A DNA stretch of 64,000 nucleotides from contig OX597814.1 of the NCBI GenBank assembly GCA_951406725.2, positions 103,354,001 to 103,418,000 of the forward strand, read 5' to 3'. Of the stretch, positions 1 through 64,000 are shown in pieces (positions within the stretch are counted from its first letter, which is position 1; each line of letters starts with the position of its first letter). The notes under the pieces were generated by a model. That model searched no databases. It saw nothing but the letters and a program-made list of their open reading frames with translations, and had not been told where the DNA came from. Source of the stretch: Octopus vulgaris (Eukaryota). The position numbers were made by a program, and so were the translations under genes.

Positions 1-352
1 GTGCTGGGCCTCACTGAAGAAAGGACGAGGGACTGGGAGATGTGGTGATTTGCTGTACTTGAGAAGACATGTCAAGCTAAGTAGAATCCCTGTCTTCCAC
101 ATATACAGGCTGGTCCTTTCAGGTGCCGGCGCTACTTGAAAAGCACCCATGCCTGTGCCAATGCTATGTAACTGCACCCGTGCTGATGTTGTGTAAACAC
201 ACCCGTGCCAGTGAGACATAAAATGTACCCAACACACTGTTAAGTGGTTGGCATTAAGAAGGACGTCCAGCTATAAGAACCATGCCACAACAGACAGCTC
301 ATCCCTGCTAGCCAGCATGGAGACTGAATATTAAACAATGATGATGAAGATG
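1..352 (+). mobile_element. 3' end and tail of RTE-clade LINE (decayed)
   Basis: Starts with LGLTEERTRDWEMW-like C-terminal RT text seen in other copies (8688-8954, 24553-24873), then the shared aaaagcacc/ggttggcattaagaaggacgtccagct tail ending in (GAT)n. Confidence 0.7.
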
Positions 353-1104
353 TAATTCCATGGATTACTATGCGTGGAGCATGATTGAGAAAGACATCAG
401 CCACTCTGGCTGCTGCACATACGGACATGCATGTGTGACTGCATCTAGAGAGAGAAAAAGCTTTTGACTAACTGACATAGTCACTCAGACATATTATAAC
501 CACCATCCTCCTCCTCTTATTTTTTCTTCTACTACTACTACTATGGCCACTGCTCTTCACAACTAATTGGTCTGGTGCCACTTCCTCTGATTCCTTTTCT
601 TTTCATGTTATTTCCACTCCCACTCTACCCCCTGTCCCCTACCCTTTTCACAAACCATTATCTCTTGTTCTACCCCAGAATGTTGTTCCTATTACAAATT
701 GTTTTTTGCAGTTATCACCTAGCAACAACAGTTTCCATAGAGACACTCACAGTATCAATCTCACCATTTTTAGGCCAACAGCTCTGTCCTTTCTCTCAGA
801 TTAATTTTGTGATGAATCTGTGTTGCTTGAGGAATGATGGCCTTGGGGGTGATGTACAATAAATGCTGAAACAATTTAGATATTTCACCTTTATGGGGCT
901 GATAAAGTACCAGTCACGTACTGGGATTGGTGAAATCAACTAAGCCCTTCTTGAAATTGCTAGCCACATGCCAAAATTTGAACCCATCATTATTATATTT
1001 CAATGTTAAATATATATTATCAAATTTGTTTGTATTCATGTTTTGTCTGATTCTGTAGATATTCAGCTTTCAAAATATTTTGTTTTTACTTGTGACTTTT
1101 GAAA

Positions 1105-2175
1105 ATGGACAAAATTTAGCATTGTGGTATAATCAAGTACCTGCAAAAAAGGTGTTAGTCCCCAAAGACACTCATACTGACATGGTTGCTGTATTGGGGG
1201 ATGATGTTCCAGCTTTATAAACAGTGCAAAATTGGGCAGTTGAATTTAGGAGGGGAAGAGAATCTGGTCGATGACCCAAGGTCTGGACGTCCTGCAACTG
1301 CTACCACTGAAGAAAACATTGATCATGTTCCCCACATGGTGATGAATGACAGATGATTGACTGTAAGTCAAATAGCCAATGTTATTAGCTTATCCTGTAA
1401 GAGAGTTGAGAATATTCTGCAAAATAAACTTGGCATGATGAGGATTTCTGCTCAGTGGGTGCCACGTTTTCTGACCCCTGATCAAAAGTGCACCAGGCTG
1501 ATCACATCACTGGAAAATCTGTTTCCTTGAATGTTTGCTAACCTAGAAGAAGTGCTGGGTTCATCACTTTGAGCTAGAAACAAAGAGACAATCCATGCAG
1601 TGGAAACACCGCCTCCTCATCTGCTCTAAAGAAAGCCACGGTCATTTCAAATGCTGGGAATGTAATGGCCTTAGTTTTTTGGGATGCAAATGGTATTGTG
1701 TTTATTGATTATCTTCAAAAGAGCCAGACCATCATTGGAGAGTAGTATGCCAAATTGCTGAGATTGTTATTATGAAAGGCTGTGAAGACCAAATGCTCAG
1801 GAAACCTGACGAAAGGGCTTTTGTTCCATCAGCACAAAATGGTCCAGCATTGTCTATGGTTTCAATGGCTGTCCCTATTCTCCTGATTTGGCCCCCATCT
1901 GACTATCATCTGTTCCCCCAACATGAAAAAGAAAAAAACACTCTTGGCTGGGAACCAGTATCACAGTGATGATGTCATGTCCACTGTTGATGACTTTTTT
2001 GACCAACAGGATGAAAGCTTATTCCTCAATGAGATCCAAGCACTGCAACACTGATGGAAGAATAAGTGTGGAGACCGCAATGGAGACTGTGCTGAAAAAT
2101 TAAACCTCATTTAGTTACATTCCATCAAGAGACCGTCTTGGTCAGTGTATGAACTTTTCGGCCAACTCTTGTGTA
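1105..2175 (+). mobile_element. Degenerate mariner-family DNA transposon (transposase pseudogene)
   Basis: Frameshifted translation gives MDKI..IIKYLQ, TVQNWAVEFRRGRES..DDPRSGRP (HTH), QWVPRFLT (WVPxxL motif), VFWDANGIVFIDYL and YSPDLAPSDYHLFP; many stops. Confidence 0.9.
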
Positions 2176-2504
2176 GGGGTGTGTTGTAATTTTTGGCATG
2201 AATGTTGGCATCCTATATTTTTTAGAATTTAAAAATTTCCTAAGTCCCCTATTTCAGTGTGGTTTTGAAATGGCAAACTGATTTTGTTGGAATATTTGTG
2301 AAATATATAAGAATGTAAGACCTCATTTGAGGCATGTGATATTTAATATTTGCTGCTAATTCCAACATCAAATTTATTGGTAATATTTCTTTGTCATATA
2401 TCAGACTCAAAGAACCACATTTAAGATAATATCCTTTGAATTGTTTTTTTTTTTCTGCTTTTTATATGGACGATTCATGAATATTTTACTCTAATCTTTT
2501 CCAG

Positions 2505-2684
2505 ATAACTATTCCAGTATTAAACCAGCTTATTACAAAAATCCGAGAAGATTTGCCAAATTTAGAGGCTAATGAGGAAACTGAGCAGATTAACAAGCAT
2601 TTTCAGAACACACTGGAACATCTCCAAATGCGTATTGCAAACAATGATTCTGGGAGTCCCTCTTATGAAGGACTGTCACTATAG
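2505..2684 (+). CDS. VPS35: Terminal coding exon of vacuolar protein sorting-associated protein 35 (retromer subunit); upstream exons lie outside the window
   Basis: Acceptor ctaatcttttccag ends at 2504. 60 codons [59 protein letters not shown] closely match the recalled VPS35 C-terminus ([40 protein letters not shown]...YEGLIL). Confidence 0.95.
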
Positions 2685-4389
2685 GAAACTCTAAATCAAT
2701 TCTAACTACCATCATGTTTTTTTGTTTCATTGATGTTAGCCATCTGACACTAGAGAATTGTTCTCTCCATCCTTTGGCTGTAAGTAATTTCTGAATGCTG
2801 CTATATGTGATTTAGGTGGGGCATTTTTTTTTTCTTTTTATATAATCACCTAACTCATGATGTATTATAGAAAGAACTTTTTGAGGAAAGAAACAAACAA
2901 GAAAATAGAAAGGTGCATAGACCTTGTTGAGTATTATTATTATTATCATTATTATTATATAAACTTTATTATTCTATGAAGAAAAACAAAATGATGATTT
3001 GTATTTAACAAGAAATAATGAAGTCTAAATTGTAAATGACTTTCTGGTTGTTATATTTTTATTTAATTGTAAACTGCAAATATACAAAATCTAAATTGAT
3101 TGGGTTCAAATTGCCAGCAATAAATATAATTTCTGTTGGGAATGAGAAAATCTTCTTCAGCTGAACAAAATGTTTCAGCTTTCCTTCTTTTGTTGCCTGC
3201 AGTTGAGGCAATTTTCTGGCAATTTTTCATCAACCCATTTTTAACTCATCTTTTCTTCATTTTTGTTTGTTCTTGTTGATAATTTCTGTTGCTAATTCTT
3301 TAATTAATAACAACTATTCTCTCAAAAGTGACAATATTACTGCCTTCATTGCAAATCTTTACTAATCTGGAATTGAACTCCAATCAGGAGTCTCACAAAA
3401 CTATCCTAAATAATAGTTCCACAACAAAAAACACTCTTTGCAATTTCACTTGCATTTGGTGCTCAAAACAACAGAATTTTCTTATTGTTTTTTTTTTGTT
3501 CTCATTTTTTAAATATTAAGAAACCTAGAATTCCTTTAAAACATGTTTCAGTCAGTTGGAGGACAAAGTTGTTTTTGAGTGCTTCTCATCTCTCATCGCA
3601 AGCATTTCAATGTGTGAGTTTGTGATGATCTAATTGTTCATACTCCAACTGAAATTTATTTTACAACTGTAATCTACAGTTTGTAAGTTTGGCTTCTTTA
3701 CAGCACATTGAGACCTGTTCTGTTTTTAATGTTTTAATAGAAATCATGCAGATTTATTAGGAAATTAAGATATTCATTTAAAAATATCTGCTTTGTTTTA
3801 TATCTGGAGTGAAAGAGAGAAATGAGTTTACTGCAAGTGTCTGGTACATTGGCCATTAGTTTGGAACAAGAAAATGTTTGTTTTAAAATTTGTGACCTCC
3901 TGATTAAGAATTAGATTAGTTTGGAAACTGTTGGGGATCTTCTTAAATGGAATTAATTGATTGTTTGGTGGAGATATTTCTAAATTATCAATTAGAAAGT
4001 TAGTGTCGAGGTTGATGCGACTGAATATATTCTCAAAACTCTGTGATTGATTATTACTAATTAATAAATAAAACTTGAGGAGGAAGATCAAAATATTCTT
4101 GTCGTACAAAAAGCTGAACTAAATTACGAAGTGGAAAAGAAAAAATTTGTTTTTTTCTTTAATGAGTGCTATTTCTGTATAAGTTGTATCTGCTGCATGG
4201 TGAAACAATATGTGATTCAAGAAATTATCTTTGTTTTGTTTATATATATATTTTTTTTTTAATTTTTATTCCCTCCTCCCCAGTTAATCTCTTCTCTTTT
4301 GTAAATTGTTATAGCATTATAACATTGCTTTCACTCTCTCGACTAAAATCTGTTAATGTTCTGGAAAAGTAAAAGATTTTTCAAATAAA
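2685..4389 (+). other. Probable VPS35 3' UTR with candidate poly(A) signals
   Basis: Repeat-poor, U-rich sequence after the stop; AATAAA at 3119-3124 and 4384-4389; true end unknown. Confidence 0.45.
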
Positions 4390-6789
4390 AAATTGAAGTT
4401 TGTTTGTTTGCCTTATCTACACTAATCCTCTGATTTTGTAGCCAAAAAACTGGCTGAATTCTTTCTCACCTGCAATTTTCTGTGTTCAACTAACAACAAA
4501 ATATCTTTTTCTTTGCATTTCTAATTTAATAACCCAGTTCTCTTCATTTGGCATACGAAGAAAGTTGTGTTGGAAGTGTAAACCTTTTCACAAAAATAGG
4601 AGTTAAGAAAATGTAAGACAAAGGATTTAACTAATCGTAAATCCTTCTTAATCTGGTAAGAGTTAAAAACTCAGAATGAGATACAATTTCTAAATCAAAA
4701 GAATCTTCTAAAATTATGAGGTTCTCTACAAAATTAAACAAAAATAAAATGGATTTTGATGCAGTGTGGTGATATATAAACATTTTATTGGGAGGTAAAA
4801 AGTATTTTGATGGAGAAAGAAGCCAAGAATTTAGAAACGGATATGACTGACTGTGTTTTGAGTTGAGATTTTGCCTTGAAAAAATATAGATACATGCGTG
4901 GAGATATGAATATTTATTGATGCTTTGTGATTGGAATTGAATTTTAAATATGGTTAAAGAAATGTATTGAAATTATTGGGGAATCTTTATTCATAAATGC
5001 TACTCTTGAAATATATATTGCATTCTTTCATTTGATATGAGATCACGAGTGGAATGTGGTCAACGTGATGTAACACTAGTTTAGTTGCTATCAGCATTAG
5101 GACAACAAACTGAATATTATTAAATATGGCTGCATTTGAAAAGAAGAAAATATCTTCTCAACCACTGTACTTGATAGATAAATATCATTTTTGTTTTTAA
5201 AGGTTACTTATCTAAAACAGAATTATCATCATTATAATATCCACTTTTCCATGCTTACAAGGACCATACTTAATTTATTGGGGCAGATTTTCTACAGCTG
5301 GATGCTCTTCCTGTCACCAACCATTATTACTAATTTCCAAGCAAGATATTTTCCATACTGCTTGTATGATCAACACAAAGATGTGCTCCATCATGGCCAC
5401 AGACTTAGGGCTGAAACAATTAAAAGCATAGATATCGTTTGGCTAAAATTCTTTAAGGCAGTGCCCCAGCATGATATATATATATAGGCTTCTTTAACTT
5501 TTTATCTACTAAATCTAATGTAATGGTTGGTTAGTAGGTCGAAGATCTTTGTCCAATGTGTCATATAGTGGGACTGAATCCAAGGCTTTGTGTTCAGAAA
5601 CCAACTTCTTAACCACATAGTCACTCTCAGACAAAATGCCTGTACTGTTTCGAAATACTGCTTTACATTCAGATAAAGTCCCCGTCGTGTACTGGAATAT
5701 ATTCATGAAATACCTTAGACGGGGATGGAAATATCATAATTAACTTCCCCACCTCACACATATACCTCTATCAATTTTTGTGTGTCATGTAACAGTCTTG
5801 GTCTGATATTTTCTTTTTGCGTATGTGGGTTATCTCTACTAACGTAACGACCCTTGATACATAACCGCTATTTTTTTTGGCCTATTTCTTTATCATATTT
5901 CATCATTATCTCCCCACTTATATAATTTTGTCAATAAAACTCTATTTTAAAGTCGGAATCAATAAAATTCGTTGCACCACCACAACACACAGAGAGAGAA
6001 AGAGTTATAACTTACGTTCAATGATAATTGCAGTAGCAGTAGCTAAACAGCATCTTGGATATAGACTGGAAAGCGATATATTAAACGTGGAATAAATAAT
6101 TTGAAATGTACGATCATTTTATAAACACCGACTAATTATAACCCTGTTGCAGTTTCTGTGGCCTTACGACGGTGCTTCTGCTAAAAGGGAAACGACATGT
6201 TGCGTTGTTGCTGAAGGGAACCGAGTGGTTGTTTTAACTTAGATCGGTTGTAATTAAGGTGAACTTCAGTAACGAGGAATATAACAGGTATTAAACAGTA
6301 ATCAATGTTGGAGGAAGATATTTATAAAATCGTTTGAAAATATTAAACAATTCCAGATATTACGAAATAATTGGCTTTTTAACATTTTCGGGATGAAGGG
6401 TGGCATGTAAATTGTTTTTATTCCCCCACCACCAAACTCTGACAAAGTTTTCAATTTAATCATTATCTTGTAAACTTACACAATTTTTATTTTTCGTTTC
6501 TAAAACAAGTCCAAGATAAACAAAAACGTCATGAAATTAGCAAATGGGTTATTTAAAAACATTGGTTGACCGGCTTATTGAAAAAAAATTAGGTCTTAAC
6601 AGATATGTAACTAATGCACATTATTATTAGAAAGTAACATTTTGATGTAATTTAGAAATTATTAAATATTTCAAATTACTAAAATAATTTTTTTCGTTTG
6701 TTGTCAGCAAGTTGAACCGGAATAAAGGCCACGCTGTTAGTTAAGTTACTGGAGGTAGAGATGTGATATTTTAAATTTGAATATCTGAC

Positions 6790-6965
6790 ACAAGGCCTGA
6801 AATTTCGGGGAAGGTGGCTAATTAATTAAATGGACTCCAGTAGTTCACCGGTCTTATTTTATCGACCCTGAAAGAATGACAAGCAAAGTCGACCTCGCCG
6901 GAAATTTAACTCAAAGCGTAAAGACAGACGAAATTCTGGTGAGCATTTTATCCGGCGTGTCAACT
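6790..6965 (-). mobile_element. tRNA-derived SINE (family A), partial
   Basis: Reverse complement of the 35100-35335 copy (ttttatcgaccc..gaaag..aaagtcgacctcg..aactca). Confidence 0.7.
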
Positions 6966-8199
6966 TGCTGCATTAAATAGCATGAAGGATAAAATTAACA
7001 TTGAAACTGTTAATTAGTCGTTTTTTACACAACGGCAACAATTTCTACTATTTAATAGCTTATTTTTTTAAAAAATCTGTTAACTCGATCGTTTATTAAA
7101 GTTTGCCTGTAATTTCTTCCCCTCTCCAGATTGGTTAAAAAAATAAACTACAGGCAATTAAAGAAATTTTAAAAAGTCTCGTTTTTTGTGTGTGAATTAG
7201 TGTAAATTACCTCCCTTGTCAGTAACGGCTTCACTAAATTGGCAACTTGGCTCTAACTCCTTGTTACATCGTCGTACACCATGTTATTTCCCTCTCTCTT
7301 TCTTGCCCCTCTTGTTATTACTGTGTCTCCCTTATTGATAAATAATTTTTCCCAATCGAAATGTATCGAACTCATGTTCTGCTACATTCCCCCCACCCAA
7401 ATAAAACAATGTTTTACGGTGTGAGCAGTTGATAAATAGACTCTAAACTGCATTTTGAAAAACCCGTTGGCCGCCTTCTATTTGTGTTGTTTAAACAGCG
7501 GTGTTCTGTTAGCATTTCTGAAATATTGGGTATATCGATTTTACTATTACTACATCAATAATAGAGATCAAGTCCAGTGGAGGCGCTTTCTGGTGGAAGT
7601 TGGTTTTTAAATGAAAGCTGACAGCATTAAAATTAAAATTAATTGAAGATTTGTGAGGGAAATTAATTTGTTTTTTATGATTACATAAAACGTTGATGCG
7701 ATTTACGACGGCAAAATAATTAAAGTAATTTTTAAAATCTGTGTAAAAATCAACATACAAAGTGTTATATTTTCAAATGTAGTTAAATATGGAAATGTCT
7801 ATTAACGACAATTTAAAAGCGCAAATATTTCGGCAGAAACAAACACGTGGTAAACGAGGCAGGGAAATAAGGATGCCTCCCTCACTTTTTATTACAGAGA
7901 GGCCAGGCGATATCAATTGGTGTGCTTTTCAGAACTACGGATGTGCATTGGTGTAACAATTAAGGCAAGTTTAATTCATAAATACGGCGGCCCACACCAC
8001 CACCATAAAAGATGTATACACACTTTTAAAGCTGGTATTTTATTTAATTTACATTTGTTTTAGATTTAACCCAATACATATAATGAAGAGAGCCAGACAA
8101 AGCTTTGAATGAAGGAAATCTAATGGAAGTTAAAAAATCTAGACAAAGTGTAAAGACAGTTTTAGAGCAAGTTTCAAACAGATTCCCCGACATGACTTA

Positions 8200-9030
8200 C
8201 CATCATCATCATCATCGTTTAACGTCCGTTTTCCATGCTGGCATGGGTTTGACGGTTTGACTGGGGACTGGCAAGCTAGGAGATCACATAAGGCTCCAAT
8301 CTGATCTGGCAATGTTTCTACAGCTGAATGCCCTTCCTAACACCAACCACTCTGAGAGAGTAGTGGGTATTTTTTTACGTGTCACCAGTCAGGCGGCACT
8401 GGTGTCAGCCATGTTCAGATGGTGCTTTTTATGTGCTACCAGCATAGGAGTCAATTGGGGCGGGGGCTGGCATCAACCATATTCGAATGGTGCTTTTTAC
8501 GTGCCACTGGCACAGGGAGCCAGTCAGGCGGCACTGGCATCGGACACAACTACAATTTCCATTTGATTTGATTTTGATTTTACTTGACTCAATAGGTCTC
8601 CTCAAGCACAGTATCTGGTGAGACAATTCAAAGGTACTTTTTAAATGGGTTGGTTATGTGACACTGGTGTAGGCTACAGCTGTGATCTCACTTTACTTGC
8701 GGGGTCTTCTCAATCACAGCATATATCCAAAGGTCTTGGTCTTTTGTCATTGCCTCTGTGAAGTCCAATGTTCGAAAGTCATGCTTGACCACCTCATCCC
8801 GTGTCTTCTTGGGTCTCCCTCTTCCATGCGTTCCTTCTACTGTTAGGGTGTGACACTTCTTCACACAGCTCTCCTCATCCATCCATCGCACATGACCATG
8901 CCAATGCAGTCGTCTCTCTTGCACACCGCATCCGGTGCTTCTTATGTTCAACATTTCTCTCAGAGTGCTTACACTCTGTCATGTGTGCACACTGACATTA
9001 CACATCCAGCGGATCATACTAGCTTCAATT
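8200..9030 (-). mobile_element. 5'-truncated RTE LINE with 3' tail
   Basis: ORF 8688-8954 (QERRLHWHGHVRWM...GRGRPKKT) is a typical RTE C-terminus; the tail ends in (CAT)n at 8200. Confidence 0.85.
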
Positions 9031-9364
9031 AAAGATAAGTTAGAAGCAGATGGAACTGTAGTTCAAAATGTCCATAGGAAATGTTCTGGAAGACTGCAGA
9101 ACCAAGGAGGGGACTAAAAACATATTGCCTAAGTTCAAAAAATATGTGCAGCAGCTAAGTTTGTAAAATAGGAATTTCAAAATCACGTGTTCATTGCATT
9201 TTGAAGGTCTGTCATTGAATAACTTACATTCCAGGAATGGTCCATGCTCTCAATGAAGATAATCCTGACTAAAAAATGGGGTTTTGTGAGTGATACTTAG
9301 CAGAAGGTGCACATTTTCCAACAAAGATTGGAAAGAATGAGGCTACATTTCAATTAAACTGCTG

Positions 9365-9395
<31 letters not shown>

Positions 9396-12020
9396 TTACA
9401 AATATGATATATACCATCATCATCATTGCTTAATGTCTGCCTTCCATGCTTGCATGACCACAATGGCAGCCCCCAACCAGTCCTTAGTACTCTGGACCTA
9501 CCATTTGGTGTTTCCTACAGTCACACCCCACAGATGTAGCACTTCAGGAGTTCAAATCAGGAGTCTTAAGACTCTTGATTTGTTGGGGCTCATACAAATT
9601 CTTCCAACTGTTACCAAACATGAATTGTTCTTTCCTCATTATGTAAGACTTGTACATAACGTCTGTCCTCATGAACGCCACATTTGGTTATTAATTTCAC
9701 TCCCTTCAGTTGTTCAATGATGGAACCTCATCAGTCCATTGTTGATGATGACCATGACCCGCAGGATCCACTCAGCTGTTCTGATAACATCTGATTTGAG
9801 AATGATTCTTTCTCTCAGCCACAAATGATACAGAGGCTACTAGCTCTTTCCTGCTTCCCAACCAAGTCACTTACGTTCTCTTTCGTCACCTGCAGGCTCA
9901 GAAAATAGTCCCAAACCTCCTCTGTTCTCAAATATTTCAAAATCCATAGGATGAGGTGGTGAAGCATGTCTTTCAAACATTGGGCCTCACAGAGGCAATG
10001 ATGAAAGACCGAGACCTTTGGACAATATCAGTTCACAATGCTTACCAAGAAAAGTTGAAGCACTTTGAAGAAAACTCTCTTCCTGGTTTCATTCTTAAAT
10101 GTACATCTACAATATTAAAGCAACTATTCCAAAATTCTTTTTATGTGAAATTCCCAAAGTCACTTCCAAATGCATCTTAAATGGGTGCTTTAAGGATATT
10201 TAAAAAAAAAAACTTGGCTCACAGTTACTGACCCATGGGCCAAAACAAAAGAATGGTACTTGGAGCCAGGAACTTTGATAAAAATCAAAGCCCCGAGAAA
10301 TTTGGTCCATGATTAGGATGTGTGTGTGTGTATTTGCTGGAGTATTGTCTATACCATGAAGAGTGTTCATAACAAGCCTCTTCCCTTTCCAGTTGTTATT
10401 GTGGAGATAAACATATTAGTAACATGTGTAAACTTCACAGTAAATAATTCCTAGGAATCCATCTTTTCAAATCGGAAGCCTGCTTTAAATCCTCTGTATT
10501 TAAGGGTCACTCATCATAACTTTGCATCATCACTCTCTATAGATGAACAAGGGGTCATTTGAAACTATAACCATCCCATTGTATTTATTTGATTGATTGA
10601 TGAACAACTAGTTTGCCAATTTCCTGAAATTCATATTCCAAATAATCCCTTTTTTATGATTGAGCCCTGTAGGCCATAGAAGGCATTCTGGCATTATCCA
10701 ACATGATAACAGGGTCTTTGTCCTTTATGTTGTGGCAGTTTACAGGAGATCCTCATAGAAGAGGTTCTTCTATAATAAACTACTGCTGTTGTTGTGGTGG
10801 GTACACAGAGCCCTGTCACTCTTGCTTTGTTGAGGATTTAGCCTCAATTTAATTATTCATCCTCTCACTACCCACACCATCACTTCATCTACTTTTCTAC
10901 TAACAATACACCCACCCTATTGTTATTAAACTCCAAGAGTGCATGCATGTGCACACACACACAGCAGGCTTCTTTCAGTTTCTGTCTGCCAAACCTTCTC
11001 ACAAGGCTTTGAAAACACTCCTAGAACCCCATAACCTCCATGTTGTATTTCTTAATCCACACCTCTCTGATCTTGTTTTCTAACTCTGTACCCTTAATTC
11101 ATGACTTGTCCACATTTTAAATTTCCAAAATTGGAGTAAATTTCATGCCATGTTTCTTGTTTTGGCCTTCAATTTACAAAGATTTCTACAGTCTATGAGC
11201 CTATTTATTCTGTAAAGTTTCTGGCTAGACATAACATTATGCTTTTCAAAATTCTCTCTCTTAAAATTTTGAGTTGTTGTCTGTGTTATTTTAAAGTTAT
11301 TTTTAGAAACTGGGAGATCCCAGCTATTTGAAATAAAAAATAAAAATAATTTAATGCATTCATTCTTCCTCAAATATAATGGCTTGCTCAAGGAGGTGCC
11401 TGTAGAAGGATGCAGAAAACTTATAGTATGAAGAAACCTTTTCACATTTTATCAAGTTAAGCAGATTTTGTCCGAAATCAAATATTTAAAAGATCATATT
11501 TTCAAATAACTTTGTCTATTCATCAAATTGCCTGAAACTTAAATGTGTTACAAACTCACCCCCACCAATTCTTTGAGGCACATTTGGTTCCAAATCTTTT
11601 TTATATCAGTGTATCTTTCCAACTGTAAAATGCTGAAGGCCAATTAAAATTCTTCTCTTGGAGACACCAAGCGAAGAGGAACCACGAAAGCACGAGGTTT
11701 ATTGATTTTTCTCTCCAATGCTAAATATTTAGTAGTTGGTGCCAGCTTTGGCATATGTGGCAATGATGTGCTGCAGCTCCTGGGGCCAGCCTGATTTCAA
11801 GAAGAAGCAGTGTTGTTAAGATAGCCAAACCCCAAATGGGGACACACAAACAACATATTTCATAATAACCATGTGTCTTTTGTTGAGTAACATCAACGAT
11901 TCCTCGTTTAACACTCACCTTCCATACTGCCAACGGTTGAACTATGTTGTGGCTGAATCTTTAATGATGGTTCAACACCTTGCCACCATTTGAATTCAGT
12001 TTGCACACACACATGCACGC

Positions 12021-12052
<32 letters not shown>

Positions 12053-12344
12053 AAACACACTCTGCGCTACAATGAATTTAATGTACTGTATATTTCAGAA
12101 ATATCAGTAAGAATGTTTATGAAGAAAAGGCTGTGCATTATAGTAGTAAAGGGCAGGGAGTGGTGTGGTGGGGGAATGGGGGGTATCTGCAATTATTTCA
12201 CATATAATTAATATAATTATATAACATAATGAATATAATTTCCCCTATTCTCACATCAGATTAAAATATTGTTATTAAAAGTAAAAATAGCCAAATAATA
12301 GTAAACATCTCTTTAACTCACAAATCAAAATGTATACTGTATAT

Positions 12345-12476
12345 ATAAATATAAATACATGCATACACATACATACATATATGTATGTAAGTATGTATAT
12401 ACATGATATATAAATATATAAACATATATATAAAATTACAGGCACATATATATACATGTATATGAATACATGCATA

Positions 12477-12534
<58 letters not shown>

Positions 12535-12823
12535 CAATGTTCGGTAAAAACTTATACAAAAAGCTTTTTTATATATAATTCTTTTCCATACCGGAAAACT
12601 ACTAGGTGAAATTTGTTAATTTTATTAAATTAATAATTTTTTCACCCTATATCTGTAATAATAAATAAATATATATATATTACTTATTATATTATATTTA
12701 TCATTCATTTTATACTTTTTGAAAAAAAAAATTATTATTATTATATATATTACTTGTTATTTATGTATTGGTTATGTCTATCACTAAGTTGCATAATAGT
12801 GGTTTTATCTCTAATTTATATTT

Positions 12824-12856
<33 letters not shown>

Positions 12857-12980
12857 GATGTAATCTACAACTATAATATAATATTTATGTATATATATAA
12901 TACATATATATTATAATAATCTACATAAAATTTTATACGTATATATATATATATATATACATATATATATGCATATAAAT
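12345..12980. repeat. (TA)n/(TATG)n microsatellite-rich tract upstream of the SPS gene
   Basis: Long dinucleotide runs directly visible. Confidence 0.9.
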
Positions 12981-12999
12981 TTCTTTTTCTTTTCTTTCT

Positions 13000-13156
13000 T
13001 CGGTGCTTGCAGCTATTTATGTCCCGTTCGGTGCACCATAGTATAAAGCCTCTGTCCCAGTCGCACGACGAGCGAGTCCCTCTCCATCCGGGTCTTTCTC
13101 TCACCATTCTCTCTCGACGACGCCATAACGTGGCTCACAGAAACGAACAAGCAATT
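13000..13156 (+). promoter_or_regulatory. CpG-rich promoter/5' UTR of the SPS gene
   Basis: Abrupt rise in GC and CpG content just before the first ATG; TATAAA at 13042-13047; TSS not determinable. Confidence 0.5.
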
Positions 13157-13163
13157 ATGTCCG
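13157..13163 (+). CDS. SEPHS2: SPS predicted coding exon 1 (ATG TCC G)
   Basis: ATG 13157, weak donor gtcaat at 13164, 85-nt intron ending in a strong ttttccttttcctttcag acceptor; gives in-frame [10 protein letters not shown]. Alternative start is ATG 13293. Confidence 0.55.
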
Positions 13164-16100
13164 GTCAATATTTTCTCCTCTACTCGGAATTTTGGTCGTG
13201 TTATTTCCCATTCGAGCGGAATTAGAAATTTTTTCCTTTTCCTTTCAGATGTTCAGGAAGCCTGCCCGCCGGAGGAACCGCGAGATCTGTCGATGCGGCG
13301 ACCTTTCGATCCTGTCGCTCACGATTTGGATCCGAAATTCCGACTCACCAAATATGCTGACCTGAAGGGATGAGGGTGTAAGGTCCCCCAGGAAGCTCTG
13401 CTCAAGCTTCTTGAGGGACTACAACAGGACAGCAGTGCCCAGGAGTCCGAACACTTCCAGTACATCGCCAGTGTTCCTCGAATAGGTAAGAAATGGCTTC
13501 ACCAATTTTTTTTATTCTATCGGAAACGAGACATTGCTGCTACTGTCTCGGCATTAACCACCAAATCGGCTTTTATTTCGCCGATCTGGATGAAGTAAAG
13601 AACCCAGCTTATTTCTTTTAGTCGCAAATAATTTTCCTAAGTTTATTTTATGATTTTGGGGTAGATTTTGGTGTGTACCTTGTGTTTGTGAGACATAAAT
13701 AGGTTTTTTAATGTGACTCCCTTTCGATGCTCTCCTCTCCATAATGGCGGCTCTCAGCGCGTGGTGGCAGGTGTGTGTGTGTGTGCGTACGTGCGTGTGT
13801 GTTTGTCTGTGTCTGCAGTATACGTCGGCAGGTGTGTTTGTGTTGGCAGGTGTGTGTTTGTGTATGTCTGCAGTATACGTCGTTGGCAGGTGTGTGTGTG
13901 TCAACAACTTGTTGCAACAACATCCCCCCCACCCCCAGTTGCTCGTCTTTTCTTCTAAAACACTTATTTAAAAACATCTTTTATTATTATTCAGTCACAC
14001 TGTTTCTTATTGTTATTCCTGACCATCAATCCCGACTCAACACAAATTCTATCGTCTTTCATTTTTCAATTTACATCAAAAGATTTCCTACAAAAGAATT
14101 TTCCCTTTTCTGTTTTTCCCGGCGACTTCTTTCAACACAAATTTTCTCAACAGAACCAACAAATTAACTCAACATTTTCCCGTTTATTTTGCATTTTAAT
14201 TAAGAAAAAAAAAACGCAATTTTTTTCCTTCGGGCTCAGATTTTTATTTAAATTTCATTAAATTTTAACAAAGCTCGTTATTTTTCTTTCTCGTTTTAAA
14301 AATATATTTGCCAAAGACTTTTATTTAGATTAAATTCATTTCTTTAATTTTCCTATTAATTACAAATTTATTTCAATTTAAAAATTTGCTGTATTCTTTC
14401 TTAGACCAACCTAGTTGGCTCGTATTATTTAATTTTAACATATTTCTACTTAAATTATTTAATTAATTCAGTATATCTGAGGGAAGATTTAATTTAAAAC
14501 CAATTATTTCCAATTAAAAACAAAATATGCACATTGTTTCGCTTTAATGTTTTCCTCTTAATTTTGACAACAATCTGTAAGTTAGGGTTGTTTTTGTTTT
14601 ATAACAATATGAAATATTTGGTTCATGTTTGCTTATTAATATTTCTTTTATTTCATTTCCCTCTTCATATTCTTCCCTCTTTTCTTGGTGCAATTTTTCA
14701 ATTCTAGACTTACGTCATCGTAAACTTGGCATAAATTAGCCAACTTTTAAGACATTATTTCAACGTTGCTGCAATTTTCTACATTTTTAATTACTTATGT
14801 AAAAAAAATTGACATCTTTTGCTTACAATTCTATTAAAACACCTATTCGAAGTTAATAATTTTACTATCTTGCTTGGCCATATTCGATGCAAGTCTACCA
14901 AATTATCGATTTTCATCTATTCATAAATAAAATCGAAAATTTTTTTTATAAAACAAGCAAAAAAAGTCTTTGAGATATTATTATGAGATTCCTGAAAGAG
15001 ACAATGCGATAGGGGAGAGGGACCAAACGGTGTAAAAAGTTGATGGTGGGAAGTGTGACGAAAGATATGAAAACGGAAGCCGGTGGTTGTTAAGGGATAA
15101 CCTGCCTGTAGGGGCAGGGACTAGTGACTTCTATAATCCAGGGAAAGATGATTGTGGTAATAGAGGAGGCAGATGACTACAGGTGTTGTCAGTTAACAAT
15201 AAACCACTCTACCTAGGACTTAATGAACTGTAAAAATTCTTTGGTAGAGTACCACACCTTTGTAGCTTGGCTGTTGCTAAGAGAATTGAGTGTTAGGAAT
15301 TTAGCATGCAGGTAGGGTGTCCCTCACAGCTTGGCTCATAACATAATCCTAAAAGTGGAGTTTGAAACCAGCTGTGGGAACTGTAATGGTTTAGTTCTTC
15401 ATGGATCAAGATGTCTAAGATTTAGAGATGAAAATTCCTGATATGGAGGCAAAAGCCGAAAATTAGGAAGGCTGAAAGTAAATCGAGTAAAGAGAAAAAT
15501 ATTATAAAAGTAGAACTCTGCTGTCAAGATGTCAGCGTACAACTGCTGTATCTCAACTGGCCTACTTCATATATACGAGGAATGTGGGGTTACAAGTGGA
15601 GGAGGTAAACTTGTGTGGTTTTGTGGTAGATGCACAGCTGTAGTTAGCTGTGAGAGGATGCAAGGAATATATTCCATCCAATGCTTCTGTTAGTTAAGTT
15701 ACCAAATAAAATGTAGAGAAGTGTTGTGAAAGTAGTCAGAAGAAAACCAGGCTGGAAAAGTGCAGGGAGCCATTATTTGTGAGGGTAAAGGTTAGATTGG
15801 TATAATTCTTGTGTATGAAGTGTGATGGATGGTTGTGGAACGTGGCCGTTGAGTGTGGGATGTGTAGAAGCTGGGAAGAAACGAGGTGAACATGTTTTGT
15901 TGGATGTGTATGGATAATGGGACAAAAGTGGTTGGTCTGAGAGGAAGGAAGTTACAGAAAATTAAGATTGAGGAAATAATAGAGAGAAGTGAAGGCTGAA
16001 TTTTAGAAAAGAGATAAAGGAGTGTGGTGGGATGCTGTGCTGGAGAAGAGTTGTTTACCTGGTAAAACTGGAGATAAGGATGATACAGTGTAGATCTCAA

Positions 16101-19100
16101 GGGAAATGTTTCTAATGTTGGGTTAGGACCAACAGATTTCATTGTGTCATTTGTAGAAATGGGACATTGTTATGTTCTAATTGGTGATACCTAAAGAATG
16201 GATATCTTTTCTACTTAAGAATTGGATAGTTTTATGGAATGTTTTAGTATTGGAACAACAAACTGCATTATAAAACCTGATACCAATTAAAAACAGTTAC
16301 AAAATTTATGTTAATTTAGAAAGAAAATTTATTACAAGAAATTTTTTCTTCAGCTTCTTTTTGTAAAATGTCACTTTAAACAGGGTGTTTGTGGCATTAT
16401 CGTTTATTCAAGCTCAGAACTGACTGACTGCCATGTTCAATGCTTTATTTCATTCATAACAGCAGTGACAACTATTTCTCTTAAATTCCGATTAGTGCTT
16501 ATTTTCTTTACCCTTATTGACACCACCCTGCATGATACCATCTTCAGTTGTATTCTATAAATCCACCGCTTATATGTCCTTGGGACCCCTGATGTATGGA
16601 ATTTTGCTGATTGAGTATATACCCTCAACATGTACTATTTTCATGGATTAATTATATGCTCTGAGAGGTGTAGTTTTGTCTATGGTTAAGAGGTACACTT
16701 CCCAAACATGATTTTGGGTTCAGTTGTTCTATACAACACGTTGGCTAATTGTCTTCTGCTATAACCCTGGATCGATCAAATCTTTGCAAGTTAGCTTGGA
16801 AGGCAGAAACTGAAAAGACCATGCCGTGTGTGTGTGTGTATATCAGTGCATCCCCCAAAATCCCTGAGCTGCAAACAATGATTTTGTTGTCATTTCTCCT
16901 CTCACCAAATCGTTGGCTGGTTTTGCTCCTGAGATGATATGTAAAATTAAGGGGCCCCCTGCTTGAAAAAATGGGTAATGGTTAATAAGAGGAAGCAAAT
17001 GCAGCTGTAAAACAAAGCCTCAAAAATATGTTCATCTAACCCATTGTAGCATATAAAAACAAATGACGACTTCGTAGTGTTTTGCTAATAATATTATAAT
17101 GTTTAATACTTACAATTTCTCAACCATCATTTTTATATCCGTGTCTTGCTCCTCTCTGAATACTCTCACTCATCGTATCATTTCTGCAAGGTTGTCTTGA
17201 GGTTGTTCTTCTGTACTTTGTCTCATGCCTTCTGGGGTCTCCCTTTTTCGTGAGTTCCATCCACTGTGAGCGATCGGCACTTCTTTATAGAGCTGTCGAC
17301 ATCCATCTGTATCACATAACCAAACCAATGCAGTCTTCTCTCTTGCACACTGCATCTAATTCCTCTCATGCCTGACATTTCTCTCAACACACCAGCACTC
17401 TGTTGCATATGTACTCTTACATTACACATCCAACAGAGCATACCAGCCTCATTCCTCTCTAGCCTTTGCATGTCTTCTGCATTCAGGGCCCACATCTCAC
17501 TATCATGTAGAATTGTTTGTATACATCATACAATCTTCCTTTCACTTGGAGGGAGATAACAGAGGTAAAACATCTCGGAATTTTCTCTATCCTATTCTTA
17601 TTCTAATGATTACACTTTCCATGCATCCCCCCCCCCCCGCTAATTAGGTTCCCTAGGTAACAAATTATCCACTACCTCTAAACAGTCTTTGGGGCTCTTG
17701 AAAACATCAATTTCCTGAGAATCTGTAATTTTTATGACTCCTGTGCATCTTCCACATACAAACATTACTTTCTCTGACAATCTTCCTATTATTCCACTGC
17801 ACCTCTTGTGCTGAGTACAGTGGGTACACCATAATGGAATTCCTACTTACACCTTTCCTACAAATTGAGCAAGGCCATTCTCCTGATGGGGGTAGAGTCT
17901 GTTTTCTTAATTTCTAGAACAGTAGTCTTTGATATGTTAACCATAAGGCCAGATTCCAGGTTTTACTTCCACACTTGGAATATCTCTGATATGGAATCCA
18001 CTATGAGGGCAAGATCATCAGCATATAGTAGTTCCCAGCGACTACTAGTCTTGAATTCCTCTGTTATGGTCTAGAGGACAGTGATGAAAAGGAGGGAACT
18101 AGGGATGGAACCTTGATGAACCCCTACCTGTGCACCAAATTCTTCACAGTACTTGTGATTAACTCCCACCTTACTGACAGTGCCAGTTGTTGCGAGGTTA
18201 AAAGAATAATAGGAGAGAGAGAGACAGTGTGAAGGAGACTTAGAAAAATAGAGATGGTGGTGGATATGTTGGGAAATAGCTTTTGGGTGCAGTGGGAGAG
18301 AATTTCATCAGAATGTGAAAGAAAATGGTTAGGTGGGATAGAGATAGGAGTGGCACAGTGGGGGAAGGGGTTATAATAGATAGGTGAGGGCATTGGGAGA
18401 GATAGGGGATAAAAGAAGTGTTAAGGATGGATGGAGTATAGTAGAGAGGAGGCAGCATTGCTGGAGGAAGATGAGGAATGGAGGTGGTCCTGGGGAGGGG
18501 GAAGGCGATTATGGTTGTTGAATAATATCAAGTGATGAGTTTAGGGAGAAGCTTGATAGGGGTAGGGCAGAGCTGCTTTGCACATACAAACATTTACCAA
18601 AGTGGTTTTAGGATATCAATTCTGTTGTGGTGGGTGGGTTTTCTTGAGCACAACAAGGCTCCAGATATCTCAGTCCTTTGTCATCTCCTCTTTAAGGCTT
18701 TGTATCTCTTAATACTTTCTCCATAACTTCCTTCTTTGAGTGATTGGTACTTCTTTATGCAGCTATCCTCTTCCATCTGTATCACATGTGCTGTATTTTC
18801 TCCTGCACACTGCATCTGATTCCTTTCTAATCCACTCTGCAGGGTGGTTGGTGTTAGGAAGGGCATCCAACCATAAAAACCCTGCCAAAACAGTCACAGT
18901 AGTCTGCTGCAGGTTTCTGCCTGGCCGGCTCCTGTCAAACTGTCCAACCCATAGCATGGAAGGTGGATGTTAAATGATGATGATGTTGATATATAATATG
19001 CAATTCATCAGGGGACTAGGTATGTTCTATGAGGGCTCAGTTTGGTTTACCACTAAAACTCCAGTTTGAACATAAGAAATGTGTTTTAGTTAGAAATATA

Positions 19101-22100
19101 GGAAGGAAATGGTTGAAGTCCTAATTGTTTCAAAATTCTTCTTTTCCATGTTTTTGTCAATCCTAACCTGTTTTCAAGCCAGGTAATGTCTTCTCATTGT
19201 CAGACATTTTTCATAGAACACTAAAAACAGACATTGTTCCTCTGACACAGTGGCTCATTTACAACCATCACATGCTAACCACTGTTCTTGAGGAGACCTA
19301 TTGAGTCAAGTACGTCAACATTAACATCAAAATAAAAGTCAAATGGAAATTGTATTTAAGATACCCGTGCCGGTGACAGGTAAAAAGCACCGTCTGAACG
19401 TGGCAGATGCCAGCATTGCCTGACTGGCGTCTGTGTCGGTGACACGTAAAAGCACCAACCGATTGTTTGCGAGCCTCCTCTGGCCCCTGTGCTGGTGGCA
19501 TGTAAAAAGCACCCACTACACTCACGGAGTGGTTGACGTTAGGAAGGGCATCCAGCTGTAGAAACACTTCCAGATCAGACTGAAGCCTTGTGCAGCCTCC
19601 TGGCTTCCCAGACCCGGTCGAACCGTCCAACCCATGCTAGCATGGAAAACGGACGTTAAACGATGATGATGACATGAAATCAGACAATGTTATAAAGAAA
19701 CACACACACACCATCATATATGACTGGTTTCTTTTAGACTACCAAATCAACTTACAAGGCTTTGTGACTGTGTGCGTGGATTTGGTTATTATGAACTCCC
19801 ACCAATTGATGGACAAAATATGTTTATTCCAAAAATCTTCAAACCCAATCAAGAAAACTTTGGATAAATTAAACAGTTTTTTTTTGCATCTTTTTATTGT
19901 CACAATCAACAAATCTTAATGTAATTAAGCATTAGGAAGGGTATCCTGTTGTAGAAACTATGGCAAAAACAGGCAATGGAGCCTGCTGTGGCTCCCAGCC
20001 ATACCAGCTCCTGTCAGATCATGTAACCCATGACAACATAGAAGATTATAAAATGATGGTGGTGATGATAATGATGATAATTAGATCTGAATGAAATTCA
20101 ACAAAGACAGCAATATTGATAACCTGACCTATTTTAATCTAATAATAGTTTTAGCAATAAAAGTAACTATTTACAACAAAAAAAAAGAAACCCAACTAAT
20201 TTTTAAAATTGTCATGCCAGAAATTTTAATGAGGTCAGAATAGTGTCACCAACACAGTTTCTTTTAATTAGAGAGATTTTATTCATTGGCTATGAGTTTA
20301 AAAATGAAAGGTGGGGATCAGAGATAGAGAGACATTGGTGTCTGTCTTTAAAAAGTTTCAACAGATAAACAAACTCTATACTTGAAAATATTTATTATAT
20401 ATTCACGTAAGAAAAATTCATGTTTAAAGAATTAATAAAGTTTACCATCATCAAAATCATTCCAAATTCTAATGAAAACATGGCTACCCCTGCTTGTCCT
20501 AGTCATCCACCTCTCTACCGTCTCAAATAGTCAAGGGAGTTTTCTTTTTTCTCCCCTATTTTGTAAGCTACTCAGCAACTGCACAAGCACTAGTGGCACG
20601 AAACAGCTGTTAGAGACTCTATATCTATATTTTCTATCTAAATTGTCTTTTTCAAGTGATGCCAAATGGTTTACCTTTTTTTCATTTTTACTTAATTCTA
20701 AAATAATTGTGAATATAGATTTATAAATATAGTTTTCATCATCATCATCATACCTCCGTTCTCCATGCTAGCATGGGTTGGACGGTTCGACTGTGGTCTG
20801 GGAAGCCAGAAGACTGCACCAGGCTCTAGTCTGATCTGGCAGCGTTTCTACAGCTGGATGCCCTTCCTAACGCCAACCACTCCGAGAGTGTAGTGGGTGC
20901 TTTTTACGTGCCGCCGGCACAGGTGCCAGGTGAGGCTAGCAACGGTCACGATCGGATTGGAGCTTTTTACGTGCCACTGACACGGAAGCCAGTCAAGGCG
21001 GCGCTGGCATCGGCCATGTTCGGGTGGTGCTTTTTACGTGCCACTGGCACGGAAGCCAGTCTAGGCAGCACTGAAAACTATATATGAATGTGTGTGTGGT
21101 TTTTGTGACACCGCAAGAAGTTCTTAAATCTATTCAGCAAAGTTTCTAAGTCTCCTGTAAATTTGAACTGAAAAATTGGTCAAAAAACAATATATATTTA
21201 TTTACTACCCACAAGGGGCTAAACACAGGGAACAAACAAGTACAGACAAACAGATTAAGTCGATTACATCGACCCCAGTGCATAACTGGTACTTAATTTA
21301 TCGACCTGAAAGGATGAAAGGCAAAGTTGACCTCGGCGGAATTTGAACCCAGAACGTAGCGACAGATGAAATACGGCTATGCATTTCGCACGGCGTGCTA
21401 ACGTTTCTGCTTCTGGGTTTGTCTAGCATATACTGTCAGAAATGTGCCTGGCCCTTATATCCCATTATACCATCTTCAATTGATAGTTGCCTCTTTGTTT
21501 TATGATATTTTCGTATCTGCTATAAACATATGGAAGTGATAATTTCAGATCACATCATACCTTAGGCCATGCTGTGGTTTTTCCCTGTATGAACTACTTG
21601 ACTGGCCCTTGTGCCGGTGGCATGTAAAAGCACCCACTACACTCTCGGAGAGGTTGGTGTTAGGAAGGGTGTCCAGCTGTAGAAATTTTGCTATTTCAGA
21701 TTGAGCCTGGTGCAGCCTCTGGCTCATCATTTCTCAGTCAAACTGTCCAACCCATGCCAACATGGAAAGCGGACGTTAAACAATGATGATGATGCTGCCA
21801 CCACTGTCGCCACCGCCCGTAATAGTACTCAATACTTAGCTTGCTAATCTCGCAAATATTGATACCCTATTTTGTGGGTTTGTCTAGCATATTCTGTCAG
21901 AAATGTGCCTGGCCCTTATATCCCATTATGCCATCTTCAATTGATAGTCACCTCTTTGGTTTATGATATTTTCGTATCTGCTATAAACATTACCAAGAAG
22001 GTTCTTAAAGTAAGGATTCATAATTTTCTAGTCCACTTACTGGTGTATTGCCAGTGTCTTTTATGTGTAAGAACTGACGTGATTTCAAACAATCTTGTCT

Positions 22101-25100
22101 GTCTCGTAAATACTGGAAGGTTTGTCTGTATTCCAGTAGTTTTCATCTCCATAAAAATGTTTTGGGCAAAAGTGTCTTAATTTCGTTTAGGCATGTAGCA
22201 GACCAGAAATTGTCTTTTGTTTTCCCTTCGTTTGTATTCTGTGTAACAGTTTGGAATAACTGAAAAGGAAAAAAAATATTATATATAAAAACCATTATTT
22301 GCCTTTGATTCATTGGAAAGACTGTAACTGGCTCAAGTCTTGTCTGAAAAATCTTTTACAAAAAAGAAATACTTTAAAAATCCTTTCCTCATTCTGTTTC
22401 TGGTAAAACTTGCTTTTCCTATCGGAACTGTTGTCAGAGTTGTTGCTTTCACATTTGGAATCGAAATTTCTGGTTCTCCATTGCAGGTGGCTATATTTGT
22501 TGCATATTGGTTTTAACCCCCCCCCCCCCCCGCGAAAAATCCAAATCAGTATCTTTTCTTTTGAGTGAACTGGTGTCTATTTTTCTTTTCCAGTTGTGAT
22601 GGGGTAAAAATATCTGAAAAATTAATAAATCTATTAATTGCATATCTTGTTGGAGTTGCATGTTTCAATGAGTGGAGCAGCAAGATTTTGTGTTGAGATT
22701 CTCATTTTAGATCGAGACAGGGTCATTTTAGCTGGTTTCCTATTTCAAGTCGTTTTCATTGATCAGCGAGGAAATTGTTCTGATTGCACTGAGGTTCACT
22801 GAAATTATATAACTCTATGTTAGTTGTAATTGAGCTGATCTATGATCAAAGACATTCCAGTTGTGACTATCCCATCTTTTATTCGGATTTAACTATCTAA
22901 TGTGGTCCAATATATTTTGAGGGAGATTTGGCTACTTTTTCTATTTAGGTTGAGTGATGTGTGTCACCCACAGAGACAATATGATCTGAATAAACATTTT
23001 ACGTCCTTCGTTTGTCTGATTTAGTTGACTTCTTTCTGGCAATAAAATGCCATCACAGTGGCAAGGCTTTATCTTTCAGAAATATCTTTTAACCGTCAAT
23101 TAGGTTGGATTAAGACCATTTCTTGGATTCAATTTGTATTTTTATTAATTTCTTTCTTAACTCAGAAACTGAAAGTTGTGAGTTATATAAAAGCACTTAT
23201 CATCGTCGTCGTCACACCACTGAAATTAGCAAGCATTCTTTTCCTCCTTTGACCTATTTTATTTCCAGTTAAACATTTTTTTCTTTTCTAATAATTTCTT
23301 TTAATTCCCACTTGATAAATTTATGGCATTTTTCAAAACATATTTACAACTATGCATGTGTGTTTGGGTTCATAATTATTTTACTGGCCACTTTTCCATG
23401 CTGACATGGGTTGGACAAAACTTAATGAGGCAATTTTTTCTTTCTATAGTCCCATGCTCTTCTTGTCACAAATCTTGTTTCCAAATAAAACATTGTTTCT
23501 TCTAGTCCTATTCAGACCTGTTAGTGTGTTTCTTCTAGTCCTATTCAGACCTGTTAGTGGCCTTATATTTGTCTTGTTTGTTGTAATCCATGTATATATT
23601 AACAAGAGTTGTCTTTCTGCTCCAAATTTTTTCCCACATGTCTGTTATATTTTGAATATTGTAATACATAGTGTTTAGTTGTCTATAAATCCATACAGTA
23701 ATTATATATATTACGTGATAGTGACCCTGCTCTGCTGCTGTTTATATCTGGTTTTTGTAGCATTTAAACAACTTGCTACCCCATCTTACTGACCTTTTGG
23801 CCTCATGACAATTTGTCTTGTTAATTTTACATAGTTCTTGCTACAAAACAAGATTTGAGGTTAATTTTCTGTGAATATTTTTCTTTTATCTCCTCTGCTA
23901 CACACTTCTAATTTCTTATCAACTGCTCTTTCCATTTTATTTTATTTGGGAGTATTTTTATGATTAAACTTTATTTAGCGGCAGATGACTCCTCACCTTC
24001 ATTCATGATGTTTATCATCATCATCGTTTAACATCCGCTTTCCATACTGGCATGAGTTGGACAGTTTAATTGAGGGCTGGTGAGCCAGAAGGCTGCACCA
24101 GACTCCAATCTGATCTAGCAAAGTTTCTACAGCTGGATGCCCTTCCTAATGCCAATCATTCCAAGAGTGTAATGGGTGCTATTTATGTGCCGCCGCTATG
24201 AGGGCCAGTCAGGCGGTATTGGCATCAACCACGCTCAAATGGTCCTTTTTATGCGCCACTGGCACCGGAGCCAGTCAGGCAGTACTGGCAACAGCCACAT
24301 TTGAATGGTGATTTTTTTTTTATGTGCCACTGGTACAGGATCCAGTCAGGCGATGCTGGTGACAATCAAGCTTGAATGGTGCTATTAACGTGCCACTGAC
24401 ATGGGTGCCAATCAGGTGGTACTGTCATCGGCCATGACAACAATTTTACTTGCCTTAGCAACTTTTTGCAAGCGCAGTTTATTGCCCAATGATTGAAGGG
24501 TGCTCTTAAATGGGCTGGTTATGCAACACTGACATAGGCCACGGTTATGGTCTCACTTGGCTTGCTGAGTCTTCTTAAGTACAGCATATCTCCAAAGACC
24601 TCGGTCACTTGTCATTGCCCCTGTGAGGTCCAGTGTTCGAAGGTTGTGCTTCACCACCTCATTGGGTCTACCTCTTCCACAGGTTCCCTCAACTGCTAGG
24701 GTGTGACACTTTTTCATACAGCTGTCCACATCCATTTGCAACACATGACCATACCAGCGCAGTCGTCTCTCTTGCACACCACATCTGATGCTTCTTAAGT
24801 TCAACTTTTCTCTTGGGGCACTGTCGAGTATGCACACTGGTATTACACATCCAGTGGAGCATACTAGCTTCATTCCTTGTCAGCTTACACATGTATGTAG
24901 CATGACTGTTCACACACATGCGTTAAGAGCTCTCTTAACTTTGCCCAGGCTATCCTTACTCTAGCAGCTACACTTTCAGAGCATCCACTCCTGCTACTGA
25001 CTTGGTCCCCTAGGTACTGGAAGCTATCAACTACTTGTATTTTTTCTCCTTGGAATGTGATGGAAGCTGTTCTCTGCACATTTTCAGTGTCTATTGCTCC

Positions 25101-28100
25101 TGAGCATTTGCCACATACAAAAACTATCTTCCCAGTTAGCCTTCCTTTGATATTGCTGCATCTTTTATGTGTCCATAGCTTACACTGGGTACATTTTATA
25201 GAGTTTCTACCTACGCCTTTTCAAAAATCGAGCAGGGCCAAATACCTGAAGGGATTTGTGGTTTGTCTGCCTGCCTACTTATTAAGACTTTGGTTTTTGC
25301 TAGGTTAACTCTAAGGCCTTTCAATTCTAGACCTTGCTACCACACCTGAAACTTCTCTTCTAGTTCTGATAGTGACTCAGCAATTACAACAGGGTCATCA
25401 GCATAGAGAAGTTCCCAGGGGCAGCCTGTCTTGAATTCATTCCTCTGTTATTGCCTGGAGGACTATGATGAATAAGAAGGGGGCTGAGGACTGATCCTTG
25501 GTGGATCCCTACTCCTACCCAAAATTCTTCACTGTACTTGTTGCCAACCCTCACCTTACTGACAGCATCCCTGTACATGGCTTGTACAGCTCTTACTAAC
25601 CATTCATCTATCCCTAGTTTCTGCAGTGACCACCAGAAAAGGTATCTGGGGACCCTATCAAAGGCTTTCTTTATGTCAATGAGAACCAAGTACAGAAGCT
25701 TATCTTTGGCTAGGTATTTCTCCTGTAGCTGTCTTACCAGGAATATAGCATCAGTGGTGCTTTTCCCTGGCACAAACCCAAACTGCATCTCACCTAGACT
25801 GACTCTCTCCCTAATTAGTCGGGCTATGACGACCCCTCTGGCACCTTTACAGGTGGCACATAAAAAACACCCACTACACTCGCGGAGTGGTTGGCGTTAG
25901 GAAGGGCATCCAGCTGTAGAAACACTGCCAGACTAGACTGGAGCCTGGGGCAGTCCCGAGCTCCCCAGACCCCGGTCGAAACCGTCCAACCCGTGCTAGC
26001 GCGGAAAACGGACGTTAAACGATGATGATGATGATGATCCAATAACTTGACACCTGTAATTAAGTGGATCTAATTGCATCACCTTTACCTTTGTAGCAGT
26101 TGACTATGGTGCTGCTACACCAGTCATTGGGCATGACTCCTTCATGTATCTTATCACCTGGTTGACTATACAGGTGACTAGACTATAGCTAACACCGCCA
26201 GATATTTTAAGCATCTCTGTTGTGATTCCTGATGAGCCGGGGGCTTTCCCTATCTTCATACCCTTAATTGCTTTATCTACCAAGGTACTGTCAATTCTGA
26301 TAGCTGGTCTCTCTGTTGCGTCGACATGTTGTTAATCCTAAACAATGGTTAGATTGTTAAACCTGATCAGGCAGACTTATGGTCAAAGTTAATCCAGCCA
26401 TGACTGCCTCATCTTATAGTGTATCTAGGACTACAATGTTTTTTTCTAGTGTTTTAGGTGACATGTTTTGTTGGTAATGGTGTAATAGATAGCTAAAGAC
26501 ATCCAAATGAACTTTATTGGTTCCTCTATTGATGGAATATAGATTTGTTAGAAACTGGGTGTGTCTTAGCTCCAGCAGTAGATGAGGCAAGTTTGGAGTC
26601 AGTTAGGTTTGCAAGGTGAATATTGATAATATTAAAATGTTTTGTTGGTCATGTACCGAGGTGGGATCTCTAAATATTTGGATTGGTGATTCAGTCAGTT
26701 CCAACATATTGGTTGTTTGGTTGGTAGTTTCACAACAGTAGTAACATTCTGTCCCAAATAAATGCCTACTTTGTCCATTTTTGTGGTTTATTAAAAAAAT
26801 GAAGGGGGAACAGTAATATTGATGGTGAAGTGGAAATGGAAGCCAGAAGTTGAGGTGGTTCTTTTAGCAATCAGAAATCAACACTTCAACATATTGTTTG
26901 ACTACAGATTAATAGCACATTGAACTACGTAACCAAGGTAGCTAAGGGCCAGTTGATGTCAGTCATTGTATTTTAGTTGAGTAGTGAGACTGTTTGAACC
27001 TAGGAGTAATGGGTTTCTGGTTTCCTTTTTATTTGACTCTGCCAGAGTAATGACTATGGTCTCCTCTTTTCACAGTTAGTCAAAACGAATTCAAATCTTT
27101 AAATTATAGAAACAAATTAATAGAAAAATTTGGGCTTGAGGCCAGCAATTTTGAGGGTTTGGGGTTAGTCATGACTATTGACCTCAGCACTAGACTGGTA
27201 CTTTATTATATTAACCCTGCAGTAACAAAAGACAAAGTTGACCTCAGCTGGATTTGGACACAGAACTTGTCAGAGAAAGCTCTGCAAAGCATTTTGTTTT
27301 CCAACATTCTTATGGTTCTGCCTGCTCACCACTACACTTTAGCATTTAAACTGACCATATCCTGTTTTACTTTCAAACTGACTAGATCCAGCCTCTCACA
27401 CCTATCTACAATGTCATTCTAAAAATAAGCAGTCACATCATTGAAATTTTGGAGTTAGAGAATAATGCCTGATTAATTCAAAGCAATGTGAATGAATAAG
27501 CATTGCATTTGACAGTGAGGTCTAAATGCTAAAGGGTTAAGAGACCTGTATGGAAATAACAATATATGTTAAGGCAACTCTCTCTTCAAAACCTCTTTTA
27601 TTGTTTATTCAAAGAGGAAAAGGAAAGATTTTAAAGACATCTCTAAACTGCTGAGGGAAAGCAATCATTGGTGATAATAAAACAGATATTCAATGGCCTC
27701 TAACAGAGGCACAAGGCCTGAGATTGTATTAAGGTGATTGGGAGATTAATAATAATAATAGTCTGAAGAGTTGAACAATGTTGCCTAACACTTGTACCTC
27801 TCACAACTGTTGTTTATACGAGGAACATTGAAATATATTTTATATTTTTGGATATTGGAATGCCTGGCCATTACTGTTTTCAGCATTTTTCAAGCCGTGT
27901 GAAAATTGAGAGGAGTAATTACAATTAAGATTTCATTTTAGTTGTCATTCAAGTTTTATGTTTAAAGAAAATTACTAAGAAATAATAGATTGTTGCTGTT
28001 GAAATATTTGCAGTTCTTTGGTAGGACAACTAGTAAAACCATGAGCATTTGTATGAACTGAGTAAATATTTTTAATGTTAATCATCATCATCATAATCTT

Positions 28101-31100
28101 TTAATGTCTGCTTTACATACTGGCATGGGTTGGACAGTTTGACTGAGAACTGGCAACTCTGAAGGCTTTACCAAGCTCCAATCTGATCTGGCAAGATTTC
28201 TACAGCTGGATGCCCTTCCTAATGCGAACCACTCCGAGAGCGTAGTGGATGCTTTTTACGTGCCACATATTCCAAGCTGCTGACTTTTAAAATTATTCTT
28301 ATTTTTCTGTACTTACTAATTTTTATTTTCACTTGAATTTTCTCTGGATACCTAGTTCTAATACGGAAATTGCTGTTTCAATGCCCTTTTGACACTCCAC
28401 ACCCTCAACTCAATTTTGATTTTTGATTTTCATGTTAAAAGAAAAAAATATTTGTTCAGTGAAATTGAAATTTTGCTTTGTACTGATTTTCTTTTGTAGG
28501 AATTGGTATGGACTCGAGTGTGACACCCCTGCGGCACGGTGGGCTCTCATTGGTACAAACAACGGACTTTTTCTATCCCCTTGTAGATGACCCTTACATG
28601 ATGGTAAGTAGTCCTTCAGATATTTTTAGCCATGGGGAACAAAAACGTTACTCTAAACATGTTAATCTGTCTCACTTGTCAAGTCTTTTGTACCCAAAGG
28701 TTTTTAAGAAGACTGGGACCATAAACAGCTCATGGCTAAACACTTCTTAATATTCCAATTTTATCTAAGGTGGCAAGCTCACAGAATTGTTAGCATGCCA
28801 GGCAAAATGTTTAGAGGCATTTAGTCAGTCTTTGCTTTTCATCCTTTCAAGAGGTCAATAAAATAAGGACCAGTTGCATGGGAGATGCATTCAGTTTAAC
28901 CCCCAGCACCCACTCCCTGCCATTCTCTGAACTTGCATGCTTTGTGCCAGAATTTGAAATCCATATTTCAGTTTTATCCAAATCAACGTTTTAAGTAATA
29001 AATATAAGAATAAGATAATGTAAAAATATTATTTTGCTACCTTGAGATTTATGTGATAATTTATTTTAGAAAATTGTAATGTAAACAGGAATTAGTAAAA
29101 TAAAGAAAAAAAAAGCTGTTTAAAAAAATCAAGGAGATCCAATAGATAAGGAATTCAAATATTTGGTGAGAGGGGTGGATTAAAAATTAACGAGTATTGG
29201 GAAAATTAGCCATAAGAGTGTTGGAAAACAATTTGTTTTTGCTCACTGTTGTCTGCATTTAGTATGTTGTTCAAGCAGAAGGCGCTCATTAGATATATGT
29301 CATTAATAACCTAATTAGTGAATTAACTCTAAATTCTTTCTGTGGTTCATTGAAGAGACGTTTATCACTGTAAAGTACTTATTCCTTCAGCCCATAGTGT
29401 CATTTAATCAATCTAAAGAAAATTCAGAGTACCCCATTGCTTCCCATTTTTGTTTTGGTAGTGGCGGTGGTGGGATCCTAAGGTTTAATTAATCTGCACT
29501 TTGCTCTCTGTCCTTCATGCAGGTATTGCTAGGCAAAGTTCTAGTGGCTACATCAGTTTAGCCCTTTCGTTACTATATTTCTGACCAAAATACACCCCTT
29601 ATGTGTTTCAATTAATTTCTAACATAATCATAAATTTAGTCTGGTTTCATTAAACAGCTATAACCTTTTTATTTATCGATATTTTAATGTGATTTTTGGA
29701 AGATAATTTAATGAAAGGTTTTCAACCAATTCTATACCATAATTTTTGTCACAAAGTGACTCTCATTGCAGGTAGATACAGGTAAATACAGGTAAATTCA
29801 ACAAAGTATCATCATCATCGTTTAGCGTCCGTTTTCCATGCTAGCATGGGTTGAAAATTCAAATTTTTGTTCAAACATCGCTATAGAAAATGGGTTATTA
29901 GCTAATATTCAATTGGGTATACAACAAAATTTTACTATAGAATTTGTTATTCTGGGTAACTTTCTGATACCCATAATAATATTTATGGCAAAATAGGCCT
30001 TAATTTCATTTAAGGTTGTGGGAAACCACAAACTATCCTTTCTTTCGCTTTGTTTACATTTAGCGTAATGATTCGTTTCTGCCGTAATGATTTCAAATAG
30101 GCTCATTTGAAAAAGTAAAAAAAAATAGTCTACGTGCTTTACTCTCCTGGGAAAGACTGTGGCTTGGTCCAGTTTCTTCAGAAAAATCACTGGAAGAAAC
30201 AGTTTTTAAATTTTCACTCCATTCAGGTGCCAATTCATTTTCTTTATCGCTGTCGGAGCTCTCGGATTCACTGCTTTCACTTTCGGAAAATGAAACATCG
30301 GATTCATTATCAAATACCACATGCTTTTTTTTTTTTTCAGTCATAGTTAGATTTATCAAGGTCTTCAGTAGGAAATCCTTCGAATTCTGACTCACTGCTT
30401 GATAGAATGAAATTCATATCCATTTTTTGTCAGAGTTACAAATTTTGAAAACACAATAGGAACAAATTTGGAAAAAAATCTCCCAAAATTCACGGAATTA
30501 AAATTACGCGTCGATCGTCGATGAACTGTTTACAAAGTATAATCACGTGTTTTCACGAATGTACTAATGAGATTTGCTCTGATATTCTCATTTAAATATG
30601 AATAGGTAATTATGGGCAGTTTTGGGCGGCTTGGTCACATGAACCAAAATTTATTTCGGGTGGCTTTGGGCGGTTTGGTAACGAAAGTGTTAGCTGTCAA
30701 ATGCTACAATTTGTAGGAATTGGTTCCCATTGCCTGCCCCTATTTAGAGCAGTTTTATGTCAGTTCTTTCCCTTTATGTATTATCTGTTGAGCAGTGTTG
30801 TCTTGTGACTTCTGTCTTCCTTTTTGGCTCAGATCTGAAGTTCTTCATCAAGAAGTTTAACCTGTTGCTCCTCTTTAAATGCTAATTACTATTGTATGTC
30901 ATTAACAATGCCCACCATGGATTCTCTTCTCCTATTATTGATATCCATTCAGTAAAAGTCTGGTTCCCTGTTCCACACCCTGTGTTCATCTTTCAATGTT
31001 TCAATAAAGACAAAGACTATCTCAGGCAGACAGAAATGGAATATTGGTTTCATATCCATTATCATCATCATCAAACGTCCACTTTCCATGTTGGCATGGG

Positions 31101-32117
31101 TTAGAGACAAGATGTTAATACATTGTTAAAATCCCAAATGGCCCTTATACTCATAACGCCATCAATAGGAACTTGCATGTGTGAATTATTGCAAGCAACT
31201 TAAAAATTATTTTGTAAGACATCTATGAAAGAAGCATGTCAGCAAAATAATCTGATGCAGCATCTATAAGGGTGTGCTTGTGAAAACAGTCCAAACTAGA
31301 TACATGGCCCAACGTCTAAGTACCCCCAACAGTTCCATGTCCTGCTGGCATCTCTACAGCACAACATCTCCATAGTTCTACAGTTCTCTAATTCAATAGA
31401 AATCATATAACTGAGATTTATTTCCATCACAATCCTACATTTTAGAAATCTTTCATTCTTTTTCAAATCTTATTTTTACTGACATATTTTGTCTCTTCAG
31501 ATCTACCATACACATTCTGGCAGTTATCATTTTCTATAAATTGTTCAGACCACCTTGGGGCAAATGTCTTCTACTGTATCCCTCAGCTGACTGAAGCCTT
31601 GTGAGTGGATTTGGTTGATGGAAACTGAAAGAAGCCCATCTGTATCTATCTAATATGTGCCTTCTCATCTTGATAGTGTGGGATAGTTGTAAAATGATTG
31701 TCCCTGTCATATATGCATTGTCATTCATTTCCAGTTTTGTGCGAGGGCCTGCCTGGCTATGGACAATATTACTTTGGGAAACGGGTGAGGGTTAGCGTCA
31801 GGAAGAGCATCCAGCCACAGAAAATCTGTCTCAAATGCCATTTGACTCGACTTATTTCTGTGTCGCTTTTTTTATTCTTTTACTTGTTTCAGTCATTTGA
31901 CTGTGGCCATGCGGGAGCACTGCCTTTAGTCGAGCAAATTGACTCCAGGACCCCTTGTTCTTTGTAAGCCTAGTACTTATTCTATCGGCCTTTTTTTTGA
32001 CGAACTGCTAACTTACGGGGATGTAAGCACCTCAGCATCGGTTGTTAAGCAATGGTGGTGGGCAGATACATACACAAATATCTATGTGTGTGTTTATCTA
32101 TCTATCTATCTATCTAT

Positions 32118-32155
<38 letters not shown>

Positions 32156-35100
32156 TGACAGGCTTCTTACAGTTTCCGTCTACCAAATCCACTCACAAGG
32201 CTTTGGTTGTCCCGAGGCTATAGTAGAAGACACTTGCCCAAGGTGCCATGCAATGGGCCTGAACCTGGAACCATGTGGTTGGGAAGCAAGCTTCTTATTA
32301 CACAGCCACGCCTTCACTTATTCATGTAAAATATTGTTCCTATTTTCATTCTCTTCGTGTAACAATCTGTCCTGGGGTCAGGTTTTAAAGAATTGAAATT
32401 GAACTGATTGAGTTTAGATGATGTTATATTTAATACCAATCACCCTAGTGACTGAAGTTAAATATAAAAAAGTTGTCTAATCCAGAATATTTCCATGTCT
32501 TTTATAAATAAAGTTTAGTCTTGTGGTGGTCTCTTTTAAAATTTCACATGTTAGAGGTTAGGGTTTCACTCAACCTGTGTGGCCCATCTTATCACGAATG
32601 TATATAGGTGGTTACATTAGGTCACTTGTGCTCCGTTCACTCTACCTTTACCCTCTCCTCCTCTACTGCCTGTTATCATCACCTTGTGTTATGTCAGCTT
32701 ATCTAACAGCATACTCTAGTTCCTTTTCTCAAAGACTCTGTCATCTTCCTGCCATCTCAGTTATATTGCCTTTGATACACCTACCCATCTCTCAGAATAT
32801 TATCTACTCTATGACTCCTTCTCCTCCTCTTCTTGCTCACATCCCTCTCATCACTATCACTCATATTTCTCACTCTAATGGAACAGACAACTGAAAAGTG
32901 ACAGCCTGGAAAGTGGTTGGTGTTAAGGGGATCCACCTGTGGAAACCAAAGCATAATGGAGCCAAGTGTATAAAGTCCCCCTGTCTCGGAGAGCAGACCT
33001 GTCCCACTCGTGTCAGCATGGACAGTGGACATAAAATAATAATGAAAGAAACCAGAGTTAGAAATGAAGAGGAACCAAGTTTGTTTAAGGAAGCAGGACA
33101 GCTCTCAAAGAACAGAAGTTTTAGAGTGGGGAGTTGGTCTCTATGTTTGCAACGGGGTTCAGCAACAGGCAGTCAGGTGATGGAAAACTAAAACAGTTCC
33201 TCTGATGGGTTTCAGCATAGTTTTCATGTGATTATACAAGCTTTGTACCTAAAACTATAGAAGATATACTGTGAGATTGAACCCCAAAACATGAAGTTTG
33301 TAAAGCAAACTTAATCTATACTACCATAGCTGCACCAATAACTTGTATAGAAAGGATTGAATTATCTCCCTTTGTTTGAACTTTATTTTTAATTTTTAAC
33401 CCTTTCGTTACCAAACCGCCCAAAGCCGCCCGTATTTACCTATTCATATTTAAATGAGAATATCAGAGCAAATCTCTTTAGTACATTCGTGAAAACAGGT
33501 GATTATACTTCGTAAACAGTTCATCTAGAGTTTTGTACAACGATCGTCGTGTAATTTTAATTCCCTGAATTTTGGGAGATTTTTTTTCCACATTTTTTTC
33601 GGCATCGATTTTTCTTCAACTTTGAAAATGGATAGGAGTTTCATGTTATCAAGCATTGATTCCAAATTGGAAAATTTGTGAAACAAATACTGGATACTGC
33701 ATGGATTTAGTTTTTATACAGGGAAAATAATGTTAGTCAGCATGGCCTAGGGAATGATATGGTCTGGAATTTATCACTTCCATACCATAATCAGGGCCGT
33801 ATATTATTTTTTGACCGATTTCTTTAGTTTGGTCAAACGTGCGGTGGATTCCAGTATTTCACTTTATTCCACCTTTATGGTACACCTGTTGTGCATTAAA
33901 TTCAACTGATGATATAGTGATGTGCACAATTCTTCTTTATCAAAATTTTGTTGCATACCCATTTGAATATTAGCTGATGATTCATTTTCTATGGTGATGT
34001 TTAAACAAAATTTTAATATTTTTACCTTTTGCTCAATTTAAAATTTTAATATTTTTACCTTTTGCTCAATTTACCTGGATTTACTTGTAATTAAAGTCAC
34101 TTTGAGACAAAAGTTATGCAATAGAATTGATTAAGAATCCTTTCTTTAATTATGTTCCAAATATCACATTAATATGTTGATAAGTAAAAAAGTTAGTTAT
34201 TTAATGAAACAAGCCTAAATTCATGATTATTTTAGAATTTAATTGAAACTCATGAGGGGGTGTATTTTGGTCAGAAATATAGTAACGAAAGGGTTAAACT
34301 TAGTATTTTCTTAAGTATTAACAGTTTGTTTCTGCTTGTTTGATTGGTTTAGTAAATATTTGTGAATTAATAATGTCCTGTTTGTGTACAAGGTCTACCA
34401 TTGTATATTTTATACAAGACAGAACACGTAACATTGAACAAGTTTGTTTAACCTATTCCATTTAGTGGGACAACACTTCCCAAACAGTAAATCTCTTAAA
34501 AGTGTGATATCTATTTTTCATTGGATGTACAATGACTATCATCTAAATTGAATTAAATAACGATTTCATGTAAATAATTCTGTTTCCTTTTTTTCTTTTT
34601 AGGGTAAAATTGCTTGTGCCAATGTGTTAAGTGACTTGTATGCCATGGGCGTCACCGAATGTGACAATATGCTCATGTTGCTTGGTGTCAGTAATAAAAT
34701 GACAGAAAAAGAAAGAGATGTGGTCGTTCCAATTATGATGCGTGGTTTCAAGGTCAGTTTTACTGTTTTCATTTTAAATTAGTGAATTAATTAGAAAGAC
34801 ACTCTTAATTAATATATCTGTCTGTTGTTTGCTGTGGTATTTATTGCTTTAACCCTTTAGCATTTAAACTGGGCCATATCAGGCCCAAATATCTGACCTG
34901 CTTTATGTTAACACTAGCCAGATCTGGCTTCTCGCACCTACCCTACAATGTCATGCTAAAAGTAAGTAATCACATTGAAATCTCAAGGCTATGAAATCAT
35001 GTATGATTAAATTCATATCGATGCGAATAAATTTGCTTTACATTTGACAAAATAATCTGAAAGCTAAAAGGATAAAAGTTTGATGGATGAAACAATTCGA

Positions 35101-38100
35101 AAGGCAGTGAGCTGGTAGAAACGTTAGCACGCCGGGTGAAATGCTTAGTGGTATTTCGTCTGTCGTTACGTTCTGAGTTCAAATTCTGCCGAGGTTGACT
35201 TTGCCTTTCATCCTTTCGGGGTCGATAAATTAAGTACCAGTTACACACTGGGGTTGATGTAATCGACTTAATCCCTTTGTCTGTCCTTGTTTGTCCCCTT
35301 TATGTTTAGCCCCTTGTGAGTAGTAAAGAAATAAGAAACAATTCAAAAGGAATCAGTGGATTTGGGAAATAGAAATGAAATACTTTGGTATTTCATTGTT
35401 TTTATTGATTTTAACCTTTTAGCATTTAAACTGACCATATCCAGCCTAAATATTCTTGTTGTTTTATGTTCAAACTAGCCGGATCTGGCCTCTCACACCT
35501 TCCCGAAAATGTCATTCTAAAAAAAAAAAATAAAGTATCACATCTTTGCAATCACAAAACTACAAGATAGTAGATACCATATTTGATGGCCTACAAGATG
35601 TACCTTTTTTTTATCCCAAAATGGCTTTAAAAAAACCCCTGTGTCCAGTGCATTCAATGTAGGCTCAAAAAACTCAGACTGCATTTCTGATACTATATTT
35701 TATAAGAAAGAACATGGTAATATCAGAGGGGGAAGGGTTTGTGGATGGCAGGGCATTACAAAACGTGTGCTGCCATCTGTCTGTGGTATGTTTAAATTGA
35801 ATGTGGATGCAATAAATTGCTTATAATTACTGCTAATAACATAAAGTGGAGGAATTAAAACATTATTTTAGTAGTAATTTATTTTACAAAAGTATAGCCT
35901 AGGCTGGGTGTGTTCTATGCAATCGTGCATCTCATAGGCCATCAAATACAGTAATTAATTCAAAACAATGTGAATAAATAAGAATTACATATGACAGAGC
36001 AATCTGAATTTCTAAGAATATAAGAAAATGAAAGTCTTAGCCAACTTGGAATTTCAGGTTTGGTTGATGTAAGAATTCTGATGTAAATCTTGAGGGAAAT
36101 ATTTAACATTTTAACAATTTGAAGCAAAGTTACCATCAATATCACCATCATCGTCATCATTTAATGTCTGTTGTCCATGCTGGCATAGGTTGGATGGTTT
36201 GACCAGGGTTGGTAAGCTGGAAGGCTGCACTACATTCCAGTCTGATTTGGCATGGATGCCCTTCCTAACACCAACCACTCCAAGAGCTTAATGGGTGCTG
36301 TTATGTGCTACTGGCGCGAGTGCCATTTGCATGACACCAGTATCTGCCACGACTGCAATTTTGCTCGGCTTGTTGGGTCTTTTTCTCAAGCACAACGTAA
36401 TGCCAAAGGTGTTGGTCATTGCCTCTGTGAAGCCCAATGCTCGACAGGAACTCGGCCACTTTGCCTTCATGAGGCCCAACTCTCGAAAGGAACTCAGCCA
36501 CTTTACCTCTGTGCGGCCCAATACCCCAACAGTGCTCATTATGTGCCACCAGCATGTGTGCCAGTTAGACACTAACATCAACCATAAAAAAAAATGTTTT
36601 TGTTATGAGTGCCATTGACCTTAAGGTTAGTATTGCTTTCTTGAATGAGGTCATAGAGAGCCTGGCATTTATGATTGAGGGATGGAGTTGATTCAGTCGA
36701 CACTTGGAATATTGATCACTAAATTGTATTCCTCACCATTTCATTCTTTCAACAGTATAATTGTGGAAAGAACCAAATTTGGCAGTTCAAAGAACTGTTA
36801 TTACATGGAAAAATGTGAGCATGAAAAGTAATATTCTTAAGATTTTAACCCTGGAAAAGTTCAGGACAAGTTATTACACTTGGAAAATAACAGGACAAGT
36901 CATTACACCTGGAATTGTATAGGACAAACTATTCTAGTAAAGAATAAGAAACTTTTTACTTAAAATATTGCAACTAAGAATGCCAGTTCTAATCACTCTT
37001 TACAGTTCTCATCTTATAAATTTATTGTACAAAACTGTTCAGCTAATTTGTAAGTTTATCTATTAGTCACTTTTTTCTGTATTTAAGGTTGTAAATTAGC
37101 CAAATTCTACTTACATAAGTATTGTGTTATTTGTAAACTATAAGTTTTGATATTTAATTTTAATTTTAGCTGCAATATTTTAAGTAAAAAGTTTCTTATT
37201 ATTTACTAGAAGTAAAAGCTTGTCCTATACTTTTACAGGTGTAATAACTTGAATCTTAAGAATATTACTTTTCATGCTCGCATTTTTCCATGTAATCCTT
37301 GATTTTTCCAGGCATTGCTATTACAAGATAATTAATATGTCAATTAATAATTTAAGATTTTACCTTATAAAATACTGAAAGATAATTAAATTTTTTTCAT
37401 GTTTAATTTAAATATTTGTTGTGATTGAATTATTTGATATTACCCATCCACACCAAATTAATGGCAGGGATTTTTACCATCTTGTTGGTTGCACCATGGC
37501 TCACCGAAAGTTACAAACAACAAGACCCCAAAACCATCAGTTGCCAGGCTCACCTTAAGTAACCTCATTTTCCAATATTAGGAGGTCACAGGAATTCATT
37601 CAATGAAAAAGAAAATTTCCACTGATTCCAGGATTAGTGGCCCCCCACCCCCATTTTTTCTGAGCCAGAATAAGGGATTTGCAGCATATTAGGAGGTCAG
37701 GGTACTTTATTCCACACAAAAAAACTTTTTTTTTTGCTTAGTGAAAATCATGTGTGTATTAATATAGAAATTACCATAATGTTGTTATTTAGCTTCAAAT
37801 CAACCCTGATACTGCATCAAAGACATTCCAGCCTTCAACAAACTGTCTTTTTAGGGATAATCTAGGACATTATGTGCAATGGGTTTGTGATTTAGGTAGG
37901 GGGATATTTTGGCTGCTGTTTTTAGCATGTTGAGCAATCAGGTAGAGGCTCTTTCATTGGTTCAATTCCGTGATGAGATTTTTTTACATGTATATGTAAC
38001 ATGTATATATATATATCATCAGCAGAAGTTGGAGAGTTTCATGTATTGCCACTTATCAAACACGAATTTGCCCTTTGTCACTCTGTAACTTCTGATGAAA

Positions 38101-41100
38101 TAACTTCTAAAATACAAAATTTTGTAAAAAACGTTTAGAGTAAACCCTGTTCTATGTGACACATTCTACCAGTATCAGAAGTTTCAAAGTGTTTAGTTAT
38201 AAAAAAATGAATTAAATAATCTGTATGTCAAATTGAATAAATCTGAAATGGATGAAAGGCAAAGTCGACCTCGGTGGAATTTGAACTCAGCACGTAAAGA
38301 CAGAAGAAATACTGCTAAGCATTTTGCCTGGTGCGCTAACATTTCTGCCAGCTTGCTGCCCCAGAATGTAAACATTTATTTTAGAAATATATTCTTATTG
38401 GTTGGGGGCGTTACTCCTTTACTTACTTCCTCGCTTATTTTATATTTTATGACATTTCACCTCATAACTTATTTTCTACTAATTTTTGTTCAATGCGACT
38501 AACAATTCTGTATTCCTCACGCATTTTTCTATCATTTAAGCCTAAGAAAAGTATACTTTTATTTTAAAATTAAAAAAATTATGTTAATTGAAGAAGGATA
38601 CCTGCTTTACTGCCCAGCTTTAGACCTCACATATTTTGTTGTAATTTTTTTTTCTTACTGAACCAAATCTCAAACTATTTATGCCAAAGTGTAGCTGAAG
38701 AAATGTCCTCTTTAAGACTATTAACAATTTGTAATTTAGTTGAGAACTGAATTAGTGGTGAAGCTTGGAAGCTGCTGTGATTGACGAAATGGTTGACTTA
38801 AGAATATATTCAACCACTACTGTGGTTGAATGATTACAAATCACACACTTTGTGTAACAGCATCAAAGTTAAAGTAAAATGGTTTGGAAGTGAGAACTGG
38901 ATCTTGTTAGAAAAGAGTGGGGATGCAATTCTACATGTCCATTCTTTTCTCTCACTCATCTATGTTTGGAGTTATGATGACCAAAACTACCATTAGGTAT
39001 CCACATCTCATACTGTACAGACTGCAATCTCCTCCTTCACTCTGCCAGACTTTCTACTGGATCAAGCACCCTGACTACATCAGTAAGTGAACTTGGACAC
39101 ACAGATATAGGTGATGGTGGTGGTGCAGTTAGTGTGACTTTAGTGAAACAACTACAGGTAATTATAGGATATTATCACTGATGGTGATGACAATATGTGT
39201 CTCCTGCCAACATTAGTAAAATGTATTACCTGGTCCATGCCATTTGGGTGCATGGACAGAAGTTGGAAAATATAGAATATTTCCAGTATATATATGTCAT
39301 ATAAAAGTAAACTTAAAACATTTGTGGCTGTTGTACAGTTAGTATTCAATGAAATATCATCATCATCATCATCATCGTTTAACATTCGCTTTCCATGCTA
39401 GCATGGGTTGGACGAATGACTGAGGGCTGGCAAACTAGATGGCTGCACAAGGCTCCAATCTTGATCTGGCAGAGTTTCTACAGCTGGATGCCCTTCCTAA
39501 CGCCAACCACTCTGAGAGTGTAGTGGGTGCTTTTATGTGCCACTGGCATGGGGCCAGTCAGGTGGTACTGGCAACGACTTCGCTCGAATCCTTTACACAT
39601 GCCCCCGGCACAGGTGCCAGTAAGGTGATGCTGGTAACGATCACGCTCGAATGGTGTCTTTTACGTGCCACCAGCACGGAAGCCAGATAGCCACTCTGGC
39701 AACGATCACGCTCGGATGGTGCTCTTAATACCCTACTAGCACGGGGCTTGAGTGCCAGTAAGGCGACACTGGTAACAATCACGCTCGAATGGTGCCTTTT
39801 AAGTGCCACTGGCAAGGAAGCCGGTTAGCTGCTCTGTCAATGATCACACTCGTATGGTGCTCTTTGCACCCAGCTAGCATGGACGCCAGTCATCGAATTT
39901 GATTTTGATTTTTGAAATATAGGTTTCAGATTTTGGCACAAGGCCAGCAATTTTGGGGCAGGGGCTGATTCAGTGACATCAACCTCGGGACTCAACTGGT
40001 ATTTAATATAATTAACCTCAAATGATTGAAAGGTGAACCCGACTTTCGTGGAATTTGAACTCAGAACATAAAGACAGATGAAATGCCACTAAGTATTTTT
40101 CTAATGATTCTGTCAGCCCCCCCCCCCTCCCCCGAACTAATCATGACCCGAAGACACCAATAATAGAATGTGGCCAATGGAAATACAAGTTGTAATCTGT
40201 AGTTGATAGATGATGATGAATAAGTTGAAATTATATTTAGTTTAATTTTTTTCTGTTTAATTGTTTTTTTTTTTTTCCTGAAAACTTTCCTATCCTATTT
40301 TCTTGTAATTTTTTTCATTGAATCTCTTGTAAATTCCTGAAGGACTTGGCTGAAGATGCTGGCACCCAGGTATCAGGTGGTCAAACAGTTATTAATCCCT
40401 GGCTGACCATTGGTGGAGTAGCAACTACAGTATGTCAACCGAATGAATTTATAATGTAAGGAAACAAATATATTTATTCTCTTTTATCTTATTCGTTTCG
40501 CGTGTTAAAATGCGGCCATGCTGGGGCACCGGCTTGAAGAATTTCCAGTCAAATGAATTGATCCCAGTACTTTTTTTCTTTTCAAGCCTGTTACTTTATC
40601 ATTCTTTACTGCCAAACTGCTAAGTTACAAGGGCTGTAAACAAACCAATACTGGTTGTCAAGTAGTAGTGGAGGACAAGCAAACACACATTCACATGATG
40701 GGCTTCTTTCAGTTTCCGTCTACCAAATCAACTCACAAGGCTTTGCTTGGTCCAAGGCTGTAGTAAAAGAAACTTGCAGTGGGACTGAACCCAGAACCAT
40801 GGAGTTAGGAAACAGACTCCTTTCCACACTAATGATTTAAATTAATAAAACACTTTCGACTAAAACATTTTTACAAAGTTAATTCCCCATAGCTGTACTT
40901 TGTTGTCTTTAAAATACTAATTGGTTGTGTCTCGATTAAGGACCGAGATATTTGGTCTACTGCTATACTCAAGAAGAACCGTCTGCCACAGAACTGGTGC
41001 TGGTGCCACATAACAAGGCATCCAACCATAGAAACCCTACCAGAACAGACCCTGGAGCCTGGTGTGGCCCTCGGCCTTACCAGCTCCAGTCAAACCATCC

Positions 41101-44100
41101 AACCCATGCCAGCATGGAAAACGGATGTAAAATGATGAGTTCTTCAACAGTCTCATTTAATGTCATCAATAATTATTTTCAAAAAATAGTAAAATATTTT
41201 CCTTGCAATTAGAAGATTGACTCCACACTTTTGTAATGTCTTATAGAAACTGGTTTTTCCATAGTTATAGCCTAAAACAACTTATGAGAGGGAAGGAGAG
41301 AGGGACAGGCAGAATGAAATGAACGTACCCGCACCAGACAAGTTGCTTGGGCTCTGGCATGGCTATCTTCTAAAAGAGTCTAACAATATTTGATACAAGC
41401 GCCCAACTGTTTTCCTTGTCTCTCACCATCATATTTAGTTAATCTTACTACAGTCCACTCTGAAGGTGGTCAGTGATTTCTTTTTTTTTTTTTTTTTTTT
41501 CCTGAAGGTTTTCTTACAGAATACTTTGCTTTCTCTTTAATATTGGTTAAATTTTTTGTTTTATTCAGTATTTAAAATGTTTTTTTAGAATTTTAGTTAC
41601 TATTGGAAACAGTTTGTTGTTTGTAAATAATTTTTATCTTTATCAGTTGATTAGTTAAATATGTAAATATATGTGTATAGTTAAATCCTAGACAGGGCAT
41701 TTTAAAGGTACTTCTACAGTCAAAAGCCGTATCAACTGGGCTGAAATCTCAAGAGATTATTCCTTCTAGATTCCCTCAAATATTGAACTCTTTTTGTAAA
41801 GAAAAGTATTTAAAAAAATGCTTCTTTTCCTGACTTTATTTCTTTCAGGCCAGACAATGCTGTAGTGGGTGACGTTCTTGTTTTGACCAAGCCCCTGGGT
41901 ACTCAGGTTGCTGTGAATGCCCATCAATGGTTAGATGAACCTGAACGAATGTCTCGGCTCAAAATGGTTGTCAGTGAAGACGATATTCGTAAAGCTTATC
42001 ACAGAGCAATGTGCAGCATGTCAAGACTAAATCGCACTGGTATGTGTTACGATTTACCTTACTAATATCTTCTTATAATGATAATAGACTCAACCAACCA
42101 CACTTAGTGTGTATGAGTTCCATCTTACGCTCCTCTCGCTTCTACAGTAAGAGTTACTCCTTTGCTTTTGTTACTGTTACAATATTTATTCTCTTGACGA
42201 ATGTATTCGAATTTACCGTTTCTATCAACAGCACTTAGTGTTCTTTTTTTTTTAAAGAAATTTTGAATCATCGTTTCTTTTTTATTGTATTTTTAAAAAT
42301 TAATTCTAAATAAAATTTTGATCATTCTGTAACTATTAATGGCTTCATCTCATTTGAATGCTTATTTTTTGTTGTTCTTTCCAGCTGCTAGACTGATGCA
42401 CAAATATAATGCACATGGTGCCACTGATGTCACAGGCTTTGGCCTAATTGGCCATGCAAAGAACTTGTCAAAAATTCAGAAAAACGAAGTCAGTTTTGTC
42501 ATTCACAATCTGCCAATAATTGCCAAAATGGCTGCTGTCAGTAAAGCCAGTGGAAATATGTTTGGATTGTTTCAAGGACAGTCCGCAGAAACATCTGGTA
42601 AGTTGACAACTAAAGCATTGATGTCTCTATTTTTTTTACATTAGCCGATTCTGTGTGCATGCGTTTACAGCTGTTACTACATTTTGGGACTGGCTTTCCC
42701 TTGAAGGCAAATGAAAGTAAAAATCCTTCATCCATTGCTACACAACAATTTCAACTTTGCCATACTTTGAGTGATACAGACATTTTGATATTTTGTAAAT
42801 TATTTAGAAAACTTTCATACTAAAATTTTATCATTAATTTAGAAATTAAAATTTTATTAGTAAATCTGGTACCATGTAAAAAGCACCTGTAGCAATGCCC
42901 CATAAAAAGCACTGGTGCTGGTGCCACGATGTTTAGAAAACAAAGTAAATCTACTCCAGAATAGTTGAAAAGTTTCGTTCTCTTTGTCCAGCACTGTTTA
43001 CAGTATCAGAAAGTTTGAAATTTCTGATTGTCTCCATATCCTCAATGAGTTAGGCTTGATACAATTTGTTTTTGTAGCATTTGAAAAAAAATCAGTCAAG
43101 TTCACAATTATGGTGTATGAAACTTTTATTTAATAACAGTAGAAATAAGGCCCCTCGCCCCACCTTAAAAAAACGAAAGTTGTGTTAAAAAATGTTAGAT
43201 GGCTTAGAATGTTTAACCCTTTTGTTACCAACCCGGCCGAAACCGGCTCTGAGTACAAATGCCTTGTTTTCATAAGTTTTGAATTAAAATCTTCAACCAA
43301 ACCTTAGTCACAATTTATGTTTGTAACACTAACTGAATGATAACCAAGTTATTTTACTAAATTCTTTGTTATATTTAAAGTAATTCAAAGAAACACAGAG
43401 CATCTCAAAATAAATACGGTATCGAAAGGGTTAATTGATGATGATGAAGTAACAATATTTATGTTAATGGTTTGACTTAACCCTCTCATTACCATATTTC
43501 TGTTGAAATCCTCTCTTTGTTTCAATTGAAAATAATGAAGACTTTAGTAAAATAACTCTGTTATTATTAACCGTTTCGTTATTTCTAACCAAAGTGGAAT
43601 CGCATGTTTTCACGAATGTATTGACTAGATTTGTGCTGAAATTCACAATTAAATGACAATGGGTTTACTCGGCTGGCTTGAAAGTTGTGTTAAAAAATGT
43701 TAGATGGCTTAGAATGTTTAACCCTTTCGTTACCACCCTGGCTGGGTTGATTGTTTGAGCCAAAAAATTTTTCAGCTGTGAAATTTTTAAGCTGGTGTCT
43801 GGGATATAAATTGAAAGTTTTAATTTCCATTGTTATTTATATCATAGAACCAGGGGTATTTTCAGGTGGGTAATAATTAATGATTGATAATTGTTTTTCA
43901 TTTAGTAGGAAATGGATTTTCTTTGTCCATAAAGCTTTTGATCATTCCTGTCCTGCTGATGTAATAAATGGTTTATATGAGGTGCTGTTTCTTTTGTAGG
44001 TGGTTTGCTGATTGCGCTTCCCCGAGAACAAGCTGCTGCATATTGCAAAGATATTGAAAAGCAAGAGGGGAACCAAGCTTGGATTATTGGAATTGTGGAG

Positions 44101-44184
44101 AAGGGCAATCGAACTGCCCGAATCATCGACAAACCGCGGGTAATAGAAGTACCAGCAAAGGAAAAAGATGGAGAATTGTGGTAA
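13157..44184 (+). CDS. SEPHS2: Selenophosphate synthetase (selenide, water dikinase; SelD/SPS family) with in-frame UGA at the Sec position; 8 coding exons, ~399 aa
   Basis: Exons 13157-13163, 13249-13485, 28500-28603, 34603-34752, 40343-40455, 41849-42039, 42385-42597 and 44000-44184 join through GT-AG introns with consistent phases (1200 nt). Motifs [70 protein letters not shown]. Called SPS2-type because of UGA plus SECIS, although the sequence resembles insect/vertebrate SPS1. Confidence 0.95.
13249..13485 (+). CDS. SEPHS2: SPS exon 2, containing the UGA (Sec) codon at 13371-13373
   Basis: (D)[77 protein letters not shown](G); donor gtaag at 13486. Confidence 0.95.
13382..13420 (+). promoter_or_regulatory. 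Stem-loop 3' of the Sec UGA (SRE/readthrough-type element)
   Basis: ggtcccccaggaagc (13382-13396) pairs with gcttcttgagggact (13406-13420): 14 of 15 positions paired including 2 G-U; 9-nt loop; 8-nt spacer gggtgtaa after TGA. Confidence 0.75.
17160..18185 (-). mobile_element. RTE LINE reverse-transcriptase fragment (decayed)
   Basis: [43 protein letters not shown] and [11 protein letters not shown] on the minus strand, with frameshifts. Confidence 0.85.
19285..19672 (+). mobile_element. RTE-tail-derived SINE-like repeat
   Basis: aaaagcacccactacactc..ggttgacgttaggaagggcatccagctgtagaaac..ccaacccatgctagcatggaaaacggacgttaaacgatgatgat. Confidence 0.8.
20737..21070 (-). mobile_element. RTE-tail-derived SINE-like repeat
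   Basis: Reverse complement of the 19285-19672 family. Confidence 0.8.
21200..21410 (-). mobile_element. tRNA-derived SINE (family A)
   Basis: Close reverse complement of 35100-35335. Confidence 0.8.
21414..22200 (-). mobile_element. Degenerate piggyBac-family transposase fragment with internal duplication and SINE insertion
   Basis: Minus-strand frameshifted reading resembles VTI(D)[22 protein letters not shown] (the piggyBac ..IDE.M..FKG..F.QY...KP.K.GIK region), preceded by YW.T..RDR..FLHI. Confidence 0.6.
24014..26330 (-). mobile_element. RTE LINE, 3' half (RT domain to tail), interrupted by a + strand SINE-like insert at ~25828-26039
   Basis: ORFs [71 protein letters not shown]; [10 protein letters not shown] upstream; (CAT)n tail at 24014. 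Confidence 0.92.
27336..27540. mobile_element. piggyBac-type MITE (ccctttagcatttaaac family)
   Basis: Right end aatgctaaagggTTAA; same family at 34853-35072 and ~35412-35570. Confidence 0.6.
28500..28603 (+). CDS. SEPHS2: SPS exon 3
   Basis: (G)[34 protein letters not shown]; acceptor ttttgtag, donor gtaagt. Confidence 0.97.
29562..30689 (-). mobile_element. Internally deleted piggyBac element with N-terminal transposase remnant
   Basis: TIRs CCCTTTCGTTAC and GTAACGAAAGtG, flanked by TTAG on both sides; acidic N-terminus and [41 protein letters not shown] (PGBD-like). Confidence 0.85.
31870..32315 (-). mobile_element. Composite SINE (family B) with internal microsatellite
   Basis: tttcagtcatttgactgtggccatgc...ggcttcttacagtttccgtctaccaaatccactcacaaggc...gaacc; related pieces at 5488-5620, 40490-40830 and 49955-50290. 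Confidence 0.7.
33400..34293 (+). mobile_element. Internally deleted piggyBac element, same family as 29562-30689, opposite orientation
   Basis: TTAA (33396-33399), CCCTTTCGTTAC ... GTAACGAAAGGG, TTAA (34294-34297); shared subterminal sequence; central TGYC...[15 protein letters not shown] remnant. Confidence 0.88.
34603..34752 (+). CDS. SEPHS2: SPS exon 4
   Basis: [50 protein letters not shown]; acceptor tttttag, donor gtcagt. Confidence 0.97.
35100..35335 (+). mobile_element. tRNA-derived SINE (family A), near full length
   Basis: ggcagtgagctggtagaaacgttagcacgccggg (A-box-like), gagttcaaattc (B-box-like), conserved body ctttcatcctttcggggtcgataaattaagtaccag; further copies at ~890-985, 27130-27330, 28765-28960, 38245-38360 and 39925-40115. 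Confidence 0.8.
35577..35951. mobile_element. Tc1/mariner-type MITE
   Basis: TA-ccatatttgatggcctacaagatgtac ... gtgcatctcataggccatcaaatacag-TA: imperfect ~27-bp TIRs with TA flanks. Confidence 0.6.
36804..37292. mobile_element. Foldback MITE with long, internally repetitive TIRs
   Basis: catggaaaaatgtgagcatgaaaagtaatattcttaagatt... mirrored by ...aatcttaagaatattacttttcatgctcgcatttttccatg; TA on both sides. Confidence 0.75.
39356..39915 (-). mobile_element. RTE-tail-derived SINE-like repeat with expanded ~60-bp internal units
   Basis: (CAT)n start, family core, then repeated ggcaacgatcacgctcgaatggtgc units. Confidence 0.8.
40343..40455 (+). CDS. SEPHS2: SPS exon 5
   Basis: [37 protein letters not shown](M); AAG acceptor, donor gtaagg. 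Confidence 0.95.
41849..42039 (+). CDS. SEPHS2: SPS exon 6
   Basis: (M)[63 protein letters not shown](A); acceptor tctttcag, donor gtatgt. Confidence 0.97.
42385..42597 (+). CDS. SEPHS2: SPS exon 7
   Basis: (A)[70 protein letters not shown](G); acceptor ctttccag, donor gtaagt. Confidence 0.97.
43217..43430. mobile_element. piggyBac-type MITE (214 bp)
   Basis: TTAA, CCCTTTTGTTACC ... GGTATCGAAAGGG, TTAA. Confidence 0.8.
44000..44184 (+). CDS. SEPHS2: SPS exon 8 (last coding exon)
   Basis: (G)[60 protein letters not shown]; TAA at 44182-44184. Confidence 0.97.
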
Positions 44185-46226
44185 TCGCCTCCCCCTCCTT
44201 CCTAGTTCTACCAATGGTTATGTGGACCAACAAGTGGGCATAATGTTGTGAGGAGTTGGTAACGAAGTTCAGAAATGGTTAAATCTTTAACAACAAAACA
44301 ATTTTTAGAGCTTTTGTTGAGAAATGTAATTCCTCTAACAAAACCATCAAAGTTTTTAGTTTAATCTTAATTCCTGGTCACTGATTTCTAATCTCAATTT
44401 TTGATCATTTTTCTCTTTTAGATTAGTTTAATCTTTGTATTTTGGGCATTTCTTTATGGTAACATTTTGATTTTCAAATTTGAAAAATCAAAACTCTTTT
44501 ATTGTATTTCAACTTTAATAGTAGCGTATTTAACTAAACTTGTCTGTTTTCACCTTAATTTCATCTCTTTTACAGAAATAGTAATTTTTAAAAACTTTTT
44601 ATTCATACAATTGCAATTTTTATCTCTAGCAGACACATATGAACGAATAATATGAATTTTTCTGGCTTAAAATAAATTCCTGTTCTGAGGTTTAAATGTT
44701 ACCAAATGCTTCTGGAGTGGTCAGATTTTAGAGTTTAATTTAGAGAGAATAAGATGAGAATGAGGAGGAGGAGGAAGAGTATTTCAGGCCAATTTACTAT
44801 AATTTGGTACCAGAACTGCTGGAATTGTCTTCTCTTGCCATAGCTTTATTTATCAAAAACTATTTTCGCACATTTCAACACAGAGCCAGAATAATTTACG
44901 TTTTCTGCCTAAATTTTTCTCTTAAACACTTAAATATTTTCTGGAAATAACCACTTCTATCTTGGAATTGTTTTTTTAGCCATTTAAAAACAAAGAGAAA
45001 TCGTTCAGATCATTTTGTCCATGATGGAATTTTTCAGTTTCAACAGATTTAGTCAATTCACTTGCCAAATAAGTACAACTTTGAAATTTCTAAAAATAAT
45101 CTAAGGTCTTGTTTGTTTCCTCACTCTATTCTAGATAATATATATTTAATATGACCTGAAAAATCTCCAGTATTTCTGCTACTGCAACAGTTAAGAATTA
45201 TCTTTTTCAAAATTTAGAAAGTTTTGTCTTATTACTTCAAACTTTTGAAAATTGTTCCAACTTTGATGTGAAGTAATTTTTTTCAATGTTTTCTAAAAAA
45301 TGAATTAATGTGCTATTTTCTATAAATGCCTCTGCTTTTGTGTTCCATAAAAGAAGAAAAATGGATTTGTTTGCTTCTCTTTTGCAATTATATTTGCCCC
45401 TTTCATATTGGTTAAAAGTCCTTGTCCATGTAAATATTGGTTGAACCGCTGAACATAAATTGAACTTTGACTGGTCTTTGATATAAGCTAATCAATAGTT
45501 ACTGTCCATTCCATTCCAAGGCATTTTGCTTTGTCCAGGGTTGTTGTCATTCAATTCTAACCACAGTTAGGAATCCTGCATCCGACTTTTCTTTTTTTTT
45601 TCTCATTTCATCTCCACTTTTCAGCCACTCTCATCCCGTCCTTCCCCCAAGTCCTTTTTCTAGTAAACATAAATAACTTTGTTCATTAAGTTTTGGCATT
45701 CATTAAGGATCTACTTTGGAAAATTGAAGCTGGTTTAAAAAAAAAAAAGCAAAAAAATTTTATTTTACAAAATTTTATTTTTTCTTCGTAGAAAATGTTG
45801 TTTAAAATTTGATGCAAAAATCGTGTTTTTGTAACTTAATTTGGTATTTTTACTGTCCCCTAATATTTTTTCTTGCTTCCTTCAGAATACCCTTTACAAT
45901 TTTGTAACATTTTTATTCTGCTAAGGAAGCAATAAAAAATAGCGCATATTCAACTGTAAACAGGGACCTGTTTTTGGTTGCCAATAAAACCAGAAATGTC
46001 TCCCTAATATTGTGGTTCCATCCCTGGAGAACAACTGTCTGTTGAGAAAGCTGCTGGTTTTTAGGAGTCAATTTTTTTCTATGTATAATTTTTTTTAAAT
46101 GTTCAAAAGAATTTTTTTGTAAATTTTTCTTGTGTTGTTAATTCTAGTTTTGTACTAATGAGACCTTGAGCAAGTCCTGTACATCTAGATATTTAGTTCC
46201 AGGAAATCTCTTGTTGAAAGCTGTTT

Positions 46227-46297
46227 AATGGTCATCTTAATGAAATGACATTGGGAATTCGATGTCGAACCAGTGGCATGGATAACTGATGACCATT
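46227..46297 (+). promoter_or_regulatory. SECIS element (type II) in the SPS 3' UTR
   Basis: Helix I aatggtcatc/gatgaccatt (10 bp perfect); core A-TGAA (46240-46244) opposite GGAT (46280-46283); helix II atgacattgg/ccagtggcat; unpaired GAA (46255-46257); mini-stem ttcg-atgt-cgaa. Confidence 0.92.
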
Positions 46298-46335
46298 TTA
46301 CGTTCAACGTGATTTCCAATCATCTTTAAATCAGA

Positions 46336-46341
46336 AATAAA
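46336..46341 (+). terminator. Distal poly(A) signal of SPS
   Basis: AATAAA ~40 nt after the SECIS, followed by a GU/U-rich tract (ttctgttttctgtgttttttttt). Confidence 0.7.
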
Positions 46342-46442
46342 ACACCAGTTTCACCAGATTTCTGTTTTCTGTGTTTTTTTTTTCTTTTCTTGGAATATTG
46401 ATGAAGGATGGCTTTGATGTGAATCTTTTGTTTATAACTGCT

Positions 46443-46806
46443 GAGTTGTTTTTGAGTGTTGGGCCTGACGGAGGCAAGGTGGCTGAGTTCCTTTCGAGTG
46501 GACCTCATGAAGGCAAGGTGGCTGAGTTCCTTTCGAGTGAACCTCATGAAGGCGAGGTGGCCGAGTTCCTTTCGAGTGGACCTCATGAAGGCGAGGTGGC
46601 CTAGTTCCTTTTGAGTGAGCCTCACGGAGGCGAGGTGGCCGAGTTCCTTTCGAGTGGGCCTCACGGAGGCAAGGTGGCCGAGTTCCTTTCGAGTGGGTCT
46701 CACGGAGGCGAGGTGGCTGAGTTCCTTTCGAGAGGGCCTCATGAAGGCGAAGTGGCCAAGTTCCTTTCGAGTGGGCCTCACGGAGGCGAGGTGGTCGAGT
46801 TCCCTT
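46443..46806 (+). repeat. 39-bp minisatellite, ~9 copies
   Basis: Unit gagttcctttcgagtgggcctcacggaggcgaggtggcc starts at 46485, 46524, 46563, 46602, 46641, 46680, 46719, 46758 and 46797. Confidence 0.95.
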
Positions 46807-46859
46807 TGGCAGGGAAATGGGTTGATGCAAATGGTTTGTTGAGCTGCCACAATATCCTC

Positions 46860-48800
46860 AGGAAACATGCTAGTTATCTATCAATATGGTGGCCACAGAA
46901 GAGCCAGATTGACAACATTCTCACAAGAAAGAAGAGATAGTAGTGGATGCCAAGTCCCTAATGAGATAAGTGGTTAGTGACTCCAGATTTAGGGATAGAA
47001 GGACTCTGAGATGCAAACCAGACTGGGAAAGAAGGCTATGTAAGCTTAAGGATCATTCGAATGATTGGAGATTTAGAGGCATTCTAATTGAAGCATTTGA
47101 CGAGAAGATAAAGATTGAGGACAACTGGAAACTTTTACGGGACAACCTACTTAAGAGTGACAAATTTGTGGCTGGGGCAAAAATTTCGTGAAACTGAAGG
47201 TGACATGGTGGTGGAATAGTGAGGTAAAGAGGGAAGGAAAATGGGGGCAGCAGAGAACTATATCTAGTAGGCAGACGACAGGTCTATTTAGTAAGGGCAG
47301 AAAGAAAAAAAGTTCGCCATTGTTTTACAACTTGAGGATGAGAGGCGATAGGCGTGATGGATTGCATAATAGTGTTTAAGAGAATCAAGATGTGGGAGAG
47401 AAGTGTATACGGATGGAGAGTGGCCTTAGTGACCCTGAAAAGAAAGAAGCACGGGAGTGCTATTAGGAAAGGTTAATAAACGTAGAGAATGCATTGGAGA
47501 GAGAGAGAGAGAGTCTCCCCAACAGAGGATGCCAGCTATCAGTTGTGTGCTTGACACGGTGATGGAAGATATAAATGCAGGGAAAGCCCCTGGCCCATCA
47601 GGAATCACAGCTGAGATGCTTAAAATATTTGGCAGAGATAGGTTATAGCCTAGCCAGCTGTATACTTAATCAGGTTATATAGGTCGGTGTCATCGCAATA
47701 ACTGCTTTAAAAGCATCAGTCAGCTGTTACAAGCGTAAAGATGTTTTAGATAGCGGTAACTACAGAGAGCCAGGTTAGGAAGATTATAGCAGAGTAAAAA
47801 GAAATTTGATGAGATGCAGTTTGATTATGTGTCTGGAAGGAGTGCTACTGATGCCTTCTTTCTGGTGAGATAATTGCAGGAAAAATATTTAGCCAAGATT
47901 AAACCATTGGCATCCATTGATTTGGAGAAAGCCTTTGATAAAGTCCCTTACTCTGTAATATGGTGATCTCTGAGGACGCTGAGAGATAGATGAATGGCAT
48001 GTGAAAGCAGAACAAGCCATGAACAAGGCTGCTGTCAGTAAGAGTTAACCACGAGTACAGAGACGAACATAATAATGTGCAGGTGGGCGTTCACCAGAGC
48101 TCAGTTCTCCTCCCATTCATCATTGTACTGTAGACCATAACAGGAATTTAAGACCACGAGCACCAGGGAACTACCATATGGTGAGAGCCTCATTCTCATC
48201 GCGGAATCTGTAACAGAATTAGAAAAGAAATTCCAGGTGTGGAAGCAAAACTTGGAATCGAAGGGTCTTAAAGTTAACATGGCAAATACCAAAGTTCTAT
48301 TAAGCAAGAAAATAGGACCTTACCCACTTCAGGTAAATGGCCTTGCTCGATATGCGAGAAAGGTGTAGGCAGGAATTCTATACAATTATGGACACACATG
48401 AGGTGCAGTGGAATTTCAGGAAGAAAGAGTGTTTGCATATGGAAGATGCATAGAAGTCGTGAAGACTAATGATACACAGGAAATTGATTTTCTGAAATGC
48501 CTTGGAGGTTCCCTAGCGGTGGTGGATAATTTCTGTTATCCACGCAACTGGCGGAGAAAGTTATGAAAATATAGTCGCTGGAATAAGAATAGGATGAAGA
48601 ACATTCAAGAGAGCTTTTATCTCTGTTGACAACAAAACGTCTTTCTCACCGAGTAAAAAAAAAATCGTGCGATGTGTGTGTGTGTACGAACTTCGATGCT
48701 GCATTGTAGTGAGACGTGGTCCCTAAATGCAGACGACACGCGAATACTAGAGAGGAATGAAGTATGTTTCATTGGATGTGCAGTGTCAGAGTGATACGTA
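46860..48800 (+). mobile_element. Decayed RTE LINE (end of endonuclease through RT)
   Basis: SQIDNILTRK, VTWWWNSEVK, GKAPGPSGITAEMLK, MQF..GRSATDAFFL, DLEKAFDKVP, GLKVNMANTKVL and SETWSLN motifs with many frameshifts. Confidence 0.9.
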
Positions 48801-48874
48801 CATCCATTTACACGTATATAATCTCTATACAGAAAAATGTGGTTTGCACTCTCACATAATAGCATATATAAATT

Positions 48875-49039
48875 CACACACACACACACACACATACATA
48901 CACACATCATACATACATACATACATACATACATACATACATACATACATACATACATACATACATACATACATACATACATACATACATACATACATAC
49001 ATACATACATACATACATGTGTGTGTGTATGTATGTATA
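48875..49039. repeat. (CA)n/(CATA)n microsatellite
   Basis: Long perfect ACAT run directly visible. Confidence 0.95.
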
Positions 49040-49844
49040 TCTACTACCTATGTGGGAAATTCTGTTTGTGTGTTTGTGGAGTTGTTAGCTAACTCCTACA
49101 TCGATTTATCGATCTTCATGAAACTTGGCACATGAATAGAACTCGTGTCTGGAAATCTCATGACATACTCAGATTGTTGAAAAAAAAAAATCGATGACAG
49201 AGCCCCTGGAAGGGATCCTTATATATAGCTATGGGAAATAACCCATTCATTTTCCGAAATCATTTGGTATAAATCAAATTGAGTATGCTTATTATTGAAC
49301 TGTTAGAGTTATTTTCGCAGTTTATCCAGTACAGCCCTTAAACAAGTAAATAGCATTTTGGTTAGTGACCTATTCCCGAATATACCAACACTAGCGCCCC
49401 TGAAGGTAATATCATCTGGGAACGCACAAAAGCTCTTTTCAGAGTTATTTACTTTGAATTGTTATTATCTGATTATCCTGTTATTACGTAACATGCTTCA
49501 CGATTTTCGTATACATACCTTATTAGTATCTCCTCTCATATTCTATATACTCTGGGAATGCATTAAATCCCTTTTCGGGGCTACCTTATTTGAATACTTA
49601 CTATCGGGTAAATAATTTCATGTTATTACACAACTGACTTCACAATTTGGGTATTCATAACTTATTGGGAATTCCTAAAAACAAGATCCTCTGTAAGACA
49701 GTTTGGTATTCTCTGTAAATGCACAAAAACCGTTTTAAAGGCTACATACTTTGTATTGTTGTTACTGGATTAGCGAAACAATTATGAGATCGGAACCAAG
49801 GGATAAGCCCTGCTTTCATGGGAATTACCGGGTACGTCAGCTAG
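49040..49844 (+). mobile_element. Non-autonomous Helitron
   Basis: A|TC 5' end, degenerate GC-rich 3' hairpin (gggaattaccgggt) then CTAG|T, no TSD; 3' end resembles the other two Helitrons. Confidence 0.6.
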
Positions 49845-50204
49845 TATGTACATATATTTATATGTGTGTATTTACATACATATATGCATACATTCTATGT
49901 GTGTGTGCGTGCATATATATGTACACATGATATCTTTTCTTTTTTCTTTTTCTTTCTCTTTTACTTGTTTCAGTCATTTGACTGCAGCCATCCCGGGGCA
50001 CCTCCTTAGAGAATTTTTAGTCGAATGAATCGATCTCAGTACTTTTTTTTACTTTTTAAGCTTGGTATTTACTCTGTTAGGCTCTTTTGCCAAACTGCTA
50101 AGTTACGGGAACTTAAAAATATCAACACTGGTTTTCAAGAGGCTGTGAGGGATAAACGCAGACACACACACATGCACGCACGAACGAACGAACGAACGCG
50201 CGCG

Positions 50205-50247
<43 letters not shown>

Positions 50248-52674
50248 CGGACTTCTTTCAGTTTCCGTCTACCAACTCCACTCACCAAAGTTTATATATA
50301 TATATATATATATATTTATATAATTTTAAAATCTTTGAACGATGCAGGTAAGGAGCTTAAGGTGGGTGTCAGAGAATGAAAACGAAGAGGTTGTTTAATG
50401 ATCCTATGATATTCCGAGAAAATCCACATTTCAAATAGACGAAAGCATGTATGGAGTTCTGAGGAATGTGTTGTTATTATCAAGTGATTCCAGCGTTGTG
50501 GCGAAACGCATTTATGAAAGTATCTGTTGTTATGGTCGGTTGTTACCAATTGCAAGAGGATGTGGCAAAAGCAGCAGCAGCGAGTGCGGGTGTAAAAAGG
50601 AGTGATGGGTGAGATCAATGAGCTTTAATGTTAGTCAGTAGATAAGGAATTTTGAGAATTTCTTAGTTCATACTATTCTGTATAAGAAAAAGTTGTGTTC
50701 AAATATGTACGTTTCAGATTATATTCTTTATCAAAGAGAAGGAAAAGAAATAAGAGATGTAAGAAAAGCATAAAATTGAAACGATACAGAATCCACGTCT
50801 GTTTACATTACAGGCTTATAGTAAAAGGGAAGTGGGCGAGTGGGATAGTAGGACTAGAAGTGAGGATCTGCGGAGCGAAAAAAGGAGAGAGCGCATAAGG
50901 AAGAAAAAGGAGGAGAGGGCGGGAAAGAATATGAGAAAGTTGAGGGAAAAGGAAGAGAATGAATGAAGTGAGGAGAAGAGGGGTAGCTCAAAATATCGGT
51001 GTATTTATTGTGTAGTTAATGTTCAATGTTGTCATTATGTCGGTGTTAATTAATATCTAACTTGTATCAAGGAATAGAAACTTCATGACATGCTATTCTG
51101 CAGTCACGCTCATAATATAAAATATTCAGTTAAGAATAAACGTACACATACGCAGACAAACCCAATGCAAGATCGTCTGAGATATTGCGAACAATGTGAG
51201 GTCGTTATTAGTATAGCGATCAATGTAATGACGTTAATAACACAGGGAAAAAGTTGGGTCGTTCTTAATCATGGGGTGAAATAGGTCGGAACATATTCTT
51301 CTTAGAAAATATTATCACGAAGATCTTCCTCACGACATATCCTAGAACCACCCGTTTCTTACTCTCATCAACAGCAACTGTCTTAAAATATAGTTCCAGT
51401 GTACTGATTGAATTCTTCCAATTATTTGCTATCGAAGCTGGCGGAGTCGTGACGTCGGAGTGCTGTGGTGGGTTTGGATAATGTTTGCTACCATTATATC
51501 CGGTAACGTCTCGCTTCAGTGTTTATTAACGTAGATTCCCAAACAAAGTTGTACTTGCAAAAGGTAATTTATCTCTGGAGGTTTTCTTCAATTCACTGGC
51601 CAAAATTTCTTCAAGCTGGCACAAATGGTCGTCCGACCATCGGACTGAGTCATGTGAAATTGTGAATCAACATAAATTGTGGGAAGCATGTAAATCTACC
51701 ACCGTACGAATGTTACAAAGGGAAGTGATTCACCAAAGAAAATTTCAGGATTTGACAAGGTATGCCGACAGAAAGAATGGGATAGTGTGGTCATTATGAC
51801 ATACGTTGCTCTTGAGGGCAGAGATCTTACAAACCAACTTCTAAGGAAGGAAAACAGGAAAAACCCTGAAGGATAGTGTATTTCACGCTTCATGAAGAAT
51901 CGGAGAGGGGTGTCATCTCTGATTCTAGATCTGATGCTATTGAAACAGCTGAGAAATGTATTGGGACTCATTTACCATTATTCTGTGAAAGGCCAGCTTC
52001 ACCAAGAATGATTTTTACATCCACTGGAACTTGTGAGAAAATGATTGACTATCTTAAAGTCGAACAAATATTAATGTTGGCGGTAAAGTAACTATTTAAT
52101 GTTTTAGCAAAGACAGTACTGAAGATCTTCTCTGAAATGTTTGGAGAGGACATGTTATGAGGGCTTCATATTATGTTTCTCGTTTTTAGTGAAGTTTGAT
52201 TCATTGTTATATGACGGTTTCCGATGAGTCCGACCATAAAGAATTGTCTTCATCTTACGAAATTTGGCCACCACAGTTTGCTGTCATTTTGGCAATTCTG
52301 CTAGATTCACCAGTTTTAAATGGGTCGCAGAGATGATGCTCTGCACATACCTTGAGTAAATATGGCGTACTCAACCACCGCAGTTTCTAACTCCTCCCCA
52401 CAAAAGCGGACGCTCGTTAGTTGAGAAGAATACAAAAACAGAATCACACACCTCGTATGCTATTCCAATAGAGCATACTATTATGATTTCTGTTATGTGG
52501 GCAATGAAGGCTTCCGATAAACTAAAATTATATAACTTTAAAGTTTTGTAACTTTTAATTATTAATTTCAAGACAAAATGAATGTGATTTTCGTCATCAG
52601 CTAAACTGCGCCAGAATGGAAAAAATCTGAAACAACTCTGCTGGTTGGAAAATAAAAAAAATTTTAAAGATCCT

Positions 52675-52904
<230 letters not shown>

Positions 52905-55900
52905 CTAGCAGAATTGCCCGGCGATGCTCGGGGCTGAATTGCTTGAAAGTACTGTTAATGATTGCACTGAATTATGATGATTATTCAGGCAAATATTGAT
53001 ATAAGTTTACGGCGAATGAATGTATTTGTAAGTGTATAGAAAGCCGTGTAAAGGGGTTCCTACCCCCTCGTAGAATGGTGTAAGAATTGAATGCGAGGTT
53101 GCCTTGAAAAGAGCGATGTAATTGTTCTCATAATTGTAAGAATTTGATAGTCGTGGAAGGCGGTGTAAAACGTTCGCAGGTGAATAGGGTCTCTTCGTTT
53201 TCCACGAACGGCAACGGATGTGCTGTTACAAAACTTCATGCTGTGTTAAAAGAGAATGGATGCCCTATATAGGCAAGAAGGGAATGAAGCATGGGTAAGT
53301 AAATATGGGTAATTTATAAAATATAGAACAATAGCATCTACTCACCATATGCCAGACCGGCAAGACTGTAGTGGTGCTGAATAGATGAATCACAACACAG
53401 TGGTGGAGATGTTTTCATTGATGGGCGTTATGATTAAATTTGTTGTTGTATAAAATGATCTGTTGCTTAGTTTCCAAAGTGTATGTTGCGATCGTGTTGT
53501 CGCTTATGTAAACTTTAACATTGAGAGTGTAGATGTAGGGGTAGATGTGTCATGTACGTTGGATATAGAAGATGAGGCTGGTGGTTTGATGATGAATGGA
53601 TAGAAATAGAGGTGAGCGAAGGACAGGTGTTGGTTAAGTGTGAATTAATGTCATGAAACGCCTAAAAATGTAAATGCCATCATAAAAGAGAGTCGTATGT
53701 AAGTGAAAGACTAACGTGTTCGAAAATGATGAAACGTAGTAATCCTATAAAACCTCCTAGTACACAATGTTTTTTGTTTTTCGTTGTGGAACGAATGCGA
53801 AAGCATCACTGTTGCTGCCGACACGCGAGCAGGCAACATAAAGCTGACCATGAGAGAAACATGGCTCTCCCAAATGTATTCCCGCCACAGACAGTATTTG
53901 ACCCTGCGCTTTGTTAATTGACATTGCGAAACATGGCCTTACTGGGAACCGGGACCTCCGAAATATGAAAGGTAGGTCTGCTCCTTGATGGGAAAAGATG
54001 CATCCTAGGTATGAGCACAACGTTGCCTCGACCGCACCCTGTGATAATGGTGGCCTCAATCAGATTGGGAGATAAGGACTTAACGATCAAACGTGTGCCA
54101 GTGCATTGTTTTGGGGGAAGCAAATTTCTAATGAGCATTATAGGGGCACCAACTTTAAGTTTGAGAATGTGTGGTGGTGGTCTGGGGGCTCAAAGGAATT
54201 GAGTACCTCTATTGGATAGTTGATGACGTCCTCTGGGTCAGGAGTTGTATCGATAGACTTATATACATAGACATCCCCAGGAATGAGTTTTAGCATTTCA
54301 TCATTAATATGGTGAACAGTTTTATTCCTCGGGGCCAGAATAGCTCTTTGGCCAATCCAATTCATATTCTGATAATTAGCTTGAAGATCTGGGAACACTG
54401 CATCTCTGAGATCAGAAGACGTTTTAACAATGGTACAAATGGAATCGATGGCAATATTACCACTTTCATCCCCTGGTATTTTGCCTTCGCCAAGTGCAAG
54501 GAGGGTGTGAGAAAATGCTGCTGATGTGATATCACGTCGCATATGAGCACGCATATTGGTGTGAAGTTTGAGAGTCTTCACCAGTGACCACAATGTGGAT
54601 GACTTAAGACACGCACTTACTGCATCAGCTGTAGTCCCTTTGGGAATAACGGGAAGTGTTTGTCGGAAGTCCCTTAAAAAAGAAGTGTTATGCCTCCCAT
54701 GGGAGCTGAAGAGTGTTTGATGTCTCTGAGAGATCTATCTAGTGCCTCAAGAGCACCTCTGTGGGCCATCGTGCATTCATCCCAAATGATAAGCTTGCAT
54801 CGTCTGAAAACTTCTGCCTGATCGGAGCTGTTACTGATGTTGCAAGTTGGTGTCTCAGTCTTCGCTAAGTCAAGCGGGAGCTTGAAAGTGGAGTGAGCTG
54901 TCCTGCCGCCTGGCAAGAAAGTAGCCGCAATTCCAGATGATGCCACAGCTAGGGCAATGCTTTGTGTTCGCCTAATCTTAGCCAATATTAATTAGTTGAC
55001 AAAAGTTTTCCCAGTGCCCCCAGGAGCGTCCAGGAAAAAAATCCCCTCAGCTTTGGCCCGGACTGAATTAACAACGGAGTTGTAAGCGAACTTCTGTTCT
55101 GGAAGGAGCTTTGGCTCATTGTCGGCTATGTACTCGGCAAGCTCGTCAACATTAAAACATGTCTCACGCAGCAAATGTGAAGACAGAGTGTTTGTGCCTT
55201 CCCGGTTTGTTGAAGGTAGGCCATAGACCGGCAAGGTACTACCGCCCATATCAAGTACAGTATCTTCGAACGTAGTTTGTTACCACACAGCCACACCTGC
55301 CCCTATGCATGTGTGTGTGTGTGTGTGTGTGCGTATGTGTGTATGGGTAGATATATTATGCATGTATATATATGTGTATATATATATGTGTACATATTAC
55401 ATGTAAATCTATATATATACATCTATACATAAAATACAAAATACAAAGTTATATCTTGATATCGCTAGTGATAACAATACTCAAAATATATAACAGACTG
55501 GAATTGTAGGCCCGTCTCTTGCAATTTCGATCAATTGGATCTTGTCCTCCCCTTGTATAGAAGTGTACGGCTGCAGCGAAATTCATATTTGGACTTTCTT
55601 CTATCGAAGGCATTTTAATAAAAATGCTTCCGTAAAGACGGTGAAAATATTGTCAATTTCTCCAAACAGGGACACAATTCAATTTTTAAACAATAACCAA
55701 AGCCCCTTCTCCGAAAGGGGGAGGGTTACGGTTTATAATTATTTAACAAATGCAACACAACAACGTTTCCCTGACGAGGAACCAACAAACGTGATTACAA
55801 TAGTCAAACAGTAATAATAATAACAACAAACCTTTTTAATTTATCCCCATTTATGTGAAACCACTTATTCAAGTTCAAGTCTTTGATGCAATTTTATACG

Positions 55901-56360
55901 AATTGCTAATACACACACGCACACACACACACACATAATAAAGGTGAAAAATTGAATATTAATTTGATTAATATGAATTGAAACCAGTGGTGTAGCATAT
56001 AAGACCATAGCGGATCTTCCTCTAGCAAAAAGGATGACCAGTATTAATGGCTCATCCCTGTTATATAAATACTTTCACTTTAATAGTTTCACACTTGCAA
56101 AGAGAAAGTAGGAGAAAGTGTCGTGGTAATAGCAGGAGTAAACCACTTGAAATGAGAGAGGGAAATCGTAAAATATTGAATTTTCTCGAATTTTTGCTTA
56201 ATTGGGGGTCAAATTAAAAAAACTTTACATGCCATGAACCAATCGAATCTACTTGGAAAAATCATAGGTAAATTCTAATTGAAGAAATTCTATATTGTAG
56301 AATTGTATTAAAAAGAAATATGGGAACAGGCAGAGAAAATCTGCCTTTTATCATAAGAGA
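52905..56360 (-). mobile_element. Helitron retaining a frameshifted Pif1-family helicase
   Basis: GIFFLDAPGGTGKTF, AVASSGIAATFLPGGRTAHSTFKLP, IIWDECTM, GDFRQTLPVI, AILAPRN, GTRLIV, CFAMSINKAQGQ, FSHGQLYVACSRV. Minus-strand 3' end cccgagcatcgccggg hairpin then CTAG|T at 52905; A|TC 5' end at 56360. Confidence 0.92.
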
Positions 56361-56677
56361 TTTACACGCACACACACATACAGAGTATATATATATATAT
56401 ATATATATTTACACGCACACACACATACAGAGTGTATATATATATACTCATTACTACCACTTTTCTCGGTTTCTCTTACTGAGGAATGTTAAGGCGCCAA
56501 AAAAAGTGTCTAGAAGTCTGATAGAGGTCGATACTGAGCAGATAAAAACTTTTCACACTTTTTACCGTCAGTGAACAACATAGTTTTCTCCAAAATAAAC
56601 TGCCATGAAATTGCCCTTCAAAGTTAAAATATAATACAAACAACATATTTGAAAAATCGTAAAGTTTGTTTGTGGAG

Positions 56678-56717
<40 letters not shown>

Positions 56718-56720
<3 letters not shown>

Positions 56721-57007
56721 ACTAGAACTGTTTCATTCAAGAGAAATCTTCAGGAAGCTAGTTAACAAGAATTGTATTGCCATTTATACATTTAGGCAGG
56801 TTTAAAGGGGTGTTGGTGGGGGACTTTTGGGGGTAGGCATAGCGCAAAATATCATACTTGGGGGAGTGGTCAAGGAGTCAGTGTTAAATTAGATAGAAGA
56901 ATAAATAAAAAAATAAAAAAATATATATATATAAAAAAATGTATATATATATATGTGTATGTGTGTGTGTATATATATATATATATGTATATGTATATAT
57001 ATGTGTA

Positions 57008-57082
<75 letters not shown>

Positions 57083-57456
57083 AAGTTTATATGTATGTAT
57101 CCGTCTATATAATAGGTAACTGCACGTACATATACTTAATATTTATTATTTATTTTTTGAGTATGCATGTATGAATAACTGCGCGTATATATATTTTACT
57201 ATTTACTTATTTTTAGAGTATGCATGTAAGTATGAATATAAGGAGGCGCGTGTGTGTGTGTGTATGTGTAAGCATAGATATATGTATACTTTTACGCATG
57301 TGTGTACTTATGTGTATATATGGATGCGCGTGTGTGTGTGTGTATGGGTACGCATGTACATGTGTATGTGCGTGTATGTGTATATGAGTATGTATGTATG
57401 TGTGTGCGTATATTTGTATATGTATGTATGTATACGTATGTGTGTGTATGTATATT

Positions 57457-57491
<35 letters not shown>

Positions 57492-57698
57492 ATATGTATG
57501 TATGTATATGTATATGCGTATGTGTATGTATTTGTATGTGTATGCATGCGCGTATATATATGTATGTATATGTATACGTGTGGGTGTGTGTATGTGTATA
57601 AATGTATGTATGTATGGATGTATGGATGTATGTATGTATACGTATGTATGTGTATGTGTGTATATGTATGTATGTGTATGTGTGTATATATATGTATA

Positions 57699-57743
<45 letters not shown>

Positions 57744-58850
57744 GTGTATATTTATGTGATATATATATATACATGTATGTATTTGTATGTAGGTGTATAT
57801 GTATGTGTGTGTATTTATATTTATTGGTGTATATGTATAGACTAGCCTTCTAAGAGTGTAGACATGAATCTGTAGGTACGCGTACGTATGTGTATATACG
57901 TGAATGTATGTAGATGTATGTATGTATGAACATAACGCGTGCGTGCGTGTATGTGTATGAGTGTACGAATGAGTGAGTGTACCTGCTAAAGAGTGTGCGT
58001 GAGTGAATGAGTGCTTGTTTTCCAGTAGACAGATAAATGGACTGGCTGTCATAGCCAAGATGTTTGTGACCAGCGGTCAAAGATAACAAAAGTAATAAAT
58101 GAAGATAATAAAATTAAAATTAGGGAATGGGTCTGTATTTGTATGTGTATATATATGTGTGTATGTGTAGGTATGCATAGGTACACATATGTATATATAT
58201 ATATATATATATGTATGTATATGTATGTGTGTGTATATATGTGTGTATGTGTATATATGTGTATATAGGGACTAGTGTGCTGTGTGTGCATGTGTGTGTG
58301 TGGATATGTGTGTGTATGCGTGTATGTGTGTATGTGTGTGTATGTGTATATATATTTTTCTGTGTGTATATGTATGTGTAAGTGTATATATATGTATATA
58401 TATGTGTGTGTGTGTATGTGTGTATGTATATGTATATATGTTTGTATGTGTGTGTATATATGTATACATATGTGCATAGGTATAAGTGAGAATCTCCTTA
58501 TTTACCTAAAACTCTATTCCCTTTTTTTTATATATATTTTTTTTATATATATATATATTTATTTTTTTATTTATTCTTCTATCTAATTTAACACTGACTC
58601 CTTGACCACTCCCCCAAGTATGATATTTTGCGCTATGCCTACCCCCAAAAAGTCCCCCACCAACACCCCTTTAAACCTGCCTAAATGTATAAATGGCAAT
58701 ACAATTCTTGTTAACTAGCTTCCTGAAGATTTCTCTTGAATGAAACAGTTCTAGTCCTGTAGAAGCTCCTTCTATATAATAAATTAATTTTACTCTGCTA
58801 TGTATTGAGTACCTTATTTACTGTGGTTAACCCCGAATCAACCCGGGACC

Positions 58851-58853
<3 letters not shown>
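56718..58853 (+). mobile_element. Non-autonomous Penelope-like element with inverted terminal copy and microsatellite-rich interior
   Basis: 56718-~56940 is a near-perfect inverted copy of ~58535-58758; carries a hammerhead motif; (TA)n on both flanks; no RT ORF. Confidence 0.7.
58717..58767 (+). ncRNA. Type I hammerhead ribozyme (minimal, Penelope-type)
   Basis: agcttc CTGAAGA t-ttc-tctt-gaa-t GAAA cag-ttctagtc-ctg TA gaagct; stem I 6 bp; predicted cleavage after GUA at 58761. Confidence 0.8.
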
Positions 58854-58884
<31 letters not shown>

Positions 58885-59033
58885 AATTAAGGACTGCACA
58901 CGAAAAGTGGACAGTCAACATGCTAGATATAGACGTCAAATCGCCATTCTCCACAAAAAGTTTATGTTCTCAGATCAAACTCAGCAAAACCAAAGCAATA
59001 AACAAGTGAAAAATATACGAAATAAATATTTAC

Positions 59034-59098
59034 CCATGTACTAAATTTGGTTTCAGCTGTTATTTTCTGCAAGGAAAAGTGCAGCATCATCAGCATGG
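59034..59098 (-). ncRNA. Type I hammerhead ribozyme (minus-strand copy)
   Basis: Reverse complement of 59724-59788 with two substitutions (one in stem II, one in stem III); core intact. Confidence 0.8.
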
Positions 59099-59723
59099 TC
59101 CCATATAAAATGTAATTTGCTGTACTATATGCCAACACGACACCAAAATATCGCGTGCATGGAGTACGGCCTATTACATTTGAAATATATATTTCAAATG
59201 CCTCTACTTTTGGCGCGGTGAGACCCGGGAAAACTAGCCTGCAGCTAATAGTTAGCAGCAGTTAATTTATCGGTTAGAGAACAAATATTTATAAAATTAA
59301 ATTTAGGGTAAAGATTGATATTTATCAATTAGAACCAATGGTCTAGCATATTAAAGAAAGAATCCGAAGATTAAAATATTTATATATACCAATTAAGGAC
59401 TGCACACGAAAAGTGGACAGTCAACATGCTAGATATAGACGTCAAATCGCCATTCTCCACAAAAAGTTTATGTTCTCAGATCAAACTCAGCAAAACCAAA
59501 GCAATAATTTTTACCCTAAATTTAATTTTATAAATATTTGTTCTCTAACCGATAAATTAACTGCTGCTAACTATTAGCTGCAGGCTAGTTTTCCCGGGTC
59601 TCACCGCGCCAAAAGTAGAGGCATTTGAAATATATATTTCAAATGTAATAGGCCGTACTCCATGCACGCGATATTTTGGTGTCGTGTTGGCATTTAGTAC
59701 AGCAAATTACATTTTATATGGGA

Positions 59724-59788
59724 CCATGCTGATGATGCTGCACTTTTCCTTGCGGAAAATAACAGCTGAAACTAAATTTAGTACATGG
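59724..59788 (+). ncRNA. Type I hammerhead ribozyme
   Basis: ccatg CTGATGA t-gctg-cac-ttttcc-ttgc-ggaaaa-taa-cagc-t GAAA ctaaatttag TA catgg; palindromic stem-loop III; predicted cleavage after GUA at 59783. Confidence 0.88.
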
Positions 59789-60039
59789 GTAAATATTTAT
59801 TTCGTATATTTTTCACTTGTTTATTGCTTTGGTTTTGCTGAGTTTGATCTGAGAACATAAACTTTTTGTGGAGAATGGCGATTTGACGTCTATATCTAGC
59901 ATGTTGACTGTCCACCTTTCGTGTGCAGTCCTTAATTGGTATATATAAATATTTTGATCTTCGGATTCTTTCTTTAATATGCTAGACCACTGGTTCTAAT
60001 TGATAAATATCAATTTTTACCCTAAATTTAATTTAATAA

Positions 60040-62890
<2,851 letters not shown>

Positions 62891-63159
62891 TATATATATA
62901 TATATATATCTGGATACAGTCACTAAGTGGACACAAGCGGGCAAGAATCTGGGTCCAAGGTTCAATCGTGACATGGTTTGTTGTCGCTCTCTTAATCTCT
63001 TAATCTGATTAGCGAGAATTGATTTTAACCCCGAAATGTAAGCTAAGGAAACGCTTTTCCTTTGGTACAGTTGTGATCTGAGTGTTGAGTTGAAGATGTA
63101 ATAAGACTTGGGATATTTGAGTGTTAAATCTTGGAATATCTAAATATTGTGGCCATAGA

Positions 63160-63370
63160 TACTGAGTAAAGCCTAAGACCCCGAGTAAGGCCATTGGTAC
63201 TGAGTAAGGCCTTAAACCCCGGGTAAGATCCTAGTCGTTGAGTGAAGCCATTGGTATGCAGTACCAATGACTGACCGAAGGCCGTTGGTATTATTAAAGA
63301 CTACAGACACCGACTAAGGCCATTGACGCCGAGCAAGGCCTTAGGCTAAATAAGGCCATTGGCACCAAGT
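63160..63370. repeat. Degenerate ~19-20-bp tandem repeat
   Basis: Recurring ccgagtaaggccattgg / actgagtaaggcctta units. Confidence 0.6.
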
Positions 63371-64000
63371 ATTATTTATCAATTTTTCGAAACTTAATTC
63401 TAATAACTTGATGGTCAATCTCATACCATAGTTAGCTGAACTCAGGAATTGGGGGTCTAATGATTAAAGATAGAACACAGTCAATTGTTGCGATGGAAAA
63501 CTTTTAATCTACTATTGAGACTAGAGACAATAGTCAAGTCTCCACTAATCCCCCTCTGTACATTTCCATATCTACAGCCAAAGCAAGACGCCTTCTTTAC
63601 TTTCCATGCCAGTATTTACACGAAAGACAAAAAGGAAGTCTTTAATCAACGTCAGAAATAAAGACAAACGACTGATGTAGTTTGTTGTTTTATTATACAA
63701 AGCAGTTTCTCTTTTGTTTTCTCTTCCTTATAATTCATTCATCAATGATTAACTTTAAGAAAGTTATTGGGCTTTAAGATCTCACTTATTCCAAATTATA
63801 ATTGAACGAGTATTACAACTGTTAGTTTCTATCAAATATTTCCCTCGGAATTCACTTTTATTCTGTCATTGGTTTTTATGTAGGAATTTAGAATAGAAAT
63901 CCAGTATTCAAAAATCCGCCAGACGTTCTGTAAAAACAAATTAGAGAATAAATACAGACAAAACATTAGCAACTATCCAAGAGAAAAATAAAGAAGAATG

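Follow-up and report, generated by a model that had tools for sequence, protein, structure and literature searches.

The selenophosphate synthetase (SPS) gene of Octopus vulgaris carries, shortly after its in-frame UGA codon, a hairpin of the Sec redefinition element (SRE) type that is real, under selection and of a stability well beyond what the encoded protein demands. This conserved SRE likely disfavours termination at the UGA, so that Sec would be inserted under the predicted SECIS element of the same transcript. The analysis covered the window, i.e. the whole stretch of 64,000 nt of octopus DNA, together with SPS homologues from metagenome contigs. Two hallmarks of an SRE were found, namely a stable stem-loop a few nucleotides 3' of the Sec UGA and pairing that is conserved in homologues and tied to the UGA, covariation itself being modest. 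The initial annotation of this DNA had proposed a recoding hairpin of a type already described 3' of the UGA in metazoan SPS genes, in agreement with the element described in PMC4561486 and with the way the stem tracks the UGA in the present comparison.

Gene structure and public records

Eight coding pieces on the forward strand, separated by introns that are all GT-AG, give a frame of 399 residues with one internal UGA. The first piece (ATG TCC G, 13157-13163, followed by a GT donor) is predicted from sequence alone; the second (13249-13485), bounded by AG and GT and otherwise open in frame, contains both the UGA and the hairpin. These are followed by predicted exons at 28500-28603, 34603-34752 (with a match to the AIRS N-terminal domain at E 0.0034, under the curated cut-off) and 40343-40455, by an exon at 41849-42039 whose splice to the following exon is visible in contigs, by 42385-42597, and by a last exon at 44000-46358 that is coding up to the TAA at 44182-44184 and continues as a 3' UTR of about 2.2 kb. 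Single exons matched AIRS and AIRS_C just under cut-off. The peptide of exon 42385-42597 was 100% identical to the selenide, water dikinase of O. vulgaris and O. sinensis and 99% identical to the Argonauta record, so that the gene product is an SPS/SelD protein. The UGA (13371-13373) forms codon 44 of the predicted frame and falls, in the context LKG*GCKVP, where SPS proteins have their Sec; coding conservation extends across it. The gene is likely a selenophosphate synthetase of the SPS2-Sec type, with Sec insertion predicted at this codon. Among the best 120 of 908 protein matches, a sample that is weak on paralogues, this was the only SPS orthologue named for Octopus.

The public Octopus and Argonauta records (P0085-P0087) begin at a Met after the UGA and span 315 aa or less, the start Met of the Octopus records lying 41 residues downstream of the UGA; all of these records therefore miss the Sec-bearing N-terminus. 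The O. sinensis record is titled “inactive selenide, water dikinase-like”. A high-copy repeat occupies 43213-43434 in the last intron, where the summed depth of contigs was very high in each of the four runs, and a tandem array with a unit of about 39 bp (46329-46877) lies just 3' of the transcript end. Broken frames at about 53760-54734 (reverse strand) and 61994-62868 (forward strand) resemble what we take to be pieces of a Helitron/PIF1 helicase, and broken fragments at about 24556-26331, 17226-17525 and 8691-8978 (-), several of them within SPS introns, are presumably remnants of LINE reverse transcriptases.

Geometry and strength of the hairpin

The positions initially assigned to the UGA, to an 8-nt spacer starting with GGG TGT and to the arms and loop of the hairpin were borne out. 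The UGA is preceded by a GGA codon (13368-13370, A at -1) and followed by the hexamer GGG TGT (13374-13379, Gly-Cys), which opens the spacer (13374-13381). The hairpin (13382-13420) consists of a 5' arm at 13382-13396, a 9-nt loop at 13397-13405, narrowed to 7 nt by an extra U-A pair, and a 3' arm at 13406-13420. The stem had been described as 15 bp; there are indeed 15 facing positions, but only 14 of these pair (12 Watson-Crick and 2 G-U), with a C.A mismatch at 13388/13414, and the predicted fold reaches 15 pairs once the loop-closing U-A is included. An extension of the stem by tgta/taca had also been suggested, of which three pairs fit (13377-13379 with 13421-13423, past a 2-nt bulge), whereas the fourth would use T13420 twice; the extension contributes only about 0.3 kcal/mol (-23.7 versus -23.4 kcal/mol). 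Cephalopods are known to edit A to I widely. Editing of the stem or of the UGA was considered and set aside, as the mismatched A has a 5' G, which is a poor context, and the UGA lies outside the main stem; a literature search found no paper on A-to-I editing of the SPS stem or UGA.

That the hairpin is not a chance product of the coding sequence was confirmed by recoding the protein with the gene's own codon usage: only 2 of 5000 synonymous recodings reached -23.4 kcal/mol, the mean being -9.1. The hairpin also had the lowest z among the 123 fifteen-codon windows of the coding sequence, by a narrow margin (-4.6, the next being -4.4), and 3 of 4264 windows of 45 nt on the forward strand folded as well, the hairpin itself counted. 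Dinucleotide shuffles proved too dependent on the frame chosen to serve as the principal control, z ranging from -0.65 for 81 nt to between -1.68 and -3.72 for four shorter frames.

Conservation of the hairpin in SPS homologues

A degenerate pattern in which the Sec codon was left free, applied to metagenome contigs, gave a sample of at least 117 loci, which with the window make 118 matches, 105 of them distinct after removal of 13 duplicates. Six chance matches to sequences other than SPS were left out before counting, and 48 other loci (46 UGA and 2 Cys) were held as a separate group. A FastTree phylogeny was generated from 83 rows, comprising the 74 of 105 distinct matches with at least 120 aligned residues and nine proteins; its animal clade (local support 92) holds the Amphimedon, Patiria, Panonychus and insect proteins along with 28 UGA and 7 Arg genes. 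Another 16 short loci, 8 with UGA and 8 without, were counted as animal on visual inspection of their peptide and not by their place in the tree. In the homologues, the codon at the Sec position was UGA or encoded Arg, Thr, Leu or Cys.

Among the matches listed, all 36 animal UGA genes folded at z values between -2.66 and -6.0 relative to uniform synonymous recodings, whereas 13 of the 15 animal non-UGA genes gave values between -0.9 and +0.2, the exceptions being two Arg genes at -2.35 and -2.92. The difference persisted at constant peptide. Specifically, loci sharing an identical 17-residue peptide folded at -23.6, -27.1 and -24.4 kcal/mol where the codon was UGA (L002, L020 and L116) and at -10.7 and -9.9 kcal/mol where it was Arg (L085 and L068), and the near-identical peptides of L090 (UGA) and L100 (CGA) gave -21.0 and -11.6, respectively. 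The L090/L100 peptide type, KVPRDVLHRLLE, falls outside the insect clade in the tree, and the CGA of L100 is possibly a separate change from UGA to Arg. The non-UGA animal set spans four different residues, and the comparison shows loss of the stem in several separate lineages (Arg, Thr, Leu and Cys). Pairing was conserved in the homologues and tracked the UGA. Outside the animal group, 8 of 42 UGA genes among the matches listed reached z <= -2.3; since most other eukaryotic UGA genes are without the stem, it is dispensable for Sec insertion in general. In one locus of the separate group (L095, a 312-bp flank locus on the reverse strand) the genomic frame breaks after LLE, inside the 3' arm of the stem, as if an intron split the hairpin, which could then form only after splicing; this break is why the locus was placed in that group.

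Restricted codon choice within the stem accompanied the UGA, with free third positions occupied by bases able to pair. Among the matches listed, the third position of the Val codon was a pyrimidine in 32/32 UGA versus 5/8 non-UGA genes, that of the Glu codon was G in 29/29 versus 9/14, and that of the Pro codon was a pyrimidine in 29/29 versus 6/14; the restriction at the Gly third position was not significant (28/32 versus 5/8, p 0.13). As the sequences are related, all p-values overstate significance. When scored on the structure of the window, 81.1% of cells were paired in UGA genes and 59.2% in non-UGA genes among the matches listed. Sixteen cells in UGA genes carried a change on both sides of a pair, a number reached in 0/500 shuffles, while the number of pairs showing such two-sided change (5) was within the shuffle range (206/500). 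Three compensations were seen among the matches listed, each probably representing one event: at +12/+44 C-G became U-A in 3 genes, with Gly replaced by Glu; at +15/+41 U-A became A-U in 3 genes, with Glu replaced by Val; and at +17/+39 A-U became G-C in 4 genes, with Gln replaced by Arg. The lower stem (+9 to +16 with +40 to +47) is conserved and the register of the upper stem differs among animals; RNAalifold over the 36 UGA genes accordingly kept only 5 consensus pairs, all in the lower stem, as in many of them the upper stem is offset by one base. The register places third codon positions opposite second positions and never opposite one another, so that two-sided changes bring amino-acid changes and the originally suggested check, covariation at synonymous sites, is a weak test; what that check yields instead is restricted codon choice and compensations accompanied by residue changes.

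SECIS candidate and 3' UTR

A type II SECIS candidate was found at 46228-46296 of the forward strand, about 2.05 kb beyond the stop codon, using our own descriptor and fold. It is made up of helix I (46228-46236/46288-46296), the core AUGAA (46240-46244) and GGAU (46280-46283), a 10-position helix II, a GAA bulge (46255-46257) and a mini-helix. Its z was -4.53, with 0/200 shuffles as good, and it topped the six descriptor matches on the forward strand (helix I energy -17.3 versus -8.8 or weaker). Rfam gave no match at gathering level over the whole window and none to its SECIS families over 44180-47500 at E <= 10; the presence of a SECIS in the 3' UTR is therefore given at candidate grade, from descriptor, fold and a spliced contig, with Rfam silent.

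This contig, from run X1, is 3519 nt long and covers 43999-46358 with the last three exons joined at GT-AG ends; it passes through the SECIS candidate, and its match ends 17 nt beyond the AATAAA at 46336-46341, just past the candidate. The run is presumed to be RNA, and the GT..AG joints show splicing. The contig carries 719 further upstream letters, compared with 604 nt of predicted exons 2-5, and from this upstream length we infer that the UGA and the SECIS candidate lie on one mRNA. A contig from run X11 has the same splice joints and ends at 44793, next to a GAG repeat that shows a length variant. This end is taken for a break in the assembly rather than a poly(A) site, since transcript ends are not revealed by contigs of this kind. 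Runs X13 and X17 gave no exon cover of the SPS gene. Three further AATAAA, putative signals on the forward strand, occur upstream of the SECIS candidate at 44671, 45931 and 45983.

Proposed mechanism

As the SECIS candidate lies on a spliced contig of the gene, SECIS-dependent Sec insertion aided by the hairpin is likely the main route. The mechanism proposed draws on what has been reported for SELENON and for readthrough geometry (PMC6844570, PMC8704476, PMC3159437). The stem would lie at the mRNA entry channel once the UGA occupies the A site, and release would be slowed or disfavoured; the delay would allow Sec-tRNA to be brought in by the SECIS-SBP2-eEFSec complex, yielding the selenoenzyme SPS2. 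SREs have been described to promote Sec insertion in SELENON (PMC6844570, PMC8704476), and spacers of 8 nt fit the entry-channel action proposed for other readthrough structures (PMC3159437). Low near-cognate readthrough may accompany Sec insertion, the data being explained without it.

Hexamer and possible SECIS-independent readthrough

The hairpin itself was rightly treated in the initial annotation as separate from the SECIS. It was further inferred there that the UGA can be decoded with SECIS-independent help. In the dual function hypothesised in PMC4561486, hairpin and hexamer would also drive SECIS-independent near-cognate readthrough, at a level of consequence, yielding a non-Sec, SPS1-like isoform from the same gene. 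Such a second function would add to hairpin-aided Sec insertion and is compatible with it; we consider it possible but doubtful. The hexamer does follow the UGA, as had been noted. Since Gly-Cys is fixed by the protein, it amounts to one synonymous base, the choice of GGG, a codon used for 3 of the 31 Gly in the octopus gene. Among the matches listed, the hexamer was present in 14/36 UGA versus 0/15 non-UGA animal genes, and in the 30 genes with enough codons it was observed 13 times versus 4.4 expected from their own Gly usage, both of which speak for a role in readthrough. Against this, 22 of the 36 hairpin-bearing UGA genes among the matches listed are without it, including L023 and L060, the loci nearest to the window in the tree; the stem is of similar strength either way (mean z -3.8 without and -4.0 with hexamer), the hexamer clusters largely within a single region of the tree, and GGG also occurs at about twice expectation (11 versus 5.7 in 41 genes among the matches listed) in other eukaryotes, which are mostly stemless. 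The hexamer is a weak marker. The GGA before the UGA separates the two groups better (28/36 UGA versus 3/15 non-UGA animal genes among the matches listed, these being related and non-independent). At that position GGT preceded the Sec UGA in 1/36 animal and 2/46 other eukaryotic UGA genes and was the commonest codon in non-UGA genes (8/15), again among the matches listed.

The arrangement of the 3' UTR bears on the same proposal in both directions, since the three AATAAA upstream of the SECIS candidate would allow a shorter message, while the sole contig spanning the 3' UTR includes the candidate. Moreover, with six introns further downstream, an mRNA lacking the SECIS would be open to NMD. 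One metagenome locus, L002, has the UGA, hexamer and hairpin with a 3' UTR of 1064 nt that contains no match to our SECIS descriptor, as would suit readthrough independent of the SECIS. SECIS-less hymenopteran SPS1-UGA genes are likewise reported to retain hairpin and hexamer (PMC4561486), and the SEPN1 SRE to boost readthrough without a SECIS in cells, though not in vitro (PMC3159437); on the other hand, the viral motif to which the hexamer is traced was reported after UAG, not UGA (PMC4561486). In L002 itself (UGA match 2114-2140, reverse strand) the 3' UTR ends 10 nt after the start of an AATAAA. Its clade holds the Arg genes L021, L027, L038, L042, L044, L068 and L085, lies beside insect SPS1 and possibly represents SPS1-UGA and SPS1-Arg outside insects; supplement S5 of PMC4561486 mentions independent duplications in non-insect arthropods that are not displayed there. 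The long octopus 3' UTR with its upstream poly(A) signals makes a dual function simply testable, and there is a small chance that the gene would directly exemplify the ancestral state with two functions that was put forward in 2015.

Other explanations of the pairing

It is quite unlikely that the main target of the hairpin is the fate of the mRNA, through pausing, selenium-dependent stability or protection from NMD or no-go decay, and not residue choice. A stem kept only where the codon is UGA would be expected here too, and mouse Sephs2 mRNA is reported to be destabilised in a translation-dependent manner when Sec insertion fails (PMC5397149), but the SELENON SRE altered recoding when tested in reporters and in vitro (PMC6844570, PMC8704476), and nothing in the present analysis suggests a role in decay. 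It is highly improbable that the pairing merely follows from the conserved peptide KVPQ...LLEGL, for although the peptide forces part of it (59% of cells pair in non-UGA genes), the fold is about 14 kcal/mol weaker where an identical peptide comes without the UGA, synonymous recodings as stable are as rare as stated above and third positions are restricted.

Comparison with known recoding systems

Viral type III readthrough signals (UAG-G) resemble the octopus element in their G-rich context and in having a structure at a distance of about 8 nt on the 3' side; the viral signals, however, combine UAG with a pseudoknot or long-range pairing and have no SECIS, whereas the octopus gene has UGA and a hairpin. 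In the searched text of PMC4446449, PMC5009743, PMC2500217 and PMC13517186, no test of GGG-UGY after UGA was found. The hymenopteran readthrough element (HRE) of insect SPS1-UGA genes shares with the octopus element the hexamer and a homologous downstream stem, but HRE genes are without a SECIS and the octopus gene has a SECIS candidate. The HRE is moreover a three-stem clover with the UGA in an apex, a form that the predicted octopus fold does not take, and no conserved upstream stem was seen in alignments of SPS homologues from -42 to +54.

As in SEPN1/SELENON (PMC3159437, PMC6844570, PMC8704476), the Sec UGA is soon followed by a coding-region stem of about 15-16 pairs, and a SECIS, in octopus a candidate, lies further 3'. 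The genes are unrelated, the spacer and loop being 6 and 5 nt in SEPN1 and 8 and 7-9 nt in octopus SPS, and SRE function was tested in SEPN1 while the octopus element is known from its sequence and predicted fold. Literature searches, as far as the records listed extend, found no octopus-specific or experimental study of the SPS hairpin element and no experimental test of a non-Sec readthrough product from SPS2.

The octopus element corresponds to that of metazoan SPS2-Sec as described by Mariotti et al. in 2015 (PMC4561486), where an SRE and a hexanucleotide are reported in unduplicated genes, both stem and hexamer in non-vertebrate, non-insect bilaterians (supplement S6). The octopus gene shares with these a stem starting 2-10 nt after the UGA, the hexamer GGG-UGY and, at candidate grade, a SECIS in the 3' UTR, and the Capitella row of supplement S8 has the same lower stem as octopus; no octopus or mollusc SPS sequence was found in the supplements searched. 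With the octopus hairpin, an ordinary and already published trait of animal SPS genes is seen in a further lineage. The added value is modest and consists of compensations that come with amino-acid changes and of a matched contrast between UGA and non-UGA genes: unlike in the parts of PMC4561486 compared here, the stem was set against non-UGA homologues of matched peptide.

Follow-up and report, generated by a model that had tools for sequence, protein, structure and literature searches.

The selenophosphate synthetase (SPS) gene in this part of the Octopus vulgaris genome carries a UGA inside its reading frame, which raises the question of how that codon is read. We addressed it in the 64,000-nucleotide stretch of DNA analyzed here (the window; all positions are those of the window), concentrating on a sequence some 2 kb beyond the stop codon that folds into a long rod. 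Our answer is that this sequence, 46202-46317, is very probably a type II selenocysteine insertion element (SECIS) at the 3' end of the SPS2 mRNA; by recruiting a SECIS-binding protein it would cause the UGA to be read as selenocysteine. The evidence comes from the gene model, the fold and motifs of the element, and its position; at each step, other readings have to be weighed.

An SPS gene with a single in-frame UGA

With a named insect SPS protein as guide, seven coding exons could be mapped to the + strand; the first of them begins at 13249 and the last ends in a stop codon at 44182-44184. The gene and the elements around its UGA are as follows:

13157..13163, +, probable first coding mini-exon, 7 nt (ATG plus 4 nt), with a weak donor
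13249..13485, +, SPS coding exon with the in-frame UGA
13371..13379, +, in-frame UGA (13371-13373) in the motif G-U-G-C-K of the catalytic site, then the GGGTGT readthrough hexamer
13382..13420, +, SRE-like hairpin (predicted fold), starting 9 nt past the UGA
28500..28603, +, SPS coding exon, 104 nt
34603..34752, +, SPS coding exon, 150 nt
40343..40455, +, SPS coding exon, 113 nt
41849..42039, +, SPS coding exon, 191 nt
42385..42597, +, SPS coding exon, 213 nt
44000..44184, +, last SPS coding exon, ending in the TAA stop (44182-44184)

The joined exons form one frame, and the gene is intact, with the UGA as its only internal stop. The mini-exon would precede an 85-nt intron, an arrangement that the read-through of a relative with 91% identity does not contradict. 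The six exon lengths after the UGA exon (104, 150, 113, 191, 213 and 182 nt plus the stop) are those listed for Strigamia SPS2 (PMC4561486). The octopus gene differs from the unduplicated SPS2-Sec genes in its introns, which reach 15 kb.

Directly after the UGA stands the readthrough hexamer, as defined in PMC4561486, and then the SRE-like hairpin. Its predicted energy of -23.4 kcal/mol was reached by 10/500 dinucleotide shuffles and by 4/2000 synonymous resamplings. Within the 64-kb window the UGA exon occurs only once. A Ciona-type alternative Gly exon was likewise rejected, none being present within the same 64 kb, and we set aside ADAR editing of the UGA to UGG, since ADAR disfavours a 5' G neighbour.

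The predicted protein is identical to an O. vulgaris record at 265/265 aligned residues and to an Argonauta record at 312/315, and its residues 82-396 are identical to an Octopus sinensis record at all 315 of 315 positions; the last of these scores 239 bits on the SelD model TIGR00476 (cut-off 125). These identities mark the window as octopus DNA. The 120 matches listed, out of 908, included one named SPS record for each octopod species. None of the three records compared above reaches back to the UGA position; about 85 N-terminal residues, the catalytic site among them, are missing. The SECIS candidate described below points to an active SPS2 with Sec in octopus and, judged from the sequence, the octopod records that start after the UGA are likely to represent a misannotated selenoprotein. 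Correcting them would be useful, although the correction is of a common kind. The O. sinensis record is named 'inactive selenide, water dikinase-like'.

Upstream of SPS, the last coding exon of VPS35 lies at 2505-2681 on the + strand (E 1.5e-20 to PDB VPS35), and 1140-2170 has the look of a decayed transposase, which by eye we take to be mariner-like.

A putative type II SECIS within a 116-nt rod

The sequence past the stop codon is predicted to fold into a single rod, whose parts are listed here:

46202..46317, +, whole rod: candidate type II SECIS plus basal extension (fold, pair table, 520-nt context)
46202..46224, +, 5' arm of the basal extension; partner 46300-46317; 17 bp
46227..46297, +, candidate SECIS itself, from helix I through the 4x4 internal loop, core, helix II and GAA bulge to helix III
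46240..46244, +, A plus UGAA, 5' strand of the core (consensus UGAN/KGAW)
46255..46269, +, GAA bulge, in which 46256-46257 are the conserved AA, then helix III of 4 bp capped by a 4-nt loop
46280..46283, +, GGAU, 3' strand of the core, fitting KGAW

Helix I pairs 46227-46236 with 46288-46297, Watson-Crick in 10/10 pairs, and is capped by the 4x4 loop. In the core, U46241-G-A-A46244 faces G46280-G-A-U46283, with A46240 immediately 5'. Helix II (46245-46254/46270-46279) has 10 positions, made up of eight Watson-Crick pairs, one U.G pair and one A.G mismatch. Above it come the bulge, at 46255-46257, and helix III (46258-46261/46266-46269), whose pair probabilities are 0.86-0.93 in a 520-nt context. 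A first-pass annotation had described a canonical AUGA...AA...GA layout, and every element of it is found in its place in the sequence and in the pair table. That annotation had also described pairing that continues below helix I to give a rod of about 116 nt; the predicted fold agrees, with 17 further pairs in three stems (46202-46208/46311-46317, 7 bp; 46212-46218/46303-46309, 7 bp; 46222-46224/46300-46302, 3 bp).

The rod has a predicted energy of -41.8 kcal/mol, its MFE and centroid structures coincide, and none of 200 shuffles was equally stable (z -5.61). Within 520 nt of its own context the fold is kept, with pair probabilities of 0.68-1.0 except at the A.G mismatch, and the 71-nt core by itself gives a z of -4.2, matched by 2/500 shuffles. 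Stability alone is neither unique nor decisive, because a coarse scan of the whole window (10 shuffles each) puts 12/1,598 segments of 100 nt at z<=-5.6, many of them in microsatellites. The + strand folds better than the - strand by 9.4 kcal/mol.

A long, stable hairpin with paired ends might instead be a microRNA precursor, a piece of a box C/D snoRNA or a miniature inverted-repeat transposon, and a weak SNORD113 match (11-16 bits vs a cut-off of 36) does lie over the 3' arm of helix I. The stem, however, is broken by an 8x8 open loop around the core, and the rod drew no miRNA family at E<=10, whereas the plain hairpin at 45864, described below, drew many weak ones. The rod is also single-copy in the window, its flanks are unmatched and its fold is strand-biased. 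We therefore rejected all three identities as scarcely credible.

Agreement with the type II consensus

Type II is the majority SECIS class (224/286 in SECISaln; PMC2647825), and its core consensus is A-UGAN/KGAW (PMC2647825, PMC3753652). The octopus core, UGAA/GGAU, fits this consensus: it has tandem G.A pairs, preceded on the 5' side by an unpaired purine. Including the core, helix II spans 14 positions with one mismatch outside the core, inside the known range of 11-16 bp, and the A at -1 and the U at -4 agree with the published type II consensus. As in other eukaryotic type II elements, an unpaired AA stands at a fixed distance, 12 nt after the AUGA, and is followed by helix III; helix I lies beneath an open internal loop; and upstream on the same strand is a gene whose in-frame UGA falls at a Sec/Cys site. 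The determinants of SBP2 binding given in PMC1874613 (a non-Watson-Crick third pair, a purine-pyrimidine fourth pair and an open internal loop) appear for the most part to be present. Several points go against the published pattern: helix II begins, after the core, with A-U where G-Y is commoner, and has U-A as its fifth pair and A.G in place of the frequent U.U as its third; the last core pair is A.G; and the basal stem is long.

We re-coded the four published SECISearch patterns (PMC3753652 supplement), so that what follows describes our re-implementation and not SECISearch itself. The element fits 4/4 patterns: strict, default, loose and loose+. Over the whole window and both strands, the strict pattern finds 4-6 sites and the default pattern 11; only 1/12 strict or default sites has a z below -3, namely the element, at -4.1. 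Between the stop codon and 46400 on the + strand, the sole strict, default or loose site is the one at 46240, to which loose+ adds one at 44685. From the strict-pattern false rate of 263 per 100 Mb reported for C. elegans (PMC3753652), fewer than 0.01 false matches would be expected in 2.2 kb. The SECISearch3 filters, applied by hand, were passed as well: the apical region is 15 nt (range 8-30), stem 2 is 10 bp (7-15), bending is 0, and the energy lies far below the cut-off of -4. A hand-computed SECISearch3 grade score of 3.0, without the Covels term, corresponds to grade B or better.

The test that the first-pass annotation had itself proposed, a covariance model, went the other way: Rfam gave no SECIS match in 4/4 scans covering the element. 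At the gathering threshold the whole window yielded 0 matches, and at E<=10 three scans over the element, including pieces of 75-96 nt, returned 8, 0 and 1 unrelated weak matches, none of them a SECIS. The element thus falls short of the covariance-model score of SECIS_1 (RF00031) and is not filed in that family. We weigh this negative lightly because Rfam 10 listed 15 human SECIS elements where 24 were known (PMC3467077); from that count, and not from a positive control of our own, we infer limited sensitivity.

The Rfam result would favour another explanation, in which the element either resembles a SECIS by chance or is a relic that the mature mRNA does not include, and the gene acts like an insect SPS1-UGA, with readthrough that inserts no Sec. 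The C-terminal exon, 95% identical to an insect Arg-type SPS, would suit this, as would the likeness at the UGA, the SPS1-UGA genes of Hymenoptera, Rhodnius and Pediculus having a UGA followed by the same hexamer and a stem-loop (PMC4561486). Those genes, however, are by definition without a SECIS, and the octopus gene, with a consensus-fitting candidate downstream, falls outside that class. SPS1-UGA is moreover described for insects only, and one Sec-SPS is found in a mollusc and one in an annelid. No other strict-pattern site lies past the stop, none of the other 11 of the 12 sites is stable, and a strong poly(A) signal lies directly downstream of the element. We consider a look-alike or relic very unlikely. 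The original assignment of the element as the type II SECIS of an SPS gene is instead supported by consensus, pattern, filters, position and the downstream poly(A) signal.

Listings of openly accessible papers showed no earlier description of an octopus SPS SECIS. A scan of bacterial and archaeal genome contigs for copies of the last SPS exon gave 221 pattern matches, 0 of them confirmed, and no related locus.

The basal extension

The pairs below helix I contribute -18.2 kcal/mol. With 30-nt flanks, this value was reached by 1/1000 and 3/1500 shuffles and by 1/1000, 13/1500 and 36/1500 random flank pairs (0.1-2.4%); with flanks of 40-60 nt, by 2-41/1000 and 4/600 shuffles and by 30-143/1000, 25/600 and 71/600 random pairs (0.2-14%). 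The extension is real in the predicted fold and moderately beyond chance. When the flanks were shuffled (150 shuffles), the probabilities of helices I and II were 0.89 and 0.86, vs 1.00 and 0.94 in the native sequence. The core folds largely without the basal stem, which is therefore best read as stabilizing support.

The extended stem had been put forward as a distinguishing feature. It is present in the fold, but it has a precedent in the mammalian GPX4 SECIS, whose 105-nt extended-stem form is reportedly preferred by SBP2 and L30 (PMC2792357) and comes near the 116-nt octopus rod in length, though it belongs to another gene. Helix 1 length, according to SECISaln, depends on local UTR structure (PMC2647825). 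Given this precedent and this variability, the basal extension is no new feature.

Position and the distal poly(A) signal

Between the stop codon and the start of the rod there are 2,018 nt, and between the UGA and the rod 32,829 nt. The first distance, previously put at 2 kb, falls inside the default Seblastian limit of 3,000 nt from the coding sequence and is unremarkable. The second had been given as 33 kb, which holds as a genomic distance; it is not remarkable, because nearly all of it is intron, and after splicing, assuming a UTR without introns, the UGA and the core would be 3,124 nt apart. The 3' UTR contains one GTRAG donor, at 44248, and it is weak.

The presumed end of the UTR is marked by one signal:

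46336..46341, +, distal AATAAA with a U-rich downstream tract (U fraction 0.675), likely 3' end of the SECIS-containing mRNA

It begins 19 nt past the rod, and a downstream U fraction of at least 0.65 was found at 0/27 intronic AATAAA. To judge from these signals, a 2.2-kb UTR that ends just past the SECIS is likely. Self-repeats cover 0% of the sequence from the stop codon to 46360, vs 28% of the window, and resume at 46440; 5/32 bins of 2 kb are repeat-free, so this sign is a modest one. About 100 nt past the distal poly(A) signal, at 46440-48800, there are tandem repeats of about 40 nt and then a decayed element, by eye presumably LINE-type.

Relation to known SPS2 genes and a proposed model for decoding

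The unduplicated SPS2-Sec genes of Capitella and Strigamia, as described in PMC4561486, have an in-frame UGA, a SECIS and an SRE-like stem, and the Capitella gene also has the GGGUGY hexamer. The same source takes hexamer plus SECIS as the marker of a dual-function SPS; Octopus is unnamed in its main text and in its searched supplements. The octopus gene has both and indeed all the features that mark dual-function SPS there: UGA, SECIS candidate, SRE-like stem and GGGUGY in one gene. The element is likely to be a type II SECIS of the ordinary sort, in a metazoan SPS2 that is probably unduplicated. Such elements are a well-known kind, one is expected here, and it would not surprise a specialist.

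In the established pathway, eEFSec with Sec-tRNA decodes UGA by way of the SECIS-bound protein. We borrow its steps for the octopus gene, starting from the fold, motifs, gene model, UGA and poly(A) signal found in the sequence. Splicing would take out about 30 kb of intron, bringing the core to about 3.1 kb from the UGA, and cleavage about 20 nt past the AATAAA at 46336 would retain the element in the mRNA. The tandem G.A pairs would form a kink-turn, to which a SECIS-binding protein would bind. By analogy this protein is probably of the SBP2L type, the type reported in Lottia and Capitella (PMC2746813). As in the established pathway, eEFSec and Sec-tRNA would then be delivered to the UGA, with the SRE-like hairpin assisting. 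The 17 basal pairs would act as an accessory support that steadies the fold, and not as a new module.

Upstream poly(A) signals and a possibly optional SECIS

Three further AATAAA lie upstream of the element, at 44671, 45931 and 45983, and some or all of the mRNAs could end at one of them, before the element. One is part of a second structure:

45864..45941, +, second predicted hairpin (z -6.8) of the presumed 3' UTR, whose 3' arm contains AATAAA 45931-45936

On one alternative reading the SECIS would be real but optional: proximal polyadenylation would yield SECIS-less mRNAs, on which GGGUGU and the SRE-like hairpin would drive non-Sec readthrough to an SPS1-like protein, the hairpin at 45864-45941 gating the proximal signal. 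Exactly such SECIS-less readthrough is proposed for unduplicated metazoan SPS2 in PMC4561486. The hexamer and the hairpin are both present at the octopus UGA, the UGA exon is single-copy within the window, and the opening energy of the AATAAA at 45931, 5.5 kcal/mol, is the highest of 65 on the + strand. But pairing is predicted for the distal AATAAA too (4.9 kcal/mol, rank 3 among the 65), so that masking does not tell the two apart. The three upstream signals compare with about 2 expected by chance, and they have no U-rich tract, their downstream U fractions of 0.28-0.38 standing against an intronic mean of 0.32. The second hairpin, too, shows no strand preference (-27.1 kcal/mol on the - strand vs -25.5 on the + strand), like a DNA-level inverted repeat, and it draws only sub-threshold miRNA-family matches, on both strands. 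An SPS1 paralogue may also lie elsewhere in the genome. On balance we think an optional SECIS unlikely, and it supplements the best explanation, Sec insertion directed by the element, rather than replacing it.

A more specific form of this idea, which we rate as still more doubtful, is that alternative polyadenylation lets octopus SPS make either a Sec enzyme or, by readthrough, an SPS1-like protein without Sec. The proximal AATAAA would be hidden by the hairpin at 45864-45941, and opening of this hairpin, or its editing by ADAR, would drop the SECIS. If it exists, such a switch would give a real example of the regulated exclusion of the SECIS that has been proposed for the ancestor of metazoan SPS; octopus 3'-end and editing data are available (PMC9699675). 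Nearby, a small predicted hairpin at 45966-45996 on the + strand holds the AATAAA at 45983 partly in its loop, with an opening energy of 3.1 kcal/mol.

Follow-up and report, generated by a model that had tools for sequence, protein, structure and literature searches.

The window analysed here is a 64,000-nt stretch of the Octopus vulgaris genome (contig OX597814.1, positions 103,354,001 to 103,418,000, numbered from its first letter). Comparison of its sequence with itself revealed a 506-nt repeat that forms two divergent arms within a run of (TA)n, a real feature that agrees with a preliminary description of a unit of ~506 nt in tandem-plus-inverted form. The components of the insertion and its target are the following:

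58855-58882, left half of the (TA)n target
58870-59507, minus strand, left arm, 638 nt or 1.26 units
59034-59098, minus strand, second hammerhead copy, core intact, with stem III altered at 59049 and stem II at 59068
59506-59507, head-to-head (5'-5') junction, where the arms overlap by 2 nt
59506-60043, plus strand, right arm, 538 nt or 1.06 units
59506-60011, plus strand, one complete non-coding 506-nt unit delimited by self-comparison, without an open reading frame (ORF) of at least 150 aa
59724-59788, plus strand, type I hammerhead, with CTGATGA at 59729-59735, GAAA at 59768-59771 and a palindromic stem III at 59772-59781
59786-59851, plus strand, U-rich tract (57-65% U), with a hot spot of 5' truncation (unit 318-346) at its 3' edge
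59939-59952, plus strand, site E1, the first fixed 3' end, which includes a short TA run matching the target
59953-60043, plus strand, tail that extends from E1 to E2 over ~91 nt and occurs at a single end of the insertion
60041-60158, right half of the (TA)n target

The left arm consists of unit positions 316 to 506 followed by 1 to 447, and its 3' end is site E1; the right arm consists of positions 1 to 506 followed by 1 to 32, and its 3' end is a second site, E2. Both 3' ends enter (TA)n. Nine mismatches separate the arms along the 638-nt arm (98.6% identity), and when a distance of 0.09 is equated with 25 million years, a calibration quoted in PMC13282606, this divergence of ~1.4% would place the insertion very roughly 2 million years ago. 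The unit is non-coding and has no long terminal repeats, GC content is 0.33 across 58001-60000, and no ORF of at least 150 aa overlaps the two-armed feature. Furthermore, an ORF with reverse transcriptase (RT) and GIY-YIG endonuclease, the criterion for an autonomous Penelope-like element (PLE), is absent from the family, both in the window and at the sampled loci described below.

Other mobile sequences surround the insertion. Its left neighbour (56715-58857) is an inverted, ORF-less remnant of a Hydra-type PLE, family E of the set described below; the 506-nt insertion sits in the TA run at the end of this remnant, which carries a hammerhead of its own (58718-58766) and whose minus arm falls short of the predicted ribozyme cut by a few bases and does not stop at either of the usual ends. 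A PIF1 helicase fragment (Helitron-like) lies at 54138-54734 and a reverse transcriptase fragment at 25384-25896. The ORF at 61994-62803 had no match in Pfam; we presume it to be Helitron-like.

A descriptor scan of the entire window located three hammerhead-like sites; each arm contains one of them, and the third belongs to the left neighbour. The plus-strand copy of the unit contains the CUGANGA, GAAA and UH core elements and the three helices, with helix I open, that define type I. Its stem I is CCATG/CATGG, its stem III is CTAAATTTAG and the predicted cut falls after 59783. For 59720-59792 the three-helix fold has the lowest predicted energy, and it is also part of the minimum-energy structure of the whole unit treated as a circular molecule (z -3.6 against 60 shuffles); co-folding predicts that the palindromic helix III pairs between two copies. 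Both hammerheads had been described as intact and endowed with a palindromic stem III, and likened to minimal type I hammerheads. Both cores are indeed intact and the plus copy has the palindrome, but in the minus copy (59093-59039) the change at 59049 turns stem III into CCAAATTTAG and abolishes the palindrome; the change at 59068 lies in stem II, and a structure other than the hammerhead has the lowest predicted energy for this copy. The ribozyme is also not minimal, since helix III has up to 4 pairs (3-4) and helix II is long. Rfam hammerhead models matched neither 56000-63000 at E 1 nor 59690-59820 at E 10; the other Rfam matches were microRNA models on TA/TG repeats, below threshold.

Variation among copies shows that the predicted hammerhead fold is conserved in the family. 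In 20 ribozyme variants chosen across subfamilies, 8 of 21 pairs were altered on both sides by compensatory change and 97.6% of cells were paired, compared with 26-41% in slid controls. This level of covariation was reached by none of 500 shuffles, a count that does not translate into a probability because the variants are related. The core letters were invariant in the 20 variants, as the preliminary description had required, and the palindromic loop III varied across subfamilies.

The window copy belongs to a young, dispersed and non-coding family of hammerhead-bearing repeats. A genome-wide count (2.8 Gb, 227 contigs), one of the checks proposed for the family, gave 2,137 exact matches to a 24-mer of the unit and none to the control. 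A hammerhead pattern matched 654 times as opposed to 4 times when reversed, so hammerheads occur more often than expected by chance; the variant found in the window matched 43 times. We sampled the 55 loci that hold the first 100 matches to the 24-mer on contig C1, a sample that requires unit positions 375-398 in one arm of each locus, and by scaling this ratio we arrive at roughly 1,200 loci for a family of about a thousand copies. Units of the subfamilies measure 501-512 nt and are 82-99% identical to that of the window. Tandem arrays have hammerheads spaced 505-512 nt apart, and the window itself has one hammerhead per arm. Many units are identical, both within and between loci, which indicates very recent activity and bears out the claim of youth made from the window alone. 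Among the sampled loci, the hammerhead core was kept in only 22 of 55 and a length of 506 nt was reached in only 18 of 55. Contigs from two runs that are presumed, as a guess, to be RNA cover most of the unit; these contigs show neither strand nor circles, and none of them crosses the junction of the window copy, an absence that carries no weight.

Two further non-coding families are related to the 506-nt family. Both possess a distinct hammerhead, form tandems and inverted arms, and show two ends. The first, with a unit of 538 nt (for example L173:1108-1645, contig C1, near 180.56 Mb), is colinear with and 64-69% identical to the 506-nt unit; it is older, has different hammerhead stems and the same two ends, with 2,319 candidates at first look. 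The second, with a unit of 567 nt (L337, L247:5330-5745), is very young, aligns to the 506-nt unit at z about 5, has ends 91 nt apart and yielded 2,306 candidates at first look. Several leads were discarded along the way. A hammerhead variant that looked solitary turned out to be another subfamily of the unit, with a period of 505 nt; a search pattern meant for the 506-nt family matched the 538-nt sister instead; a 2.5-kb spacing between tail motifs resulted from two separate insertions; and a spliced form downstream of the ribozyme was rejected, since no sampled arm lacked that stretch. Additional, unrelated short inverted repeats with hammerheads occur in TA runs (L302, L307, L299, L257), and the genome seems rich in families of this type.

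The two-armed architecture of the insertion recurs among the sampled loci. Two head-to-head arms were found at 46 of the 55 loci, with 3' ends facing outward in all 46, and the remaining 9 were single-armed or odd. The outer ends are fixed: E1 lies at unit position ~447 and E2 at position ~32 of the next turn, ~91 nt further on. One end of each kind was present at 44 of the 46 two-armed loci, the other two combining E2 with an end cut short, and not one of the 46 was like-ended (E1 with E1 or E2 with E2). Runs of (TA)5 or longer abutted 89 of 92 arm ends, compared with 8.5% of random places in the same loci; note that a target duplication cannot be read inside (TA)n. The inner (5') ends, in turn, are variable, with 37 of 92 falling at unit 318-346, a hot spot located at the 3' border of the stretch of the unit that is richest in U; in the window the left arm terminates at unit 316. 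This location makes stalling on weak rU:dA pairs a plausible cause. Only 2 of 92 inner ends fell within 272-286, the region of the predicted cut, and linear monomers cut by the ribozyme are consequently not visible as the end of the template. The preliminary description had explained permuted ends by copying of a circular or multimeric template. That argument does not hold for the outer ends, which are two fixed 3' ends ~91 nt apart, and only the 5' ends vary.

An inverted, 5'-truncated copy, a tail at one end and a bias towards (TA)n are known attributes of Penelope-like insertions (PMC8557442, PMC3846280, PMC8969392), and the inverted form noted at the outset is ordinary PLE insertion structure (PMC3846280, PMC8557442). 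The two-armed insertions with a tail at one end thus constitute a PLE footprint, with a tail longer than usual. The 506-nt family is very probably a non-LTR retrozyme, a non-autonomous passenger mobilised by a PLE. Its insertion would proceed as follows. Tandem loci would be transcribed and their hammerheads would excise 506-nt monomers, which are likely to be ligated into circles. A PLE protein, probably acting as a dimer, would break a TA run on both strands, and the two resulting DNA ends would serve as primers for cDNA synthesis along the RNA, the first starting from E1 and the second from E2. Synthesis would often stall as it ran into the U-rich tract, near unit 330, or would circle the template and generate multi-unit arms. 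Finally, the two cDNA ends would be joined head-to-head, often at short palindromes.

The sequences of units within loci speak to the nature of the template. At multi-unit loci, alleles shared between loci were fixed in every unit, both arms included, in 19 instances, with 9 single-unit exceptions (this count kept 107 of 109 segments and left out two as chimeric). Among locus-private changes, 14 were common to all units (some across both arms), 66 were limited to a single unit and 6 were partial. The homogeneity of units within a locus fits a circular template, which we modestly favour. The same family and the same kind of enzyme could also operate on uncut linear transcripts of tandem loci, with no role for circles and the ribozyme serving another step, and this deserves to be held as a genuine possibility, if one on the doubtful side. 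Unprocessed RNA was the main substrate of an anole PLE in vitro (PMC11167929), tandems with a period of 4,271 are also formed by an autonomous PLE of this genome (family B), and the many arms that stop near unit 330 could mark the 5' end of an RNA. A homogeneous source array would furthermore yield homogeneous daughters. However, arrays of 5-6 identical units carry locus-private changes in every unit and across both arms, and alleles shared between loci that were found in at least two units of a locus were always in all of its units. A linear template also gives an array no way to lengthen, yet the closed unit persists across 64-100% divergence, and the paired positions of the hammerhead covary.

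The junctions between arms bear on how the second arm originates. Junctions were symmetric within 10 nt at 24 of 46 loci, compared with 7.1 expected by permutation, several of them at short palindromes, and the E1 arm was contained in the E2 arm at 32 of 46 loci (the reverse held at 2 of 46). Both patterns would be expected if the inverted arm arose by fold-back self-priming, in which a cDNA turns and copies itself back, as proposed for rotifer Penelope (PMC3846280). That model covers up to 34 of the 46 loci. At the other 12, the window among them (638 versus 538 nt), neither arm contains the other; 9 of these cases are clear and 3 are borderline or rearranged. Two cDNAs that stall at one hot spot, or that anneal at a palindrome, would also give symmetric junctions. 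We consider fold-back unlikely as the source of the inverted arm and retain separate priming of the two arms at E1 and E2.

A passenger of this kind implies an autonomous partner. Protein searches identified five autonomous PLE families (A to E), whose ORFs range from 722 to about 1,200 aa, and fragments of further families are present beyond these five. Families A, B and D are presumably Neptune-like, judging by their motifs. A CxCX5C linker, as reported for the Hydra clade (PMC8557442), is present in families C and E. Two 3' ends in (TA)n were found in four of the five families, with end spacings of ~36 nt in A, 40-45 nt in B, ~78 nt in C and ~73 nt in E; a single end was seen in family D. 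No sequence shared by the unit and any of the five families was detectable (best z 1.4), and no PLE ORF adjoined unit copies at the 8 loci checked, 7 of them single-armed. The earlier proposal that the family uses a Penelope RT finds support in the footprint of its insertions, and the autonomous element sharing its ribozyme that the proposal had sought was not found among the five families. Our best guess for the partner is a Hydra-type PLE, because tails of Hydra-type elements are long in this genome and their target fits.

Additional observations were made on these autonomous families. The young families with Hydra-clade motifs (L205, L305) encode proteins of 842 and 722 aa and have tails of 73-78 nt, which exceed the published 30-40 nt. 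A weak profile match in the 3' region of family E was rejected as kinship, being a captured piece of the 567-nt family, ~200 nt of which is carried there in family E copies. In several copies of families A and B (L127, L130, L143), an upstream ORF overlaps the 775-aa RT-endonuclease ORF in another frame, and one copy of family B has a single ORF of 1,199 aa; a programmed frameshift is possible. The hammerhead core of family B reads CCGAAGA.

Little room is left for a further view, in which the units derive from solo pLTR pieces of an autonomous PLE and became satellite DNA through subsequent amplification in place. The birth of satellites from a PLE terminus has been discussed (10.64898/2026.07.22.740005), and a degree of local duplication is suggested by a locus at which three changes are common to 2 of its 5 units. 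Set against this, the unit closes on itself without an ORF, both arms hold arrays that end at E1 or E2, the 8 loci checked lacked an adjoining PLE ORF and the five autonomous families lack homology to the unit, so that an origin by amplification in place appears very improbable. A MITE-like DNA transposon or an assembly artefact, which inverted arms and TA flanks might bring to mind, can be dismissed as scarcely credible, since a fixed tail distinguishes one end from the other, every locus has its own lengths and junctions, units are in tandem, substitutions separate the arms and the two-armed form recurs at 46 of the 55 loci with differing junctions.

We tentatively advance a more specific proposal, to which we give somewhat less than an even chance. 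A dimer of a Penelope protein may copy a small circular ribozyme RNA from two fixed starts simultaneously, with one subunit per cut strand, rolling round the template, and a clan of at least three related families (506, 538 and 567 nt) may have lost visible kinship to its partner and kept a tail of similar length. If so, the rule of one E1 and one E2 end (44 of 44 complete two-armed loci), the non-nested arms and the identical units would be a genomic record of PLE integration, an unsolved process; the mechanism of tandem and inverted insertion by PLEs is named as an open problem in PMC8557442. They would also be the first evidence to link retrozyme circles directly to PLEs at the level of mechanism. 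Mobilisation of animal retrozymes by PLEs has rested on co-occurrence and pLTR similarity (10.64898/2026.07.22.740005); the 506-nt family displays the PLE footprint on the retrozyme itself, and in numbers. A 506-nt template with two mapped start sites is suited to an in vitro test of a two-site dimer. The added value of the family resides in its strict rule of end pairing and its small template; as a repeat family alone, it is ordinary.

The family is of a kind already described, that of animal retrozymes as non-autonomous PLEs (10.64898/2026.07.22.740005; PMC7229834). Animal non-LTR retrozymes yield circular RNAs and their use of PLEs has been proposed (PMC7229834), and vertebrate retrozymes have been tied to PLE pLTRs (10.64898/2026.07.22.740005). 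Like the family described here, metazoan non-LTR retrozymes consist of tandem units that are low in GC, lack coding capacity and contain a single type I hammerhead; they are found dispersed in forms from monomers up to multimers and have been proposed to be non-autonomous PLE derivatives (PMC7229834; 10.64898/2026.07.22.740005). A length of 506 nt is within their range of 51-972 bp (10.64898/2026.07.22.740005) and exceeds the 170-400 nt of the retrozyme RNAs validated in 2020 (PMC7229834). In contrast, inverted arms, a tail and two fixed ends, all present here, are not described for retrozymes in the available parts of these two papers. The 35 species covered by 10.64898/2026.07.22.740005 include no mollusc, and an octopus repeat annotation with 190 Penelope-like families makes no mention of ribozymes in its available text (PMC13282606). 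We found no description of the 506-nt family, of a cephalopod retrozyme or of a retrozyme with a PLE footprint; the repeat library of PMC13282606 or the supplements of PMC8557442 and 10.64898/2026.07.22.740005 may hold the family.

The predicted ribozyme is close to the PLE-type hammerheads of PMC4209133, with which it shares a 5-bp helix I, a helix II of increased size and a helix III whose palindrome allows two copies to pair; in most subfamilies here, an unpaired base precedes stem II, as in that class. Unlike the minimal members of that class, it has a helix III of 3-4 pairs and may fold as a monomer. The U-U pair at the base of its helix II is also found in axolotl HHR_Amex2 (10.64898/2026.07.22.740005; PMC7229834). 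Two published observations count against the reading proposed here: of 9 dimers of Xenopus retrozymes, 8 failed to cleave (10.64898/2026.07.22.740005), and the anole PLE did not require ribozyme cleavage for insertion in vitro (PMC11167929).

With endonuclease-bearing (EN+) Penelope-like elements the family shares 5' truncation, partial tandems, a head-to-head inverted copy, junction palindromes, a one-ended tail and a bias towards (TA)n (PMC3846280, PMC8557442), and non-autonomous elements with multicopy head-to-tail insertions are known from Chlamys (PMC3846280, PMC8557442). It differs from EN+ elements in the absence of an RT-endonuclease ORF, in being a closed repeat that bears a hammerhead, and in its tail of ~91 nt, compared with the 30-40 nt published for Penelope-like elements (PMC3846280, PMC8557442). 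The closest mechanistic parallel is offered by Poseidon of Anolis carolinensis (PMC11167929), for which both strands were cut and extended, two internal start sites bounded the tail and a dimer was predicted. Both systems have two internal starts that bound a tail, an AT-rich target and a hammerhead upstream of the start sites. Extension of both strands, observed in vitro for Poseidon (PMC11167929), is also proposed for the 506-nt family. The starts of Poseidon are adjacent, have no homology to the target and are the same on both strands (PMC11167929), whereas those of the octopus family lie ~91 nt apart, match the target over short TA runs and serve one end of the insertion each.
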